A stretch of DNA of 64,000 nucleotides from a plasmid, in sequence record NZ_AP019754.1; one strand, given 5' to 3'. Below are positions 1 to 64,000 of the stretch, one piece after another. Positions within the stretch are counted from its first letter, which is position 1; every line of letters begins with the position of its first letter. The notes below the pieces were generated by a model, which was not told the origin of the DNA, ran no database searches, and saw only the letters and a list, made by a program, of their open reading frames with translations. The position numbers and the translations under genes were made by a program.

Positions 1-4
1 TGCT

Positions 5-42
5 CTCACGTCCCTTTCCCTCGCAGGGCAAAAGGACGTGAG
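5..42. repeat. Stem-loop at the window edge upstream of the permease gene. A 9-bp inverted repeat (CTCACGTCC / GGACGTGAG) encloses an inner CCC-TCGCA-GGG hairpin. It is probably an intercistronic stabiliser or attenuator between an upstream substrate-binding-protein gene and the permease genes.
   Basis: Inverted repeat read directly from positions 5-13 and 34-42. Placement matches the stem-loops common between SBP and permease genes of ABC operons. Confidence 0.4.
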
Positions 43-74
43 GGCACCCGTCACAGTGCATTTCAAGGAATGGC

Positions 75-1007
75 ATGTTTGCATACATCCTTCGCCGATT
101 ACTGGAGATGATCCCGGTTTTGCTGGTGGTCTCGCTGCTGGTTTTCGGTTTTATCAAGCTGCTGCCGGGCGACCCGGCGCGCATCTATGCTGGACCGGAT
201 GCGCCCATTGAGGCGGTTGAAGCGGCGCGTCAGCACCTTGGGCTTAACGATTCGCTGCCACAGCAGTACGTCCACTGGATCGATAGCCTGTTACACGGCG
301 ATCTTGGCACCACCTACCGCACCCAGCAACCGGTGCTGCAGGTGATTAAACAGGGCTTCATGCCAACGCTTTGGCTCGCCTTAGCGGGGTTTGCCTGGTC
401 AGTGATTCTCGGCCTCGTACTTGGCGTTCTTGCGGCACTGAAGCGAGGAAAATGGCAAGACTGGACGCTGATGAGCATGGCGGTGGGCGGTATCTCAATG
501 CCTGCTTTCTGGCTGGGTCTGTTGCTGATCCAGTTCGTCGCGATGCCTTTTGGGCTGTTCTCAGTCAGCGGTTTCAACAAAGCCAGTGATATTGTCCTGC
601 CCGCCATCACGCTGGGTTCGTCAGTGGCGGCAGTGATGGCTCGGTTTACCCGCTCAGCCTTCCTGGAGGTGGCGCAGGAAGATTACGTGCGGACCGCCAA
701 AGCCAAAGGACTGCGTAACCGCCTCGTGACGTGGAAACATGTGATGCGTAATGCACTCATTCCGGTGATTACCATGCTCGGTTTGCAGTTCGGTTTTCTG
801 CTGGGCGGCTCCATCGTCGTGGAGAGCGTCTTCAACTGGCCGGGGTTAGGCTGGTTGTTGATTGAGTCGATAAAAGCGCAGGATCAGCCGGTTATTCAGG
901 CGCTGGTGATGCTGTTCGTGTTTGAATTTATTGTCATTAATCTGCTGGTCGATCTGCTTTACGCGGTCGTCAATCCGGCGATTCGTCTGCGACAGGAGCC
1001 GAGATGA
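75..1007 (+). CDS. ABC transporter permease, DppB/OppB/GsiC family (dipeptide/oligopeptide type)
   Basis: 310-aa ORF. The N-terminus ([34 protein letters not shown]) is the canonical DppB-type signature. It has multiple TM segments and is fused at ATGA to the next permease gene. Confidence 0.9.
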
Positions 1008-1888
1008 GTATTCAATCGCTGACTGAAAACCCGCCTCAGGTCATCCGTTCGCCGTGGCGCGATTTCCTGCATGCCTTTGTGCGTAATCCTCTGGCGCTGG
1101 TCTCAGGCGGATTTGTACTGTTGTTGATCGTGGTGGCGATCTTTGCGCCCTGGCTGGCCCCCTGGGATCCGATGGCACCAGACTGGATGGCGTTGTCGTC
1201 ACCGCCCAGCGCGGCACACTGGATGGGAACCGACGAGCTGGGGCGTGATCTGCTCAGTCGCATTATCTATGGGGCGCGTATCTCGCTCTATGTCGGCGTG
1301 CTGTCCGTAACGCTCGGCATGATTGTCGGTGTGGTGTTGGGTTTACTGGCAGGCTATTACGGCGGCTGGGTCGATATGCTGATCATGCGCGGCGCCGACG
1401 TGTTATTCGCTTTTCCCGGCATGTTACTGGCCATTGCGGTTGTCGCGCTACTTGGAACCGGCCTGAACAATGTGATCATCGCGGTCGCGGTGTTCAGCGT
1501 ACCCGTTTTTGCCCGTATTGTGCGCGCCTCGACGCTGTCATTGAGACAGGCCGCCTATGTGGAAGCCGTTCGCTGTGCCGGTGCACCCGATCGCATCATT
1601 ATCCTGCGACATATTTTGCCCGGTACGCTTTCCAGCGTGATTGTCTACTTCACTATGCGCATCGGCACCAGTATTCTCACCGCAGCGGGCTTAAGCTTTA
1701 TTGGCCTGGGGCCGGAGCCGGATGTGCCTGAATGGGGTAATATTCTGGCGATGAGCCGGAGCATGATGATGGCTGGCGCATGGCACATGAGCGTGTTTCC
1801 GGGGCTGGCGATTTTTATCACGGTGCTGGCGTTCAACCTGCTCGGCGACGCGCTGCGCGATACGCTCGACCCGAAACTGAAGAGCTGA
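1004..1888 (+). CDS. ABC transporter permease, DppC/OppC/GsiD family
   Basis: 294-aa ORF overlapping the upstream gene by 4 nt. It has a DppC-like N-terminal TM and an EAA-like loop, and is hydrophobic throughout. Confidence 0.9.
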
Positions 1889-1890
1889 CC

Positions 1891-2934
1891 ATGGATTTTC
1901 AACAATTGCAGCGCGATCTGCTGCTAAACCACTGGCGTCACGCGCGTACGTTGGGACAGCCGCGCGGCGCTTGCGGGCCCGGCAATCGAATCAGCGATGT
2001 TGCCGGCGTGCGCGTCGGACATTACACGCTGAATGATGGAGAAAGGCAGACTGGCGTCACCGCTATCGTTCCGCCGGGCGACAATGTGTTTCTCACGCCG
2101 CTGCCGTGTGGCGCGGAAGTGCTCAATGGCTTTGCAAAACCGGTCGGGCTGGTACAGGTCGAGGAGCTTGGCGTGTTACAGACGCCGATTCTGCTCAGCA
2201 ACACGCTGGCGGTGGGCACGCTGTTTACCACGCTGGTCCGGGATGCCATCCGTCGTAATCCGGAGCTGGGGCGGACCTTGCCCACGGTAAATCCGCTGGC
2301 ACTGGAGTGCAACGATGGCTGGCTTAATGATATCCAGTCGTTGTCCATCAGCGAGGCGATGGCGCAGGCGGCATTGCGCACGGCCGCCGCCGATTTTGCA
2401 CGCGGCAGCGTCGGGGCAGGGCGCGGGATGAGCTGTTTTAGCCTGAAGGGCGGGATCGGCACGGCCTCTCGTGTTATTCCCTCGCTCAACGCCACGCTCG
2501 GGGTGCTGGTGCTGGCAAATTTTGGTTCGCTAAGCGCATTAACGCTTGACGGTGTGCGACTCGGCGACATGATAGCGCCGCTGCTGGCCGGGCAACCGCC
2601 GCAGCGTGATGCCGGCTCTGTCATCATCGTTATGGCCACGGATGCGCCACTGGATGCGCGTCAGTTGAAACGGATTGCCCGGCGTGCCGGCGCCGGCCTT
2701 GGACGGCTGGGCAGCTACTGGGGCCACGGTTCAGGCGATATTGCCGTGGCGTTCTCAACGCAACCCCTGCCGCAACCACCTCAGGATGACCAGCTGGAGC
2801 CGCTGCTTGCCGCCGCGGCAGATGCAACCGAACAGGCTGTTCTGGATGCCTTGTTGAGCGCGGAGGCCGTCACCGGCTTTCGTGGTCACCATCGGCCCTC
2901 ACTGACTCAGATTCTGGACAAATTAACCGCATGA
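1891..2934 (+). CDS. P1/S58 family peptidase (DmpA-type L-aminopeptidase / D-Ala-esterase-amidase)
   Basis: The first ATG (1891) lies immediately after the permease stop (1886-1888). It is Gly/Ala-rich with GGIGTAS and VLANFGS motifs typical of the DmpA/ArgJ-like fold. The stop overlaps the next start as ATGA. Confidence 0.75.
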   Translation: MDFQQLQRDLLLNHWRHARTLGQPRGACGPGNRISDVAGVRVGHYTLNDGERQTGVTAIVPPGDNVFLTPLPCGAEVLNGFAKPVGLVQVEELGVLQTPILLSNTLAVGTLFTTLVRDAIRRNPELGRTLPTVNPLALECNDGWLNDIQSLSISEAMAQAALRTAAADFARGSVGAGRGMSCFSLKGGIGTASRVIPSLNATLGVLVLANFGSLSALTLDGVRLGDMIAPLLAGQPPQRDAGSVIIVMATDAPLDARQLKRIARRAGAGLGRLGSYWGHGSGDIAVAFSTQPLPQPPQDDQLEPLLAAAADATEQAVLDALLSAEAVTGFRGHHRPSLTQILDKLTA

Positions 2935-3755
2935 AAATTTTTATCTCTGCCGATATTGAAGGTATCGCGGGCGTCATGCGCCCGGAGCACTGCACACCAG
3001 GCAACCCGGAATATCAGATGGCCCGGGGGCTGATGGAACAGGAAGTCAATGCCGCGATTGAGGGGGCGTTCGCGGGGGGCGCAACGGAGGTGGTGGTCGC
3101 CGACAGCCATGCGCAAATGACCAATTTACGTGCGGAAAATATTGATCCACGCGCCCGACTGGTGCAGGGTAAACCTCGCGGTCTGTCTATGGTTGAAGGG
3201 ATCGAGCAGCAGACGTTCGACGGATTATTTCTGGTGGGCTATCACAGCGCAGCAGGCGAACCTGGCGTACTGGCGCACACCATTAACGGCCGCGCATTCT
3301 GGCGTATCCATATCAATGGCCTTGTGATGGGGGAAACCGACATTTATGCCGCCGCTGCCGCTGAACAGGGTACGCCTCTGTTGTTGGTCACCGGCGACGA
3401 TCAGCTCCAGAGCTGGATAGCAGAATATTATCCCACGGTTGATTACGTCTGTGTAAAACGCGCCATTTCCCACACCTGCGCGGAATCCATCAGCCCCAAA
3501 GCGGCGCAGCGTGCAATATGCGCCGCGGCAAGCGCCGCACTGCAGCATTCACATCAGGCAAGCACGACTCGCCTGGCCGCGCCTTATCGCATGCAGCTCC
3601 AGGCCAGCAAACCCGTGCTGGCCGATCTGTTTAGCCTGATTCCTGGTGTCACGCGCATTGATGCGGTTACCGTGGAGTATCAGGCGGAGCGGATGGGTAC
3701 GTTGATCGGCTTGCTCAGTGCCTTTTCCTATCTGGCGAGTACCCAATCGTCATAA
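2931..3755 (+). CDS. M55 family D-aminopeptidase (Bacillus DppA-type)
   Basis: The N-terminus MKIFISADIEGIAGV is the hallmark of peptidase M55 (D-Ala-D-Ala aminopeptidase DppA). 274 aa, translationally coupled to the S58 peptidase. Confidence 0.8.
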   Translation: MKIFISADIEGIAGVMRPEHCTPGNPEYQMARGLMEQEVNAAIEGAFAGGATEVVVADSHAQMTNLRAENIDPRARLVQGKPRGLSMVEGIEQQTFDGLFLVGYHSAAGEPGVLAHTINGRAFWRIHINGLVMGETDIYAAAAAEQGTPLLLVTGDDQLQSWIAEYYPTVDYVCVKRAISHTCAESISPKAAQRAICAAASAALQHSHQASTTRLAAPYRMQLQASKPVLADLFSLIPGVTRIDAVTVEYQAERMGTLIGLLSAFSYLASTQSS

Positions 3756-4229
3756 GAGGATGTGCGTATCGGCAGCGGCAACGTTAGCGCGCCTGTTCTG
3801 CTGCCCTGAAACACCGCTGCCATACAGGATTACCCATCGGCCAACCGCGCGGCTGGCCATCCAGCGATGTCGCTTCCGTTGCACCACGATGGGGCGAACG
3901 CCTGTCCGGACAGCGTTTCCATTCTGTCCGGCCCGGAGGTGCAAAAAACAGCGCGGCAGAGCCCATTTCATCTCCTCTCTTCAGACGCAGTCATCGACTC
4001 ATACCGATAGCCAGATGAAGGTCGGCGACTCAGCCACCGTCAGCTTTACGGTACAAATTTTGCAAGAGAGCAGGGATTGCCATGTAATAACCCAGGGTTT
4101 GGGCTCTGCCAGAAAGCGGTTGCAGGCTTTCCCGTAAAGTTGCGGTGTTGGCAGTCTCATGCAGGCACTGCTGTAAAAGGGTGGTGACAACGGCCTGCGG
4201 TCAGGTGAATCCAGTTAAGGTGAATAATA

Positions 4230-5147
4230 ATGCGGCTCCGTCACATAGAGGTATTTCAGGCCATCGTACAGACCGGTAGCATCAGCGCTGCAGCGCGCTT
4301 GCTGAATGTGTCCCAGCCGAATATCAGCCGCGTGCTGAATCATGCGGAACAGCAATTGGGTTTTGCACTGTTTGAGCGACGGATACAGGGAATGAGCGTC
4401 ACGGCGGAAGGACGACGCCTGCTGCCCGAAGTAGAAGATCTTTATCAACGTTTGCAATCCATTACTCAACTCACCGAACAACTTCGACGCGGCGAAGGGC
4501 AGATAGTCCGCGTGGGTGCGGCTCACGCGTTCGGTCAAATGGTGCTGGCACCCGCATTGGTCACCTGGCGACAACAGGTGGCCTCGGTCAGTGTCGAACT
4601 GGTCACGGAGCACTTCAAGACTTTGTGCCAAATGATTCTGGAAAATCAGCTTGATTTCGCCCTGGTGTTTGGTCAACAGGTGGATGCAGACCTTTTGGCT
4701 GAACCGCTGTTCCAGTCTTCCATGGTGGCGCTGCTGCCGCTCAATCATCCCCAGCATGAACCCGTTTCGCTGGAGTGGTTATGCAGCAATAATCTGCTGA
4801 TGATGCAGACCCAGGATCCGCTTGGGCGCGTATTACACCGCGCGCTGCGCGATAAAAAGCTGAATCCCGCTGTGTCACTGTCGATTAAAACCTATTCGGT
4901 GATTGCGGATATGGTCCTGGCAGGCGGCGGCGTGGGCGTCGTGGATCTGTTCACGGCATGCCGCTATGCCGACCAGCTAAAATTGCTCCCCGTCGCGCAA
5001 CCGTTGCCGTTTGAAGTGATGCTGATCAGCCGTCGTGATAAACCCCAGTCACAGTCCACCCTGCAACTTAAGCAGGTAATACGTAACAGGCTGTGGGAGA
5101 TTGCCCGACAGTGCGAAGCACAGTTTCTGGTTGAGAAAGCAAGCTAA
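4230..5147 (+). CDS. LysR family transcriptional regulator
   Basis: N-terminal HTH (LRHIEVFQAIVQTGSISAAARLLNVSQPNISRVL) followed by a LysR substrate-binding domain. 305 aa. Confidence 0.85.
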   Translation: MRLRHIEVFQAIVQTGSISAAARLLNVSQPNISRVLNHAEQQLGFALFERRIQGMSVTAEGRRLLPEVEDLYQRLQSITQLTEQLRRGEGQIVRVGAAHAFGQMVLAPALVTWRQQVASVSVELVTEHFKTLCQMILENQLDFALVFGQQVDADLLAEPLFQSSMVALLPLNHPQHEPVSLEWLCSNNLLMMQTQDPLGRVLHRALRDKKLNPAVSLSIKTYSVIADMVLAGGGVGVVDLFTACRYADQLKLLPVAQPLPFEVMLISRRDKPQSQSTLQLKQVIRNRLWEIARQCEAQFLVEKAS

Positions 5148-5329
5148 AAACGGCTTCTGGTGAATCTGGTGGTACACCTGCTATCGGCAAAGGTTTGCGT
5201 CACTGTTTTGCCTTTTGAAACCTGTTCTGGTCGTCCCGGTGCAGTCAGGGATACTTATTTCTTTTAAAGACATCCGGCGCTTTCTGTCCCCGTCAGTTGT
5301 TCCGGCAGGGACTGAGAAGGGCACACACT

Positions 5330-7387
5330 TTACTTCTGAATCCAGCAAGGGCCCGGCCTGCCAAAGAGGTATCCCTGAAGTAACGGACACTCATTCGTCT
5401 TTAGCCACTCCGCCTGGGCAGGCGTTTCCACGCCCTCTGCGGTCACTTCAACCTGGAGTTGACGGCAGAGTGAAAGAACGGAGCTGACGATGGCTGCCGC
5501 TCCGGAGTCCAGGTGCAGATCGTTGATAAACGACCTGTCTATTTTTATCCTGCTGAACAGTCCGGAACTGAGGTGGTTCAGTGAAGAAAAGCCCGTACCA
5601 AAATCATCCAGTACGATATGAATTCCGGTATCCCTGAACCTGCGAATCATTTCGTAACTGCCTTCGGGGTTGTCGAACAGCGCCGACTCGGTGATTTCGA
5701 GCTCCAGCCGGTTTGGGTGCAGCCCACTCTCAATAAGAACCGTTTTCACCCTGTTGGCCAGCTGTGGATCACGAAACTGACGGGGCGAGATATTAACTGC
5801 CACGCGTTCGTGCCCTGACCACTCCGCCATATCGTTGCAGGCTCGCTCAAGCGCGAATGCGCCAATATCATGAATAAGCCCGGTTTTTTCAGCGAGCGGG
5901 ATGAACACGTCAGGCGAAACATTTCCCCTTACAGGATGATTCCAGCGCAGCAGGGCTTCATAGGAAACCACTTCCTCACTGATGCTGCAGACGACGGGCT
6001 GATAAAAAATCTGCAGCTCACCGTTCTCGAGCGCGCCACGCAGGTCATTTTCCAGGCTAAAGCGCTCTGCCGCCGAACTGGCTAGCTCATCGGTAAAAAT
6101 TACCCAGCCTTTGCGCCCGGCTGACTTGGCAGCGTAGAGGGCGATATCGGCTGCCGATAACATGCTTTCGGCATCTCGCGCATAGCCCGGAAAGAGGCAA
6201 ACCCCGAAGCTGCAACCCGAGGTGACTTTCCGCCCTTTCAGCATGAAGGGCTCCTTCAGGACCATCGTCAGGCGCGATGCTGTTTCGCTTGCGTCTTCTG
6301 CCGAGCTAATGCCGGGCAAAACGGCAACGAACTCGTCACCGCCCGTGCGGGCCAGAATGTCGCCCGGGCGCAGGACTGACAGCAGCCGTGCTGAAACCTC
6401 AATGAGCAAGGTATCGCCCGCCGCGTGACCCAGAACGTCGTTGACGCTTTTAAACCGGTCGATGTCAGACACCATGACCGCAAAGGGTTCGTCACCGTCC
6501 AGAAGCGTTTCAAGCTCAGGCATCAGGCCACGGCGGTTGAGAAGCCCTGTCAGCGGATCATGAAGGGCCAGATGGTTCGCTCTGACCGCAGCCTGATACT
6601 CCGCCGTGACGTCCAGTATGGTATACAGGAGATAGTCATCTCCGCCGCCCGAATTCAGCCTTTCGGCGGAAATCCGTAATGAAAATTCCGGCTCATTATC
6701 GCCCGAAGAAACCGTTTCACTAAAGCCCTGGTCGGGAAGGAGGTCAAATGCCTGCCTGAACACAGCCGCGAGATTGTCTGGCAGGCCCGCAGGCAGGGCG
6801 GTTCGGGTATTCCCACTGCGTACCCGTTCTTGCAGACAGGACAAATTCATGGCCGTCGGGTTCGCGCGTATGATGTCCCCCGATGCAACGTCACACAGGA
6901 TGAGCGCGCAAGGCGTGTGGCTGAATACGGCGTCGAGCACCTTATTTGTGTCTGATAACTCGGTTTCCCTTTTCAGGATAACTTTTTGAGCGATGCGGAG
7001 CGCCGCCCTTTCCTGATAGCCTTGTGAAACGTCACGCACGATTTTGATAAAGGCCGCATTATCTTCATCGGACGGATTGAGAAATTCTATTTCAACTGAT
7101 GCCCGAAACGCGCTGCCGTTTTTGCGCAGGCGCCAGCCCTCTCCTGTGAACTTGCCGCGCTCACGGGCCTCCCTCAGGTTGGCCTCAGGGATATTCCTGG
7201 CCTGCTCATCTTCATCATAAAAAACCGAAATATGCTGCCCTCGGATATCGCGGCTATCCCATCCCTTGATCTCACGGCATCCAAGATTCCAGCTCATCAC
7301 TTCTCCGGTGGAAGACAGCAGATATATCGCACAAAGAGACGTTCTGGCCACGGCGGCCCCCAGTTGGTCATTGGTTACGGATTTCAT
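5330..7387 (-). CDS. Cytoplasmic PAS-sensor GGDEF-EAL protein (c-di-GMP cyclase/phosphodiesterase)
   Basis: 685 aa. It has N-terminal PAS-like repeats, a GGDEF motif (ARTGGDEFVAVL) and an EAL motif (EALLRW) with DDFGTG. Confidence 0.9.
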   Translation of the reverse strand: MKSVTNDQLGAAVARTSLCAIYLLSSTGEVMSWNLGCREIKGWDSRDIRGQHISVFYDEDEQARNIPEANLREARERGKFTGEGWRLRKNGSAFRASVEIEFLNPSDEDNAAFIKIVRDVSQGYQERAALRIAQKVILKRETELSDTNKVLDAVFSHTPCALILCDVASGDIIRANPTAMNLSCLQERVRSGNTRTALPAGLPDNLAAVFRQAFDLLPDQGFSETVSSGDNEPEFSLRISAERLNSGGGDDYLLYTILDVTAEYQAAVRANHLALHDPLTGLLNRRGLMPELETLLDGDEPFAVMVSDIDRFKSVNDVLGHAAGDTLLIEVSARLLSVLRPGDILARTGGDEFVAVLPGISSAEDASETASRLTMVLKEPFMLKGRKVTSGCSFGVCLFPGYARDAESMLSAADIALYAAKSAGRKGWVIFTDELASSAAERFSLENDLRGALENGELQIFYQPVVCSISEEVVSYEALLRWNHPVRGNVSPDVFIPLAEKTGLIHDIGAFALERACNDMAEWSGHERVAVNISPRQFRDPQLANRVKTVLIESGLHPNRLELEITESALFDNPEGSYEMIRRFRDTGIHIVLDDFGTGFSSLNHLSSGLFSRIKIDRSFINDLHLDSGAAAIVSSVLSLCRQLQVEVTAEGVETPAQAEWLKTNECPLLQGYLFGRPGPCWIQK

Positions 7388-7785
7388 GTGGCTATCCTTG
7401 ATGAGTTCATCGACCTGTTCGGAGATGATCTGGCGTTAAAAACGATTATCGGCGCCGTTAGCCAGAAACAGAGACAAAAATTTGTAAAAATTTAGTTAGA
7501 GGCCATATTACGCCACCTGTCTGGACCAGCCCAATCATAATGCACACGGGACTTAGCAGCGTTCGCTTTTCGCTGTAGAGTCAGTCGTTTCACGCACAAT
7601 TAATTTTTTAAAAGTCTGCCGCAAGTGACTTAATGCAAATCCAAACAGCGCTATCTGCTGTACGCATTCTGGAGGCACCGATCTCACCAATACGGTTATC
7701 ATCCCGCAAAAAGCGCGGAAGCCTTTTGCCGCTATCCTGTTTATGTGTTTAGATTGATAGAAATCTATCATCACCAGGCTGAGTA

Positions 7786-8808
7786 ATGAAAAAAATCTCT
7801 ATGTCAGCGGTGGCACGAGCAGCCGGCGTGGGCGTCGCTACCGTGGATCGCGTGCTTAACAACAGAGCTTCTGTTAAACAGGAAACCCGGCAACGGGTCC
7901 TGCGCGCCGCTGAAGCCTTAGGCTACCGTGAAGACCTCATTAAGGTCATGACGCCGGACGCGACAGCGGCCAACATCCCCGTGCGCATCGGGTTCATTCT
8001 GCTGCCCAATAATTATTCTTTTTATCAGGTACTTTCAGAAGAAATCAGTCGATGCGCAGAGGGAAAACTGGCGACGAAACCGGCGTTTATGTGGGCCGAT
8101 ATTCACGATGTGGAGAACGTCGTATCGTCTCTGGAAGCGCTGGCAGAACGTGTTGATATCATCGGGCTTGTTGCTCTGGATCATCCCCTTATACGACATA
8201 CGATTAAGCAGCTTTCCGCCTCAGGTGTGCAAATTTTCACGTTGTTTTCTGATCTCTCTCCCTGTGGTCAGGCGGGCTATATCGGGCTGGATAACCTCAA
8301 AGCAGGACGTACGGCGGGATGGTTTGCTGAACGCATGACAGAAAAAGAAAGTGTGATTGGCGTGCTACTGGGTGACCACCGTTTCAACTGCCAGGAAAGC
8401 TGTGAAATAAGCTTTCGTTCATACCTGCGTGAAAACAGAAAAGATGCCGTGGTTCTGGAGCCTCTCCAGACGCTTGAATGTATCAATGGGGGCTATCTGG
8501 CCGCGACGCAGCTGCTGAAAGACAACCCATTCATTACAATAATTTATGCGCCATGTGGTGGTGTGGAAGGGGTGATTAAAGCCGTTTCTGAAAGCCCGCG
8601 GGATGATATAAAAATTCTCTGTCATGGTCCGTTTATCGGCGATGAAATGGCGCTGATTGAGGGACAGATCGACATCATGATACGTCACCGCATTGATGCC
8701 GTGGCTGAAAAGATCGTCTCTGTTTTTATCAGCAGATATCAAGAGAACGATCGCAATCCGGTTTACGTTACCCTGCCTTTCGATCTCATCACTCGGGAAA
8801 ATATCTGA
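7786..8808 (+). CDS. LacI family transcriptional regulator
   Basis: N-terminal HTH (ISMSAVARAAGVGVATVDRVLNNRASVKQETRQRV) plus a periplasmic-binding-protein-like sugar-binding domain. 340 aa. Confidence 0.85.
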   Translation: MKKISMSAVARAAGVGVATVDRVLNNRASVKQETRQRVLRAAEALGYREDLIKVMTPDATAANIPVRIGFILLPNNYSFYQVLSEEISRCAEGKLATKPAFMWADIHDVENVVSSLEALAERVDIIGLVALDHPLIRHTIKQLSASGVQIFTLFSDLSPCGQAGYIGLDNLKAGRTAGWFAERMTEKESVIGVLLGDHRFNCQESCEISFRSYLRENRKDAVVLEPLQTLECINGGYLAATQLLKDNPFITIIYAPCGGVEGVIKAVSESPRDDIKILCHGPFIGDEMALIEGQIDIMIRHRIDAVAEKIVSVFISRYQENDRNPVYVTLPFDLITRENI

Positions 8809-9023
8809 ATCACTCCGGCTTCTGCCGAAGGCTTACGCAGCCTGCATTTGATGTAAAACAATCAAATAAATGATATAAAAAAATCATGATCGCTATCAAA
8901 TAACTCACTTCGAAGGGTTGCCGGTGTTAAAAAACCGGCGCAATACTGCGCGCATTGAGCCAGACGATTGCCGTCGGGGCGCTCAGTGTTCATCAGTGTT
9001 GCCGCATCCGGAGAAAAAACATC

Positions 9024-9929
9024 ATGACGATTTCCATCGCGACTGCGCCCTGCAGCTGGGGAGTGGATGACCCGAAGAATCCTTTTCTTCCCCCCTGGCA
9101 GAGCGTGCTTAAAGAAGCCGCGCTTGCAGGTTATAAAAGCCTGGAACTGGGGCCGTGGGGATATTTGCCCGTCCAGCCGGATGCGCTAAAAGCTGCGCTT
9201 GCCGAATTCCAGCTGTCGATCGTTGCTGGCACCCTTTTCGACGATTTGGTGAGTGAAGAGAACTTTCCGGCCATGATCGCGCTGACCCATAAAATCTGTC
9301 ACAACCTGAGCTTCCTTTCCGAACAGGGCAAACCTACACCTTATCTCGTCATCATCGATTTCGGCGATCCTGAACGGGCAGCCACCGCGGGCCAGTCTGA
9401 AAAAGCGCCACGACTGAACGACAGCGACTGGCAGACCATGATGAGACATATCACCGTTCTGAGTGAGATCGCCTGGAAAGAGTACGGTGTCAGACCGGTC
9501 ATTCATCCCCATGCAGGCGGCTGCATTGAGTTTGCCGATGAACTGGAAAGGCTGGTTCGCGATATTCCTCATAGCGTTGCCGGCCTTTGTCTGGATACCG
9601 GCCATTTGTATTACGCCGGCATGGATCCTGTTGCTGCGCTGGAACGTTACTGGGACCGGATTGATTACCTTCATTTCAAAGACGTCAACGAGGTTGTCTG
9701 GCGTCAGGCCATCAAACAAGGGCTGGATTTTTTCACCGCCTGTGCCCAGGGCGTCATGTGCCCACTTGGCAGCGGCGCTATCAACTATCCCGATGTCCAC
9801 GCATTTCTGCGCCAGCGCCATTATCAGGGCTGGATCACTATTGAACAGGAAAGGGATCCGCGTGATGCGGACACCAGCCTGCGTGACGTCACAGCAAGTC
9901 TGCACTATCTGCACTCAGTCGGTTTTTAA
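9024..9929 (+). CDS. Sugar phosphate isomerase/epimerase family protein (xylose isomerase-like TIM barrel)
   Basis: The ORF track opens at 8955, but the ATG at 9024 (MTISIATAPCSWGV...) has a GGAG upstream. Motifs are consistent with AP-endonuclease-2 / xylose-isomerase TIM barrels (HPHAGG, LDTGHL). About 301 aa. Confidence 0.75.
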   Translation: MTISIATAPCSWGVDDPKNPFLPPWQSVLKEAALAGYKSLELGPWGYLPVQPDALKAALAEFQLSIVAGTLFDDLVSEENFPAMIALTHKICHNLSFLSEQGKPTPYLVIIDFGDPERAATAGQSEKAPRLNDSDWQTMMRHITVLSEIAWKEYGVRPVIHPHAGGCIEFADELERLVRDIPHSVAGLCLDTGHLYYAGMDPVAALERYWDRIDYLHFKDVNEVVWRQAIKQGLDFFTACAQGVMCPLGSGAINYPDVHAFLRQRHYQGWITIEQERDPRDADTSLRDVTASLHYLHSVGF

Positions 9930-9940
9930 GGAGAAAGGTC

Positions 9941-11110
9941 ATGATTAACGGCATTAAACCGCTTAAAAATTCACTGCGGTGGGGCATGGTGGGCGGCGGC
10001 GGTACCAGTCAGATTGGCTACATTCACCGTTCATCAGCACTCCGCGATAACACATTTACCTTAGTTGCCGGGGCGTTCGATATTGATGCGGCACGTGGCC
10101 GCGCCTTTGGTGAAGCTCTGGGCCTTTCCCCGGACCGGTGCTATGCCGACTATGAAACCCTGTTTGCATCAGAAGCAAAACGCGATGATGGCATTCAGGC
10201 TGTCTCGATCGCCACACCCAACAACACGCACTTTGCGGTCTGCTGCGCAGCGCTTGAAGCCGGTCTCCATGTGATATGTGAGAAACCGCTGTGCTTTACG
10301 GTGGAAGAAGCTGAACATCTGGCGAAGCTGAGCCTGGAGAAAAAGAAGATCGTCGGCGTGACTTACGGTTACACCGGTCATCAGCTCATCCTTCAGGCCA
10401 GGGAGATGATCGCGCAGGGATTACTGGGTGACATCCGCATCGTCAACATGCAGTTTGCACACGGTTTTCATCACGAAGCCGTTGAACAGAATAACGCCAG
10501 CACCAGCTGGCGCGTCGACCCGCGCTTTGTCGGACCCAGTTATGTTCTGGGTGATTTGGCGACCCATCCGCTGTGTATCGCTGAAACCATGGCACCCGAA
10601 CTGAAAATCAGACGGCTGCTTTGCTCACGCCAGAGCTTTGTGAAAAGTCGGGCGCCTCTCGAAGACAACGCATTTGTTCTGATGGAATACGAGAACGGCG
10701 CAGTGGGAAATCTGTGGGCCTCAGCCGTCAACTGCGGATCAATGCATGGGCAGAAAGTCCGCATCGTTGGCTCCAGAGCCAGTTTTGAGTGGTGGGATGA
10801 GCAGCCAAACCAGCTGCGTTTCGAAATTCAGGGTGAGCCGGTGCGCATTCTGGAAAGAGGCATGGACTATCTGCACCCGGCTGCTCGTGAAGATGACCGG
10901 ATAGGCGGCGGTCATCCGGAAGGACTTTTCGAAGCCTGGTCGAATCTCTACCGACGTTTCGCGCTGGCAATGGATGCAACCGATCGGGGCGACGACGCAT
11001 TCCTGAAAAACTTCTGGTATCCCGATGTCCATGCCGGCCTGGCTGGCGTCAGATGGGTGGAAAACTGTGTCCGTTCAGCCGACTCCGGCTCGGTGTGGGT
11101 GGAATGCTGA
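9941..11110 (+). CDS. Gfo/Idh/MocA family NAD(P)-dependent oxidoreductase
   Basis: N-terminal Rossmann (LRWGMVGGGGTSQIGYIHR) and an EKPL motif (HVICEKPLCFT). 389 aa. Confidence 0.85.
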   Translation: MINGIKPLKNSLRWGMVGGGGTSQIGYIHRSSALRDNTFTLVAGAFDIDAARGRAFGEALGLSPDRCYADYETLFASEAKRDDGIQAVSIATPNNTHFAVCCAALEAGLHVICEKPLCFTVEEAEHLAKLSLEKKKIVGVTYGYTGHQLILQAREMIAQGLLGDIRIVNMQFAHGFHHEAVEQNNASTSWRVDPRFVGPSYVLGDLATHPLCIAETMAPELKIRRLLCSRQSFVKSRAPLEDNAFVLMEYENGAVGNLWASAVNCGSMHGQKVRIVGSRASFEWWDEQPNQLRFEIQGEPVRILERGMDYLHPAAREDDRIGGGHPEGLFEAWSNLYRRFALAMDATDRGDDAFLKNFWYPDVHAGLAGVRWVENCVRSADSGSVWVEC

Positions 11111-11239
11111 GGTCCTGGTCGTGAGAACCGGACTCAGCCTGTCACACAGGGTTGAGAACGCCTGACATTCGATCCGTTTAAAGATTTTCGCTGCCTGAAC
11201 CCGACTCAGGCAGCAAGAGACAACGCAAAGGTGGCATCA

Positions 11240-12130
11240 ATGAAAATCGCTTTCGATGTAGATGTAATCAAAGATCTGGGCATCACCAAAATGGTCCAAC
11301 AGGTGTCGGAATGGGGATACAACTACATTGAGCAGTCTCCACATCCGGAAATTAACCCTTTCTATAAGCATCCTCGTGCCAGCCGCGAGATCATGGCTGA
11401 GTATAAAAAGGCGCTGCGCGAAACAGGAGTGGAAATTTCATCGTTTATCTGTGTTTATCGCTGGTCTGGTCCCGATGAACTGCGCCGACAGGCGGCCGTT
11501 AAAAACTGGAAACGTATGGTGGAGATCGCCGTCGAAATGGGCGTACAGGTCATCAATACCGAACTGGCGGGCGATCCTAATCAACCCGAAATCTGCGATG
11601 AAATGTTTTACCGCTCAATGGAAACGCTGCTTCCGCTGTTCGAACGTGAGGGTATCCGTGTTGAAATTCAGGCGCACCCGTGGGACTTCTGTGAAGAGAG
11701 CGATGAGACTGTCAATATGGTCAAGTCGTTCAGGAGTGATAACGTTAAATATGTCTACAGCGTTCCTCATACCTTTTTCTATGATAAAGGAAAAGGCGAC
11801 GTAGAGAAGATGCTCCGTCATGCCGGACACGATCTGTCCCATGTTCTTATTGCCGATACCATGAACCACACGAAGCATTGCCGTTACATCGTTAACCCAC
11901 CAGGCGTGGATGCCACTATTCATCAGCACGTTGGCATCGGCGAAGGCGAAGTAGATTTTGACACGCTGTTCCGAACGTTGCGTGAAATGAAGTTTGCAGA
12001 GCAGACGTTCAAAGTAGGGGGAGAGCCTATTGTGGCCGCATCGCTTTTTGGTTATCCGGAAAAAATGAAGTATCAGGCCGTGGAAACCCGCGAGCGGATA
12101 GAGCGAGAATTGCTTACGCCTCATCCATGA
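11240..12130 (+). CDS. Sugar phosphate isomerase/epimerase family protein (xylose isomerase-like TIM barrel), second copy
   Basis: The ATG at 11240 has an AAAGG 8 nt upstream; the alternative GTG at 11231 is less likely. TIM-barrel isomerase-like over about 296 aa. It is not a duplicate of the 9024 gene. Confidence 0.7.
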   Translation: MKIAFDVDVIKDLGITKMVQQVSEWGYNYIEQSPHPEINPFYKHPRASREIMAEYKKALRETGVEISSFICVYRWSGPDELRRQAAVKNWKRMVEIAVEMGVQVINTELAGDPNQPEICDEMFYRSMETLLPLFEREGIRVEIQAHPWDFCEESDETVNMVKSFRSDNVKYVYSVPHTFFYDKGKGDVEKMLRHAGHDLSHVLIADTMNHTKHCRYIVNPPGVDATIHQHVGIGEGEVDFDTLFRTLREMKFAEQTFKVGGEPIVAASLFGYPEKMKYQAVETRERIERELLTPHP

Positions 12131-12529
12131 GTGATGTGCCCGGTGACATGTAAAATTGCTGCCGGGCTTTAAAATATGCCTTCCCAGTATTTGCATGCCA
12201 GCGCCTTCCTGTAGAGCAGGCCATAATCAGCACCGTTGAAGCCGCACAAAGGTCGGGTGCCCCTTTGTCGTACTCGCCTGCTTGCCGCTGCGTTCAGCGA
12301 TTTTACGCCTTTCTCTCCGATAATGACCGATGACCTTTTCTCTCACGCCTTACCACAGAAGGCTTAATCAGAATCAGGGAATGAGGGCTGATTTTTACAC
12401 TGTGCAAATTAAGCTGGCTCAGAAGGGGGCAACCGCCCGGTAGATCACTAACAGATCGTCGCTATGTTGACGAGAGAGGCCAATGCAGGCCATGCGCTTT
12501 CGCATAGCCTGTCTCTGTGGTCTGCACCG

Positions 12530-13858
12530 CTACATCATTTGTGGCTGGCGAATAACGTTACCTTTATCAAAGCGTGAGAGCCGGTAGGGGGCAAGGTCGG
12601 TATAAACGGGCTTGTTCGTCATCATCTGCGCACACAGCAGTCCCGCACCTGGCCCGATGGCAAAACCATGACCACTAAAGCCAGAGGCAATAAACATGCC
12701 CGGGATCTGGCTCACTTCATCAATAACCGGCACCAAATCCGGTGTGGTATCAATCCAGCCCGCCCAGGCATAATCGACTTTTGTTCCCTCCAGCGCGGGG
12801 AACAAGCGGATTAATTCTGCCAGACCATCATTAACGATGCGTTTATCCGGCGTGGGATCGAGAACCCGGATTTTTTCAAAAGGGGAAGGCGTGTCATGAG
12901 ACCAACTCCCCGAGGCTTCAGGGCCTGAAAAGAATGAGCCATTCAGCCGGATTTTCAGTTTCTTTGCCACTTTACTACGGAACATAGGATAAAACTTTGC
13001 GGCATATCGGATGTTCTGCGGCGCCAAATCGATCTGGCCCAGGCCCGGAACGGCAACGGTATAACTGCCATCCAGACGGCGACGAACACAGAGTTGCGGC
13101 GTGCTCAGACAACCTTTTACAATTTCCGGGGCGGCGGTTGTTTTAAACACCGTGCCCAAAATATTGGCGGCGGGGAGTTCAACGCCATATTGTCTGCAAA
13201 AACGCGAGCTCCATGCACCGCCGCAACAGATCACCCGGCTGGCTTTGACTAACCCGCGCTCTGTCCAGACGCCAGAAACGCGTCCGGCGCTGATATCCAG
13301 TGCCCGTACCGCGCAACGCTGGAAAATGCTGGCACCCAAATTTTGCGCACCTTTTGCGATGGCCGGTACCGCCTGTGACGGTTCTGCGCGTCCATCCGTC
13401 GGCGACCACACGCCGCCACGCCAGGCTGTTTTGTCACCAATACGTTCCTGAGCCTCACGCGCGGACAACAACTGGCTGGTAAAGCCAATCTGCTTTGCCT
13501 GCTGGCCCCATTTTTCCCAACGCGCCAGGTCAGCGTCATTTAGCGTGCCATACAGGATGCCGTTGCGCCTGAAGCCCAGATCCATTCCGATTTCAGTACT
13601 GAGTTCATCCCAGCGCTGCAGGCTTCGTATCGCCATCGGCAACTCATGCAAATCACGGTTCTGTTGGCGCACCCAGCCCCAGTTTCTACCTGACTGCTCA
13701 CCGGCAATCACGCCTTTTTCAAACAGCGCAACAGATACGCCTTGTTTAGCCAGTTCATATGCCGTTGACGTCCCCACAACGCCGCCCCCTATTACAACAA
13801 CATCGACGGAGGTGGGGAAGAGGGTGCTGTCATTAACGCTATCGACCTTAATTCGCAT
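12530..13858 (-). CDS. FAD-dependent oxidoreductase, DAO family (PuuB / sarcosine-oxidase-beta-like amine oxidase)
   Basis: N-terminal dinucleotide-binding motif VVVIGGGVVGTSTAYELAKQGVSVALFEKG. 442 aa. The C-terminal GFSGHGF is typical of the DAO family. Confidence 0.85.
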   Translation of the reverse strand: MRIKVDSVNDSTLFPTSVDVVVIGGGVVGTSTAYELAKQGVSVALFEKGVIAGEQSGRNWGWVRQQNRDLHELPMAIRSLQRWDELSTEIGMDLGFRRNGILYGTLNDADLARWEKWGQQAKQIGFTSQLLSAREAQERIGDKTAWRGGVWSPTDGRAEPSQAVPAIAKGAQNLGASIFQRCAVRALDISAGRVSGVWTERGLVKASRVICCGGAWSSRFCRQYGVELPAANILGTVFKTTAAPEIVKGCLSTPQLCVRRRLDGSYTVAVPGLGQIDLAPQNIRYAAKFYPMFRSKVAKKLKIRLNGSFFSGPEASGSWSHDTPSPFEKIRVLDPTPDKRIVNDGLAELIRLFPALEGTKVDYAWAGWIDTTPDLVPVIDEVSQIPGMFIASGFSGHGFAIGPGAGLLCAQMMTNKPVYTDLAPYRLSRFDKGNVIRQPQMM

Positions 13859-13872
13859 GAGTTAACCTTGTT

Positions 13873-14484
13873 TCAAATATGATGTCGGGGCGGAATATGC
13901 ATAATCCACAACACACGGGCTTCGGTATCGCTGTCGTTAAAAATGTTATGCGGCAGATGGCTTTTAAACTGAAAGCTGTCGCCCGCTTCGATGAAGGTCG
14001 TTTCACCATTCACCTCAAGCGCAAGCCGGCCCTCCATGACCACACCTGCTTTTTCACCTATCCCCGTCAGCATCTCTTCAGAACGCGTGCGGGGAGGGAT
14101 GCTGATATACATGAACTGGATATCGTGTTCGCCGGACGGCGATAACATCTCTTTGCTAATGCCCTGCTTGCCAACCTGAAAATGCGGTCGCTCACGCCAG
14201 CGACGAACATAGTGTTCAGCACCTGGCCGCATCACCTCATGCTGTTCAAGAAAAGCGGTCAAGGGGACATTCAAGACCACCCGAAGCTGCTCCAGTACCC
14301 GTACCGTCGGGTTAGCCAGATTACGTTCAATCTGGCTAATTGCCCCTGCCGACACATTGGCCTGTTGCGCCAGTTCTTTGATAGTCATATTGCGAGACTT
14401 GCGTATTAATTTTAACCGTACGCCAATATTGATCTCGACGGCACTCAGATCCTCAGAGTGCATTAACGCTGTTTTCATCACCAT
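13873..14484 (-). CDS. XRE family transcriptional regulator with C-terminal cupin domain (PuuR-like architecture)
   Basis: HTH_3 (MTIKELAQQANVSAGAISQIERNLANPTV) followed by a cupin fold. 203 aa. Confidence 0.8.
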   Translation of the reverse strand: MVMKTALMHSEDLSAVEINIGVRLKLIRKSRNMTIKELAQQANVSAGAISQIERNLANPTVRVLEQLRVVLNVPLTAFLEQHEVMRPGAEHYVRRWRERPHFQVGKQGISKEMLSPSGEHDIQFMYISIPPRTRSEEMLTGIGEKAGVVMEGRLALEVNGETTFIEAGDSFQFKSHLPHNIFNDSDTEARVLWIMHIPPRHHI

Positions 14485-14523
14485 GTTCCTTAAGGTTTCG
14501 TGCCTCCGTGCATGAAAGCGCGA

Positions 14524-15279
14524 TTAGGGCATTCCCCACTTAGCTTTGATTTTTTGCAAAGTGCCATCCGCTTTCATCGCCGTCAGGGCGGTATTGATAT
14601 CGGCAAGCAGCTTATCGTTGCCTTTTTTCACACCAAAGGCCATGGGCGCGATATGCTCGGGCTTATAACCATCCACCACATGCATGCCTTTGTACGCGCC
14701 TGATTTTTCCTGATATTTCATGATCGGGTAATCGTTCATGCCCGCCGCGATACGACCCAGCGACAGATCACGCATCATGTCTGCCGGACTGTCGTACACT
14801 TTCACCTCTTTCGGGATACCGCTCTTGATCAGAGCCTGCGTGTAATCGGTGCCTGTCATGGTGCCAACGATGTCACCTTTCAGATCCTGCTGAGAGCGAT
14901 AGACTTTTTTGTTGTCATCACGCACAACCAATCCGGGTCCGAATGCGGTGACCGGCTGTGAGAACGAGATACGTTTTTCACGCTCGGGTGTTGGTGTCAT
15001 CCCGGCCACGATCATGTCAATTTTGCCAGCAATCACAGACTGAATCAGCGTAGAGAAGGGCACAGCCGTAAAGTTAACATCCAGGTGCTGACGTTTAGCC
15101 ACTTCGGCAGCCACATCCGGCATGAAGCCTTCAATCTTACCGGTTTTCGTATCCAGAAATGTCGTTGGCGCACTGGAGGGCGGCGAGCCTGCCGTTAGTG
15201 TGGCAGCGTGCGCACTGTAAGTGACACCGAGGGCAACAGACAATAAAGCCATAGTAACGTGCGACCGAATAGACATCAC
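14524..15279 (-). CDS. Polar amino acid ABC transporter substrate-binding protein (family 3 SBP)
   Basis: Signal peptide (MMSIRSHVTMALLSVALGVTYSAHAA) followed by an SBP_bac_3-like sequence. 251 aa. Confidence 0.85.
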   Translation of the reverse strand: MMSIRSHVTMALLSVALGVTYSAHAATLTAGSPPSSAPTTFLDTKTGKIEGFMPDVAAEVAKRQHLDVNFTAVPFSTLIQSVIAGKIDMIVAGMTPTPEREKRISFSQPVTAFGPGLVVRDDNKKVYRSQQDLKGDIVGTMTGTDYTQALIKSGIPKEVKVYDSPADMMRDLSLGRIAAGMNDYPIMKYQEKSGAYKGMHVVDGYKPEHIAPMAFGVKKGNDKLLADINTALTAMKADGTLQKIKAKWGMP

Positions 15280-15546
15280 TCACTCCTGATTAACATGCGA
15301 ACAATTAACTTCACTATAATGAAATTAAATCCCCTCCTGTCAATCTTTTCTTTTTAAAAATGCTGCGCCTCACAAATTAACATAAAACCCTTTTATTTCG
15401 GGGCAAAGTGAGCCTTCAATCCATTTTGTTACATGAATAAGTTAATGCTATGACGTCATCCGATGAAAAGTTTGACAATATTTACGGGTAGCCATATTCA
15501 TTAAAATGAATTTTAGCCTCACACTCAACACCGGCGGGAGCGCATA

Positions 15547-16197
15547 ATGGACTGGAGCAGTATTCACGTTTACCTTCCCTTTCTTTTGCAAGGGGCGGAA
15601 ATGACAATTTATATCACGATCTTGTCCTTGCTCATCAGCACGCCGTTAGGTCTGGTGTTTGCTGCCGCAAAAATGTGTCCTTTTAAAATCATCTCCTGGC
15701 CCGTGAGCGTCATCATCAATATCACGCGTGCCTTACCGATGATTGTGGTGCTGTTTTATATCTATTTCGTTTTCCCCGATATCGGCATTACCCTGACATC
15801 GTTTCAGGCCAGCGTGGTCGGTATCGCTTTCTGCTTTTCTACCTTCCTCGCAGAGATTTTTCGCTCGGGTATTGAATCGGTCGATCGTGGTCAGCTTGAA
15901 GCGGCGCGCTCGATGGGCATGAGCTTCTTTAAAGCGATGCGGCGCGTCATCCTGCCTCAGGCTTTTCATGTCGCGCTGCCGCCGTATAGCAATACGCTGG
16001 TGATGATGCTGAAAGATTCTGCGCTGGCATCAACGATTGCGGTTACCGAAATGACCCGGCAGGGACAGCTTCTGGCCGCCTCAACCTTTGATAACACCAC
16101 CGTATATACGCTGGTGGCGTTACTTTATCTGACGTTGTGCATGCCACTGCTGGCTTTCACTAAGCACCTTGAAAATCGTCAGAAAAAAGGAGCCTGA
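15547..16197 (+). CDS. Polar amino acid ABC transporter permease (GlnP/HisM family)
   Basis: The N-terminus [20 protein letters not shown] parallels GlnP ([22 protein letters not shown]). It carries an EAA loop and is 216 aa. Confidence 0.85.
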
Positions 16198-16198
16198 G

Positions 16199-16945
16199 AT
16201 GATTGAAATTCGTGATGTCCATAAGCGGTTCGGTGCTGTCGAAGTGCTGAAAGGGGTAAGTTTCCGCGTCGATGAGGGCGAAGTGGTATGCCTGGTGGGG
16301 CCCTCCGGTTCCGGAAAATCGACTGTGCTGCGCTGTATTAACGGGCTTGAAACCTATGAAAGCGGCACCATTCGCGTGCTCGACCAGCATGTTGACAGTA
16401 AAAGTAAAAATATCAATTCGCTTCGGCGCCAGATAGGAATGGTTTTCCAACGATTTAACCTCTTTCCGCACCGTAGCGTGCTGGAAAACGTGATGGAAGG
16501 TCCGATTTACGTTAACGGTGAATCGCGCAGTAAAGCCGAAAAGATAGCCAAAGAGTTGCTGGAAAGAGTAGGACTGGCCGACAAAGTCTCCGCCTGGCCG
16601 TCGCAGCTTTCCGGTGGTCAGCAGCAGCGCGTGGCCATCGCCCGAACGCTGGCATTGCAGCCGAAAGCCATTCTTTTCGACGAACCGACATCAGCACTGG
16701 ATCCGGAGTTAGTCGGCGAGGTTCTGCAGGTCATGCGCAACCTGGCACAGCAGGGAATGACCATGATCGTGGTCACGCATGAGATGCAGTTTGCAAGAGA
16801 GGTCGCCGATCGCGTCTGTTTCCTGCACAGCGGACAAATTGTGGAGCAGGGCCACGCTGAACAGGTGCTGTTGCGCCCTCAGGAGGCGCGCACGCAAGAT
16901 TTCCTACGGCGGGTTCTGGGAACATCTGCGTCCGGAACAGGATGA
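16199..16945 (+). CDS. Polar amino acid ABC transporter ATP-binding protein (GlnQ-like)
   Basis: The ATG at 16199 has AAGGAG upstream and abuts the permease stop. Walker [10 protein letters not shown], signature [13 protein letters not shown], Walker [12 protein letters not shown]. 248 aa. Confidence 0.9.
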
Positions 16946-17348
16946 GACGGGAGCAATTCTGTCACTCCTGAGACTTTTTAGCGCCTCAAGAAAGGGCATG
17001 ACGCGCAAACAGCGGATTGATGACGTTACCGTGCAGATACACCCGCCTTGCTGATGGCCACAATCAGCGCGGTTCCGCCGAATCCCCATCCCCAGAATGT
17101 TTTCGCAGACTTAATTTTCCTGTCACAAGCGCCTTTAGCATTGTCAGTTCCCTGTCTGAATCCGGTTATATTCGGTCAACGACAGGCTCAAACAGAAACT
17201 TTCCTGACATTCTCTTTGAAGACACGCTACCAGACCGAAAGGATGGCCGCGTGTGCGTGAGGCCCGTCAGGTACGGGGAAAGCGTGTCCGGAGAAGGATA
17301 ACCGTGCAGCTTCCGGATGATGCATTTACCCGGCATCAGTCGTCGGAC

Positions 17349-17382
17349 AAAAAAAGGCCCGTCAGCATGAACGCGACGGGCC
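17349..17382 (-). terminator. Rho-independent terminator on the minus strand, ending the MCP / small-ORF transcript
   Basis: On the minus strand an 8-bp GC-rich stem GGCCCGUC/GACGGGCC with an 11-nt loop is followed by UUUUUUU (plus coordinates 17356-17382 and A-run 17349-17355). Confidence 0.6.
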
Positions 17383-17482
17383 AGCACGGAGGCGACGAAA
17401 ATATTTCTGACAACAGACACATCACAACGGAGTAACGTTAACCAATATTCTGCGAAAGACGTATTTCAGCTGCAGGGAGAGT

Positions 17483-17812
17483 TTATCGGGGCTTGCTGCC
17501 ATTCTCTCTGGCCTGGTGCTCCAGGCATCTTATAAAATTCTCTATTATCTGCACAGAGTAAGTTATGGCCAGCAACTCTGCCGTGAGCTGGACATCCATA
17601 CGCATCAGCGTCTCCATGACGCCGGGCTTGCTGAGGACCGGCTTCATATTTTTTACCCGGTCCATCAGATGTGTCCAGTTATTGATAAAGGTGTCCGGGT
17701 CAGCATAGGTTCCATCCCTCAGTTGCGTGTAAATCGCGTCAACATCCGCTTTCATTAGCCTGACGGCCTTAATCAGTCTTTCCTCGTAAGTGGGCTGGTT
17801 TTCATCAGACAC
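17483..17812 (-). CDS. Hypothetical small protein (about 109 aa), translationally coupled to the 3' end of the upstream MCP gene
   Basis: The ORF starts with GTG at 17812, 8 nt inside the MCP stop region, with a GGTGGA 8 nt upstream. There are no recognisable motifs. The terminator follows about 100 nt downstream. Confidence 0.45.
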   Translation of the reverse strand: MSDENQPTYEERLIKAVRLMKADVDAIYTQLRDGTYADPDTFINNWTHLMDRVKNMKPVLSKPGVMETLMRMDVQLTAELLAITYSVQIIENFIRCLEHQARENGSKPR

Positions 17813-19349
17813 GGAACGTTTCCACCATACATCTCAGCGCATGCGCCTGCTCAGACAGTGACTGCGAAGCCGAGGATGACTCCTCGACCAGCGCCGCGTT
17901 GTTCTGCGTCACGCCGTCCATCTGACTCACGGCAACACTCACCTGCGAAATGCCCTGCATCTGCTCTGCGGACGCCAGGGAGATGTTATCCATCGCCTCA
18001 GCGAGCTCACCGACCAGGCCGACCACCTTCTGGATACTCTGTCCGGTCGATGAAGCTACGCCGACGCCGCTTTCAATCTGATCGACGGCCTGCTCAATCA
18101 GCGTCTTGATGTCCTTTGCGGCCGTCGCGCTGCGCTGTGCCAGCGTACGCACCTCTCCGGCTACCACGGCAAATCCGCGTCCCTCTTCACCTGCGCGGGC
18201 CGCTTCCACCGCGGCGTTCAGTGCCAGAATGTTGGTCTGGAACGCGATGCCCTCAATCACTGACGTGATGTCGCGGACTTTTGCGGCACTCGCTGAGATG
18301 TCCTGCATGGTCACTGACATGCGCTGTACGTCCGACCCGCCTGCGTGAGCCAGCTGCGCGGTCCCACGGGCGGACTCTGCTGTCTGCTGCGCACTGGCCG
18401 CGTTGCTCTTCACCGTGGCGGTCAGCTGCTCCATGCTGGCGGCCGTTTCCTGCAGCGCAGCCGCCTGCTGTTCGGTGCGGGATGACAGTTCAGTATTACC
18501 CTGCGCGATTTCGTCCGAGGCGAGGGCCACAGAGGCAGAGGTCTCTTTAATCTGCGACACCAGGCCGCGCAGGTTGGCCTGCATGCTGTCAAGCGACGCC
18601 AGCAGGCTGGTCGTGTCGTTGCGGCGAAGCACGACCGGCGATGTGAGGTCGCCGGCCGCAATGGTGGCGGCCAGTGCCTGCGCCTGGGCAGGCTCACCGC
18701 CCAGCTGGCGCATTAGTACACGGACAACCAATACACAGGCCCCGACACTGATGAAAATGGATGCACCGGCCAGAAGGATCAGGATGAGAGATGAGCGTGA
18801 AGTTGAAGTGCTGTTCTCCTTCACCTCAGCAAAGCTTGTCTTCTGCTGTATCCCTGTCACAACCTGCAAATCGCTGAGCATTTTATCCTGCACGGGCTGG
18901 ACCTCTTTTGTCAGACACTCAAAGAAGTCTTTATCGCGATTGGCCAGGCCAAGCTGACTGGCCTTTGCAAAAATGGCAAAAAAAGAGGCCTCTGTATCGG
19001 TCAGTCTCTTGAAAGCGTTCCGTCCTGCCGGAAGAGAATCGATCTTCAGCAAGTCACCAAGAGCCTGGCGGTTAGCGCTATATTGCGCCTGAGTTTTCTG
19101 CATGCGCTCTGCTACGGGTTTCATTGCCACAGGATCGCTCAGCAGCCCAAGCGTTCTGACGTCTATGGACATCTCTCTCAGTTCACCGAGCATGTCCTGC
19201 GCAATTTGGTACTTTTTCATTTTGATGTTTACGATCCTGTCCATTCCTTCCCGGGCTTTATAGAGCGCATTCAGCGCAGTACCGGTGCAGATGATGAACA
19301 GGAAGATAAGCAGGCCGAAACCTGCAGCAAGGCGAGTCGATATTTTCAT
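17805..19349 (-). CDS. Methyl-accepting chemotaxis protein (4HB periplasmic sensor, HAMP, MA signalling domain)
   Basis: 514 aa with two TM segments. It contains the highly conserved MCP signalling core [43 protein letters not shown]. It does not end in the NWETF-type pentapeptide. Confidence 0.9.
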   Translation of the reverse strand: MKISTRLAAGFGLLIFLFIICTGTALNALYKAREGMDRIVNIKMKKYQIAQDMLGELREMSIDVRTLGLLSDPVAMKPVAERMQKTQAQYSANRQALGDLLKIDSLPAGRNAFKRLTDTEASFFAIFAKASQLGLANRDKDFFECLTKEVQPVQDKMLSDLQVVTGIQQKTSFAEVKENSTSTSRSSLILILLAGASIFISVGACVLVVRVLMRQLGGEPAQAQALAATIAAGDLTSPVVLRRNDTTSLLASLDSMQANLRGLVSQIKETSASVALASDEIAQGNTELSSRTEQQAAALQETAASMEQLTATVKSNAASAQQTAESARGTAQLAHAGGSDVQRMSVTMQDISASAAKVRDITSVIEGIAFQTNILALNAAVEAARAGEEGRGFAVVAGEVRTLAQRSATAAKDIKTLIEQAVDQIESGVGVASSTGQSIQKVVGLVGELAEAMDNISLASAEQMQGISQVSVAVSQMDGVTQNNAALVEESSSASQSLSEQAHALRCMVETFRV

Positions 19350-19896
19350 GTCTTTTCTCGTTATATAGGGCGTTCTGGTGTTGGTTAATCTTTGCCGGAC
19401 GTCAAGAGCAGTCCGACCGGATTAATCCTAGATGGGTTTTTGCATTTAGTGCTTATTTCGCCCCAGTATTACTGAGAATAATCTGAAAAAAATTGTTTCT
19501 GCGTACTTCAATTGCCTGCGCAACGGCTTTGCCTGACGTCGGAATCTGTCATCTCAGTCACGTCCAGCCCCACTGATGGGGTTGCCTTCAGAAAACCCTT
19601 ATGATGAGAAATCCGTCACGCACAATAAGTTGATTGAGAGACTAAACATCCTTTTCCAACAAACATCTCTCCCCGATCGAAAAGCCGCGATAATCCGTGC
19701 CATTACTCTACTTACCTGAGTCCGTGACCAGACAATCCCGGCTTGACGTGAAATGAATGCCCCTTTTTAGGAGGCGCAGGCCATCTGGGCTGATTGACAG
19801 GTGGTCAGTAAAAAGAGGCCTGTTGCATGGTCAACATGACACATCGTCAGTATGTCAAATTGATTCCAGTGATAAATGATCGACCTGCGTCACAAT

Positions 19897-19923
19897 TAAA
19901 GAAAGCAACTATCGTGACGATAA
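19897..19923 (+). promoter_or_regulatory. Sigma-28 (FliA) class-3 flagellar promoter for the flagellin gene
   Basis: TAAAGAAA-N11-GACGATAA compared with the consensus TAAAGTTT-N11-GCCGATAA. It sits about 40 nt upstream of the flagellin ATG. Confidence 0.6.
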
Positions 19924-19965
19924 CGTTAGGGCGTGATTTGCACGCTTTGACTACAGGGAGTCAAC

Positions 19966-20901
19966 ATGGCCGTTATCAACACAAATACGCTGTCACTGGT
20001 TACGCAGAATAACCTGACAAAGTCACAGTCTTCACTAGGCACGGCGATTGAGCGCCTGTCTTCCGGTCTGCGCATCAACAGTGCAAAAGATGATGCAGCC
20101 GGTGAGGCCATCGCTAACCGTTTCACCTCCAACATCAACGGGATGACCGTTGCCGCCCGCAATGCCAACGACGGTATTTCGCTGTCGCAGACCGCCGAGG
20201 GCGCGCTGACTGAAATTAACAATAATCTGCAGCGAGTTCGTGACCTGACCGTTCAGGCGCAGAACAGCTCTAACTCAGCCTCGGATGTCGACTCGATTCA
20301 GGCTGAAGTTAACCAGCGCATGCAGGAAATCGACCGCGTTACGAAACAGACTGATTTCAACGGTATCAAAGTGCTGAACACCGGCTCCGGCAGCACCACC
20401 TACAATTTCCAGGTGGGCGCAAAAGACGGCGAAACTATTGGTATTGCGCTGAGCTCAAGCGACGGTTTTGACCTGGCTGCAGCGGGCAACGCTTCTACAG
20501 GCACCACTCAGAATACCAGTTCTACGACAGGCCAGACGGTCAACGGCAATGCCCGCACCACGTCAGCCATCGGCTTCGACGTGCTGAAAGGGGCTGTCAC
20601 CGGCGGTTCAGGCGGCACAGCGTCAGGTACCACGCCACTGGCCGACATTGATAAAGCCATCAAAGCGGTCGATAACCAGCGCAGCCTGCTGGGTGCCTCG
20701 CAAAACCGTTTCGAGTCCACCATCAGCAACCTGAACAATACCGTGACAAACCTGACCGCGGCCCGCAGCCGTATTCAGGATGCGGATTACGCGACGGAAG
20801 TGTCGAACATGTCCCGCGCGCAGATCCTGCAGCAGGCGGGCTCTTCTGTACTGGCCCAGGCCAACCAGGTGCCACAGACCATGCTGTCACTGCTCCGCTA
20901 A
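19966..20901 (+). CDS. fliC: Flagellin
   Basis: The N-terminus [53 protein letters not shown] and the C-terminus ...[17 protein letters not shown] are the conserved D0/D1 flagellin termini. 311 aa with a short variable region. Confidence 0.95.
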
Positions 20902-20909
20902 TAAACGCT

Positions 20910-20950
20910 GAGGAACTGGATGCTGTCTGATGCAGTTCCTCACGATTTCG
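20910..20950 (+). terminator. Probable intrinsic terminator after flagellin
   Basis: A 9-bp perfect stem GAGGAACUG/CAGUUCCUC (20910-20918 and 20933-20941) is followed by ACGAUUUCGUC. Confidence 0.5.
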
Positions 20951-21182
20951 TCCCGCTCTGTAACCAGAAGCGGGCAAAACCCTGATTCTCGTCGCGGTGG
21001 AAATGTCAGGTTGAACATGGGATGTGGGGCGGAGTAGCACTCTGAACACGCCATCAAGATGCTTAAGCAGGGCTATGGACTGATTTAAGAACACCATCTT
21101 GCCAAACGCCCGTATTATCGGCTCCCGGCACGAAGCCGTTTTCTTTACTGTTTCATTTTCGAGTGTTAACCGAGGAAAGATA

Positions 21183-22847
21183 ATGAACAATATTAAAATC
21201 GGCGTCCGTCTCGGTGCCGGATTTGGCTTTATCCTGCTTCTTCTCATCGTTATTACCCTGGCCGGTTTAATGCGTATCGACTCACTGGGCGACACCGTGG
21301 ATAAACTGGCCGGCGATCGTTTTGACAAGGCTACCGCTGCCAGTAATCTTCGCTTTTACGTTACTGATATGAGTCGTATGGTTCGCAGCATCGCGCTTGT
21401 CGACGATCCGGCGCAAAAAGAAAGACTGAAACAAAATTATGAGCAGGCCCGCACCCGGCTTGAAACGGCTTTCAACAAAGTCGATCACATACTGCACGCT
21501 CCCAGAAGTCGCGAGCTGATTGACGTCATGAAAAAAGCAGGGAAACAGTATCTATCTTATTCTGAGCAGGCGGTAAAACTGGGTATGGAAGGCAAGCGGG
21601 ATGAGGTGACGCAACTACTCACCGGGCCGGCTTATCAGGCTCAGGACGAATACACAACGGCTATCACGGACCTCGCCAACTTCCAGGGGGAGCAGATGAA
21701 AACCGCGGGAGCTAAAGCCGCGTCAGAGCAGCGCAACGCCGTAACGTTACTCGTTTCACTCAGCCTGGCTGCCATTGTACTGGCAGCAACGCTCGCCTGG
21801 TTTATTACCCGCAGTATCGTCAGGCCCGTCAATATCGCACTTGAAGCGGCGGTAAGGGTTGCTGAAGGTGATCTCACTGCAGAGGTGCCGGTGAGCGGAC
21901 GGGACGAAACCGGGAAACTGCTTGAAGCTATTCGTGGCATGCAGCATTCCCTGGTGCAAACCGTGAGTGCCGTTCGGGCGAATGCGGAAAGCGTTGCCGC
22001 AGCAAGCCTTCAGATAGCTCAGGGAAACACCGATCTGTCACAGCGCACTGAAGAACAAGCCAGCGCGCTGGAACAGACCGCTGCCACGATGGGTGAACTG
22101 GGTGTCACGGTCAGGAATAACGCAGATAATGCCAGCCAGGCCGCCACGCTGGCCGTTACGGTACGTGAGGTTGCCCGGCAGGGTAATGACATCACTTCAG
22201 ATATCACCGATACCATGAAGGGCATAGGCGAAAGTTCAGGGCGCATTGCGGATATCACTTCAGTGATTGACAGCATCGCTTTCCAGACCAACATTCTGGC
22301 GCTCAATGCCGCCGTCGAAGCTGCCCGCGCGGGTGAGCAGGGTCGCGGCTTTGCCGTTGTCGCTGGTGAAGTTCGTTCACTGGCGCAGCGCAGTGCGACT
22401 GCTGCGGGTGAGATTCGTCAGCTCATTGAGGCCAACGCTCAGCGCGTCAGTGAAGGCTCAACGCTGGTAGCGCGTTCTGCTGGCACGATGTCTGCCGTTG
22501 TTTCTTCGGTGGGCCAACTCACTGACAGGGTAGAGGAAATTACCGCCGCTACTGCTGAACAGGCGCGCGGCATTGAACAGGTCAGCATAGCCGTGACAGA
22601 AATAGATGACGTCACGCAGCAGAATGCTTCACTTGTGGAAGAGTCTGCCTCTGCGGCAGCAAGCCTGCGTGAACAGGCCGATCTGCTAATGCAGTCTGTA
22701 TCCGTTTTTACACTTTCAGATCATTCATCCTCCGCCGTTAAAACAGCACTTGTTGCGCCCGTAACGGTTACCGCATCCCCGACGACGCATGACAATTCCA
22801 TGCGATCAAAAGAGACAACGCTGGAAGAAAACTGGACAACATTCTGA
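21183..22847 (+). CDS. Methyl-accepting chemotaxis protein (4HB sensor, HAMP, MA domain; C-terminal NWTTF pentapeptide)
   Basis: The ATG at 21183 has GAGGAAAG upstream (the ORF track opens earlier at 21099). It has a signal-anchor TM, the conserved MCP signalling core, and ends in ...EENWTTF (a CheR/CheB tether-like pentapeptide). About 554 aa. Confidence 0.9.
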
Positions 22848-22955
22848 GCATGCCCCGATGTGAGGGGGTAAGCAGGCAACGCTACGTGAATTCTGTATAA
22901 CCCGCAGGGGTTCTGTGCGCCAGTTTTCACGTAGCGCGCCCGGTGATTACGGGCT

Positions 22956-23315
22956 TCAGGTCCAGAGGGGACGCAGGTGAGGTGCCGGTGCGTAACCGGG
23001 TACGTGTCGGGATGTATTATTTAACATAATTAGTATTATGCGCACTTTAATGTAACGGCTAAATTCAGATGTCCGCCTCTGGCTGTATTGAGATGTCCGC
23101 ATTATCGTCCTTTTTCCAGGGTTTCCCGGCTGAGGACGCAACTGATGACGGCTTAGGATTCGGAGTGCTGAGAGCATGAACAGACGTTTGGCCCCCATAC
23201 GTCTTGCCAGCCAACTGCTAAGCGGTATGACCAACATCAGGCCCAGGATATAGACATTACTTATCCATGCCAACTGGCTAACGGGTAGTTGGAGTACTTG
23301 CCTCCCCTGTGACAT
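22956..23315 (-). pseudogene. Possible remnant of an MFS transporter gene (N-terminal TM1-TM2 fragment only)
   Basis: Minus-strand translation QLAWISNVYILGLMLVIPLSSWLARRMGAKRLFMLSAL resembles motif A and the first helices of MFS drug-efflux proteins. The rest of the reading frame degrades into low-complexity sequence with no downstream helices. Confidence 0.3.
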
Positions 23316-23681
23316 CTCTCACCCCCTGCCAAAACATTTCCGTTTAGTACTGGAAAAATACTCTCTGTATCCGGCCAGACATTGCTGATAATTTGTCCAG
23401 ACTCTGGTTTAACATAGCTGACAAACGCTTAACGGACGCATCAGAAAACGAACAGCATCAACGTAAGGCTTCGTGCCACGAGGGGCCGTTTCTGACATTT
23501 CAAAAAGCGACACGACTAACAGCAAACGAATACCGCTCATCTTCCTTTTCTGGCAACCGTTTCGACGTGAAGAAAGAACGTATTACTGAAACGCGACGCT
23601 CTGCCCTTTTGCTTACTAAGTATTCATTGCCCGGATGTTCAGGCGACCGTAAAAATTAACGACACTGACGAGTAGGGAAAA

Positions 23682-24827
23682 ATGATGAATAAAACGATTC
23701 TGGCGCTAGCCGCCGTTGCAAGTGCTTCGGCCATTGTGCCGCTGATGGCTCAGGCATCTTACGCGTATGTGGGAACCTATAATCCCAATGGCGAAGGGGT
23801 TTATCGATTTATCCTCAATGCGCAGGGTGAACTGTCGGGAAAAACATTGGTGAGTCAACTGCCCAACCAGGCACAGATGGTGGCGTCAGCGGATGGTAAA
23901 CATCTTTATGTGGCGAGTGAGACCGAGAAAGGTAGCATCACCGCTTATCAGATTGGTACGGACGGTTCGCTCACGGCATTAAATCAGGTCGACACGCAAG
24001 GCAAAGGACCGGTGTACCTGTCCCTGACACCCGATCAGCGTTACCTGATGGTCGCAAATTATGTCAGCGGCAGTATTACAGTGTTTGCGGTAACGCCAGA
24101 AGGCAAGCTGAGTGAGGCTGTCGATCATCATCAGGACAGCGGCCCGGCTGGCGCAGGCAAACCGGCCGCAGCGGTAGACGGCAGCTTTGCCATCAGCGAT
24201 CACAATGGTCCGCATGCACATATGGTCGCCAGCGATCCCACGGGCCAGTTTGTTTACTCGACGGATTTGGGGCTGGACCGCATTTACCAATACCACCTGA
24301 ATAAAGACGGTACGCTGACGCCCGGCAAACCCGCATGGATAAACGCCTCGTCTGCCGGTGCAGGCCCCCGCCATTTCGTTCTTAGCGCTGAGGGTCATGC
24401 GCTCTGGTTAGTGAATGAAGAAGCCTCCACGCTCACACATTACCTCATTAATCCGCAAAGCGGTGCTTTGCAGGAAAAGGCCACGGTTTCTACGCTGCCT
24501 TCCGGTTATAAAGGCACCAGTTTTGCAGCCGGGTTAGTCATTGATAAGGGCGGGAAAAATCTTTACGTCGCCAACCGTCTGCATGACAGCATTGCGCACT
24601 TTGAGGTCAATGCTAACGGCACACTGACGCATAAAGATGATGTGTGGACGCGCGGGGATTACCCCCGAACGCTGACATTATCCCCTGATGGCAGCATGAT
24701 TTACGTGATGAATCAGCGTAGCGATAACATCACCAGCTTCAGGGTGGATAAAGCGAGTGGTGCCATCAGCTTTACCGGGAACTATGTTGCCGTAGGCGCG
24801 CCTTCACAGATGGTTATTGTTCCCTGA
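23682..24827 (+). CDS. Lactonase family protein (7-bladed beta-propeller; 6-phosphogluconolactonase / YbhE-like), secreted
   Basis: Signal peptide (MMNKTILALAAVASASAIVPLMAQA) followed by the YVGTYNP...LYVASE pattern of the YbhE/Lactonase fold. 381 aa. Confidence 0.8.
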   Translation: MMNKTILALAAVASASAIVPLMAQASYAYVGTYNPNGEGVYRFILNAQGELSGKTLVSQLPNQAQMVASADGKHLYVASETEKGSITAYQIGTDGSLTALNQVDTQGKGPVYLSLTPDQRYLMVANYVSGSITVFAVTPEGKLSEAVDHHQDSGPAGAGKPAAAVDGSFAISDHNGPHAHMVASDPTGQFVYSTDLGLDRIYQYHLNKDGTLTPGKPAWINASSAGAGPRHFVLSAEGHALWLVNEEASTLTHYLINPQSGALQEKATVSTLPSGYKGTSFAAGLVIDKGGKNLYVANRLHDSIAHFEVNANGTLTHKDDVWTRGDYPRTLTLSPDGSMIYVMNQRSDNITSFRVDKASGAISFTGNYVAVGAPSQMVIVP

Positions 24828-24995
24828 AACATTGATGCGGATAACATGCACGTCACACTGTGGTGCGTGTTACCGACGCAGCGTGCAGGTGCACGAGAAG
24901 GTCAGTCTCGCGCACCTGCCCGTTCAAGATCACTAACGGGCATGATCGATAAGCACTCAGGCCCAGCGATTATCGCTGCCAGTGCTAACGCAAAA

Positions 24996-27900
24996 TCAGG
25001 TGTTATCCTCCACAATCACCGCAACCCGCTGTCCGGCGCGCACGGCACTGCCTGGCTGTACGTTAACCTGCTGGATGATCCCATCGCAGGGTGCCAGCAA
25101 CGGAATCTCCATTTTCATGGATTCCAGTACCACCAGAACATCCCCCGCCTGAACCCGACTTCCCACCGTGGTTTGCACTTGCCAAAGGTTGCCGGAAACC
25201 GGGCTTTCGACACCCTGCTCGCCCTGCTGTAGTGGTGCATCACCGCCCTCTTCTGCCACGTTCTCCTGGCTGTCGAAATGGGCCTGACCACTGGCGATCC
25301 AGCGATCGCGTTCCGCATTGAACGCCTGTTGCTGGTGGTCACGAAACGCCGCGATGCTTTGCGCCTCATGAGCGAGAAACTGCTGATAATCACTCAACCG
25401 CAGCGTACTGGGCTCAATGCGCAGCGGATAACGCCCCAGCGGGAAATCGCGGCGGATTTGCACCAGTTCCTCGGCGGATACAGGGTAGAACCGCAGTTGA
25501 TCAAAGAAGCGCAGCAGCCAGGGTTTCCCCGCAAAATCAGCAACCTCTCGATAGCGATTCCACATCTGAAGCGTGCGCCCCACAAACTGATAGCCGCCAG
25601 GTCCTTCCATGCCGTAAACGCAGAGGTAAGCGCCGCCGATACCCACCGAGTTCTCTGCCGTCCAGGTGCGCGCCGGGTTGTATTTTGTGGTGACCAGGCG
25701 ATGGCGCGGATCCAGCGGTGTCGCAACCGGCGCCCCCAGATAGACATCGCCCAGCCCCATAACCAGATAGCTGGCCTCAAACACCGTCTCCCAGACCGCC
25801 TGTTCGTCAGGCAGATCGTTAATGCGGCGAATGAATTCAAGGTTACTGGGGCACCACGGTGCATCAGGGCGTACCGTCGTCATGTACTTTTCAATCGCCT
25901 GGCGACAGGCGGGATCGTCCCAGGAAAGCGGCAGATGTACTACGCGAGTTGGCACCTGCAGATCATCACTCAGGCAAACCCTGAGCCACTCGCCGCGTAC
26001 CCAGTCCAGCAGCGCGTCATGGGTGAGGATTTCAGGCTGAAAATGGATCTGCAACGAACGAATCCCGGGCGTGATATCAATCACCCCGTCTTTTGCATGC
26101 GCTTCCAGCGCCTGCATCAGGGCATGAATGCGAAAACGCAGAACCAGATCCAGCTCCGGCTCCCCGGCTTCGAGTAGCAGATGCGTATCGCCAGAAAGTC
26201 GCGCGACCAGGCGCTTATCGGCCTCACCGCAGGTCATCACGATCGGCGAGGTCAGCGGCGCAGGTTGCCAGGCTGTCGCCTGGCCACAGAGCGTTGCCAG
26301 CTCCTGGCCTCGCGCTTTAGCCAACTGGCGCGCGGTGGTTAAATCCACCGAGGTAAAGCGCACTTTATCACCGGCTTTCAACTGCCCTAACTGCCAGAGA
26401 TCGGCTTCGATGACTGTGACCGGACAAACGAATCCCCCGAGGCTGGGTCCATCCGGGCCCAGAATCACCGGCATATCGCCGGTAAAATCAACCGCACCTA
26501 CCGCGTACGGATTGTCGTGAATGTTTGACGGATGCAGTCCGGCTTCGCCCCCGCTGTCTCGGCTCCAGATGGGCTTGGGCCCAATCAGGCGGACGCCCGT
26601 GCGGCTGGAGTTAAAATGCACTTCCCATTCTGTGGCAAAAAAAGTGGCGATATAGTCCGGCGCGAAGAACTCCGGCGCACCGTGTGGACCATAAATTACC
26701 CGTAGGGTGCGGATCTGCGGGAGATCCGTGCGCAATGCCTCAGGAAGTGCCACGCCAGCTTCCGTTGCTGCCTGTGGGGCCAGGTGCAGCACATCGCCGC
26801 TACGCAGTGCGCGTCCGGCGTGGCCGCCAAACTGGCCAAGCGTAAAGGTGCTTTTACTGCCTAAATACGTTGGCACCTGAATGCCGCCGCTCAGGCAGAG
26901 ATAGCTTCGCACGCCCGCCCCACTCACAGCACCCAGCTTTAACGTCGCCCCGGCGGGAATGGTAAAAACACAATCCATCGGCACGGGCTGGCCATCCAGG
27001 GTAGCGCTCAGTGGTGCACCGCAGATGACGGCCTGGATGGCGGTATTGAATTTCAGAGTGGGTCCGGTGAGGGCCATTTCCAGTGCGGCTTCCCCCTCGT
27101 CATTGCCCAGCAGCCGATTGCCTGAACGCAGGGCGCGGTCGTCCATCGGCCCCGATGGCGGTACGCCGACCGCCCAGTAGCCCAGACGGCCCGGATAATC
27201 CTGCACGCTGGTTTGCGTACCGGCGCCTAGCACCTCAACCGTCGCTGCCTGATAGCTCAGCTGTTCCAGACAACGGGTCCAGGGTTCTCCCTGAACAAAG
27301 GGCGCAAACGCTAAAATTTGCTGCAGATAGAGGCGGTTGGTTTCAACACCGTATAAACGCGTTTCTGCCAGCGCCTGCGCCAGTGTGGCAATGGCCTCCG
27401 GGCGGCTGGGCCGCCAGGCGATCGTTTTCGCCAGCAGCGGATCAAAAAAGGGCGGCACTTCGCAACCGGCTTCAATCCAGTGATCAATGCGCAGGCGAGC
27501 ATCCTGTTGGTCGGGAAAGGCAACGTCTGTCAGCAGGCCCGGTGAAGGCTGAAACTGCCGTCCCGGATCTTCCGCATAAATGCGTGCCTGGATAGCATGG
27601 CCTTGTGGCGCAAGCCCGGCAGCCAGCTCGCGCAGGGGCGGCAAGGTGTCCGCAGCCAGTTCAATCATCCATTTCACCAGGTCAACGCCCCAGACCTGTT
27701 CTGTTACGCCATGCTCGACCTGAAGGCGAGTGTTGACCTCCAGGAAGTAAAATTGTTGGTTCAGGCTGTCATAGACAAACTCCACGGTGCCCGCGCTGCG
27801 ATAGTTCACTGCTTTACCCAGCGCAACTGCCGCCTCGCAGAGCGCCTGTGCCATGCCTTCAGGCAAATTGGGGGCAGGTGTTTCTTCGATGACCTTCTGG

Positions 27901-28601
27901 TTACGCCGCTGCACCGAGCAGTCACGCACGCCCAGCGCGATAACGTCTCCTTGCCCGTCACCAAAGATCTGCACCTCAAGATGACGTGCGCGTTCGATAT
28001 AGTTCTCGAGAAACACGCCGGCATCACTAAAGTTGTTCTGCCCCAGCCGCTGCACGGTATCAAACGCTTCCGTCAGTTCATGCGAATCGCGACAAACGCG
28101 CATGCCAATCCCGCCGCCACCCGCCGTACTTTTCAGCATCACCGGATAACCAACGGTCTCGGCGACGCGGCAGGCTTCGGCGGCATCGGCCAGTAACTCG
28201 CTGCCTTCCAGCAAGGGCACACCTTCAGCTTTCGCCAGAGCACGGGCCGTGTGCTTCAGACCAAAAGTCCGCAACTGCTGTGGCGTTGGGCCAACAAAAA
28301 TCAGCCCTGCGGCCTCGCAGGCCTCAGCGAACCCGGCGTTTTCAGAGAGAAAACCGTAGCCCGGGTGAATCGCCTGTGCACCGCTTTGCTGCGCTGCGGC
28401 AATAATTTTTTCAGCGGCCAGATACGTTTGTGCCGCCGGGCCGTCGCCAAGGGACAACGCTTCATCGGCATCACGAATATGCAGGCTGCCCAGATCGGCC
28501 TCGGCATAGACAGCCACCCCCTTGACCTGCATGGCGCGCAGGGTGCGTAAGATGCGGCAGGCGATCGCACCGCGGTTAGCAATCAGTAAGGTATCAAACA
28601 T
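24996..28601 (-). CDS. Urea carboxylase family enzyme; given the ykkC riboswitch context, probably guanidine carboxylase. It carries biotin carboxylase, CT (KipI/KipA-like) and BCCP domains.
   Basis: 1201 aa. The N-terminal biotin carboxylase starts MFDTLLIANRGAIACRIL, and the C-terminus has the biotinyl-lysine motif ESMKMEIPL. The middle region is allophanate-hydrolase-subunit-like (cyclophilin-fold). Confidence 0.9.
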   Translation of the reverse strand: MFDTLLIANRGAIACRILRTLRAMQVKGVAVYAEADLGSLHIRDADEALSLGDGPAAQTYLAAEKIIAAAQQSGAQAIHPGYGFLSENAGFAEACEAAGLIFVGPTPQQLRTFGLKHTARALAKAEGVPLLEGSELLADAAEACRVAETVGYPVMLKSTAGGGGIGMRVCRDSHELTEAFDTVQRLGQNNFSDAGVFLENYIERARHLEVQIFGDGQGDVIALGVRDCSVQRRNQKVIEETPAPNLPEGMAQALCEAAVALGKAVNYRSAGTVEFVYDSLNQQFYFLEVNTRLQVEHGVTEQVWGVDLVKWMIELAADTLPPLRELAAGLAPQGHAIQARIYAEDPGRQFQPSPGLLTDVAFPDQQDARLRIDHWIEAGCEVPPFFDPLLAKTIAWRPSRPEAIATLAQALAETRLYGVETNRLYLQQILAFAPFVQGEPWTRCLEQLSYQAATVEVLGAGTQTSVQDYPGRLGYWAVGVPPSGPMDDRALRSGNRLLGNDEGEAALEMALTGPTLKFNTAIQAVICGAPLSATLDGQPVPMDCVFTIPAGATLKLGAVSGAGVRSYLCLSGGIQVPTYLGSKSTFTLGQFGGHAGRALRSGDVLHLAPQAATEAGVALPEALRTDLPQIRTLRVIYGPHGAPEFFAPDYIATFFATEWEVHFNSSRTGVRLIGPKPIWSRDSGGEAGLHPSNIHDNPYAVGAVDFTGDMPVILGPDGPSLGGFVCPVTVIEADLWQLGQLKAGDKVRFTSVDLTTARQLAKARGQELATLCGQATAWQPAPLTSPIVMTCGEADKRLVARLSGDTHLLLEAGEPELDLVLRFRIHALMQALEAHAKDGVIDITPGIRSLQIHFQPEILTHDALLDWVRGEWLRVCLSDDLQVPTRVVHLPLSWDDPACRQAIEKYMTTVRPDAPWCPSNLEFIRRINDLPDEQAVWETVFEASYLVMGLGDVYLGAPVATPLDPRHRLVTTKYNPARTWTAENSVGIGGAYLCVYGMEGPGGYQFVGRTLQMWNRYREVADFAGKPWLLRFFDQLRFYPVSAEELVQIRRDFPLGRYPLRIEPSTLRLSDYQQFLAHEAQSIAAFRDHQQQAFNAERDRWIASGQAHFDSQENVAEEGGDAPLQQGEQGVESPVSGNLWQVQTTVGSRVQAGDVLVVLESMKMEIPLLAPCDGIIQQVNVQPGSAVRAGQRVAVIVEDNT

Positions 28602-28712
28602 AAGCGGAACTCTCAGGAAAGCGGGTCGTCCCGCAGAAAGTCGACATGTCCCCTGGGGCCGTCCCCGGGGCTTCTCCTTTTCAGGCGTGCGTATTGTTTA
28701 GTCGCACCAGGC

Positions 28713-29348
28713 TCAGTTCCATACCAATACCTCGGCGGGCGTGGGATTCCAGCCGTTACAGGGGTTATTCAGCTGCGGACAGTTTGAGATTAAGACCGCC
28801 GCATTACACTCGGCGCGCAGTTCAACATATTTGCCGGCGGCGGAAATACCGTCTTCAAAGGTCAGTCCACCCTGCGGAGTGACGGGAACGTTCATAAAAA
28901 AGTTGATGTTGGCGCCGATATCGCGTTTATGCAGGCGACCGTCATGCAGGCAGGCACAAAGAAAATTATCCCGGCAGCTGTGCATATAGCGCTTGTCGTG
29001 AGCATAACGTACCGTGTTACTTTCCTGCGCGCAGGCACCGCCCAACGTATCGTGGCGGCCACAGGTATCGGCGACAATGGTCAGCAGCGGATTGCCCATA
29101 TTCGAGTAAAGTACGCTGCCGGTGGTCAGGTAAGCATTACCCTGACGGCGCAGCGTACGCTGGGGATCGTAACGCTCGCGCGGATTATCTGCGTTGTAGA
29201 ACAGCGTATCGATCGCCTGATTCCCTTCCAGGTCGAGCAGACGCAATGTTTGCCCTTGTTTGACCTCAAACAGCCAGGGTTCGCCCGCCGGAATCACATG
29301 ACGGTAAACCGCATCCTCTGGGCGGCGGTCGCTGGAAATAATCATCAT
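28713..29348 (-). CDS. DUF1989 protein: urea-carboxylase-associated family 2, a carboxyguanidine deiminase subunit-like protein
   Basis: The start ATG at 29348 ([14 protein letters not shown]...) has a GGAG 6 nt upstream and lies just after the stop of the preceding DUF1989 gene. It is a paralog of the upstream gene (shared ...GNPLL...ADTCGRHD / ...[16 protein letters not shown] blocks). Confidence 0.75.
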
Positions 29349-29358
29349 CGCTGACTCC

Positions 29359-30087
29359 TTACAGGGCAAAAAGTTGAGTGTTCTGTATTGCGCGCTGATT
29401 TTCATCGCGGATGAACAGCGCTTCGGTGGTAGCCTGTGCGTCATCGGCCTGATACCAGCTCAGCTGGATGGGACGCGGTGCATAGTCAGGGGCAGGATCC
29501 ATTGGATGGGGGAGCGCGGTCAGGACGATCAGCACGTCCATTGGGGCAAACAGCTCAACAACATCCCCTGCGCGGCTATGTTCGGTATCGAAGCGGAAGC
29601 GGCCATCTTCATCGACGGTGACTTTGCTAAAGAAGTTAACGACCATGAGCAGATCTTCAAGACCCAAATCCCATTTGCCCATCTCGACCAGCAGATTATC
29701 GACTCCATTGCGGTAAAACCCATTCCGCAGCTCCTGATAGCGCCCTGCGCCATATTTTTCGCGCGTTTCCGCCGCGTTAAGTACGCCACCAAACGGGTCG
29801 TGCCAGCCACAACTGTCCGCCACGATCCCGGCGAGTACGCGGCCCATATCGGAATAAAAACAGTGGCCGGTAGTGAGCCGGGCCGTATGCTGGCCCTTCA
29901 GCGTATCCGGTAGATTAAGGCGTTCACTTTTCTCATGCGGATTGAGCATCATCATGCTGACATTCGCGCCGCCATCAATATCGGTCAGGCGCAGGATGTG
30001 CCCTTTGCGCAGAATGAATGAGGTGTGCGCCCCGCCGGGAAGCCGCTCTTCGCGCAGGCTGGGCGCTGAGTGAAAACGTGCCGTCAT
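29359..30087 (-). CDS. DUF1989 protein: urea-carboxylase-associated family 1, a carboxyguanidine deiminase subunit-like protein
   Basis: 242 aa, paralogous to the downstream DUF1989 gene. It overlaps the ATPase gene stop by 4 nt. Confidence 0.75.
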
Positions 30088-30866
30088 TGCTGTCTCCTTA
30101 ATGCATAAACGTTGTCTTTACTGTCTGTCATCAGCTGTGCCATTCGCGCCTCATTCAGCGGAATGTCATAGGTGATACGCGCGCCCCAGGCATGAGGGGC
30201 TTGGGGATCGTGGCGGACTTTGTCAAATACCAGTAGCCGTGTCCCCAGGTTGAAGCCTTCAGTAAGATCGTGGGTGACCATAAAGACCGTCATTCGGGTT
30301 TCACTCCACAGTTGAAGCAGCAGCGCGTGCATGTCTTTGCGGATACCGGGATCCAGTGCGCCAAAGGGCTCATCCAACAACAGCACTCGCGGTTGCATGA
30401 TAAAAGCCTGGGCAATTGCCAGCCTTTGCTGCATTCCGCCGGAGAGCTGTGCCGGATATTTATCCAGCGCATTTCCCAGCCCTACTTTGTCCAGCATCTG
30501 TCGTGCCTGCTGCCGGGCCGCGCGTTTTCGGGCGCCGAACAGGCGACCCGACAAGGGCGAAGCAGGCAGTTCGAGCCCTATCGCGACGTTATCGAGTACA
30601 TTGAGATGGGGAAACACGGAATAGCGTTGAAACACGACGCCGCGGCTGCGGTCGGGTTCTGTCGCCAGTGCCTTACCATCCAGGGTGATCTCTCCCCGGG
30701 TGGGTTTTTCCTGCCCCAGCAGCAGGCGCAAAAACGTCGACTTCCCGCAGCCCGATGCACCGACCATAGAGCAGAACTCGCCCGCCTTAACCTGCAAATT
30801 GATGCGTTCCAGCACCACGTGGTCGCCGTACTCCTGCCAGATATTGTTGATACTGATAAAACTCAT
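30084..30866 (-). CDS. ABC transporter ATP-binding protein, NitT/TauT family
   Basis: The ATG at 30866 forms an ATGA overlap with the permease stop. Walker A GASGCGKST, signature LSGGMQQRLAIAQA, Walker B LLLDEPFGALD. Confidence 0.85.
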   Translation of the reverse strand: MSFISINNIWQEYGDHVVLERINLQVKAGEFCSMVGASGCGKSTFLRLLLGQEKPTRGEITLDGKALATEPDRSRGVVFQRYSVFPHLNVLDNVAIGLELPASPLSGRLFGARKRAARQQARQMLDKVGLGNALDKYPAQLSGGMQQRLAIAQAFIMQPRVLLLDEPFGALDPGIRKDMHALLLQLWSETRMTVFMVTHDLTEGFNLGTRLLVFDKVRHDPQAPHAWGARITYDIPLNEARMAQLMTDSKDNVYALRRQQ

Positions 30867-31678
30867 TCCCGGCCTCCTTCCGCCCATGGGAAACAGGCGT
30901 TGTGCAGCTTGCGCAGGCCCAGATCCATCAGCCAGGCCAGCAGCGTGATCCAGATGACATAGGGGATAATCACATCCATCGCCATGTAGCGACGCACCAG
31001 GAAAATGCGATAGCCCAGCCCGGCGGTCGCCGAAATCGCTTCGGAGGAAATTAAAAACAGCCAGGCCGATCCCAGAAGCAGCCGTACCGAGGTGATAAGC
31101 CGTGATAACAGCTGCGGCAGCACGACCCGCAGCACGACCGTCCAGCTATTGGCTCCCAGGGTTTGCGCTTTGATTAACAGTTCCGCCGGAATTTCCCGTG
31201 CCCGCTGTTCAAGATCGCGTGCCAGCATCGGCGTAATGCCAATGACGATGAGCATGACCTTCGACAGCTCATCCAGGCCGAAAACAATAAACAGCACGGG
31301 CAGAATCGCCAGCGGCGGCACCATTGAGACAACCGTCATCAGGGGTGACAGTGCGGCGCGGGACATCGGAAAAACGCCCGCGGCAATGCCGAGGCACAGA
31401 CCAATCAGCGAGGAGAGCGCCAGCCCCATGAGCAGACGGCTCAGGCTGATAAACGTATCGGCCCACAGCAGGTATTCACCACTGCGCTTATCTGGCGTGA
31501 AGGCCATCCGATCAATCGCCTCAATCATCTGCGACAGTCCGGGCAGCAGTTTGTCCTGCGGATTGGCCTCCAGCCGCACCGCTGATCCGATAAACCAGGC
31601 GGCGATGATCAGCACGAAGGGCAACAGCATTAGCGTCAGGCGCATGCCCTGGCGGGGATAGCGGTTGATGTAGCGCAT
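30863..31678 (-). CDS. ABC transporter permease, NitT/TauT family
   Basis: 271 aa with 6-7 TM segments and an EAA-like loop. Confidence 0.85.
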   Translation of the reverse strand: MRYINRYPRQGMRLTLMLLPFVLIIAAWFIGSAVRLEANPQDKLLPGLSQMIEAIDRMAFTPDKRSGEYLLWADTFISLSRLLMGLALSSLIGLCLGIAAGVFPMSRAALSPLMTVVSMVPPLAILPVLFIVFGLDELSKVMLIVIGITPMLARDLEQRAREIPAELLIKAQTLGANSWTVVLRVVLPQLLSRLITSVRLLLGSAWLFLISSEAISATAGLGYRIFLVRRYMAMDVIIPYVIWITLLAWLMDLGLRKLHNACFPWAEGGRE

Positions 31679-31702
31679 GACATGAACTCCCGTGCTCAGT
31701 GG

Positions 31703-32761
31703 TTACAACTTGCCCGCAGCGGCCAGCTTAAGATAGCTGTCGTCAAAGCGCAGTTTGCTGTTAGCACTATCGCCAACGGTGACGTTGCCCGGGAATGTCA
31801 TGCCGATAAAATCAGCGCTCTGTGCGCCCTGACCCAGCAGACCTTTGTCAAACGAGAAGTTCGCCACGCGTTGCATGGTCTTTGGCAGATCAGGCGAAGA
31901 AATAAAGGCCAATGTCTCAGCAGGCGTCCAGAACAGATGCGTTGTTTTAAGCTGAGCCTGATAGCCCGCGAGGTCGGTACCGGAATCTGCCGCCATTGCA
32001 CTCAGCGCTTGTTTATCACCCGCCTGCATTTTTGCCATCATTTCAAACCACGCACCGGTCAGCGCTTTGCCGAGGGCGGGGTTATCTTTCAGCGTTTGGG
32101 TGTTCACGACCATCATGTCGATGAGTTCGCCGGGCACTTGGGTGGAGCTAAACACTTCGGTGGTTTGTGGCGTCTTTTTGATGACGGACAACTGCGGGTT
32201 CCAGGCTACCGCTGCCCGCACATTGCTGGTGCCAAAGGCCGAGACGATATCCGCATCGGAGGTATTAACCACTTTCACATCTTTTTCCTGCAGCCCGGCT
32301 TTTTCCAGTCCGCGAACCAGGAGATAGTGCGATACCGAGAGTTCGGGCAGATAAACCGACATACCTTTCAGATCGCTGAGTTTTTTATTCATCCCTTTTA
32401 GCACGACGCCGTCGTTGCCATCGGAATAGCTGCCGGTGATGAGTGCTGTCGAATCTACCCCACCTGCCGCCGGGATAGTCAGCGCATCCATGTTGGTCAT
32501 GGTGCAGCCGTCAAACTGCCCTGCCGTGTACTGGTTGATGGATTCGATGTAGTCGTTGAGTTGAACAATATTGATTTTGATGCCGTATTTGCTGGCCCAT
32601 TTATCAATAATTTTTTCATTGCTGATGGTGCCCCAGGGCATCCAGCCCGCATAGATCGTCCAGCAGATGTTGAATTCTTTTTTAACCGTGGCGAAGGAAG
32701 AAAAGCTGATCAGCAAGGTGAGTGACAGCAAAAGCGTGCGGATGAACGGCGTTGTTTTCAT
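31703..32761 (-). CDS. ABC transporter substrate-binding protein (NitT/TauT-type; putative urea/guanidine-related SBP)
   Basis: Signal peptide (MKTTPFIRTLLLSLTLLISFSSFA). 352 aa. It is the first gene after the riboswitch leader. Confidence 0.85.
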   Translation of the reverse strand: MKTTPFIRTLLLSLTLLISFSSFATVKKEFNICWTIYAGWMPWGTISNEKIIDKWASKYGIKINIVQLNDYIESINQYTAGQFDGCTMTNMDALTIPAAGGVDSTALITGSYSDGNDGVVLKGMNKKLSDLKGMSVYLPELSVSHYLLVRGLEKAGLQEKDVKVVNTSDADIVSAFGTSNVRAAVAWNPQLSVIKKTPQTTEVFSSTQVPGELIDMMVVNTQTLKDNPALGKALTGAWFEMMAKMQAGDKQALSAMAADSGTDLAGYQAQLKTTHLFWTPAETLAFISSPDLPKTMQRVANFSFDKGLLGQGAQSADFIGMTFPGNVTVGDSANSKLRFDDSYLKLAAAGKL

Positions 32762-32780
32762 GGTTAACCTCTGGTTGGCA

Positions 32781-32822
32781 CAAAAAAGGAGCAGCGCGAC
32801 ACCTGACGGTGCTGCTGTCTCC
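32781..32822 (-). terminator. Riboswitch expression platform: an intrinsic terminator overlapping the 3' end of the aptamer
   Basis: On the minus strand the stem AGCAGCAC...GCGCUGCU (GC-rich) is followed by CC-UUUUUU. The 5' arm overlaps the aptamer 3' GGGAG-ACAGCAGC. Confidence 0.5.
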
Positions 32823-32912
32823 CGGGCTTTTGTCCCGCCGTGTAACCTCTCAGAGGTCGCCAGCTCTCGGACCAGACATTCACCTGCGTGAACCGGAACC
32901 CTAGCCAGCTAT
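32815..32912 (-). ncRNA. ykkC: Guanidine-I riboswitch (ykkC-yxkD leader) in the 5' UTR of the ABC / DUF1989 / carboxylase operon
   Basis: The minus-strand RNA reads ...GCUGGCUAGGGUUCCGG...GGUCCGAGAGCUGGC...CCUCUGAGAGG...ACGGCGGGACAAAAGCCCGGGAG. It contains the signature ykkC blocks UAGGGUUCCG, GGUCCGAGAG and ACGGCGGGACAAAAGCCCGGGAG. Confidence 0.75.
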
Positions 32913-33497
32913 TTAATTCAGATTATGTGTTGCGCTGCTTACCGATCAGGTTTTTGCAATTGACGTGCCAGAATTAATAACAATAAAAATCAGTGATTTA
33001 GCATTATCCCTGGTGACGAAGCACCAGAATGATGAGTGACCGAGGGGCATTGCACACAATCAGTGCTGACTGGAACACGAAATATGCTGTGCAGTCCTTA
33101 CATCATAAGCATCAGCGCGGTTTTCTGGGCGACGTTGCAGCGGTAGTGTCCATCCTGACGAGGCGTAACGGTATAACGCCTGACGCAATACCGCTGATGG
33201 CGCGAGGTGCTTTAATCCTGTAGATGTCGCGCGGCCAAAGGGGAGCCACTATTACGCGATAGCCATCCTCGTAGCTTAAGGGAACGCACACGCTTTCAAC
33301 GGTGACCATCCGCACTTCTCTTGTGTTGACCCTCCATTAGATGCCCGCACGCGGGTATGGCAGTGGCGTGCTACACAGAGACTGGCTTTGCGTTCTGCCG
33401 GTTCTTTAACCCACCATAAACGTCGCGCGTTTTTTGCAGCAGGGTCATCCGGCCTGCACTACAGTTAACTGACTCAGTAACCAGCAAAAACATAACC

Positions 33498-34157
33498 ATG
33501 TCCTCTTCCCTTCGCTCAAATCTGTTTGCCCGGTTGCGCCTGCTGATCTCTGTGGTGGCAGGTCTCGTCTGCTATGTTTTACTGCCTGAGCATCTGGGGC
33601 AAATGCAGAGACTTTTAATCAGTTGGAACGTGCTGGCATGGCTCTATCTGTGGTTTATCTGGTTTCGCATGTTGCGTACCGCGCCAGATGAGATTAAACG
33701 AATCGCCCAGATGCAGGATCAAAGTGCCGCGCTGGTGCTGGGGCTGGTCATCGTGGCCTGTATGATCAGTATGGTGGCCATCATGAGCGAGCTTCCCACG
33801 TTAAAAAGCCTGACGGGCTCGTCGCGGGCCCTGCATCTGCTTTTGACTGCCATGACGCTCATCGCCTCATGGGCCTTACTGCCCAGCGCATTTGCCATGC
33901 ATTATGCCCATCAGCATTACCTGCTTCGCAGCAACAGTATCACGCCGATGATCTTTCCGGAGAAACCGACGCATCCGGGTTACTGGGATTTTCTCTACTT
34001 CTCTTTCACCATCGCGGTGGCATCCCAGACGGCGGATGTGGCGACGGGCACGACAGAAATGCGCAAGATCGCCTTGTTGCAGTCGGTTATCTCTTTTATT
34101 TTTAATCTGGCGATTCTGGGACTGTCCGTGAATGTGGCAGCCAGTTTGTTAAGTTGA
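33498..34157 (+). CDS. DUF1345 family membrane protein
   Basis: 219 aa with about 5 TM helices. The pattern (N-terminal LLISVVAGLVCYVLLPE... and ...HYLLRSN...GYWDFLYFSFTIAVASQTADV) is typical of DUF1345. Confidence 0.65.
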   Translation: MSSSLRSNLFARLRLLISVVAGLVCYVLLPEHLGQMQRLLISWNVLAWLYLWFIWFRMLRTAPDEIKRIAQMQDQSAALVLGLVIVACMISMVAIMSELPTLKSLTGSSRALHLLLTAMTLIASWALLPSAFAMHYAHQHYLLRSNSITPMIFPEKPTHPGYWDFLYFSFTIAVASQTADVATGTTEMRKIALLQSVISFIFNLAILGLSVNVAASLLS

Positions 34158-34279
34158 GAGTCTGCCTGCGACGATAGCCAGCAGAGAAGCATATTGACTG
34201 TTACTGGAATTTACCGCTTAAAGCCTGTGCGACGGGAAGCTGCACCCTCTTTGAGAGGGTGCAGAGACAGCGAGAAAAA

Positions 34280-34513
34280 TTAACCGCCCTGCTGCTGTTG
34301 CCCTTGCTGTTGACTGGCCGCTTCTTTCTGTTTCTTTTTGGCCATATGATGTCCAACAGCGCAGCCTGCTGCGGCCCCAGCGACACCGTGATGTTTAACA
34401 TGCCCTGCCACGCCGCCCACGGCCGCGCCCTTTAGACAGCCTTTGGCTTCAGCTTGTGAACTCATCGCCATGAGCAGACCCGCGGTAACAAGAACAACTG
34501 ACAATTTTTTCAT
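34280..34513 (-). CDS. Small secreted Gly/Ala/His-rich protein (77 aa precursor) of unknown function
   Basis: The ATG at 34513 has a GGAG 8 nt upstream. Signal peptide MKKLSVVLVTAGLLMAMSSQAEA. The mature part reads KGCLKGAAVGGVAGHVKHHGVAGAAAGCAVGHHMAKKKQKEAASQQQGQQQQGG, with two Cys, GxxxG repeats and a poly-Q/G tail. Confidence 0.55.
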   Translation of the reverse strand: MKKLSVVLVTAGLLMAMSSQAEAKGCLKGAAVGGVAGHVKHHGVAGAAAGCAVGHHMAKKKQKEAASQQQGQQQQGG

Positions 34514-34734
34514 CGAATGACTCCCTGATAAATAGCGAATACGCATTAATGTCTACTGAGCATAGTTAATCAGGTCGCTTCTGCTGGCCGAAGTCAGTAA
34601 ATCTTGAAACCGTTTACCCGCCGTTAAGCGTTTAACGTTCCGGGAGTGATAGCGATATCATAACAGGCGCTTTTTAGCACAATATTCAGTCCTTAACGCT
34701 TATCGATAACGACGGGAAGGAGATGTAAGAGAAT

Positions 34735-34783
34735 ATAAAAAACCGCACCTTACTCAGTAAGACGTCCAGCTTTTGAGGTGCAG
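34735..34783 (-). terminator. Probable intrinsic terminator on the minus strand after the 34851-35114 gene
   Basis: On the minus strand the stem CUGCACCU...AGGUGCGG is followed by UUUUUUAUAUUCUC. Confidence 0.5.
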
Positions 34784-34850
34784 TTCATTGAGGGGGTTGA
34801 GCATAATTAAAAGGCTAAACAATCAGTTCAGGATGTAAAACCGAGCAGGT

Positions 34851-35114
34851 TCAGGACATATCATCCTGAGTTTCATCGTGTGGGCAAGGTTCGCCGGTGT
34901 CATCACAGGCAGGATTAATGCGCAAACCGCCTGAAGGCTTTCGATGAGCAGCAAGTTTGATGTTCCCCGCACTGCCCGCATTGTTATTTTGCAGCGTAGA
35001 AGCTGACTGTTGTTCATGTACAGATACAGCCAGTGCTGCATTCTGAAAGGTAATCAAGGTCGCGATGGTGAACGCCGTTGTTTGCAGTGCCACTTTTACG
35101 GATAACATTTTCAT
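34851..35114 (-). CDS. Small secreted protein (87 aa precursor) of unknown function
   Basis: The ATG at 35114 has an AAGGG 6 nt upstream. Signal peptide MKMLSVKVALQTTAFTIATLITFQNAALA. It has a low-complexity Q/N/S-rich middle and an acidic Cys-containing C-terminus (CDDTGEPCPHDETQDDMS). It lies in an AT-rich region. Confidence 0.5.
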   Translation of the reverse strand: MKMLSVKVALQTTAFTIATLITFQNAALAVSVHEQQSASTLQNNNAGSAGNIKLAAHRKPSGGLRINPACDDTGEPCPHDETQDDMS

Positions 35115-35647
35115 AACTTGCCCTTTAGAGATTACGCCAGGAAGGACAGAACGGTTAGCCGTTCTGCTCTGTGCTGTATTCAAACTCAGCAGGGTGAAAA
35201 TAGAATCTTTATATTTCCATTTTAAGACGGACCTGATAAATCAGATTAACCCTTGCCAGCCTGATGCAGAGAGCTCCAGGCGTAGGGGAATAATAAAGAT
35301 TAAAATCATTATCTTATTTACCTCATTCTGCTCGTTGATATTGCAACATCCCCCCTTACTTACACATTTTTCAGATCCTGACTGAGCAGAGCATTAACCA
35401 ATGACGAGCGGATGAGTGGTAACTGGCTGCACTTTCTCTCAAACTGTCTAAACCTGGCATCGATAGCACCATACTCAAAAACCTGTGTAGGCTGCGGCCA
35501 GAAATTTCATGCTTTTAGGGCAATGTATTCTGCGCATAACTTTCATGCCGAAGCGTTTAAGACGCGCTTTGTTTTTCTGTTTTTGTATACGCTGACGTAT
35601 CAATTCAGACCACGCTGCATCGTTAACGACTGCTCAGGAAGCATGAA

Positions 35648-36004
35648 ATGAAAGTACAAAAACTTGATCAACCCGCTTCAATCAAGACGCTGGAATCATG
35701 GGGGACCGTTGAGGGCCTTCCGGGATCGCCCGAGATTGCACTGGCCGGGCTGCAGACGGTGATCCCCGGTCATGAGAATACAGATATGGGCATTTTTGAA
35801 TGTACGGCGGGCAGTTATCGTCGCGGCGTTAAGCAAGCAGAGATGATGCATTTCCTGTCAGGAACGGGTTCCTTCACAGCGGATGGCGAAGCACCACAGC
35901 ATTTCAAACCTGGCGATACCTTGTTCTTTGAAGCGAATACAGAAGGGACATGGGTCATGGAGACCACCATGCGCAAGCTTTATGTGATTTTCGACACCCT
36001 GTAA
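35648..36004 (+). CDS. Cupin domain protein (DUF861 / cupin_3-like)
   Basis: 118 aa with a single cupin barrel pattern (GIFECTAGSYRRG...HFLSGTGSF...PGDTLFFEANTEGTWVMETT). Confidence 0.65.
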   Translation: MKVQKLDQPASIKTLESWGTVEGLPGSPEIALAGLQTVIPGHENTDMGIFECTAGSYRRGVKQAEMMHFLSGTGSFTADGEAPQHFKPGDTLFFEANTEGTWVMETTMRKLYVIFDTL

Positions 36005-36039
36005 AAGTTCGATCACTGATTCATCCCACTGAGGATGAA

Positions 36040-36735
36040 TCAGGACAGCATAAAATCGACGGCATCGTTCGCATGAATGCGCGTTGTATCGAATACCGGT
36101 AGCGCGCTTTGTGCTTCTGAAACCAGCAAACCAATTTCCGTGCAGCCAAATATGACTCCTTCTGCACCTTGTGAAGCCAGTTCCTGTATCACCTCAAGAT
36201 AAAACTGGCGGGAGCCTTCCGTAAATTTCCCCATGCAGAGTTCATCAAAAATGATTTGGTTGATGACGTTACGCTGTTCTGCAGGTGGTACCAGGGTAGC
36301 AATTGAGAATTGTTTATTCAGGCGGCCCAGATAGAAGTCCTGCTCCATGGTATAACGCGTGCCCAGCAAGGCTACTCGGGTCATGCCTTTGCTCGTTATC
36401 GCCCTGCCCGTCGCATCCGCGATATGTAAAAAAGGCAAATGACAGCGAGATTCAATCGCCCCGGCAACCTTGTGCATCGTGTTGGTACATAAGACGATTG
36501 CGTCTGCACCGGCACCCGCCAGACCCACGGCCGCCTCAGCCAGTAGTTCACCAGCCCGATCCCAGTCGCCACTGCGCTGGCAGGCTTCAATTTCATGAAA
36601 ATCCACGCTGTGCAGAAGCAGCTTTGCCGAGTGTAAACCGCCTAATTTGCTTCTGATTCCCTCATTGATCAACCGATAGTAAGGAAGCGTTGATTCCCAG
36701 CTCATGCCGCCTATAAGGCCGATTGTTTTCATCAC
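36040..36735 (-). CDS. Aspartate/glutamate/hydantoin racemase family protein (YgeA-like amino-acid racemase)
   Basis: The N-terminus [25 protein letters not shown] is diagnostic of the Asp/Glu racemase family. There are two Cys-containing active-site regions ([18 protein letters not shown]). Confidence 0.85.
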
Positions 36736-36908
36736 TCTCCTTTGAAATACATCACTGCCAAAGCCTGTCGAGGATAATAAAACTGCGCGTTGCCTGAAAG
36801 AATTATGACGGGTTAGCCGCGTGTTTTCAGGCGTTGCGCTAACCCGTTACCGCCGAGTTCTGGCCGCCGCCGGGCAGCGGAAATCCAATGCCCGGCAGGG
36901 ATCTACCA
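36736..36908. repeat. Structured GC-rich intergenic region with nested inverted repeats (REP-like), probably a terminator and stability element
   Basis: Inverted repeats ACGGGTTAGC...GCTAACCCGT and GCCGGGC...GCCCGGC were read directly, between the DsbD-like gene stop and the racemase start. Confidence 0.3.
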
Positions 36909-38144
36909 TCACGTTTTATTGCCTTTTTCACTCGCCTGCTGTAATGCCGTGATGACGATGCCCGGCGTTAACACCTGAGGCAGGACAACGGGTTTTCCGC
37001 CGTCAGCAGGATAAACCACATACAGCGGCAAACCGCCACGGCCAAAATCACTGAGTGCCTGCTCAACGTCAGGATTGTACTTTGTTGAGTCAGCAATCAT
37101 ATAAATGGTGTTGGTGCGCGCCATAGCCGTCTTTACTGCCTGGGTTGACAGCGAGGTACGTTCATTAACCTGACAGGTAATGCACCAGGAGGCGGTAAAA
37201 TTCACCAGAACCGGTTTACCCTGGCCTTTTATAGCGTCCACATTTTGGGGAGACCATGCCACCGCAGCCGCTGCCACAACATCCGAAGAATCAGGGGCTG
37301 CCGTCGAGGTTTTCAGCGTAAATAACGGTGGTACCAACAGGATAATTACAACAGCTGTGGCGATGTGCAGAGCCCAGTGCCGCCTTCCCATCATCTGCCG
37401 CTTCTGAGCCAAGCCATACAGCCAGGCGGCAAAACCCAGCAGCAGGCAACAGGTCAGTATCGCTGCCAGCGCCGTCGAGCCAGCCTGCCGTTCCAGCACC
37501 CAGATTAACCAACCCGCCGCACCCAGCATCGGAAACGCCAGGCCATGTTTTAGGGTGATCATCCAGGCACCCGGCGACGGCAGTATTCGGGCAACGACAG
37601 GGAAAAAGGAAATCAAGGTGAAAGGCGCAGCAAAGCCCAACGCCAGAGAAAGAAAGATAATAAAGCTGATAACGGGGGGCTGTACAAGCGCATAACCTAT
37701 GGCGCTGGCCATAAAGGGCGCGCTACACGGGGTAGCAACAACAATCGCCAGCGCCCCCGTTAACGCGGACCCGGTCAATCCCCCCCGCTCGCCCCCGACT
37801 TCGCCGGCCCGCTGAAGTGATAATCCCACCTCGAACAGGCCAAACAGATTAAGTGCGGATGCCAGCATCACCAGAACCAGCAACGCAATCACCAGCGGTG
37901 ACTGCAGTTGAAAACCCCAGCCCACTGATGACCCACCGAATCTCGCCAGCAACAGCAGACCAACCAGTAACATCATGGTGACCACTACGCCAGCCAGAAA
38001 AGCGAGCCCTTCTGCACGAGCCTGTGCGGGCCTGGCGTGATGCCGTATCAGACTCAATGCCTTGAGCGAAATGACCGGGAACACACAGGGCATGAGATTA
38101 AGTATGATGCCGCCCAGAAAAGCGGCGGCGATAGCAGTCAACAT
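36909..38144 (-). CDS. DsbD-family thiol:disulfide interchange protein lacking the N-terminal alpha domain (CcdA-like TM core plus C-terminal thioredoxin domain)
   Basis: It starts directly with the TM core (LMPCVFPVISLKAL, with the conserved Cys in TM1 and a second Cys in ATPCSAPF). The C-terminal periplasmic thioredoxin has WCITC. 411 aa. Confidence 0.8.
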   Translation of the reverse strand: MLTAIAAAFLGGIILNLMPCVFPVISLKALSLIRHHARPAQARAEGLAFLAGVVVTMMLLVGLLLLARFGGSSVGWGFQLQSPLVIALLVLVMLASALNLFGLFEVGLSLQRAGEVGGERGGLTGSALTGALAIVVATPCSAPFMASAIGYALVQPPVISFIIFLSLALGFAAPFTLISFFPVVARILPSPGAWMITLKHGLAFPMLGAAGWLIWVLERQAGSTALAAILTCCLLLGFAAWLYGLAQKRQMMGRRHWALHIATAVVIILLVPPLFTLKTSTAAPDSSDVVAAAAVAWSPQNVDAIKGQGKPVLVNFTASWCITCQVNERTSLSTQAVKTAMARTNTIYMIADSTKYNPDVEQALSDFGRGGLPLYVVYPADGGKPVVLPQVLTPGIVITALQQASEKGNKT

Positions 38145-38167
38145 GATTTATCTGTCCAGATCGGGAA

Positions 38168-38731
38168 TTAAGCCGGGTTGGCCTGGCGGTATTTTTTCAC
38201 GGCATCCAGCGTTTTCTGAATGTGTGATTCTGGATTTTTATCCGTATAACTCAGCAGGATTTTGCCATCCGGTGCAATAACATAAGACGTACGATCGGAA
38301 AGCGTTTTACCTTTCATCTCCATCGTACTTTTGTATTCTGCAGCCACTTTTGCGCCCGGATCGGCAGCAACGGTGAATTTATCGCGGCATTCAAGTTTAG
38401 AAAATTTCTTAATCTGGTCAGTATTACCTGCGGTGACGCCGATTACCGTTGCGCCCTCTTTTTTAAAGTCATCTGTCGCTTCTGCAAAGGCATGCGCCTC
38501 TAAGGTACAGCCTGCACTAAACGCCGCCGGGAAAAAATATAGAACGACCGGGCCTTTTTGCAGTGCCTGCTGTAAAGAGAAGGTGGTTTCTTTACCTGCC
38601 AGTGCGGCTTCCAGTTTGAAATCCGGCGCCTTTGCACCCACCGGCAGTGCCGCGAACGCGGAGGTCATTGGAAGGCTCAGTGCCAGTAATGATGCAGCCG
38701 TCAGCATTTTCAGGTGATTCTTGATACGCAT
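38168..38731 (-). CDS. Periplasmic peroxiredoxin (AhpC/TSA / Prx-like thioredoxin fold) with signal peptide
   Basis: The ATG at 38731 has a GGAG upstream. Signal peptide MRIKNHLKMLTAASLLALSLPMTSAFA. Motif FPAAFSAGCTLE (peroxidatic Cys in a T/S-x-x-C context). 187 aa. Confidence 0.8.
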   Translation of the reverse strand: MRIKNHLKMLTAASLLALSLPMTSAFAALPVGAKAPDFKLEAALAGKETTFSLQQALQKGPVVLYFFPAAFSAGCTLEAHAFAEATDDFKKEGATVIGVTAGNTDQIKKFSKLECRDKFTVAADPGAKVAAEYKSTMEMKGKTLSDRTSYVIAPDGKILLSYTDKNPESHIQKTLDAVKKYRQANPA

Positions 38732-38944
38732 TCTCTTTTCTCCGTCGACAAGCAGGCATAAGTGCCCCTTGCACGTTAATACTAGGTTCATTCACTAAAA
38801 ATGAAAAAGTTTGCGTCATGGAATAACGCGATAGCGTCACCAGAGCGTTAATGCAAACGTGTCTGGCATCTACAGTAAGATAGTCTTACAACCGATCATT
38901 TAGATATGCGGTTAGGCGATAATTTTGTGTCAGACGGTAAATAT

Positions 38945-39481
38945 TCAGGGAACAGAGAGATGCCCTACCTGATAACGCTGAAAATGGCCCGAATCTTGCG
39001 CGGGCGCCGTTGTCCAGAGACAAAAATCTATGTGGCGCCAGTGAAAGGTATCCAGAGCCGATACGCGTGCTAACGCCCCGGCTTGTTTTGGGGGCTGTGT
39101 TAACCCGGCGAGATCGGCGTAAGCAGGAACAGTGCTAACGTCCAGGGAAGCAAAACCGGCTTGAACCATCTCTGGCGACAGCCTGGCCGATAAGACCGGG
39201 TAGGTATGCACCTGCGGCCAGCCAAAATCCTCAGTAAGCTTTTTAAAACCTGCCCCAGACAAAAAACAGTGCATGCTCTCTGCGTCCTGCCAAAGATAAA
39301 AGGGCGCATACACATTTTCATCCGTGTTTGTGGGACCTTTGGCTTTGCACGCATAAAGCCAGGCTTTGAATATGAGACCAGGAAATCCCGCCATCTTATA
39401 TCCGTTGTCATCAATCCGGCGTTGAATAATCGTCATGTCGTAATCGGCGGGAAGAACAAAACGGTATTGCATAGCAAGCAT
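38945..39481 (-). CDS. Hypothetical protein (possibly DUF4865-like)
   Basis: The ATG at 39481 (MLAMQYRFVLPADYDM...) has a GGAG 6 nt upstream. 178 aa with no signal peptide. The family assignment is from memory and uncertain. Confidence 0.5.
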   Translation of the reverse strand: MLAMQYRFVLPADYDMTIIQRRIDDNGYKMAGFPGLIFKAWLYACKAKGPTNTDENVYAPFYLWQDAESMHCFLSGAGFKKLTEDFGWPQVHTYPVLSARLSPEMVQAGFASLDVSTVPAYADLAGLTQPPKQAGALARVSALDTFHWRHIDFCLWTTAPAQDSGHFQRYQVGHLSVP

Positions 39482-39491
39482 GGTTTTCTCC

Positions 39492-39899
39492 TTAAAGTTG
39501 GGGAATATCCGCCAGGTCAAACATCTTCCCATGACTAAAAGACCAGTCTTCTGGCTGAGTGAAATGAAGAACGATCATGACATCATGAGGTTTTATACCC
39601 ATCGATTTTTCAAGACGCCGGGTGAGATCCTGATAAAAGGCCTGTTTCTGCTGCGTATTACGCGTTTTACCTGCGGTAATGGTAAACAGAAGAAAGTCAT
39701 TGCTGCGGCCCGCCTCAGCACCACAAAGATAATGCCAATCAAAAATCCGGCTGTGCGCGTCATAACAATCAAAAAACTGAAAGCAGTCTCCGCGCGGTAC
39801 GGAAAATGAAGCTTCAAGCGATTGCTGTAACGCAGCAGAAATTTTCTCTCGCCACTGCTGAAAACGCGCTGTTGAGATGGCTATATGGCTTACAGGCAT
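39492..39899 (-). CDS. Tautomerase-family-like protein (Pro-1 N-terminus)
   Basis: It starts MPVSHIAIS..., with Pro immediately after the initiator Met as in the 4-OT / cis-CaaD superfamily. 135 aa. Assignment is tentative. Confidence 0.45.
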   Translation of the reverse strand: MPVSHIAISTARFQQWREKISAALQQSLEASFSVPRGDCFQFFDCYDAHSRIFDWHYLCGAEAGRSNDFLLFTITAGKTRNTQQKQAFYQDLTRRLEKSMGIKPHDVMIVLHFTQPEDWSFSHGKMFDLADIPQL

Positions 39900-39908
39900 C
39901 GGTATCCC

Positions 39909-40223
39909 TCACTCAGGCTGTGTGTTTTTGAAGACGGTCAACGCGGAAACGGCGTTGGGCCAGCCGCAATAAAAGGCAAGATGCGTTATCACTTCGATAA
40001 TTTCATCGTCTGAAATGCCATTTTGGCGAGCAAATTCCAGATGCCAGCCCAGCTGTTCATTTCGATACAGTGCAACGAGGGCGCTGACCGTAATTAGACT
40101 TCTGTCCCGCGGTGAAAGCCCGTCCCGCTGCCAGATATCGCCAAATAAGACCTCTTCACTGAGACGTGCCAGCTTGGGTGCTATTCCGGCCATATTCTCC
40201 CGACTCACCTTTATCGTGTTCAT
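39909..40223 (-). CDS. Carboxymuconolactone decarboxylase (CMD/AhpD-like) family protein
   Basis: 104 aa with the CMD fold pattern (...LSPRDRSLITVSALVAL...HLEFARQNGISDDEIIEVITHLAFYCGWPNA). Confidence 0.8.
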   Translation of the reverse strand: MNTIKVSRENMAGIAPKLARLSEEVLFGDIWQRDGLSPRDRSLITVSALVALYRNEQLGWHLEFARQNGISDDEIIEVITHLAFYCGWPNAVSALTVFKNTQPE

Positions 40224-40323
40224 TTTTGTTTCTCCTTGAGGATGTGGTAGAAAGATAGGATGCTTTGACGATCTATAAAATCAGAAATATTGGGACCCTG
40301 AATCCCATAAAACGGGATGAAAA

Positions 40324-41202
40324 ATGGCAAAAAGACCCGTTACGTTCGATGCTGAAACATTACGAACCTTTGTCACCGGTATTGAGTTGGGAAGTTTTGC
40401 TGCTGCTGCAGAGCGCCTGGGGCGTTCAACATCGGCGGTAAGCGCTCAGCTTAAAAAGCTTGAGCAGCAGGCAGGCGCCGCGCTGGTGCAAAAGTCAGGA
40501 CGACATCTGGTCCTTACTGCCCAGGGGGAAATGATGCTTGCCTATGCGCGCAGGCTGATGAGTCTCAACGACGAAGCTTACCAGGCAGTGAAATCGGTGG
40601 GCATCCGTGGCGAGGTTCGGCTGGGATTGCAGGAAGATTTTGGAGAATCACTTCTCCCCTCTCTTCTTGGGCAATTTTCACGTGCGCACCCCGACGTTCA
40701 GGTCTCCGCGACCGTGACCCGCAACAAGCCTCTGCTGGAAGCAATACGTCACAATGAACTTGATGTTGCCCTGAGCTGGCAGGGTGACGAGAGCACCGCT
40801 TACAGCGAGTCGCTCGGGTCATTACCACTCTGCTGGATTGGCGCAAAAGATTTCGATATCGGCGCATTTATCGATCGGAACCGACCTCTGCCGTTACTGG
40901 TTTTTGAAGCACCCTGTCTGATGCGTAGCGCGGCGACAGCGGCCCTGGACAGCATGAATATCCCCTGGCGCATTGCGTTTACCAGCAGAAGCCTGAGTGG
41001 GATATGGGCGGCCGCGGCGGCCGGGCTCGGAATGACGTTGCGAACACAAACGGGCATGCCGTCATCACTCGCGATATTTGACCAGCAAAAATTGCCAGAT
41101 ACTGGCGCGATTGGCGTTCGTCTGCATCAGTCTGAAAAAAACGTATCAGCCGCAGCAGCCTCGCTTTGCCAGATGATAAAAACGCACTTTCATGGCACAT
41201 AA
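40324..41202 (+). CDS. LysR family transcriptional regulator (divergent from the CMD/tautomerase operon)
   Basis: HTH (LRTFVTGIELGSFAAAAERLGRSTSAVSAQLKKLE) plus a LysR substrate-binding domain. 292 aa. Confidence 0.85.
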   Translation: MAKRPVTFDAETLRTFVTGIELGSFAAAAERLGRSTSAVSAQLKKLEQQAGAALVQKSGRHLVLTAQGEMMLAYARRLMSLNDEAYQAVKSVGIRGEVRLGLQEDFGESLLPSLLGQFSRAHPDVQVSATVTRNKPLLEAIRHNELDVALSWQGDESTAYSESLGSLPLCWIGAKDFDIGAFIDRNRPLPLLVFEAPCLMRSAATAALDSMNIPWRIAFTSRSLSGIWAAAAAGLGMTLRTQTGMPSSLAIFDQQKLPDTGAIGVRLHQSEKNVSAAAASLCQMIKTHFHGT

Positions 41203-41482
41203 GCCAACTACCGCGCCTGAAGAAATCCAGCCAACAGACAGCATCAATCAATGACCGGACAGGCAGGTATTTCTGGCGGTTGAGGCTGAGCACAGGGCTG
41301 TCAGATTGTGGTCGTTTAAACAACGCCCTGCTTTTTGTCCGGCCCGGCTTTGGCACCTTTCCTGCTTGCTGCGCTAATCCTGACGCGGGCACCTGAGTAA
41401 GGCCAATTACAGTATGCTGTAACTAAAATCGTTACAGAAGATACTGTGCCTACACTGTTGTGACATTCATCGCCAATGCTGT

Positions 41483-42391
41483 TTACCCCCGGCTTATCTC
41501 TCCACCATAGCCTTTTACGCTGAGCGTATCACCGTCTGCTTCCACCCACGCGAAGGGCACGTCTAGAGGGCCGTCGAGCATGCCCTTCATGATAAAAAAG
41601 TCGGTGTCCAAAATACGGGCATAGCCTCCGCGATGATCGTGTCCGGCAAAACAGGCGCGCACCCGGTAGCGGGTGAATAAATTCACCAGCGCGTCGGCGT
41701 TCATTAACATATGCGTATTCCCGGGAGCCAGCGGATAATGCCCGAATACCACGATGCTTTCTCGGCACTGCTGTGCCGCCTGTAACTGCTGCTCTATCCA
41801 CACCAACTGTTGCGCGCCCACGGCACCGTTCCAGGGCTGCGCGTGGGGTTGATGCTCATGTTGCAGCCGGGCCAGCAACGCTGCCGCCTGTTGGCGATCG
41901 GTGCCGTTGAGCGCATTGCAGTAAAGACTCATATCATTGCCATCGTAGACAATGAAGCGCCAGCCGTTAAAACGGAAAGCGTAATAGCTCTTGGGTAGGG
42001 GAACCTTACCTTCAAGTCGTGTGGCAATCGTCTGCGCATCATGATTACCCAGCACCACGGCATGGGGATGCTTTAATTCTTGATATACCGGCAATACCGC
42101 AGCATAGCTGTACCAGTCGCGATCGACGAGATCGCCCAGGGTCACCACAAAATCGAGCGGCAGAGCGTTGAGCGCCGTGATGGCCTGGTGCAGTTTTTGT
42201 AGTCCGTTGCGATAGTAAAGATGGTTGTCAACATCCGGTTCGATATCTGCATATTGCGGGTCGGCGATCAAACCAAAACGAACAACGTTGTTCCGCGCAG
42301 CTAAGGGACGCAGCAACGGCGGTTGATACAGCGGTACGACCTCCGCCAGCAGTTCGCGCTGCTGCAGGCTAAGCGAGTGAGGCGTTAACAT
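41483..42391 (-). CDS. Calcineurin-like metallophosphoesterase (MPP superfamily), last gene of a Ugp-like operon
   Basis: MPP motifs GDLVDRD, GNHDAQ and GHDHRGG. 302 aa. Confidence 0.8.
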   Translation of the reverse strand: MLTPHSLSLQQRELLAEVVPLYQPPLLRPLAARNNVVRFGLIADPQYADIEPDVDNHLYYRNGLQKLHQAITALNALPLDFVVTLGDLVDRDWYSYAAVLPVYQELKHPHAVVLGNHDAQTIATRLEGKVPLPKSYYAFRFNGWRFIVYDGNDMSLYCNALNGTDRQQAAALLARLQHEHQPHAQPWNGAVGAQQLVWIEQQLQAAQQCRESIVVFGHYPLAPGNTHMLMNADALVNLFTRYRVRACFAGHDHRGGYARILDTDFFIMKGMLDGPLDVPFAWVEADGDTLSVKGYGGEISRG

Positions 42392-42402
42392 TGGCGTTCA
42401 CC

Positions 42403-43221
42403 TTAACGTATACCGGCACGCATGAAAGACTGAATAAACTGACGCTGAAATATCAGAAAGAGCAGCAAAAGCGGCAGCGTTGTCATCAATGTTGCTGCAC
42501 CAATAAGCGCCCACTGCACGCCCTGCTCTGGCGCGGAAAATAGCTGCAGCCCGACGGTTAAGGGCCGTACCTTAACCGAGTCGGTAATCACCAGCGGCCA
42601 GAGAAAATCATTCCAGTGAAAGCTGACAGAGACTAACGCAAAGGCGATATAAATCGGTCTGGCCAGCGGGATGTAGATCTTACGTAAGATATAAAACCGG
42701 CTGGCGCCTTCCACGATCGCCGCCTCTTCCAGCACTAAGGGGATGCTTTTAAACGTCTGGCGCAGCAGGAAGATGGCAAAGGCAGACGCAAAATACGGTA
42801 AGGCAATGCCGGTCAATGTATCGCGCAGGCCCAGTGCGCCAATGGTTTTATAGTTATTCAGGATCAGCACATCGGGGCTGATCATGAGCTGCAACAGGAT
42901 AAGGGCAAACAACATGCCCGAATACTTCAGGCGAAAACGGACCAGTGCGTAAGCCGCCATCGTGGCCAACACCAGTTGGACTGTAACGATCATCATCACC
43001 AGCAAAATCGTATTCATGAAGTAACGGGCAAAGGGGGCAGCATGCCAGGCGTTAATAAAATTTTGCAGCGTCAGCGGCGCAAAAAGCCGGAAGCTGCCCT
43101 GCTCTGCCGCGGGATGCACCGCAACCCACAGCGCCACCAGGATAGGGAGCAGCCATAGCAGCGCCGCTAACCAGATAATGAGATTCAGGCCGAGGTGGCC
43201 AACAGAAAAGGAAGGCTTCAT
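42403..43221 (-). CDS. Carbohydrate/glycerol-phosphate-type ABC transporter permease (UgpE/MalG-like, CUT1)
   Basis: 272 aa with 6 TM segments and an EAA loop (LEEAAIVEGASRF). Confidence 0.85.
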   Translation of the reverse strand: MKPSFSVGHLGLNLIIWLAALLWLLPILVALWVAVHPAAEQGSFRLFAPLTLQNFINAWHAAPFARYFMNTILLVMMIVTVQLVLATMAAYALVRFRLKYSGMLFALILLQLMISPDVLILNNYKTIGALGLRDTLTGIALPYFASAFAIFLLRQTFKSIPLVLEEAAIVEGASRFYILRKIYIPLARPIYIAFALVSVSFHWNDFLWPLVITDSVKVRPLTVGLQLFSAPEQGVQWALIGAATLMTTLPLLLLFLIFQRQFIQSFMRAGIR

Positions 43222-44135
43222 TGATAATGGGCTCGTTTATCCATCAACTTAAATTTAACTAGCGCAATCGCCGCCAAAATCAGCAGCAACACCACGGTCA
43301 TGGCCGCGGCTGCCGGTAAATCCCAGTAACTGAATGCTGTGCGATAGATGTAAAACAGCAACAGGCTACTGCTGTTGTCCGGGCCGCCGTTCGTCATCGC
43401 AATAACCTGATCGACGATGCGAAACGCATTCATGGATGCATTGATCAAGACAAATAACGTGGTCGGCATCAGCAATGGCCACTGGACGCGCCGGAAGAAA
43501 TAGCCCTTTGATGCCCCTTCGATTTCCGCCGCTTCACGCAGGCGCGGATCAATCTGCTGCAGGGCAGCAAGATAGAAAATCATAAAGAAACCGGCCTCAC
43601 GCCAGACGGAGACCGCCATCAGGCACCACAGAGAGGTGCCCGGCTCGCCAAGCCAGTTAACCGGAGCAATGGAAAACAGCGACAGAAGTTTGTTCAGTAA
43701 GCCCAACTGTGGCGTGTAAAAAAACAGCCACAGGTTAGCAATGGCAATCATTGGCAGAAGAGAGGGAATAAAAAAAGCCGCACGTATCACGGCGTTAGCC
43801 GCCAGTCGTCGGTTAACGGCCAATGCCATGAGCAGAGCCAGCATCACCGCCAAAGGGATAGTGACCAGGGCATAGAGCAGATTGTTCCACAACGACCGGA
43901 TAAACACATCGTCATCCAGCAGCGCAGCGTAGTTATCCAGCCCAACAAACTGGGCCGGATGACCGTTACGTGAGGCGCTGAACAGACTTTCCCACACCGT
44001 CGCCAGAGCAGGATAATGGGTAAACAGCAATAAAAAACCCAGTGCCGGTAAGATCAGCAAATAGCCGCACAGCTGTAATGATCCGACGCCTGAGCGTAAA
44101 GCAGGGGATGCTGTTGCAAGTGTGTTCATCGCCAT
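43218..44135 (-). CDS. Carbohydrate/glycerol-phosphate-type ABC transporter permease (UgpA/MalF-like, CUT1)
   Basis: 305 aa with an EAA loop (REAAEIEGASKGYFFRRV). It overlaps the next permease by 4 nt. Confidence 0.85.
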   Translation of the reverse strand: MAMNTLATASPALRSGVGSLQLCGYLLILPALGFLLLFTHYPALATVWESLFSASRNGHPAQFVGLDNYAALLDDDVFIRSLWNNLLYALVTIPLAVMLALLMALAVNRRLAANAVIRAAFFIPSLLPMIAIANLWLFFYTPQLGLLNKLLSLFSIAPVNWLGEPGTSLWCLMAVSVWREAGFFMIFYLAALQQIDPRLREAAEIEGASKGYFFRRVQWPLLMPTTLFVLINASMNAFRIVDQVIAMTNGGPDNSSSLLLFYIYRTAFSYWDLPAAAAMTVVLLLILAAIALVKFKLMDKRAHYQ

Positions 44136-44139
44136 CGTA

Positions 44140-45417
44140 TTACTGGTAAGCCTTCAGCAAACGATCGGCCTGCTTCTGGGCGGCTTCCAGTGCTTCTGCC
44201 GGTGTTTTCGTCTGGGTTATCGCGGCTTCAATGGCGTGGTTCAGCGCCTCCTGAATTTGCACGCTGTTATAGGTCGAGAGTTCTGGCTGGGCATAGTTAA
44301 GTTGCTCACGTGCCACCAGCGCCTGCGGAACCTGTTTCACATAGTCTTTCATGGCTGGCGTTTCCCAGGCGGCGGGTGAAGTCGCGACATAACCGGTAGC
44401 AATACTCCAGCGAGCAGCCTGTTCAGGGGCGGTGACCCAACGGATAAACGCCATGGCGGCTTTCTGCTGTGCCGGGGATGCATTTTTGAAGACATACAGA
44501 TTACCGCCACCGGTCGGGCTTCCACGCTGTGTCTTTTCAGGAAGCATCGCGACACCAAACGGGAACGTCGCATTTTTACGCACCACGCTCAGATTACCCG
44601 TGGTGGTCACCATCATCGCGGTTTTGCCACTCAAAAAATCTTGTGGCGTGGTGCCCCATGCCACGGCGCCTTTAGGTGAAACGCCCTCTTTCTGACCGAG
44701 ATCGGTTAGCCACTGTAGCGTTTCAATGTTCCCGGGCGTATTAAAATACACGGCCGTGCCCTTGCCATTATCAAGATGCGCGCCATTGGTCGCAGCAAAC
44801 CCCTGAAACACCCAATAGCCATTTGGCGTAGTCGGGATTTCAATGCCCCACTGGCTGACGTTTTGCCCGTCTTTCACGACCAGCTTTTTGCCAAAGTCCA
44901 CCACCTGCTGCCAGTTCGCAGGCGGCGTATCAGCATCCAGACCCGCTTTTTCAAACGCCTGCTTATTCCAGTACAGCACCACGGTCGAGCGCTGAAAAGG
45001 AACGCCCCAGACTTTTCCATTGATATGGCGTAAGAAAGCAGGATAGAAACTGTCGATCCATTTCTTACCCTCATCGTCTTTGGCCAGATCGCTGGCCGCG
45101 ACAATCGCCCCCGCATCCATCAGTGAATAAGCTTCGATATCGCCAATAACGGCCATTTGTGGCGCATTACCGCCACGAAAAGCGGTCAATGCTTTGGTCA
45201 CCGTCGTCGCGTAGTCACCGGTATAGACCGGCTGAATACTGACTTCGGGATGAATTTTTTCGAAATCGGCAACCAGTGCTTCAACGGTGTGGCTGATCTC
45301 GCCTCCCACTGCGATGGGATAATACATTTGCAGTTTTACCGGATCGGCAGCAAAAACTGACGCGCTGGTTGCGATAAGCAATGCAGGAAGCAGATGTGAC
45401 AGACGAATAGCAGACAT
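44140..45417 (-). CDS. ABC transporter substrate-binding protein, UgpB-like (extracellular solute-binding family 1)
   Basis: It has a signal peptide. The block VVLYWNKQAFEKAGLDADTPPANWQQV closely parallels E. coli UgpB [26 protein letters not shown]. 425 aa. Confidence 0.8.
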   Translation of the reverse strand: MSAIRLSHLLPALLIATSASVFAADPVKLQMYYPIAVGGEISHTVEALVADFEKIHPEVSIQPVYTGDYATTVTKALTAFRGGNAPQMAVIGDIEAYSLMDAGAIVAASDLAKDDEGKKWIDSFYPAFLRHINGKVWGVPFQRSTVVLYWNKQAFEKAGLDADTPPANWQQVVDFGKKLVVKDGQNVSQWGIEIPTTPNGYWVFQGFAATNGAHLDNGKGTAVYFNTPGNIETLQWLTDLGQKEGVSPKGAVAWGTTPQDFLSGKTAMMVTTTGNLSVVRKNATFPFGVAMLPEKTQRGSPTGGGNLYVFKNASPAQQKAAMAFIRWVTAPEQAARWSIATGYVATSPAAWETPAMKDYVKQVPQALVAREQLNYAQPELSTYNSVQIQEALNHAIEAAITQTKTPAEALEAAQKQADRLLKAYQ

Positions 45418-45442
45418 GATTTTCCCTTAGGTAAAAAGATCG

Positions 45443-46546
45443 TTAAACCGCGTATTTTTTGGACGAAACAGACATCAGCTGTTCTGCATGCAAACAGCGT
45501 TTACCGCTATCGGTGGAAAACAGGTATTGCTTATCAGCAGGCCATTGCAGCCCCACAAGGCTTCCCTCACTGAACCGTTTCATTCCTGCTACCGTCACCG
45601 TTAATGTTTCGTGGCTGTGAGCAAGCTGACACATTAATAAGGTATCAGCCCCCATATATTCGTAACTCACCACGCTGGCCGTCAGCACCGCGCCATCAGC
45701 GTTAATAAGCTGAATATCTTCAGCCCGAATGCCCAGACTGAGTGCGCCGGCGGTGAAACCTTCGACGACAGGCTCCCTGAGCGGACTCAGATAGTGGTTC
45801 GCGTTGTGGCAGGCGAGCGGCAGGATGTTCATGGGCGGTGCGCCAATAAACTGTGCCGCGAACACGCTGGCAGGGTTGTTGTAAAGATTATCAGGTGTGT
45901 CGTGCTGCTCAATTCGTCCCGCGTTCAGCAAAATAATGCTGTCCGCCATGCTCATGGCTTCCGTCTGATCGTGAGTGACATAGATCATTGTCAGACCCAA
46001 CTTCTTCTGTAAGGCACGGATCTCACGGCGCATGCTTTGGCGTAGCTTGGCATCAAGGTTAGAAAGGGGTTCATCCATCAGGCAGAGCGTATTGTTGGCG
46101 ATAACGGCTCGCCCCAGTGCCACCCGCTGTTGTTGACCACCGGACAACTGGGACGGCAAGCGATCCAGCAACGCCTCCAGTTCCATCAACTTACTGACCC
46201 GACTCAGACGATCGGCAAACGTGAGCTTATCTTCACCGCGGGCTTTTAAGCCAAATAACAAATTTTCTTTAACGCTCAGGTGAGGAAAAAGCGCATAAGA
46301 CTGAAACACCATGGAGAGCTTGCGTTGGGAGGGGGGCAAATGGGTGATATCCACATGATTGAAACTCACCGAACCCGTGTCAGCCGTCTCCAGGCCGGCA
46401 ATAGTGCGCAGCAGCGTCGATTTACCACAGCCTGAAGGCCCCAACAGAGCAACGAACGTCCCTTCGGCGGCGTCAAAATGGATATTATCCAGTGCGATTT
46501 TCTCGCCCCAGCTCTTGGTGATGTGATGAAGCGCCAGATGGCTCAT
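45443..46546 (-). CDS. ABC transporter ATP-binding protein, UgpC/MalK-like (with C-terminal TOBE/MalK regulatory domain)
   Basis: Walker A GPSGCGKST, signature [14 protein letters not shown], Walker B LCLMDEPLSNLD. The start is uncertain: Met at 46546, 46564 or another. Confidence 0.85.
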   Translation of the reverse strand: MSHLALHHITKSWGEKIALDNIHFDAAEGTFVALLGPSGCGKSTLLRTIAGLETADTGSVSFNHVDITHLPPSQRKLSMVFQSYALFPHLSVKENLLFGLKARGEDKLTFADRLSRVSKLMELEALLDRLPSQLSGGQQQRVALGRAVIANNTLCLMDEPLSNLDAKLRQSMRREIRALQKKLGLTMIYVTHDQTEAMSMADSIILLNAGRIEQHDTPDNLYNNPASVFAAQFIGAPPMNILPLACHNANHYLSPLREPVVEGFTAGALSLGIRAEDIQLINADGAVLTASVVSYEYMGADTLLMCQLAHSHETLTVTVAGMKRFSEGSLVGLQWPADKQYLFSTDSGKRCLHAEQLMSVSSKKYAV

Positions 46547-47047
46547 ACATGCGCCGCTTTGCAAATAAGAATTGCAGTAAGCTAGCCGAGAAAAATGAAC
46601 GATTTATGGCTGAAAAATGACAGAAAAAAGATGCACCCATTGATTAATCATGCGGGCTTATCCTTCCCTGCCTTACCAGGCCGCCGTCGCGACCGAGCTT
46701 TTCCTCTTGTTCCTGACAGTGAATGAACGCAGAAAGCGGCATCCTGACAACCTGTCGTGCCCATAAGTGACGTTGAACGTCTTGATTGACCAGCCGAGAC
46801 TGCATGCGATTCTGCTGCACGACAGGGCTGGGGCTAACGTAATACGTTCGGCAGCACCCCGGATGCTATAAGAAATGACCAGACGCATGCAAAGCGCCAG
46901 AGACTCACACAACGTCTCGGAATCCTCGCTGCAGCCACAGAGAAAGAGCTACAACGACTGTTCATTGCCGGAAACAGACGCAGGTTGAATATTTCCGCTT
47001 AGTAGGTAGACTGGTATACATACATACCACTAACAAAGGTTATCGTC

Positions 47048-47635
47048 ATGCCAACTCAATCTGCCAGCGCAGAAACTGCTTATGATAAGTTGCTCAGTGC
47101 GGCGCGCGTGCTGTTTTACAACCACGGCATTAACGGGACAGGTATCGATGCCATCGTAAAGCGGGCCGGGGTCGCCAAAAAAAGCTTATATAACAACTTT
47201 GCCTCTAAAGATGAGCTGGTCGCGATTTATCTCAGGGTTCGTCACGAGGAATGGCTTGCTTTGTACAAAAATCGTCTGGACCTTGCCATGACGCCGAAAG
47301 AACGGGTACTGGCCGTATTCGCGGCTTATGAGGACCATGCTGAATTTGCCTATGAAAACGGGTTTCGCGGATGTGGCCTGCTGAACGCAGCGGCAGAGTT
47401 GCCCGCCAGCGCGCCGGGACGACAGGCCGTTCGTGAGCACAAGGAGGAAGTGGAGGCGATTCTGACCGCGCATCTCACAGATTTGATGATGGGAGATGCA
47501 GAAAGCGCGCGCAAAATGGCGCGGCACTTCGCTTTTCTACTGGAAGGCAGCATTTCACGAGCCGGGCTGGAAGGTAACAGCGACTGCGTGAGTCAGGCCA
47601 GTGTGATTGCTGAACAACTGATGGAGGCATACTGA
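47048..47635 (+). CDS. TetR/AcrR family transcriptional regulator
   Basis: N-terminal HTH (LLSAARVLFYNHGINGTGIDAIVKRAGVAKKSLYNNFASKDELV). 195 aa. Confidence 0.85.
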   Translation: MPTQSASAETAYDKLLSAARVLFYNHGINGTGIDAIVKRAGVAKKSLYNNFASKDELVAIYLRVRHEEWLALYKNRLDLAMTPKERVLAVFAAYEDHAEFAYENGFRGCGLLNAAAELPASAPGRQAVREHKEEVEAILTAHLTDLMMGDAESARKMARHFAFLLEGSISRAGLEGNSDCVSQASVIAEQLMEAY

Positions 47636-48567
47636 TGCCTGCATCCGGACACCAAACGGGTGGCGCAACGGCCGTCATTATCGCGGCTGTGCTCTGGGGA
47701 ACGACCGGTACAGCCGCCACCTTTGCCCCGGCTTTAAGCCCGCTCGCCGTGGGCTCGGTGGCAATGGGCATCGGTGGACTGTTCCAGGGACTTATCGCTG
47801 CAACCCCGCTTATTCGACAGCGGCGACTGATTTTTCGGCATTGGCCTTTTCTGCTGACGGGTGCCCTCGCAGTGGCGGTTTATCCGCTCGCTTTTTATGC
47901 GTCTATGCGTTATGCCGGGGTCACTGTCGGCACTGTCATTTCCATCGGCTCTGCCCCGCTACTGTCAGCCCTCATTGAGTACCGTCTTGAAGGCGTACGC
48001 CTCACAAAGCAGTGGGCAGGCGGTGCCGCTACAGGGCTTGCCGGCATGATCCTGCTTTGCCTTGCGGAAAGCGGTGGGCACAGTACTGGACAAGGTTCTG
48101 CAATGACGGGCATTACGCTGGGGCTGCTGGCTGGTTTTACCTATGCCCTTTATTCGTGGTCTGCGCGGCGGTTAATGCAGGGCGGCATAGCTCCACGCGC
48201 GGCAATGGGGGCGACCTTTGGGGCGGGCGGTATCCTGCTTGTCCCTGTCCTTCTGATGACCGGCGCACCGCTTCTGGAAACCTGGAATAATGCCGCCGTC
48301 GGGATATATATGGCGCTGGTTCCAATGTTTCTGGGATATCTCTGCTATGGCTACGGACTGGCGCGCATCCCGGCCAGCATGGCAACCACGATCACGCTGC
48401 TGGAGCCGGTCGTCGCCGCTCTGCTGGCCGTTCTGCTTGTCGGGGAAAGGCTGCCGCTTTCAGGTTGGGCCGGTGTAGGACTCATTATTGCCTGTCTTGG
48501 TGTGATCACCTTTCCAGCGGGCAAGCGCGCCTCCCCTTCAGCCCAGCGCCGGGCTGATAACCTTTAA
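47635..48567 (+). CDS. DMT superfamily transporter (EamA-like, 10 TM)
   Basis: 310 aa and hydrophobic throughout. It has two EamA-like halves and is start/stop coupled with the TetR gene. Confidence 0.8.
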   Translation: MPASGHQTGGATAVIIAAVLWGTTGTAATFAPALSPLAVGSVAMGIGGLFQGLIAATPLIRQRRLIFRHWPFLLTGALAVAVYPLAFYASMRYAGVTVGTVISIGSAPLLSALIEYRLEGVRLTKQWAGGAATGLAGMILLCLAESGGHSTGQGSAMTGITLGLLAGFTYALYSWSARRLMQGGIAPRAAMGATFGAGGILLVPVLLMTGAPLLETWNNAAVGIYMALVPMFLGYLCYGYGLARIPASMATTITLLEPVVAALLAVLLVGERLPLSGWAGVGLIIACLGVITFPAGKRASPSAQRRADNL

Positions 48568-48942
48568 TCTGGGGACAGGAAAAAAGAAGGAAAAAGCGGC
48601 CTTCGATGCATTCTGGGCTTTCGAGATACGCACGGGCGCTCTCATTAAGCTTGAGGAAAGCAAAATCCGCCTGGAGAATGATAACTGACTCCGTCCCTGA
48701 ACCTGAGCGGAGGTGTCCTGTGGCGCCTGTATCAACGATAACGTCCAGGATTTACAGGGCCCCAGGGTAATCTGCATAGTCAATCCGGGTACGATGAAGA
48801 CAGGACCAGAGAAATCGAATGTTCTGCTGCCTGGCGTCTCCGAGGGTTCAGGCGGGACGATACCTTTCGCTTTTTGCTCATGGCTGACATTACCAACATC
48901 AGCAGCGATGTCTCAGCCCTCTCGGTCTGCCCTTATCAAATA

Positions 48943-48975
48943 TAAAACGCCTGTTGCAGGGCATCAGGCGTTTAA
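48943..48975. terminator. Bidirectional hairpin between the convergent DMT and MCP genes
   Basis: AAACGCCTG-N9-CAGGCGTTT, flanked by an A/T-rich run on both sides. Confidence 0.45.
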
Positions 48976-49024
48976 AAGCTGCCAGATTTCGATCCTTATC
49001 AGAACCTTTTATGGCCTACTTTTA

Positions 49025-50689
49025 TCAGAACTGCTCCCAGTTTTGATCCTGTCCGCCAACCACTGCGGTCTGCGGTTTCTTAAAAACCGGCGACGATACC
49101 GCTGCGGCGCGGTTTTGCTCCCGATTATTACTGGATAACTGACCCGCAAGCGTAATCGTGAAGGCACCCACTAAATGACCCAGCGTGGAGGCCTGATCTA
49201 TCAGAGAACGCGATGCTGCGGAGGCCTGCTCAACCAGTGCGGCGTTTTGCTGTGTCGCACCGTCCATCTGATTTACGGCCTGATGGACCTGGCTGATGCC
49301 TTGCGACTGTTCTCCGGCGGCTACGGATATTTCATCCACCAGATCAGTGACCTGCCGCACCGCATCATTCATGCGTGACATGTTAGAGCCTACCCCTTCC
49401 GCCTGCTCAGAACCGGCCTCGACAAAGCCCATTGATGACTCAATCAACTCCTTGATTTCACGAGCTGAAGAGGATGAGCGCTGTGCAAGATTACGAACCT
49501 CACCCGCCACCACCGCAAATCCCCGCCCCTGCTCACCAGCACGTGCAGCCTCAACGGCGGCATTCAGCGCCAGGATGTTGGTCTGGAAGGCAATCCCTTC
49601 AATGAGTGCAATGATGTCAGTGATTTTGGCTGAGCTTGCCCTGATGTCACTCATAGTGGACAGTAGTGTGCGGACACGACCAGCACTGTCTTCTGAGATA
49701 TCCCGGGCGTTTTTCGCCAACTGACTGGCAAGACGCGTATTTTCAGCGGTCTGACGGACGGTTTCGCTAAGCTCGGACATACTCGCTGCTGTCTGCTCCA
49801 GGGAGGCCGCCTGCTCTTCCGTACGGGAGGACAGGTCTTCATTACCCGCCGAAATCTGTGCAGAAGCAGAGCTTACCGACTGAGCTGAAGCTTCCACCTT
49901 AGACAGTGAATCTGAAACATTCTCAATCAGATGGTTGAAGGCTCTTGCCGTCAGGCCGATTTCATCATGACGTGACTCATCAACCCTGAGAGTCAGGTCG
50001 AGTTTTTCACTGGCCTCTTCCATGGTCTGACGCATGCCGTTCAACTGGCGGCGTATAGACATGATGGTTTTGATCGTGAAAAAACCCAATACAAGGATGA
50101 CGGCGCCAGAGCCGGCAATCAGTCCCCATAGAGTCGTATAGTAGATATGGGTATTGGTTTCATCCAGTTGAGTGCCGATATCAATATTTATCTGCAGTTG
50201 CTTACGGTAACTGCTTGTAAGCGTGCGAATGGCTTCACTCAGATTTTTACTGCTTTCATCTGAGTTCGCCGTCGATGATGACTGGGGAATCCTGTTGATC
50301 TGCAGGAAAGGCAGCAGCCTGTCATGAATGTTTTTAATCATGACGAACGCCTCTTTGGTCAGCCGCAGATCTTCGTCGCTGGATATATCATTCTCAAGAT
50401 AATGCTGATTGAGGGTATTAAGGCGCTCAACCGTTTTGTTCATTTCTGATTCAATTTGCCCCTGCCTGGCAGGATCTTTTGCGCCCTGATAGTCGTATAG
50501 CTTAATGAGAAGTTCATTGTTCTCATCAATCAGTACGTTTAAGTCGATGATCGAAGGTATGGCGTTAATCTGAACGTAGTGAAAGCGATACTGGAAGCCA
50601 GTAACGACCACGATGGAAATAATAACCATAGAAACGAGAGAAGCTGAGAGCAGAGAAAACGTAAGATAAAGTCGCTGTGAAATTGTCAT
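49025..50689 (-). CDS. Methyl-accepting chemotaxis protein (periplasmic 4HB-type sensor, HAMP, MA domain; C-terminal NWEQF pentapeptide)
   Basis: 554 aa with two TM segments and the conserved signalling core ([43 protein letters not shown]). It ends in ...QDQNWEQF. Confidence 0.9.
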
Positions 50690-50723
50690 AACTCACCCTG
50701 TGTGTGTTTAAAAAATAAAAAAC

Positions 50724-50750
50724 CAACGCTCAGTAAATCGTCGAAATCAA
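50724..50750 (-). promoter_or_regulatory. Possible sigma-28-like promoter for the third MCP gene
   Basis: The minus strand reads TCAAGTTT-N11-GACGATTT, a partial match to TAAAGTTT-N11-GCCGATAA. It lies about 35 nt upstream of the MCP start. Confidence 0.3.
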
Positions 50751-51030
50751 CGAAAACTTGATTTTTTTAGAGAGAGGCTGGTGAGTTATGGAGATGAGTA
50801 GAGTGAGAATGTGCAGGGCCTGAACATAAACGTGAATATAGCGTAAAACCTACGGCTAACAAAGCCGCGAAAGGCTGCTAAAGTTTCGCTTTCTGCTGAA
50901 TGTGGACATTGCGCAATAAGCTGGCTGTTTTTTGCCTGAATGGGCACGGCTCACCCTTTTCACTCTGTTAGGCTAATGCAGCTTTTCATCGCTTATGATA
51001 AAAAAGATAACCCGCACTAAGGAGATTTTT

Positions 51031-51588
51031 ATGTATCTGGATGATATTCCTTCTTCTTTTCGGCAGCATGACATGCTTTATCTGACAGCACCCGACCTGG
51101 GCCGTACAGAAGAAATGCAACGAAAACTGAATACGTTCAGCTCACTTCATCATGAGTTCTTACTCTGGTCTCCGGGTTTTCACTCTATTGATTCAGTTGA
51201 GAAAAACATGGCAGATGCCGCAGATAACTTCCTGAATGACAGAGACGAATATAAGTTTTTAATCATTGAACGCAAGTCAGATGAACTCTTAGGCTGCATA
51301 AGCTTGTTCATCCGCAATCAGGCTATCCCTTACGTCGAAATCGGCTACTGGCTTGCAACCAATGCACTGGGCAAAGGCATCATGCCCGAAGCGTGCAAAC
51401 TGGCCACTAAAATAGCCTCCGATTTTTTGCACGCAAAGAGAATTGAAATTCGTGTCGCGGGACGTAATGTGCGGAGTCAGTCCGTTGCATTAAAATGCGG
51501 TTTCAAACTGGAAGCCAGACTGGTTAACGAGCGCCTCGACAGCATGGGAATGACTGACGATACCTTGATCTACAGATATGGCGGTTGA
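51031..51588 (+). CDS. GNAT family N-acetyltransferase (RimJ/RimL-like)
   Basis: The ATG at 51031 has AAGGAG 7 nt upstream. The acetyl-CoA binding region resembles motif A (GYWLATNALGKGIMPEA). 185 aa. Confidence 0.75.
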   Translation: MYLDDIPSSFRQHDMLYLTAPDLGRTEEMQRKLNTFSSLHHEFLLWSPGFHSIDSVEKNMADAADNFLNDRDEYKFLIIERKSDELLGCISLFIRNQAIPYVEIGYWLATNALGKGIMPEACKLATKIASDFLHAKRIEIRVAGRNVRSQSVALKCGFKLEARLVNERLDSMGMTDDTLIYRYGG

Positions 51589-51782
51589 CTCTCCCCTTCC
51601 TGTGAAGTCAGCCTTTCGCTGAGCGCGGCTCTAGACTGTTACGCATGTCCGCTTTATGCCGGGACGGGTCGTTACCCTCAAATCAACCCATCTGTGTCCT
51701 CTCACCCACGGTTTCCCTTTTCGGCGAGCGACAGGAGAAAGAACGGATGATTAAGCGCGCCCAGGGTAAACAGTCAGGCTGC

Positions 51783-52415
51783 TTATTTGGTGAATGATGA
51801 GGAGATTAGTTTGATACCCAGTATGCCCAGAACCGCTGAGGAGACGCGATCAACTGACGTCTTGATACGTAAATATACCTGACGCGGTTTCTCGGCAGAC
51901 AGCGCGACAGAAACGATGGAGTACCAGACAAAATCGATCAAAAAGCTCATCAGAGGGATGACGACATAAAACAGTAGCGGGATATTTTTAGGCAAAAGGG
52001 CACTAAAAATAGAGGCAAAGATAATGGCTGTTTTGGGATTGCTCAGTTGCGTTAACAACCCATCTCTGAATGTTTTTAGCCATGTCTTGCTGTGCCCATT
52101 TTGTCCATTCAACGCGAGGTGTACAGGCTGAGATGCACCTTTGAAGATGTTAAAAGCCAGCCATAATAAGTAAAACCCGCCCGCCACCTTCATAACCACA
52201 AACAGTTCCGGCACCAAAAGTAGCAGCCTCTGTAGCCCAAGCATCGCGACCAGGGCAAAAATCGCAGCACCAACGCCAGTGCCTAAAGCGGTCACGATTC
52301 CGTGAAGACGAGAATGCACAACAGCATTTCTGGCAACATAGATAAAGCTTGGGCCGGGGCTTATCACCCCCATAATCAGAACGGCAGCAATGGCCATAAG
52401 GCTTGAAATCAACAT
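51783..52415 (-). CDS. LysE/RhtB family amino-acid exporter
   Basis: 210 aa with 6 TM segments. The N-terminal ISPGPSFIYV motif is typical of the LysE/RhtB family. Confidence 0.8.
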   Translation of the reverse strand: MLISSLMAIAAVLIMGVISPGPSFIYVARNAVVHSRLHGIVTALGTGVGAAIFALVAMLGLQRLLLLVPELFVVMKVAGGFYLLWLAFNIFKGASQPVHLALNGQNGHSKTWLKTFRDGLLTQLSNPKTAIIFASIFSALLPKNIPLLFYVVIPLMSFLIDFVWYSIVSVALSAEKPRQVYLRIKTSVDRVSSAVLGILGIKLISSSFTK

Positions 52416-52732
52416 CCTGGACCTCGGTAGGGAATAATCAGAGCGGCTATTCTAAAGGAAATGATCCGTTTTCACAGGGTGGATTGTGTTGTCTCCGGGA
52501 TTCGAAAACGAAACAGGCCCGCTGAAGCAGCTTCTTGTTCGTCACCATCGTTCATCGCTCACCACCCAGGCGCATCTGTTTAATACCTTTGCTCGTTACC
52601 CACGAACAGCCTGACTCACCTGTTAAATTTTTTATTAATCGGCAGCTTAAAGCCAGTGCGGTTAAAGAGGTGCCAGTCTGTATTTGCTATCCTTGGGAAA
52701 CGAATTCTTGGGTTACCCTTTTTGGAGCAATA

Positions 52733-53473
52733 ATGAGCGATATTATTAATCTGTTCACCAGCCATAAAAGTGAGCGCAGCTTTACCGATAAACCTGTTGA
52801 CGATGCCATCCTTGATCGCATTATCAGCACCGCCTATCGCGCCCCTACCTCCGTTAACTCACAACAGGTTTCACTGGTCGTTACGCGGGATGCCGCTCAA
52901 CGTCAGGCCATTTCAGAGATTGCCGGTGGACAGCCCTGGATTGCCAAAGCGCCCGTTTTTATCACCGTCGTTCTCGATATGCATAAATCCCGGGTCGCCA
53001 TGGCGGCTGTGGGCAAAGAGCAGGTTGCTCAGGACAGCATTGAAAGTATTGTTTCTGGCGCGACTGACGTAGGCATTGCACTAGGCAGTATTATGGCCGC
53101 TGCGCGGGCGGAAGGTTTAGGCATCGTGCCCATCGGGGGAATTCGCCGCGATCCGGACGCGATGATCGAACAGCTTAATTTGCCGGAATATACTTTCCCT
53201 GTCGCGGGCGTCGTTATCGGTTACGTCGACCAGCCTGCTTTCCAGAAGCCGCGCCTGCCTCTGCAGACCTTCCGTCACGAAGAAAGCTATCACACCGAAG
53301 GTCTGGAACAGCAGATCGCCGCTTACAATGCCGAAATGGTTCAGCACTGGCAAGCCACCGGGCGAGCAGACGGCGAAAGCTGGAGCGACAGCGTGAGCGG
53401 ATATTATCAGCACATCTATTTCCCAAAAGTCCTGCCTGCACTGCACAAACAGGGATTTGGTAGCGACAAATAA
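52733..53473 (+). CDS. Oxygen-insensitive NADPH nitroreductase (NfsA-like)
   Basis: The ATG at 52733 has a GGAG 5 nt upstream. It is similar to NfsA in architecture and motifs (...HKSERSFTDKP..., KPRLP). 246 aa. Confidence 0.8.
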   Translation: MSDIINLFTSHKSERSFTDKPVDDAILDRIISTAYRAPTSVNSQQVSLVVTRDAAQRQAISEIAGGQPWIAKAPVFITVVLDMHKSRVAMAAVGKEQVAQDSIESIVSGATDVGIALGSIMAAARAEGLGIVPIGGIRRDPDAMIEQLNLPEYTFPVAGVVIGYVDQPAFQKPRLPLQTFRHEESYHTEGLEQQIAAYNAEMVQHWQATGRADGESWSDSVSGYYQHIYFPKVLPALHKQGFGSDK

Positions 53474-53533
53474 CCGTTATTCGTCCGGGCAATGCCCGGG
53501 CGATGTCTTTCCCTCTGGCTCAACTCTCACAGG

Positions 53534-55075
53534 CTAACCCCTTGCCCCGTTTCGCCCCTCGTGTTTGGCACGATAGAGCGCTTCATCCGCCCGTTTAATT
53601 AATCGTTCCGCCCTTTCTGGCCCTTCCCCTGCCACCGTTGTTGCCACGCCGGCACTCAGCGTGACGCACCCGGTTTCCAGCCCTGTCGAGCTGTGCGGTA
53701 TCGCTAACTTCCTGACGGCCTCAACCACGCTTGAGGCTATTTTTAACGCATCCGCGGCGCAGGTGTCGGCTAACACGATGGCAAATTCTTCTCCGCCATA
53801 GCGTGCGGCGATATCGATGCGGCGCTGGGCAAACGTCTTCAGTAAGCGTCCTACTTGTTGTAAACAGGCGTCACCCGCGACATGGCCGTAGGTATCGTTG
53901 TAGCGTTTAAAATAATCGATATCGAAAAGGATTAATGATACCGGCCCACCGCTACTGCGGCCGTGCAGCAGGCTTTTTATCAGAAAGTGGTCAAAGTACC
54001 GGCGGTTAGCCAGCCCCGTGAGCCCATCGCCGTTTGCCAGATTCTCCAGTGAATGATTCGCTTCGGTCAGTTCATCCCTGAGATGGGTTAATTCAATTTG
54101 ATAGCGTAAGCTACGTTTGGCCTCATGCCGTATCAACATCCACAGCAGAATAATCGCCATCAGAAGCACCAGGCTTAATACTACGCCCTGAACCCGGCTT
54201 TCGGCCCAGCTAATCAAAAGCCCCTCTTTGTCGAATCCTGCAGCGACAACCAAGGGGTAACGGCTTGAACTGGCGAAACCAAAAATGCGGGTTACGCCGT
54301 CAACCTTCGCTTTCCACTGGCCGCTGCCGCGTTCGGCATTGGCTAACAGCTGGTGAAAAAGCGGGCTGGAGGAGAGATTTTTACCGATGTAGCTGTTCGA
54401 CAAAGGACGAGCATAGAGCACAGTGCTGTCTGCCAGCATCAGCGCCAGTAAGTCCTTGGGACCAATAACAAAATAATCGTAGTAGTGACGAAAGTAATCG
54501 ATGCTCACCGTGGCAAGGAGTACACCACGGAATCCCTGGTAGTTATCACTGACGCGCAGCGAAACAGGAATAACGTAGCGGCCCGAACTGCGGCTTCGTA
54601 ATGCAGGCCCCACGTGCAGGCTGTTGCGTGGATTGTTGCGATGATAGCTGAAATACTCCCGGTCGGCGTTATTTCCTGAAAACGAGTGCATTAACGAACT
54701 GGCGACCCATCGCCCCTGCGCATCGTAATAGAAAATACCCTCCAGCTGCGGCAGGCGGCTCTGTAACGTCCGCATGATGTCGTTGAGGGTTGAGACATCT
54801 CCGCCCGTCTCTGCCTGAGACTCGATTTCACGCTGGACTTCACGCAGCGACAGTTCCGTTTGCAGAAAGGTATCTTCGGCCTGACGGGCCTGAGCCAAAG
54901 AAAGATCAATGGCGCGTTCTTCAGTGATACGAACCGTTCTTTGCCAGTCCTGGTAAAGCGTCCAGACATTGATCACAATAACGCCAATCGTCAATAAACT
55001 TCCCGCCAGGGTAATGCTTCTGAGCAGTGGTGAAAGGCGCATCATCGCCGCATCTTTTTTTCGACGTAATTCCAT
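53534..55075 (-). CDS. Sensor diguanylate cyclase (two TM segments, periplasmic sensor domain, cytoplasmic GGDEF)
   Basis: GGEEF motif (RYGGEEFAIVL). A periplasmic domain of about 250 aa lies between the TM segments. The start is uncertain (Met codons at 55114, 55075 and 55045). Confidence 0.8.
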   Translation of the reverse strand: MELRRKKDAAMMRLSPLLRSITLAGSLLTIGVIVINVWTLYQDWQRTVRITEERAIDLSLAQARQAEDTFLQTELSLREVQREIESQAETGGDVSTLNDIMRTLQSRLPQLEGIFYYDAQGRWVASSLMHSFSGNNADREYFSYHRNNPRNSLHVGPALRSRSSGRYVIPVSLRVSDNYQGFRGVLLATVSIDYFRHYYDYFVIGPKDLLALMLADSTVLYARPLSNSYIGKNLSSSPLFHQLLANAERGSGQWKAKVDGVTRIFGFASSSRYPLVVAAGFDKEGLLISWAESRVQGVVLSLVLLMAIILLWMLIRHEAKRSLRYQIELTHLRDELTEANHSLENLANGDGLTGLANRRYFDHFLIKSLLHGRSSGGPVSLILFDIDYFKRYNDTYGHVAGDACLQQVGRLLKTFAQRRIDIAARYGGEEFAIVLADTCAADALKIASSVVEAVRKLAIPHSSTGLETGCVTLSAGVATTVAGEGPERAERLIKRADEALYRAKHEGRNGARG

Positions 55076-55339
55076 GCTGGTTAACCCTTCTCTCGCCACG
55101 AGATAATGCAACATATCAGAAACAACGTGTTATCAATAACATCCTGACAGGCCATTTATATCTGCTGTTTTCAGTTTAGATTAAGACAGGAACGCCAGCC
55201 TCGCCTTGCGCCTGTTCAGAGTACAGGCAGCAGGCTCTGATAGCAGGCTGATGGTGCCAGCCTCACCGGTCGGGCGTATCGGGGAACGCGCAGATGTCGC
55301 GGCAGCCTCCACGTCATCCATGACATGGAGAAGGAGAGG

Positions 55340-56698
55340 TTAACGTCGGCGGCGCCACCACCAAAACAGCAGCAGTCCGATCGTCAGCACAACTACTGCC
55401 AACCCTGCGCGGGCTATCGGTAAAAGCAGTGACGGCTCGCCGCCCTGACGCAGTGATTTCACCCGTTCCGGGGTAATGCGCACGGCACTGTTGCCTATAT
55501 CCTGCATGACATAATTCGTGACGTCGGCAATTTGCGTATTATCCAGCGTATGGGCAAAACCAATCATGCCCTGACCGTTTGCGGGCCAGACACCTTCAAG
55601 CACGGCCATGGCAACGTTATCGGCCGTAGGCTTTTCCAGGATCGGATGTTTACTCAGGGCAGGTAAACCATTCAGGCCCTGTCCCTCAAGGTTATGGCAG
55701 GCGGCACAGTTGTTGCGGTATACGCGCTCGCCATCCGTTAAATCGGACAGCATGTCTGGCGTATCATCTCCGGTCACCGGCGTGAGTCCGCTAGCCGGTT
55801 CCTGAACATCTGAATCCGCGTCAGCCTCGCCTTCTTCCTGATCGGCGGCAGGCATCAGGTAGGTTGCTATGGCCGCCCGATCTTCCGGCGTCATACGCGA
55901 AAAACTCTTGTCTATCGCTTCAAGCATCGGCCCCGCCGCCGTCGCACCGTTATCGGCGTGACCGCTCGCCAGATAAGCTGCCAGCGATTCCCGTGACCAC
56001 TGATCGTCACTCTGTAAGGTATTGGCGGTGATGTCAGGCGCAAACCACGTCCCTAAAGAGGCGCCCTGTAACGATTTGCTCTGCTGCTCAGCCATTAAAA
56101 AATTGCGCGGCGTATGGCAGGTGCTGCAGTGCGTTAGCCCTTCGACCAGGTAAGCCCCCCTGTTCCATTCCGCGGACTGGCTGGGATCGGGCTTGAAGGG
56201 TTTTGTGTCCAGGAAGAGGAAATTCCACGCCGCCATACTAAAGCGAAGATTAAACGGAAACGGCAAATCGGTTTTTTCTGGCTGGCTATCGACCGCTTTC
56301 ACACCATGCATAAAGTAAGCATAAAGCGCAGACACATCGCTATCACTCACTTTGGCATAGGCGGTGTAAGGCATAGCCGGATACAAATGACTGCCATCGG
56401 CACGAATGCCTCTTCGTAGCGCATCGGCAAACTGTTTTTCAGTGTAGTGACCAATACCGGCTGTTTTCGAGGGCGTGATATTGGTGCTAAAAATAATGCC
56501 TAAAGGGCTACCGATGGCATGGCCGCCGCTGAACGGCGCTTTGCCTTCCTGTGTGTGGCAGGCCGCACAATCCCCAGCCACAGCAAGATATTCCCCTCGT
56601 TTTATGAGGTCAGTCTGGCTTTCCGCCCACGCGCTACTCTGAGTTGCAGTCAGCATTAGCAGCGTGGCGGGCAGCAATCGGCTCAATCGCTTACCCAT
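55340..56698 (-). CDS. Gluconate 2-dehydrogenase cytochrome c subunit (tri-haem c-type cytochrome)
   Basis: Three CxxCH motifs (CAACHTQ, CSTCHTP, CAACHNL), a signal peptide and a C-terminal TM anchor. The start at 56698 overlaps the upstream gene. Confidence 0.85.
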   Translation of the reverse strand: MGKRLSRLLPATLLMLTATQSSAWAESQTDLIKRGEYLAVAGDCAACHTQEGKAPFSGGHAIGSPLGIIFSTNITPSKTAGIGHYTEKQFADALRRGIRADGSHLYPAMPYTAYAKVSDSDVSALYAYFMHGVKAVDSQPEKTDLPFPFNLRFSMAAWNFLFLDTKPFKPDPSQSAEWNRGAYLVEGLTHCSTCHTPRNFLMAEQQSKSLQGASLGTWFAPDITANTLQSDDQWSRESLAAYLASGHADNGATAAGPMLEAIDKSFSRMTPEDRAAIATYLMPAADQEEGEADADSDVQEPASGLTPVTGDDTPDMLSDLTDGERVYRNNCAACHNLEGQGLNGLPALSKHPILEKPTADNVAMAVLEGVWPANGQGMIGFAHTLDNTQIADVTNYVMQDIGNSAVRITPERVKSLRQGGEPSLLLPIARAGLAVVVLTIGLLLFWWWRRRR

Positions 56699-58304
56699 GC
56701 TGTGTCTCCTGCAAAATCTTATCAGCGGTACGCAGCGCAAGCGCCATGGCGGTGAGCGTGACATTACAGGTGCCGACCGTTGGCATCACGCCGGTACCGA
56801 CCATAAACAGGTTTTCATGATCGTGCGCCCGTCCCCAGACATCGGTTACGCTGGTTGCCGGATCGAGTCCCATCGACAACGTACCGATGATATGTTGACG
56901 GTTCGAAAATTTACCGCTTTTGCTGTGTCGGATATTGGTCGCACCCAGTTTTGCCGCTATCGCATCGTAGCACTCTCGCGTTTTTTCCGTGCCCTTCTGC
57001 ACATAGTCATCCACATCCCAGAACAGCGCAGGCGTGGGTAATCCTAATGCATCTTTATTGCTGCTTAGGGTCACGCGGTTATCGGGATTGGGGAGCTGTT
57101 CCAGCGCATTTTTAATGCTCAGTCGGCGGGCCGCACGAAAACGAACCTGCTCCTGGAGTTTTTTACCAAAGTACCCCTCTTCCAGCACTTCCTTCGTCAC
57201 CGCCGCCACCTGTGATGCATTGGAGATATCCAGACGGAATGGCGCATGTTCGCGGCGGAATTCGCCGTCTCTGAACTGCCCTATTGAACAGGGACTGACA
57301 GGTCCGCGTCCGGGCCAAATCTCTTCATCCACGTCGAAAGTGACGCCAATGGCGGGATGGTCGCAGAGATTACGGCCAACATTGTCACGGGCATTGCCAA
57401 TCCCGTGCGGAAATTTATCGCTGGTCGACATCAGTAAAAGCTTTGGCGTTTCAATCGCATTGGCCGCCAGAACAAATGTCTGTGCCGTAATGCGATGGCT
57501 GGTTTTATTCCAGTCATAATAGTGGGCGGCAACAATCCTGCCCTGCGCGTCATGCTCAAGCTTATACACGACCGCCTCGGTGATCACCTGAACGCCTGTG
57601 TCCTCAGCCTGCTGAGCGGCCAGACCGCCGTGATACTGAGCATCAATCGGACACACCGGCATACAGTTGTTGTTACCGCAGCAGGCCGGGCGACCATCGT
57701 AACTGCGACTGTTGCGTCCCGTGCTGTCGTCCAGCACGCTGAAGTCGGGTGCCAGTCTGGCCGTGACGCGTTGCTGAAGCCATGAAGCCGGCACGCGCGC
57801 CATCGGAAACGGTTTACTGCGTGGCGAGCCGTTATCAGGTGAACCGCCGACGCCGGCAATGACCTCAGCCTCATAGTAATAGGGCTCCAAATCCTGATAG
57901 CCGATCGGCCAGTCTTTGCCCACGCCATAAAGGGTATGCTGCTGAAAATCATTTGGCACAAAGCGCCATAGCTGAGCAGCCCAGTGCCAGCTGGTGCCGC
58001 CAAAAATACGGATGTATTGCGCATTAAACGCCTGCGGACCGAGCTGTTGCAGATAATCATTAGGCTCAGGCGTATAGCGTGGCTGAGGTGCCATGGGAGA
58101 AAAGGGATAAGGTGACATAAAGTCAGACTTAAAGGCGGAACTGCGAAAGCGCTCGACCAGTTCATCGCGCCCAATTTTCGGCCCGGACTCAAGTAATACA
58201 ACGGATTTACCCGCTTTGGCCAGTCGGGTAGCCAGCAAAGCGCCATTTACGCCCGCGCCTATCACAACGACATCCGCCGACTCATTCTTCTTCATTGATG
58301 ACAT
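56691..58304 (-). CDS. Gluconate 2-dehydrogenase flavoprotein subunit (GMC family FAD oxidoreductase)
   Basis: N-terminal FAD fold ADVVVIGAGVNGALLATRLAKAGKSVVLLESG. 537 aa, GMC oxidoreductase-like. Confidence 0.85.
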   Translation of the reverse strand: MSSMKKNESADVVVIGAGVNGALLATRLAKAGKSVVLLESGPKIGRDELVERFRSSAFKSDFMSPYPFSPMAPQPRYTPEPNDYLQQLGPQAFNAQYIRIFGGTSWHWAAQLWRFVPNDFQQHTLYGVGKDWPIGYQDLEPYYYEAEVIAGVGGSPDNGSPRSKPFPMARVPASWLQQRVTARLAPDFSVLDDSTGRNSRSYDGRPACCGNNNCMPVCPIDAQYHGGLAAQQAEDTGVQVITEAVVYKLEHDAQGRIVAAHYYDWNKTSHRITAQTFVLAANAIETPKLLLMSTSDKFPHGIGNARDNVGRNLCDHPAIGVTFDVDEEIWPGRGPVSPCSIGQFRDGEFRREHAPFRLDISNASQVAAVTKEVLEEGYFGKKLQEQVRFRAARRLSIKNALEQLPNPDNRVTLSSNKDALGLPTPALFWDVDDYVQKGTEKTRECYDAIAAKLGATNIRHSKSGKFSNRQHIIGTLSMGLDPATSVTDVWGRAHDHENLFMVGTGVMPTVGTCNVTLTAMALALRTADKILQETQHG

Positions 58305-58319
58305 TACTCATAAAAAGGA

Positions 58320-58826
58320 TCACGGTTGACTCGCCCAGCTGCCGCAGACGCCATAGGAAAAGCTCGGCGGTACCAGTTTGTCATTCACAATTTGATTCGC
58401 GAGCGTGTTAATGTAGGTGATGTAGCGTGCATTTTTGCCTTTGCCCACAACCCCGGTGTACCAGCCGCTCAGGATAGTGCTCGCCAGCTTCGCGCTACCT
58501 GCGTCACTCTCAGCAAACGGCAGGCGTTCCTGTTGCAACAGATCGGGCTGATGGGCCAGCAGGCTACTCAAACGCAAAAGCGCAGAGGAGAAATTCTTTT
58601 GGATCTGACTCAACGTGTCATACAGCGCAGCACCCACGGTTTCGTTAAGTTCATCCTGCTGGGTAAGCTGCTGAGAAATCTGCATAAAGATATCCAGCTC
58701 ATCTGTCTGGGCATCGGGTTGGGCGGCGTTGAGGCGAGCAAGAGGGAGCAGATGTCCGGCAGCGCTGGTTACAGCAACCAGACCGACCATCTTCAGCACG
58801 CGTCGGCGTGAATAGTGATTCATCAT
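58320..58826 (-). CDS. Gluconate 2-dehydrogenase subunit 3 (small gamma subunit, Tat signal)
   Basis: Twin-arginine signal (SRRRVLKMVGLVAVTSAAG). 168 aa and the first gene of the three-gene operon. Confidence 0.8.
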   Translation of the reverse strand: MMNHYSRRRVLKMVGLVAVTSAAGHLLPLARLNAAQPDAQTDELDIFMQISQQLTQQDELNETVGAALYDTLSQIQKNFSSALLRLSSLLAHQPDLLQQERLPFAESDAGSAKLASTILSGWYTGVVGKGKNARYITYINTLANQIVNDKLVPPSFSYGVCGSWASQP

Positions 58827-59283
58827 ATCTTCCAGTAAAAGCCACCTGTCGCTGGCAGCAAATCAGCCTGCGTAATACGGATTATTATGCTGGCAGCGCG
58901 CATAATATTTGGGCCAGGATTCACAGCAATTCCCTGCCGCGTTCGCACCTTAAGCCGCTGGTTAAGCGCCAATTCAACAGCATAATGGTTGGTGAGTCTG
59001 CCATCTGCCGCTTTCAGTCTGCGGGATCATGAACGTCTCTTTCTCAATGATCCACTGGTAATTAACTAAATGTTAACAATCCGCTGAGGATAAACCAGAT
59101 AGTTGCTTGGGTTATAAATATATTAAATCGATATTAAACAAATTTGATACGAAGCGGAACTGAGAGCACGCTGGCCCATGTGGCATTTTCAGGCTATGGA
59201 GGGCGATCGTTGTCTTTGAAGCGGAGTGAAGTAAACTGCCATTCTGCTCTGCTGCAGCGGCACACGTTCTCAAGCAAACGGAG

Positions 59284-60306
59284 TTGATCATGCCCCCATT
59301 ACGTTTACTGTTATCAGAATCGAACGATCCCTGGTTTAACCTGGCGGTAGAAGAGTGTATTTTTCGCCAGATGCCGGCTAACCAGCGCGTACTGTTTTTG
59401 TGGCGTAATGCGGAAACGGTGGTCATTGGTCGGGCGCAGAACCCGTGGAAAGAGTGCAATACACGTCGTATGGCAGAGGATGGTATTAAGCTGGCGCGAC
59501 GCAGCAGTGGAGGCGGCGCGGTGTTTCACGATCTGGGCAACTGCTGCTTTACCTTTATGGCGGGCAAGCCAGGTTACGATAAAAGTGTCTCAACCGCTAT
59601 CATCCTGCAGGCACTGGCAACGCTGGGCGTCAATGCGCAGGCTTCAGGACGAAACGATCTGGTGATCGACACCGGTGACGGCGTGCGCAAAATATCCGGC
59701 TCTGCTTATCGCGAAACGCCCGACCGTGGCTTTCATCACGGCACAGTTCTAATTAATGCCGATCTGTCGCGCCTGGCTGATTATCTCAATCCCGACGTGA
59801 AAAAGTTACAGGCGAAAGGCATTGCCTCCGTGCGAGCACGCGTGACAAACCTGCAAACGCTGGTGCCCAATATCAGCTACAAACGCCTTTGCCATGCCAT
59901 CACGGAAGCCTGTTTTGAACACTTTGCCACTCGCTGTGAACCCGATGTTATTTCTCCTGATAACCTGCCGGATCTGCCGGGCTTTGAGCAACAGTTTGCC
60001 CGTCAAAGCAGTTGGACGTGGAATTTTGGCCAGGCGCCAGACTTTTCGCATCTTCTGGATCATCGCTTTGTATGGGGCGGCGTGGAGATACATTTTGATG
60101 TTGAACGGGGCGCCATTAGCCGCTGTCAGATATTTAGCGACAGCCTGAACCCTGCGCCACTGGAGGTGCTGGCCTCCCGCTTACAGGGTGCAGCCTATCA
60201 GCCTGACGTTATGGCTCAGCATGTAGAAACGTTGAAAACGGACTATCCGCTGCAGCAGCACGAACTGAATGAGCTTGCACAATGGCTGGTGACAAGTCTC
60301 CGCTGA
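59284..60306 (+). CDS. lplA: Lipoate-protein ligase A
   Basis: Near-colinear with E. coli LplA ([58 protein letters not shown]...). Confidence 0.9.
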
Positions 60307-60393
60307 CAGTCCGGTGAGCGAGGTAGCGTTTGCCCGGCTCAGCAGCAGAAATGGGCCGCGTCAGACGATTGCCTGCGGCTGCCCAGGTTCAAC

Positions 60394-61284
60394 TTAGCTT
60401 CCCGTATTGACGCGTTTGCCGATATCTTTCAGTTGCGAATATTTTTCAAGCAATCGCGGTCCGTCATCCAGGCTCATGGCAAACATCCACAGATAGGTCA
60501 TGACCGAATAGATGTGCCCTGCGTCACCCATCCCTTTACGGGTCATGGACAGGATGGTAAAGGCAAACAGCAGCGCCGCTGCTGTACCTATCGTTATAAA
60601 ACCTAACGCCTCGCGATCGGATAGCCCTATGCGTAATCGCGCCAGTACGCCGTAGTGTTTCGCCAGAGCGGGTGCCTGGGCAACGGTGACCAGGCTAACC
60701 TCTTTTTCAAGCCGGTTATTCAGACGGCCAAACAGCGCTTCGTTCTTGCGCGAGAAGCCCGGCAGAAAGCAGGCAAGTATCAACAAAATGATCAGACAGC
60801 CCACGCCCGTCCAGAACTCAATTACCAGAAGCATAATGGCTGCGCCGCTAATCGATGCCAGAGAGGTGATCAGCGTTGGCAGATGCAGCTCAAAAAAATC
60901 GACAAACTCACGTGACAATGTCACGCGAGCGGCGATAGTGGAAGCATTTTGCTTCTCGTGACGTTGTGCCACGATAACCGGCACGGCCAGTTCGGCATAA
61001 ATACGGGCGAAGGTGCGGGTATCAACGCTGCGTCTTGCGGCGCCTATTGCCCACATTGCAAAGACCATGACCGCATAAAGCACAGCATGAAGCGCCTGCC
61101 CGGTGACAATGGCGTTAATGGCGAACCCGGCTAACAGCGGATAAAGCAGGTAGGTAACGTTTTCCGCCACCACTAACAGCAGGGTAAGAAAGAGCTTTTT
61201 ACTGTGACGACGTCCCAGCATCTTGAGGGTGGCAATGGCATTTTGCGGCGCCGTCTCCGGCGTTATTGTTTTGTGAGAACACAT
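60394..61284 (-). CDS. ABC-exporter-type six-TM membrane domain protein without a nucleotide-binding domain
   Basis: Six hydrophobic helices arranged like a type-I ABC exporter membrane domain, ending about 25 aa after TM6 with no Walker motifs. The start is uncertain (Met codons at 61284 and 61338; the ORF track opens at 61476). Confidence 0.55.
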   Translation of the reverse strand: MCSHKTITPETAPQNAIATLKMLGRRHSKKLFLTLLLVVAENVTYLLYPLLAGFAINAIVTGQALHAVLYAVMVFAMWAIGAARRSVDTRTFARIYAELAVPVIVAQRHEKQNASTIAARVTLSREFVDFFELHLPTLITSLASISGAAIMLLVIEFWTGVGCLIILLILACFLPGFSRKNEALFGRLNNRLEKEVSLVTVAQAPALAKHYGVLARLRIGLSDREALGFITIGTAAALLFAFTILSMTRKGMGDAGHIYSVMTYLWMFAMSLDDGPRLLEKYSQLKDIGKRVNTGS

Positions 61285-61310
61285 GATTTTCTTTTGGTAA
61301 ACGGTTAAAA

Positions 61311-61360
61311 TTGAGCGGTCGCTCAATAGCCAGCGCATCGTATTTGAGCGATTGCTCAAA
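61311..61360. promoter_or_regulatory. Two palindromic operator-like sites with TTGAGC half-sites in the divergent promoter region between the TetR gene and the orphan ABC membrane-domain gene
   Basis: TTGAGCG-GT-CGCTCAA (61311-61326) and TTTGAGC-GATT-GCTCAAA (61343-61360), read directly. Confidence 0.45.
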
Positions 61361-61378
61361 GTCAATCCAGGAGTCATA

Positions 61379-61963
61379 ATGAAAGCATCAACGGCAACAT
61401 CTGGAGAAACACGCAAAGAGACGATTATTGCGGGCGCCATAGCGCTGTTTATCGAGAAGGGAATTGAAAAAACCACGACACGTGACTTAACGGAATCGCT
61501 GGGTATTTCACGCAGCCATATTTATCACTACTTTCCTGACTGGCACACGCTCACCCTGACTGCGCTGGAGCACTTTATGCAGCGCGAGTTGGATGATTTC
61601 ACCCTTGAGCTGGCCGCCCTGGATCCTGTGCAGCAACTACACTCTATGATTGAAGGCCACATTCCTGACACATCAGATTCAGTCTGGCGGCTTTATGCTT
61701 CCTTCTGGCAAATGGCCAGCCATAATGCCGATTACGCTGAACTGGCCGACAAGATTATCGCCGGTTGGGATGCGTTGCTCTGCAAGATTATTCGCGCGGG
61801 CGTTGAACAAGGGTGCTTGCATACGGATGATGTGGCACGCAGCGCACGCCAGCTTAACGCCTTGCTCAACGGCTACGCCGATCTGCTGAGTATTACGTCT
61901 TCACCCGCGCGAATTGAGCAGGCGTTGGCCGACATTCACCACTTTGTGCAATTTATGCGTTAA
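61379..61963 (+). CDS. TetR family transcriptional regulator
   Basis: The ATG at 61379 has AGGAG 5 nt upstream. HTH (IIAGAIALFIEKGIEKTTTRDLTESLGISRSHIYHYF). 194 aa. Confidence 0.8.
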   Translation: MKASTATSGETRKETIIAGAIALFIEKGIEKTTTRDLTESLGISRSHIYHYFPDWHTLTLTALEHFMQRELDDFTLELAALDPVQQLHSMIEGHIPDTSDSVWRLYASFWQMASHNADYAELADKIIAGWDALLCKIIRAGVEQGCLHTDDVARSARQLNALLNGYADLLSITSSPARIEQALADIHHFVQFMR

Positions 61964-62426
61964 CGGAGCGGGAAGTCAGTAAAGCGCCGTTTTCTTCTTT
62001 ATTGCCATTAATTAAATGTTAAATAGAAGTTATACGAATGATGTGCAGTACGCTTTAAATGTGTCATTCAAATGGCGCGCGCTTTACATTTTGTGGCTTG
62101 ATTAATCTCAAATTTTATCGCTTATTCGCGCAGAAATGCTTGCTAACACACTTTATTTTTCTCGCCCAAACTGATGCCGAAATGCGATAAGCAGGTGTTT
62201 TTTGGCGCTTTATTGTTTACAGGTTTTGATAAAAGTGGCTGCCCTGGCCGTTAATTTGGGTCTAAGTCGCTGGTTTATAAAGTAAATACATTAACAAATC
62301 CTCATAAAATTAATCATTGAGTCCTGTGATAAAAACCAATATATTGGCCGCGTTTTTAACACTAGCTCTAAATTTTATTCACTTATCCAACTGCAGCGTG
62401 ATGCCACGCCCGGTTGTAGGAGAGAT

Positions 62427-63812
62427 ATGATGACGGATAAAGTCCGTATTGATAGTTTGAATGCGAATACATTAAACGGTAACAATGAGTCTTATCTGGC
62501 CCGCCAGGCCGAGTTTGAATCAAATGTTCGAAGTTATCCGCGTAAATTACCATTAGCGATTGCGAAAGCTAATGGTGTCTGGATCACAGACGTCGAGAAC
62601 AAACAGTATCTTGACTGTCTTGCCGGTGCCGGAACGCTTGCGTTAGGTCATAATCACCCTGACGTACTGCAAAGCATCCAAAATGTCATTACCAGCGGCT
62701 TGCCGTTACATACTCTGGATCTGACCACGCCACTCAAAGATGCGTTTTCAGAATACCTGCTCTCCCTGTTACCGGGTCAGGGCAAAGAATACTGCCTGCA
62801 ATTCACCGGTCCTTCCGGCGCGGATGCCGTTGAAGCCGCTATCAAGCTGGCGAAGAAACATACTGGCCGTTCAGGGGTGATCAGCTTCTCCGGGGGTTAT
62901 CACGGCATGACGCACGGTGCGCTTTCTGTCACCGGTAACCTGTCACCGAAAGAAGCCGTTAACGGCATGATGCCTGAAGTGCAGTTTATGCCTTATCCGC
63001 ACCTGTACCGTTGCCCGCTGGGCATTGGTGGTGACGCGGGCGTAAAAGCGCTGACCTACTACTTCGAAAACCTGATCAACGACGTTGAAAGTGGTGTGCG
63101 CAAACCTGCGGCCGTGATCCTCGAAGCAGTTCAGGGTGAAGGCGGCGTGAACCCTGCCCCGGCTGAATGGCTGCAGCGCATCCGTAAAGTTACCCAGGAA
63201 CACGGTATTCTGCTGATTCTGGATGAAGTTCAGGCAGGTTTTGCCCGCACTGGTAAATTCTTTGCGTTCGAGCATGCCGGTATTGAGCCCGATATCATTG
63301 TAATGTCAAAAGCCGTCGGCGGCGGTTTGCCGCTTGCCGTGCTGGGGATCAAAAAGCAGTTTGATGCCTGGTCACCTGGCCACCACACCGGGACATTCCG
63401 TGGCAACCAACTGGCCATGGCAACCGGCCTGACCACGCTGAAGCTGCTGAAAGAAAACAACATCGCTGGCAGCGTCGCTGAAAAAGGTGAGTGGCTGAAA
63501 GGCAAACTTGCCGAACTGCAGAAACGTTATCCTGCCATCGGTAACGTTCGCGGTCTTGGCCTGATGATCGGTATTGAAATGGTCAAGCCGAACGAAGCGC
63601 AGGATCATATGGGCTGCTACCCGGCCGATGGCGATTTATCGGCTCTGGTTCAGAAGAAATGCTTTGAAAACGGTCTGATCCTTGAGCGCGGGGGACGTCA
63701 CGGTTGCGTATTGCGTCTGCTGCCTTCCCTGTTGATCAATCATGACGAAATGCAGGTTTTCCTGGATAAGTTCGAAAGCGCCCTGCTTGCCGCTGGCGTC
63801 GAAGCAGTTTGA
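62427..63812 (+). CDS. dat: Diaminobutyrate--2-oxoglutarate transaminase (class III PLP aminotransferase)
   Basis: Closely colinear with Acinetobacter/Haemophilus Dat ([12 protein letters not shown]...[17 protein letters not shown]...[14 protein letters not shown]...[16 protein letters not shown]). Confidence 0.85.
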
Positions 63813-63826
63813 GTGGAGTAAATTCG

Positions 63827-64000
63827 ATGTCACGGTCAAATCCGATTCTGGCGTCCTCAGTGCAAAGCACTGAGGCTTACCAGCAGGCTATCGCACAAAG
63901 CAGTGCGGCAGTGGTTAAGTGGCTGGAACAGCCTGAAATGTATCAGGGTAAAACAGTTGCTGAACTGCGCGAACGTATCCAATTGGACTTTAATCCCGAG
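63827..64000 (+). CDS. ddc: L-2,4-diaminobutyrate decarboxylase, 5' fragment (runs off the window)
   Basis: The ATG at 63827 has a GGAG upstream. The N-terminus MSRSNPILASSVQSTEAYQQAI... follows dat as in enterobacterial dat-ddc loci for 1,3-diaminopropane synthesis. Confidence 0.55.
   Translation, partial: MSRSNPILASSVQSTEAYQQAIAQSSAAVVKWLEQPEMYQGKTVAELRERIQLDFNPE

Follow-up and report, generated by a model that had tools for sequence, protein, structure and literature searches.

The window analysed here, a 64,000-nucleotide stretch of the large Pantoea ananatis LPP-1 plasmid (NZ_AP019754.1), contains four plus-strand open reading frames (ORFs) at positions 7786 to 12130. An earlier sequence-only reading had described them as a LacI-regulated cluster of two distinct TIM barrels and a Gfo/Idh/MocA dehydrogenase, and the domains that it noted were confirmed. 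The genes, together with the other features of the cassette, are as follows.

7670..12223, unstranded: whole cassette, gained or lost as a single block in P. ananatis LPP-1 plasmids (alignment against NZ_CP099536)
7755..7770, unstranded: putative operator O1, perfect palindrome TGATAGAAATCTATCA, ending 16 bp before the LacI start codon
7786..8808, plus strand: LacI-family transcriptional regulator, PF00356 (LacI HTH) and PF13407 (Peripla_BP_4)
8849..8864, unstranded: operator-like site O2, TGATGTAAAACAATCA, upstream of TIM1, TGAT-N8-ATCA
8871..8886, unstranded: operator-like site O3, TGATATAAAAAAATCA, 22 bp from O2, TGAT-N8-ATCA
9024..9929, plus strand: TIM1, IolE-family (inosose-dehydratase-like) TIM barrel, a distinct paralogue, PF01261 (AP_endonuc_2)
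9941..11110, plus strand: DH, NAD-dependent Gfo/Idh/MocA dehydrogenase, 389 aa, PF01408, PF02894 and PF22725
11190..11214, plus strand: perfect hairpin with a 9-bp stem in the DH-IolH spacer, no T-run behind it
11240..12130, plus strand: TIM2, IolH orthologue by sequence, xylose-isomerase-like TIM barrel, AP_endonuc_2
12138..12167, plus strand: possible weak terminator hairpin just past the IolH stop, 8-bp GC-rich stem followed by CUUUAAAAU

TIM1 almost certainly starts at the ATG at 9024 and not at the TTG at 8955, since RefSeq uses 9024 and all orthologues align from that methionine. The TIM2 ORF opens at 11231, and RefSeq uses the ATG at 11240. Upstream of the cassette lie a PAS-GGDEF-EAL gene and a LysR regulator; downstream are a convergent FAD oxidoreductase, an HTH-cupin gene, and an amino-acid ABC operon. 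No transporter or kinase gene was found in the cluster between 7786 and 12130, and no iol genes were found in the remainder of the window.

The cassette is a discrete block of 4,554 bp (7670 to 12223) that is missing from some P. ananatis plasmids. In NZ_CP099536 (L091), the flanks corresponding to window positions 5000 to 7669 and 12224 to 14500 match at ~94 to 95% identity, and 272 bp of unrelated DNA occupies the place of the block; the cassette was present in 11 of the 15 plasmid hits from Pantoea. Its genes co-occur in 80 reference-genome loci and 80 metagenome loci. Given this recurrence and the gain or loss of the cassette as one block in P. ananatis, the grouping is no chance juxtaposition. 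TIM1 and DH are adjacent in 69 of the 80 genome loci and 75 of the 80 metagenome loci, and LacI-TIM1-DH is conserved across Pantoea, Erwinia, Klebsiella, Serratia, and the P. syringae group, the last with a matching four-gene make-up (LacI, TIM1, DH, and an IolH-like gene). IolH adjoins the unit in about half of the loci and is not nearby in the Klebsiella, Serratia, and Erwinia copies, so the cassette may not strictly require it. In Erwinia-type loci, a gene for a sugar porter separates LacI from TIM1. The porter occurs in few loci overall, and where a linked transporter is found it is of the monosaccharide/polyol type. The lack of a transporter and kinase reported in the sequence-only reading holds for this cluster, but the missing transporter is a lineage-specific trait.

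Core iol genes adjoin the cassette in 3 of the 80 genome loci and 0 of the 80 metagenome loci; in L038, L070, and L080, the trio lies beside iolC/iolD or IolG. Some Salmonella lineages have the order iolD-iolH-TIM1-DH-iolG inside the iol island, with proteins 80% (IolH), 69% (TIM1), and 72% (DH) identical to those of the window. Many Pantoea have two more genes beside IolH: one is IolG-like, scoring 313 bits where the cutoff is 355, and the other is a further Gfo/Idh/MocA gene. Many also surround the cassette with two extra Gfo/Idh/MocA dehydrogenases and a second LacI, with no lower-pathway genes.

LacI is the presumed repressor of the cassette. It reached no NCBIfam equivalog cutoff and showed no specific kinship with the LacI-type genes beside the fetched iol clusters; aligned from end to end, it shares 32% identity with the divergent LacI of the P. 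syringae-group cassette. The palindrome TGATA-N5-7-TATCA was found in 55 of 61 orthologous loci within a search zone of 220 bp upstream or 330 bp downstream of LacI. Its background frequency was 12 hits per 1.0 Mb, mostly also near LacI or IolH starts. The 64-kb window holds four exact matches to TGAT-N8-ATCA against 1.04 expected, and three of these fall within the regulatory DNA of the cassette. O3 departs at one position from the stricter TGATA-N6-TATCA consensus of other genera. The three copies of the conserved TGAT-N8-ATCA palindrome appear to mark the operators. The description of the cluster as a LacI-regulated functional unit is supported, as is its combination of metal-dependent TIM barrels and an NAD-dependent dehydrogenase. 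Folding of the DH-IolH spacer was overall no better than that of shuffled sequences (z −1.19), and the hairpin at 12138 to 12167 went uncalled by the terminator scan and likewise folded no better than shuffles.

The two barrels are indeed distinct and belong to different families. TIM1 scored 170.5 bits against the TIGR04379 IolE model, below the equivalog cutoff of 290, and its next-best NCBIfam family scored 31 bits. It matched the IolE structure 3CNY over its full length (95 bits, E 4.6e-26), and it retains the H-x-H, DTGH, HFKD, and E-x-E-x-DP motifs. Its identity is 29% to the true IolE encoded in the Salmonella island and 56% to the P. syringae-group orthologue. A weak match was obtained to the 2-hydroxy-3-keto-glucal hydratase 8RO4 (AtHYD; 23 bits, E 3.4e-4), and the PDB sequence search gave no match at E ≤ 0.01 to DgpB/C, CarB/C, or AL1 lyases; the IolE score of TIM1 exceeds that of any lyase or hydratase by ~70 bits. 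Some submitters and JGI call TIM1 an "inosose dehydratase" or a "2-keto-myo-inositol dehydratase." The membership of TIM1 in the IolE dehydratase family makes an oxidation with subsequent beta-elimination the likeliest chemistry for the cassette.

DH contains both the N- and C-terminal Gfo/Idh/MocA domains, and its catalytic motifs, EKP and GD-x3-H, are invariant in 24 homologues. By homology, it is a member of an orphan Gfo/Idh/MocA subfamily with solved structures: 7D5M/7D5N, an Azotobacter vinelandii "inositol dehydrogenase homolog" (71% identity, TM 0.94), and 3DTY, a P. syringae oxidoreductase (68% identity, TM 0.90); the P. syringae-group gene lies in a LacI/TIM1/DH/IolH-like cassette. 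The deposit title of 7D5N gives the homologue as complexed with NADH and myo-inositol, and this is the sole ligand complex of a close DH homologue. Because the depositors say only "homolog," the myo-inositol may be a soaked ligand and not the true substrate; no published enzymology of 7D5M/7D5N or 3DTY was found in the literature. After these, the closest structural neighbours with a characterised function are scyllo-inositol dehydrogenases. The top NCBIfam hit of DH was the levoglucosan dehydrogenase model, at 77.7 bits against a cutoff of 650, and levoglucosan dehydrogenase 6A3F and DgpA were among its PDB hits (~E 1e-17 to 1e-13); scyllo-inositol dehydrogenase scored as well or slightly higher in both sequence and structure. 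Against the IolG model, DH reached 56.6 bits (cutoff, 355), and it is ~24% identical to Yersinia IolG and ~50 residues longer. The close match to 7D5N and the low levoglucosan dehydrogenase score speak against the levoglucosan-type dehydrogenase suggested earlier.

TIM2 matched NCBIfam and PDB entries weakly throughout. Its sole hit in the PDB sequence search was TM0416, the Thermotoga IolO, and the NCBIfam IolO match was also weak (E 1.3e-4, 31 bits against a cutoff of 300); it had no match to DgpB/C or CarB/C at E ≤ 0.01. The AF2 model (pLDDT 74) had ketose 3-epimerases, UlaE, and IolI as its nearest folds, generic matches at 12 to 17% identity, and DgpB-C, AL1, and AtHYD came at ranks 45 to 50, after the epimerases and IolI. 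TIM2 is ~77 to 82% identical to the NCBI-named IolH of Salmonella, Klebsiella, Yersinia, and E. coli, and JGI names the window protein "myo-inositol catabolism protein IolH." Judged by this identity, TIM2 is an IolH orthologue. IolH adjoins iolD in the iol clusters of Salmonella, Klebsiella, Yersinia, Vibrio, and Petroclostridium. iolH, iolG2, iolI2, and other genes are uncharacterised, and their region is dispensable for growth on myo-inositol in vitro (PMC10783015).

The substrate is not obvious from the cluster, as had been noted before. All three enzymes nevertheless point to an inositol-like plant cyclitol as the probable substrate, not to glycosides or anhydrosugars. We hold it somewhat more probable than an even chance that the cassette serves cyclitol (inositol-type) catabolism as a portable accessory module under LacI repression; no published activity of its enzymes or their close homologues was found in the literature. 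Without inducer, LacI would sit on the TGAT-N8-ATCA palindromes O1, at its own gene, and O2/O3, at TIM1, and keep the genes off, as phylogenetic footprinting suggests. DH would carry out an NAD+-dependent oxidation at a single ring hydroxyl, turning an inositol stereoisomer or derivative, probably one poorly handled by core IolG, into an inosose; this step draws on the intact catalytic motifs and on the myo-inositol bound in the 71%-identical structure. TIM1, by family membership, would act on that inosose by metal-dependent alpha-proton abstraction and beta-elimination. IolH, acting like an epimerase or isomerase, may then shift stereochemistry or keto position so that the core IolD-IolB-IolC-IolJ-IolA route can accept the intermediate; it is the weakest of the proposed steps, as no demonstrated activity of IolH was found in the literature. 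For uptake and the lower pathway, the cassette would rely on iol genes at other genomic sites, acting in trans, which would explain why it has no transporter or kinase. Core iolBCDEG is present in all 21 Pantoea genomes surveyed (PMC5808187).

Several observations count against the cyclitol reading: most copies are unlinked to core iol genes, LacI is unrelated to the fetched iol-cluster regulators, TIM1 and DH fail the IolE and IolG cutoffs, levoglucosan dehydrogenase scores barely below scyllo-inositol dehydrogenase for DH, and IolH has generic fold matches and is absent near some copies. The lack of linkage would suit the original proposal, in which a glycoside, C-glycoside, levoglucosan, or other anhydrosugar is oxidised by DH to a 3-keto sugar and the barrels serve as lyase and hydratase. 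The cassette shares its general architecture, a Gfo/Idh/MocA dehydrogenase with two different xylose-isomerase-like barrels, and its presumed oxidise-then-eliminate chemistry with LgdA/LgdB/LgdC, DgpA/DgpBC-CarBC, and the 3-keto-glucoside eliminase/hydratase, and the levoglucosan dehydrogenase, 6A3F, DgpA, and 8RO4 matches lie in the same direction. However, it has no specific sequence or structural affinity to any of these systems: DH falls far below the levoglucosan dehydrogenase cutoff and its homologue binds myo-inositol, TIM1 favours IolE, and TIM2 groups with IolH. The 160 loci surveyed contained no linked gene for a glycoside hydrolase, a transporter of the glycoside type, or aglycone handling, and such transporters as are linked are of another type. 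The beta-elimination part of the proposal thus stands as plausible, whereas its substrate class of levoglucosan, C-glycosides, or 3-keto-glycosides is unsupported and, in our estimate, decidedly improbable.

Ordinary plasmid-borne inositol catabolism, the outcome that the sequence-only reading had set against itself, would make DH and TIM1 spare IolG/IolE isozymes acting on myo-inositol and scyllo-inosose, with IolH as a passenger. The barrels do cluster with inositol-pathway families, the TIM1 annotations and the myo-inositol in 7D5N agree with such roles, and in the Salmonella island the genes lie among core iol genes. The IolG/IolE steps of B. subtilis and Salmonella likewise pair an NAD-dependent Gfo/Idh/MocA dehydrogenase with a subsequent AP_endonuc_2 barrel of the IolE family, for ring-hydroxyl oxidation and then beta-elimination. 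But DH is neither IolG nor IolW, DH and TIM1 both miss the curated cutoffs, and the cassette, usually unlinked to iolBCD, is not the ordinary core pathway. The Salmonella island already has a true IolE and a 337-aa IolG-type dehydrogenase, so the TIM1-DH pair there is additional and not a replacement; the dedicated LacI and the cassette's own conserved operator imply that its inducer differs, and the pair is kept as a separate unit across orders. Plain redundancy is therefore unlikely. Very unlikely is a role in which the substrate is a ketose, polyol, or sugar acid outside the cyclitols, as in a YcjQRS-like oxidation-epimerisation shunt, or in which inositol isomers are interconverted reductively or by isomerisation. 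The ketose 3-epimerase and UlaE folds nearest to IolH fit such a role, and the extra dehydrogenases and second LacI of many Pantoea resemble an interconversion set; the clear IolE affinity of TIM1, the myo-inositol complex, and the fixed place of IolH within catabolic iol clusters argue against it.

The cyclitol reading has parallels in other systems. Thermotoga IolM/IolN/IolO and rhizopine MocA/MocC are alternative cyclitol routes that use extra Gfo/Idh/MocA dehydrogenases and TIM barrels, although TIM2 scores far under the IolO cutoff. TIM2 is equal in length to the IolH of iol operons and differs in its setting, off the core cluster and joined to LacI-TIM1-DH.

The ORF listing and Pfam searches confirmed the four co-directional genes of the cluster, a LacI regulator, two barrels, and a dehydrogenase, that had been proposed from the sequence alone. 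The regulator matched PF00356 at 52 bits (cutoff, 27) and PF13407 at 57 bits (cutoff, 35), and RefSeq gives the cassette enzymes generic names only. The features of the cluster are as follows.

7755-7770: O1, a putative operator and perfect palindrome (TGATAGAAATCTATCA), whose end lies 16 bp before the start codon of LacI
7786-8808: LacI-family regulator with an N-terminal LacI HTH (PF00356) and a periplasmic-binding-protein-like effector domain (PF13407)
Start at ATG 9024, not TTG 8955 (RefSeq and orthologue alignment): TIM1, an AP_endonuc_2 barrel
9941-11110: DH, a Gfo/Idh/MocA oxidoreductase with a Rossmann N-domain and an alpha/beta C-domain (PF01408, PF02894, and PF22725)
Start most likely at ATG 11240 (RefSeq and orthologue alignment): TIM2, an AP_endonuc_2 barrel

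The cluster is flanked upstream by a PAS-GGDEF-EAL gene and a LysR gene and downstream by a convergent FAD oxidoreductase gene, an HTH-cupin gene, and an amino-acid ABC set. Since these flanking genes form separate units, the cluster is without a transporter or kinase.

The window comes from Pantoea ananatis, specifically its large plasmid of the LPP-1 type, and is 99% identical to pPANA1 of LMG 2665, and the cluster, which is 100% identical to that of the strain R100 plasmid, is present on 11 of 15 matching Pantoea plasmids. In strain JT1-188, the FAD oxidoreductase gene directly follows the EAL gene. When this locus (L091) was aligned to the window, 272 unrelated bases (6729 to 7000) were found in place of the 4,554 bp at 7670 to 12223, and the flanks of the cassette-minus site were approximately 94 to 95% identical to those of the window. 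This demonstrates that the four genes and the upstream control region were gained or lost as a single block. No obvious direct or inverted repeats were seen at the junctions in the comparison of window 7670 to 12223 with L091. The cassette was not found in 5,426 complete Escherichia coli genomes by near or distant DNA searches. P. ananatis plasmids that naturally have or lack the cassette are ready, isogenic-like comparisons.

The best family for TIM1 was IolE, the myo-inosose-2 dehydratase (TIGR04379), at 170.5 bits, compared with 31 bits for the next family and an IolE equivalog cutoff of 290 bits. The IolE structure 3CNY aligned to TIM1 over its full length (residues 7 to 283; E value, 4.6e-26), and the IolE motifs H-x-H, DTGH, HFKD, and E-x-E-x-DP were all present in TIM1 in this alignment. 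The true IolE of the Salmonella island is 29% identical to TIM1. TIM1 scored 23 bits against the 2-hydroxy-3-keto-glucal hydratase AtHYD (8RO4) versus 95 bits against IolE, and it had no PDB match to DgpB/C, CarB/C, or the AL1 lyases at an E value of ≤0.01. Judged by sequence, TIM1 is a paralogue inside the IolE family and not an IolE equivalog.

TIM2 is 77 to 82% identical over 99% of its length to the NCBI-named IolH proteins of Salmonella, Klebsiella, Yersinia, and E. coli, and the JGI annotation of TIM2 itself reads "myo-inositol catabolism protein IolH." At this level of similarity, TIM2 is identified as an orthologue of IolH, a protein of the sugar phosphate isomerase/epimerase type from iol clusters. 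The two barrels are distinct, as had been proposed, one belonging to the IolE family and the other being IolH. No PDB match of TIM2 to DgpB/C, CarB/C, or AL1 was found at an E value of ≤0.01. The AlphaFold model of TIM2 (pLDDT, 74; pTM, 0.79) is a generic xylose-isomerase-like barrel. Ketose 3-epimerases, UlaE, and IolI occupied the top ranks of a fold search with this model, and DgpB-C, AL1 lyase, and AtHYD ranked 45th, 48th, and 50th. Because every fold match was at 12 to 17% identity, the search does not split the epimerase, isomerase, dehydratase, and lyase subfamilies for IolH. The ranks and identities therefore lend a glycoside-lyase role no specific support.

The gene iolH directly adjoins iolD in the iol clusters of Salmonella, Klebsiella, Yersinia, and Vibrio (loci L083, L085, L086, L087, and L092) and lies within the iol cluster of Petroclostridium. 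The window iolH sits outside any iol operon, where it follows DH, and the remainder of the 64 kb contains no iol genes. Although named for the iol operon, IolH is listed as uncharacterized, as are its neighbors in S. Typhimurium, and these genes are dispensable there for growth on myo-inositol in vitro (PMC10783015).

The catalytic motifs of DH, C113-E114-K115-P116 and D205...H209 (D-x3-H), are invariant in 24 homologues. DH reached no curated equivalog model cutoff; its score against the IolG model TIGR04380 was 56.6 bits (cutoff, 355), and the IolG of the Yersinia iol cluster is approximately 24% identical to it. The structures 7D5M and 7D5N are 71% identical to DH (TM score, 0.94), and 3DTY is 68% identical. 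The former pair was deposited as an "inositol dehydrogenase homolog" from Azotobacter vinelandii, with NADH and myo-inositol present in 7D5N. The next characterized structural neighbors in Foldseek were scyllo-inositol dehydrogenases, narrowly above levoglucosan dehydrogenase. Three sets of crystal structures are available for the DH subfamily. Literature searches found no published function for this subfamily, including 7D5M, no characterization of STM4434, and no demonstrated function for any of the three cassette enzyme families.

With DH as the anchor, conservation of the unit was surveyed in 80 reference-genome loci. The gene directly preceding DH is TIM1 in 69 of them, the cognate LacI precedes TIM1 in 61, and IolH is within 8 kb in 39. 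Among the 80, an IolH gene downstream of DH is confined to P. ananatis, one other Pantoea, and locus L070; in most Pantoea it is divergent and upstream, usually paired with a second Gfo/Idh/MocA gene, and an additional LacI together with an IolG-like gene (313 bits; cutoff, 355) is common in such loci. A sugar porter (TIGR00879, 333 bits; cutoff, 238) lies between LacI and TIM1 in eight Erwinia- or Winslowiella-type loci. Its identity to the iol-island porters, 33 to 36%, is nondiagnostic. The reported lack of a transporter therefore holds for the window cluster but is lineage specific rather than a general trait. A further 80 loci, taken from metagenomes with TIM1 as the anchor, agreed with the first survey: TIM1 and DH are adjacent in 75, the other contigs being truncated. 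IolH adjoins them in 37 of these loci and a porter in 3, and no core iol gene does so in any.

The cassette occurs in plant-associated Pantoea, the P. syringae group, Erwinia, Klebsiella, Serratia, and some Salmonella iol islands. The P. syringae group has a stand-alone cassette with a divergent LacI (32% identical), TIM1 (56%), DH, and an IolH-family barrel (36%); it contains no transporter and is located outside the iol locus. A preprint's "mocA" of Pseudomonas iol loci was considered as the identity of 3DTY and rejected on this basis, the P. syringae-group homologues lying in the stand-alone cassette.

Several loci depart from these layouts. Approximately 1 to 6 kb upstream of LacI, most non-ananatis Pantoea (L006 to L066) carry a second LacI, an IolG-like dehydrogenase, and IolH with a 345-aa Gfo/Idh/MocA protein, followed by LacI-TIM1-DH. 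This extended set comprises three dehydrogenases, two barrels, two repressors, and no lower-pathway genes, and the P. ananatis version is trimmed. TIM1 is apparently missing from "Candidatus Pantoea multigeneris" (L030), in which LacI (6634 to 7659) abuts DH and IolH and its partner dehydrogenase are kept; either natural loss of TIM1 or faulty assembly could account for this. A 675-aa protein (P0099, locus L093) was considered as a TIM1-DH fusion and rejected: the gene call is frameshifted, and the contig is rich in errors, with the neighboring genes also broken into fragments. It therefore provides no Rosetta-stone evidence, and entries of this kind could mislead automated Rosetta-stone inference.

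Physical linkage of the cassette to core iol genes was found in a minority of loci, 3 of the 80 from genomes and 0 of the 80 from metagenomes. In L038, L070, and L080, the trio adjoins iolC/iolD or IolG. The order iolD-iolH-TIM1-DH-iolG is present in Salmonella lineages such as subsp. diarizonae, Oranienburg, Newport, and Paratyphi B; here iolH, TIM1, and DH are 80, 69, and 72% identical to the window proteins, respectively, and the same neighborhood contains iolC, iolA, iolB, and a bona fide iolE. On gene order, TIM1 and DH were considered as iolI2 and STM4434 of S. Typhimurium. This candidate was rejected: in the Typhimurium-type island L092, the place of iolI2 is taken by an unrelated 271-aa barrel, and an MFS transporter stands where we locate STM4434. 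Neither TIM1 nor DH showed meaningful similarity to iolI2 or iolG2, and this island shares only IolH with the cassette.

Of 61 orthologous loci, 55 have the motif TGATA-N5-7-TATCA, positioned either a short distance ahead of LacI or in the gap separating LacI from the gene that follows. Elsewhere in the locus sequences (1.0 Mb), it matched only 12 times, mostly beside LacI or IolH starts. TGAT-N8-ATCA has four exact matches in the 64-kb window, compared with 1.04 expected, and three of the four fall within the control DNA of the cassette, at 7755, 8849, and 8871. By footprinting, these predicted operators support autoregulation of LacI and repression of the TIM1 operon. The window LacI is related only to other cassette-linked LacIs and shows no specific kinship with those encoded next to iol clusters. 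The Pseudomonas cassette does not contain the enterobacterial motif. The LacI-TIM1 spacer (8809 to 8950) has a predicted RNA fold of -40 kcal/mol (z score, -4.09), far better than those of shuffled sequences; much of it is due to the operator-like palindromes, and a structured 5' leader may also be present. No Rfam family matched in 7000 to 13000, and promoter and terminator scans did no better than shuffles. A hairpin with a perfect 9-bp stem (GCUGCCUGA...UCAGGCAGC) and no following T-run lies at 11190 to 11214, within the 129 bp that separate DH from iolH; in most other Pantoea, iolH is positioned otherwise (upstream and divergent).

The existence and coherence of the cluster are confirmed, and its genes can be placed more precisely than reading the sequence alone allowed. 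They point to an accessory cassette of the inositol type, not to a route for glycosides or anhydrosugars: paralogues of the enzymes that oxidize and dehydrate inositol are combined with IolH and placed under a LacI of their own. The analysis establishes the family assignments, the conservation of the unit, its gain or loss as a block, and the operator motif, whereas the substrate class and each catalytic step are inferred. On balance, and with moderate confidence, we infer that the cluster is an accessory, horizontally mobile cyclitol (inositol-type) module in which DH would oxidize some isomer or derivative of inositol, TIM1, as an IolE-like enzyme, would carry out a beta-elimination, and IolH would adjust an intermediate. 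Uptake and the lower pathway would come from core iol genes elsewhere in the genome. Core iolBCDEG are present in 21 of 21 Pantoea genomes examined (PMC5808187), and thus the lower pathway is on hand in trans. The sequence-only reading had instead proposed a 3-keto-sugar beta-elimination route for glycosides or anhydrosugars, which we regard as distinctly improbable. The enzymes are of the inositol type instead (an IolE paralogue, IolH, and a 7D5N-like dehydrogenase), DH scores far under the cutoff of the levoglucosan dehydrogenase LgdA model NF052479 (77.7 versus 650 bits), and neither barrel is specifically similar in sequence to DgpB/C, AL1, AtHYD, or the CarB/CarC proteins with which comparison had been suggested. 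Placement in the inositol families, which was to count against the sequence-only reading, was obtained in part, as the barrels are IolE-like and IolH but the scores fall below the IolE and IolG cutoffs. Plain redundancy with IolG and IolE is unlikely; were the cassette merely a redundant inositol branch, the finding would be routine. A non-cyclitol or interconversion role appears very unlikely.

A long shot, to which we give little weight, is that the cassette is a dedicated route for a plant O-methyl-inositol such as D-pinitol, ononitol, or quebrachitol, with demethylation via oxidation and then methanol elimination. DH would oxidize the ring beside the methoxy-bearing carbon, the IolE-like TIM1 would eliminate methanol in place of water, and IolH would correct the stereochemistry, the product entering the core pathway at IolD. 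The vanB-type genes are the only recognizable demethylases of pinitol-degrading Erwinia, and pinitol is degraded when both are deleted, which leaves the demethylation step unexplained (PMC9788770). If true, the O-methyl-inositol route would account for enterobacterial pinitol use without a demethylase, fill this gap, and provide a first function for IolH. The iolT1, iolG, and iolE knockouts of that study were probably in core genes, because the mutants also lost the use of myo-inositol (PMC9788770).

The finding makes the role of IolH and of the orphan 7D5M/3DTY dehydrogenase subfamily one directly testable problem. Since both occur together with an IolE paralogue in a single cassette controlled by a repressor, a specific hypothesis can be put to the test for all three. 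Were a plant cyclitol the substrate, the cassette would be a niche-adaptation trait of the LPP-1 plasmid. Elsewhere in the window (approximately 24400 to 40500 and 52700 to 58900, converted coordinates), further genes are expected from the annotation of the strain R100 plasmid, whose sequence agrees with that of the window over the cluster. They are a urea carboxylase/allophanate-type cluster with its own ABC transporter, the three subunits of a membrane sugar dehydrogenase (small subunit, GMC flavoprotein, and cytochrome c), a flagellin gene, and several chemoreceptor genes. These genes fit a niche-adaptation role for LPP-1 and have no relation to the cassette.

A second DH paralogue, 73 to 75% identical, is present at 8001 to 9164 in Klebsiella and Raoultella (L068 to L078) in a different cluster. 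There, DH is accompanied by a 564-aa FAD_binding_2 oxidoreductase, a 272-aa AP_endonuc_2 barrel, and a 342-aa Gfo/Idh/MocA protein, without TIM1, LacI, or IolH. Its transporters are an MFS protein, an MFS_2/GPH-type sugar transporter, and an MFS protein with a YajR domain. With its glycoside-type transporter, this cluster looks nearer to the 3-keto-sugar idea than does the window cluster.

Follow-up and report, generated by a model that had tools for sequence, protein, structure and literature searches.

Organization of the locus

The window analyzed here, a stretch of 64,000 nt (NZ_AP019754.1), is plasmid DNA of Pantoea ananatis, and the host replicon is a large LPP-1-type plasmid. Its minus strand carries a guanidine-I riboswitch, the genes for the SBP, permease and ATPase of an ABC importer, two DUF1989 genes (UAAP1 and then UAAP2), a guanidine-II riboswitch and a carboxylase gene, in that order. 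The same operon is present on 71 Pantoea plasmid records, and a sample of 80 species-representative loci related to it served for comparison. The features are as follows:

33020–33066, minus strand: two NtrC-like half-palindromes, a putative enhancer at the level of pattern matching
32955–32970, minus strand: sigma-54 (−24/−12) type promoter, TGGCACGTCAATTGCA (pattern match)
32817–32915, minus strand: guanidine-I (ykkC subtype 1) aptamer (RF00442, Rfam cmscan)
32782–32823, minus strand: predicted expression platform, an intrinsic-terminator hairpin followed by U6 (folding)
31703–32761, minus strand: periplasmic SBP of the guanidine ABC importer, annotated as urea (TIGR03427; NMT1 Pfam domain)
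30863–31678, minus strand: ABC importer permease (PF00528; gene call)
30084–30866, minus strand: ABC importer ATPase, 260 aa in the annotation of identical assemblies (PF00005; gene call)
29359–30087, minus strand: DUF1989 protein of the UAAP1 type, one subunit of a predicted carboxyguanidine deiminase (TIGR03425; PF09347)
28713–29348, minus strand: DUF1989 protein of the UAAP2 type, second subunit of the predicted deiminase (TIGR03424)
28621–28670, minus strand: guanidine-II (mini-ykkC) aptamer (RF01068, Rfam cmscan)
28602–28641, minus strand: predicted translational expression platform (minimum-free-energy folds)
24996–28601, minus strand: predicted biotin-dependent guanidine carboxylase of 1201 aa, annotated as urea carboxylase (TIGR02712)
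24885–24919, no strand assigned: 14-bp GC-rich hairpin (fold of 24825–25005)
23682–24827, plus strand: convergent 7-bladed lactonase (6-phosphogluconolactonase-like propeller family)

The SBP scored 538.7 bits against TIGR03427 (cut-off 333.9) and adjoins the permease and ATPase genes, which together make up an importer of the urea/guanidine-carboxylase-associated kind. A preliminary description of this DNA had considered riboswitch control of a complete SBP-permease-ATPase importer to be rare; this has to be rejected, as the arrangement is the norm for this operon, being shared by most of the 80 loci and described in reviews. The same description had recognized two DUF1989 (CgdAB-like) genes, and these indeed matched the UAAP1 model TIGR03425 with 310.2 bits (cut-off 205.95) and the UAAP2 model TIGR03424 with 330.6 bits (cut-off 284.7). 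They are adjacent paralogues, one from each subfamily, located beside the carboxylase gene, as is characteristic of CgdAB. The true start of the UAAP2-type gene is probably at 29348, giving a protein of 211 aa, and not at 29444; in identical assemblies the gene is called with this length.

Two guanidine riboswitch classes within one operon

The cmscan search of the leader returned a full-length match to RF00442 (model positions 1–107 of 107) with 93.0 bits against a gathering score of 63 and an E-value of 1.6e-15, which bears out the earlier report of a ykkC leader on the minus strand; all three signature blocks named in that report fall within the alignment. A guanidine-I aptamer was found upstream of the operon in 72 of the 80 loci. 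The segment 32775–32835 folds with −27.9 kcal/mol (z = −3.5) into a hairpin followed by UUUUUU, and the 5' arm of this terminator (GGGAG...) is also the 3' end of the aptamer, with aptamer positions 101–105 being shared. The terminator is thus predicted to compete with the aptamer, as in a terminator-based ON switch of the guanidine-I class.

A second aptamer lies at the junction of the UAAP2-type gene and the carboxylase gene, ending 19 nt 5' of the carboxylase AUG. It matched RF01068 with 40.4 bits (gathering score 32) and is composed of two hairpins with the loops ACGG and ACGA, which are ACGR tetraloops with G-C closing pairs typical of guanidine-II. This internal riboswitch went unnoticed in the preliminary description. 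In 63 of the 80 loci, paired GGACGRCC hairpins separate the deiminase genes from the carboxylase gene in this way. The formal covariation count, which took in hairpin 1 only, showed both sides changed in six of the eight stem pairs; 89% of the cells were paired as opposed to 27–50% in slid controls, and the covariation score of 0.633 compared with 0.169 in shuffles, none of 500 shuffles scoring as high. As summarised in PMC12186494, the internal guanidine-II riboswitch is a published hallmark of the enterobacterial form of the operon. In the predicted ligand-free fold, the linker ACUUUCU on the 5' side of hairpin 2 pairs with the SD-like GAGAGUU located 8 nt before the AUG; this pairing is clear in the folds of Pantoea and variable, or not uniformly kept, in those of other genera. 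The placement of guanidine-II just before the start codon would fit translational control of the carboxylase, a mechanism that we infer from the folds.

A candidate sigma-54 promoter upstream of the riboswitches

The sigma-54-type promoter precedes the guanidine-I aptamer by approximately 40 nt. The pattern TGGCAC-N5-TTGCW has this single match in the 64 kb, where 0.15 matches would be expected and 14 of 100 shuffles contained at least one. In its relaxed form (YGGYAY-N5-YTGCW), the element recurs in every Enterobacterales locus with a detected guanidine-I aptamer except L044; it lies upstream of the aptamer at a distance of 54–67 nt, the spacer being variable. Further upstream are the two NtrC-like sites, GCACT-N5-TGTGCA (33051–33066) and TCATC-N5-GGTGCT (33020–33035). 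Related motifs, for example GCACCACCGCAGTGCAC, occupy the equivalent position in loci of Kluyvera, Enterobacter and Klebsiella and in other Pantoea loci; being weak pattern matches, these sites are tentatively regarded as a putative enhancer. No description of a sigma-54 layer on this operon was found in the literature examined.

Identity of the carboxylase

The carboxylase scored 1823.7 bits against TIGR02712 (cut-off 1303.85), has the full-length BC-CT-BCCP architecture and carries the biotinylation motif SMKME near its C-terminus. Asp residues at the positions equivalent to 1584 and 1330 of the Kluyveromyces lactis enzyme (K. lactis numbering) mark guanidine carboxylases, while an Asn at 1330 is found in urea carboxylases (Palatinszky et al. 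2024, PMC11410670). In the P. ananatis protein, D705 aligned to K. lactis N1330 and D952 to K. lactis D1584, and both signature Asp residues are also present in all 80 homologues. The alignment thus supports a guanidine-type enzyme, as had been proposed earlier. That the protein is a true urea carboxylase, and the operon one for urea uptake, is what the RefSeq and NCBIfam names ("urea carboxylase", "putative urea ABC transporter SBP") would imply; this is highly improbable given an Asp rather than an Asn at the 1330 position, control by two independent guanidine-specific riboswitch classes, a DUF1989 pair that is required for the guanidine route only, and the reassignment of riboswitch-linked enzymes of the same kind to guanidine in the literature.

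The downstream end of the operon

As the preliminary description had stated, the carboxylase gene is followed by a convergent lactonase gene on the plus strand, the product of which has an N-terminus (MMNKTILALAAVASASAIVPLMAQA) that resembles a signal peptide. The 168-nt gap between the two genes is too small for an allophanate hydrolase (AH) gene and contains the GC-rich hairpin at 24885–24919. The hairpin likely marks the end of the operon according to its predicted fold; because no U-run follows it, a terminator role can only be inferred.

Absence of a linked allophanate hydrolase

A complete cluster comprises GC, CgdAB and AH, and the last of these is absent from the operon. The claim that the operon has no amidase-signature gene was borne out and can be extended to the whole window: a tblastn search with five AH protein queries gave no match in the 64 kb at E ≤ 1e-5, and a scan of ten other ORFs of 400 aa or more detected no Amidase domain, the remaining two such ORFs (the carboxylase and an MCP) having been scanned as well. 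Likewise, no sequence resembling AH (Amidase PF01425 plus the AH C-terminal domain) was located in the 10 kb around the carboxylase gene in five other assemblies with an identical carboxylase or at the LMG 2665 locus. This absence is not peculiar to the lineage, since in 35 of the 80 loci AH is missing from the 10 kb around the carboxylase gene, including all seven Pantoea loci and every sampled Pectobacterium, Kluyvera and Pseudescherichia locus, and since an AH domain has been reported elsewhere in P. ananatis. Carboxylases from loci with and without AH are interleaved; for the P. ananatis enzyme, the closest neighbour with AH shows 87.9% identity and the closest one without AH 87.8%. Downstream of the carboxylase, the AH-less loci have genes unrelated to one another, and no conserved substitute was recognized. 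We found no description of recurrent AH loss in the literature examined.

For P. ananatis LMG 20103, Strope et al. (2011) reported a single long urea amidolyase containing the sole amidase, one short carboxylase and no urease; they also reported three gammaproteobacteria with two carboxylases, just one of which adjoins an amidase. Because an AH domain is reported in this separate urea amidolyase, AH probably acts in trans through the amidase domain of the long-form enzyme. There is a single carboxylase-like place per P. ananatis plasmid, and the urea amidolyase is not encoded on the LPP-1 plasmid. The 120 closest homologues of a linked enterobacterial AH, all with at least 70% identity, include none named as a Pantoea protein; any Pantoea AH must therefore be divergent. 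The P. ananatis urea amidolyase is known from one 2011 survey, a second paper mentioning it in a figure legend only. It is worth noting that an AH in trans would escape induction by guanidine, and that simultaneous expression is only presumed.

A wider reading, possible though not probable, is that in the AH-less lineages (35 of 80) the importer-CgdAB-GC set is perhaps self-sufficient, with no co-regulated AH. The endpoint in P. ananatis would then be either cross-feeding into a fused fungal-type urea amidolyase or a truncated pathway with release of urea or allophanate, and the operon would constitute a three-input gate made up of nitrogen status through sigma-54/NtrC, guanidine-I acting on transcription and guanidine-II acting on translation of the ATP-consuming step.

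It is unlikely that the pathway is truncated altogether, with no AH activity, allophanate decarboxylating spontaneously to urea or being excreted, only one of the three nitrogens gained, and detoxification of imported or endogenous guanidine as the main role. The absence of AH from the locus, the window and the 35 homologous loci without any conserved substitute would agree with such a pathway, as would the reported lack of urease in P. ananatis and the existence of carboxylase-bearing bacteria without any amidase, such as Nitrosomonas europaea and Sorangium (Strope et al. 2011). However, the high-affinity-type ABC importer and the sigma-54-type promoter fit nitrogen scavenging and not detoxification, known guanidine detoxification relies on Gdx exporters, allophanate is comparatively stable according to one review, and the AH domain was reported in the same genome (Strope et al. 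2011). Replacement of AH by a nearby non-orthologous hydrolase, such as the periplasmic lactonase directly after the carboxylase or another neighbour, is more doubtful by far: the lactonase is on the opposite strand, has an apparent signal peptide, belongs to a 6-phosphogluconolactonase-like propeller family and gives way to a LysR regulator in other Pantoea loci. In the remaining AH-less genera that place is taken by EAL/HDOD, MscS, MatE, GGDEF, citrate synthase or LppC genes, and no gene is common to the AH-less loci.

Proposed function and regulation

With AH acting in trans and the control proposed here, the region likely represents, in P. ananatis, the proteobacterial operon already known for guanidine assimilation. 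Transcription would most likely start at the sigma-54 promoter, which would tie expression to nitrogen limitation. The guanidine-I element would be an ON switch of transcription. When guanidine is lacking, the aptamer's 3' end would form the terminator hairpin ahead of the U6 tract, and with guanidine, read-through would proceed into the importer genes and those of the two carboxyguanidine deiminase subunits. Guanidine-II would most likely gate translation of the carboxylase, with guanidine bound at the two ACGR loops freeing the ribosome-binding site. The carboxylase is predicted to use ATP for the conversion of guanidine to carboxyguanidine, and the deiminase to yield allophanate and ammonium, the point at which the operon would end; allophanate would most likely be hydrolysed by the AH domain of the long-form urea amidolyase.

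The riboswitches, the enzymes and the two-riboswitch layout are all already published. The discovery value of the present analysis is consequently small and its use is corrective: the RefSeq terms "urea carboxylase", "urea ABC transporter" and "urea amidolyase associated protein" are to be read here as guanidine functions, and a second riboswitch of a different class is added within the operon. Since 35 of the 80 sampled species do without AH at the locus, calls of pathway completeness made from the cluster only will under-report guanidine users. P. ananatis, for which no report of growth on guanidine was found in the literature examined, is a plant-associated bacterium that is genetically easy to manipulate.

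Relationship to known systems

The operons of Raoultella, Erwinia and Klebsiella, published in 2021 and known here as summarised in PMC12186494, share with that of Pantoea the order guanidine-I, importer, deiminase, guanidine-II and carboxylase. According to that summary, AH follows the carboxylase under guanidine-II in these genera, whereas the Pantoea operon stops at the carboxylase. The pathway of Pseudomonas syringae pv. tomato DC3000 (GC, CgdAB and AH; Schneider et al. 2020, as cited in PMC11410670) involves the same enzyme families and an ABC importer; from that account, its carboxylase has both Asp signature residues and its DUF1989 pair is heteromeric, but its cluster encodes AH, unlike the Pantoea operon. 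Bacterial and fungal urea carboxylases and urea amidolyases share the BC-CT-BCCP architecture of biotin carboxylase, carboxyltransferase and biotin carrier. One of them, K. lactis DUR1,2 (PDB 3VA7, 5I8I), aligns end to end with the Pantoea carboxylase (1075 bits to 3VA7); it differs in having Asn at 1330 in place of Asp705, in being fused to AH, in using urea as substrate and in having neither a riboswitch nor DUF1989 partners. In the guanidinase (GdmH) operon of Synechocystis, guanidine-I likewise controls an ABC guanidine importer and a guanidine-degrading enzyme; there, GdmH catalyzes a Ni-dependent hydrolysis to urea and guanidine-II is lacking, in contrast to the predicted ATP-dependent carboxylation in Pantoea.

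Gene content and the guanidine-I riboswitch

ORF and family matches confirmed the operon content given in the preliminary description, namely an ABC importer, two DUF1989 genes and a carboxylase facing a convergent lactonase. Gene starts were refined with the gene calls of identical assemblies, resulting in the following map.

Features of the guanidine locus
33020-33066, minus strand: two NtrC-like half-palindromes, further upstream than the sigma-54 element
32955-32970, minus strand: perfect sigma-54 -24/-12 element, TGGCACGTCAATTGCA, ~40 nt ahead of the guanidine-I aptamer
32817-32915, minus strand: Guanidine-I aptamer (RF00442)
31703-32761, minus strand: substrate-binding protein (SBP) of the importer, profile match to TIGR03427
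30863-31678, minus strand: permease
30084-30866, minus strand: ATPase
29359-30087, minus strand: DUF1989 protein, UAAP1 type
28713-29348, minus strand: DUF1989 protein, UAAP2 type
28621-28670, minus strand: Guanidine-II aptamer (RF01068)
24996-28601, minus strand: carboxylase, 1201 aa, TIGR02712
24885-24919: 14-bp GC-rich hairpin within the 168 nt that separate the convergent carboxylase and lactonase genes
23682-24827, downstream of the operon: lactonase, convergent to the carboxylase, with a signal-peptide-like N-terminus

Scanning the whole window against Rfam, a wider form of the check proposed for the claim that the leader is a guanidine-I riboswitch, returned two matches above the gathering score, both on the minus strand. 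RF00442 (Guanidine-I) scored 93 bits against a cut-off of 63 (E=1.6e-15) with the full model covered, and the three sequence blocks on which the claim was built lie inside the alignment, so that the assignment stands. A permissive scan of 24-34 kb revealed no further Rfam matches. Folding of the leader placed a hairpin followed by UUUUUU after the aptamer (-27.9 kcal/mol, z=-3.5), the 5' arm of which is GGGAG, the 3' end of the aptamer itself; as modeled, the platform is the usual terminator-based ON switch. This terminator has a large loop that makes it invisible to a simple terminator scanner, and it was found by folding.

The TGGCACGTCAATTGCA element was the single match in the window against 0.15 expected; one or more matches also arose in 14 of 100 shuffles, so that by itself the count in the window is weak evidence for it. 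A relaxed form with a variable spacer, located 54-67 nt upstream of the aptamer, was kept in all Enterobacterales loci with a detected guanidine-I aptamer except one (L044). Together with the NtrC-like half-palindromes, the sigma-54 element suggests that control by nitrogen limitation is layered over guanidine sensing, which we offer as a prediction; a literature search in a limited library found no paper linking guanidine-I to sigma-54 or NtrC. In the Candidatus Pantoea gossypiicola locus (L007), neither regex nor nhmmer detected a guanidine-I aptamer before the importer (upstream of 5948); it is the sole Pantoea locus of this kind, and guanidine-II hairpins are present there nonetheless.

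A guanidine-II aptamer precedes the carboxylase

The second Rfam match, RF01068 (Guanidine-II, mini-ykkC; 40.4 bits against a cut-off of 32), had gone unseen in the preliminary description. The 111-nt gap between the UAAP2 and carboxylase genes contains two hairpins, CCCCGGGG-ACGG-CCCCAGGGG and GCGGG-ACGA-CCCGC, which stop 19 nt short of the carboxylase AUG. Among 80 homologous carboxylase loci, each representing one species, paired GGACGRCC hairpins occupied the same position in 63, essentially all from Proteobacteria, and the loci of Paenibacillaceae/Bacillaceae and Verrucomicrobia were without them. In hairpin 1, changes on both sides were seen in six of eight stem pairs, 89% of cells were paired against 27-50% with slid partners, and the covariation score was 0.633 against 0.169 in shuffles, a value reached by none of 500 shuffles. 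Covariation and pairing both exceed their controls, and the guanidine-II element is real.

When the fold is predicted without ligand, GAGAGUU, a Shine-Dalgarno-like stretch 8 nt before the AUG, is paired with the linker ACUUUCU. The pairing fits the model, given in a review, of guanidine-II as a translational ON switch, but we take it as an inference because it is not uniform across genera: a partial survey of the guanidine-II loci gave genus-specific patterns only, with the evidence confined to Pantoea.

Specificity of the carboxylase

In Palatinszky et al. (2024; PMC11410670), guanidine carboxylases are recognized by Asp at two sites, K. lactis 1584 and K. lactis 1330, the second of which is the one that differs in urea enzymes, and a review gives the residue discriminating guanidine from urea enzymes as Asp versus Asn. 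Alignment of the window carboxylase to the K. lactis urea amidolyase structure 3VA7 placed D705 opposite N1330 and D952 opposite D1584. As these residues match the published signature, the comparison that had been suggested as a check supports a guanidine-type enzyme, as predicted from sequence. Asp occupied both positions in 80 of 80 collected homologues, and the biotinylation motif SMKME was found in the window carboxylase.

Comparison with the published operon

In the organization of Sinn et al. (2021), as outlined in a 2025 review (PMC12186494), an importer and a carboxyguanidine deaminase are under guanidine-I control, and a guanidine carboxylase with an allophanate hydrolase (AH) directly downstream is under guanidine-II control. 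Set against that outline, the window has the same organization minus the AH. The remark that a riboswitch before a complete SBP-permease-ATPase importer is a rare case was wrong, since ABC transporters are among the standard ykkC-associated genes in the literature, the TIGR03427 family is named for this association, and the order riboswitch-SBP-permease-ATPase was found in most of the 80 loci. The locus is a correctly recognized, ordinary member of a published system.

Absence of a linked allophanate hydrolase

The absence of an AH from the operon was borne out: among ORFs of 400 aa or more in the 64-kb window, none contained an amidase domain, and tblastn of the window with five AH queries gave no match. 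The 168-nt gap after the carboxylase contains a strong hairpin and nothing else; this GC-rich hairpin is possibly a bidirectional terminator, with a U-run on neither strand.

In 45 of the 80 loci, an AH of 460-620 aa begins at most a few bases from the carboxylase stop. In the remaining 35, the 10 kb to each side of the carboxylase contained nothing AH-like. Pantoea belongs here with all seven of its loci, as do Pseudescherichia, Kluyvera and Pectobacterium with every locus sampled; the rest are several loci from Pseudomonas, Hylemonella, Herbaspirillum and Halopseudomonas. The absent linked AH is the one distinctive trait of the locus, yet it is common across lineages. AH-less and AH-containing carboxylases were interleaved by identity: the P. 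ananatis enzyme shares 87.9% identity with the one from a Klebsiella locus that has an AH and 87.8% with its nearest AH-less neighbor in Pantoea, and an AH-less Kluyvera carboxylase is 90% identical to an AH-containing relative. This interleaving implies that AH was lost or gained repeatedly without divergence of the carboxylase. A conserved substitute hydrolase 3' of the carboxylase was rejected, as the genes that follow in AH-less loci are mutually unrelated (lactonase, LysR, EAL/HDOD, MscS, MatE, GGDEF, citrate synthase and LppC).

Among the 56 bacterial genomes in the survey of Strope et al. (2011; PMC3073912), that of P. ananatis LMG 20103 (NC_013956) was reported to encode a single urea amidolyase of the long form (~1800 aa; GI 291616199), one short carboxylase and no urease, with no AH-type amidase other than the amidase domain of the amidolyase. 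Pantoea sp. At-9b, Pectobacterium carotovorum PC1 and Cellvibrio japonicus were each reported to have two carboxylases, only one adjoining an amidase (PMC3073912). The 2011 survey anticipated the absence of a linked AH in P. ananatis. Most simply read, AH would be supplied in trans by a separate gene of urea catabolism. A carboxyltransferase-domain search of Pantoea plasmids found only one such place per P. ananatis plasmid, so the urea amidolyase is not there. No Pantoea AH was named among the 120 closest homologues of the linked AH of Klebsiella indica.

In the Caballeronia grimmiae locus (L051), the best AH match directly after the carboxylase (13600-13803) is only a 68-residue segment corresponding to AH residues 358-425, apparently the remnant of an AH gene in the course of decay or deletion; a crude ORF call placed a second AH-like ORF further downstream on the opposite strand.

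Distribution and related loci

The carboxylase is 100% identical to the copy on plasmid pPANA1 of Pantoea ananatis LMG 2665, and among the matches listed a 9.9-kb region is 96.5-99.3% identical to four large P. ananatis plasmids. Records of Pantoea plasmids with related copies number 71, and the gene names given there are 'urea carboxylase', 'UAAP1/2' and 'putative urea ABC transporter'. Five other assemblies with an identical carboxylase have the same AH-less layout. Nothing similar was found in E. coli genomes. Two Klebsiella loci with a linked AH (L009, Klebsiella sp. SMAG_U5015; L056, Klebsiella indica) encode carboxylases with 87-88% identity to that of P. ananatis, about as near as those of other Pantoea species, and AH proteins named from other Klebsiella species match theirs at 83-85% identity; this locus may be a mosaic or may have moved between genera.

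Three Pseudomonas/Ectopseudomonas loci (L019, 1281-7230; L023, 1326-7251; L035, 999-7026) have three separate guanidine-I aptamers within ~6 kb, which in L035 stand before the SBP gene, before the permease-ATPase pair and before the block of deiminase and carboxylase genes. Guanidine-II hairpins also lie before the carboxylase, and these loci are without AH, the next gene encoding a dCache-GGDEF diguanylate cyclase. The plasmid stretch in the window is rich in signaling and motility genes (5330-7387, 17805-22847, 49025-50689 and 53534-55114), including those for three methyl-accepting chemotaxis proteins, flagellin, a PAS-GGDEF-EAL protein and a dCache-GGDEF protein. In two Paenibacillus loci (L072, 15516-15612; L073, 15517-15613), an extra guanidine-I aptamer lies ~170 nt downstream of the AH gene and presumably controls a further downstream gene set. 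Two Herbaspirillum loci without a linked AH carry guanidine-I aptamers ~700 nt apart on opposite strands (L034, 5875-5973 minus and 6692-6792 plus; L048, 5881-5979 minus and 6681-6781 plus), a divergent pair that points to two divergent guanidine-controlled transcription units.
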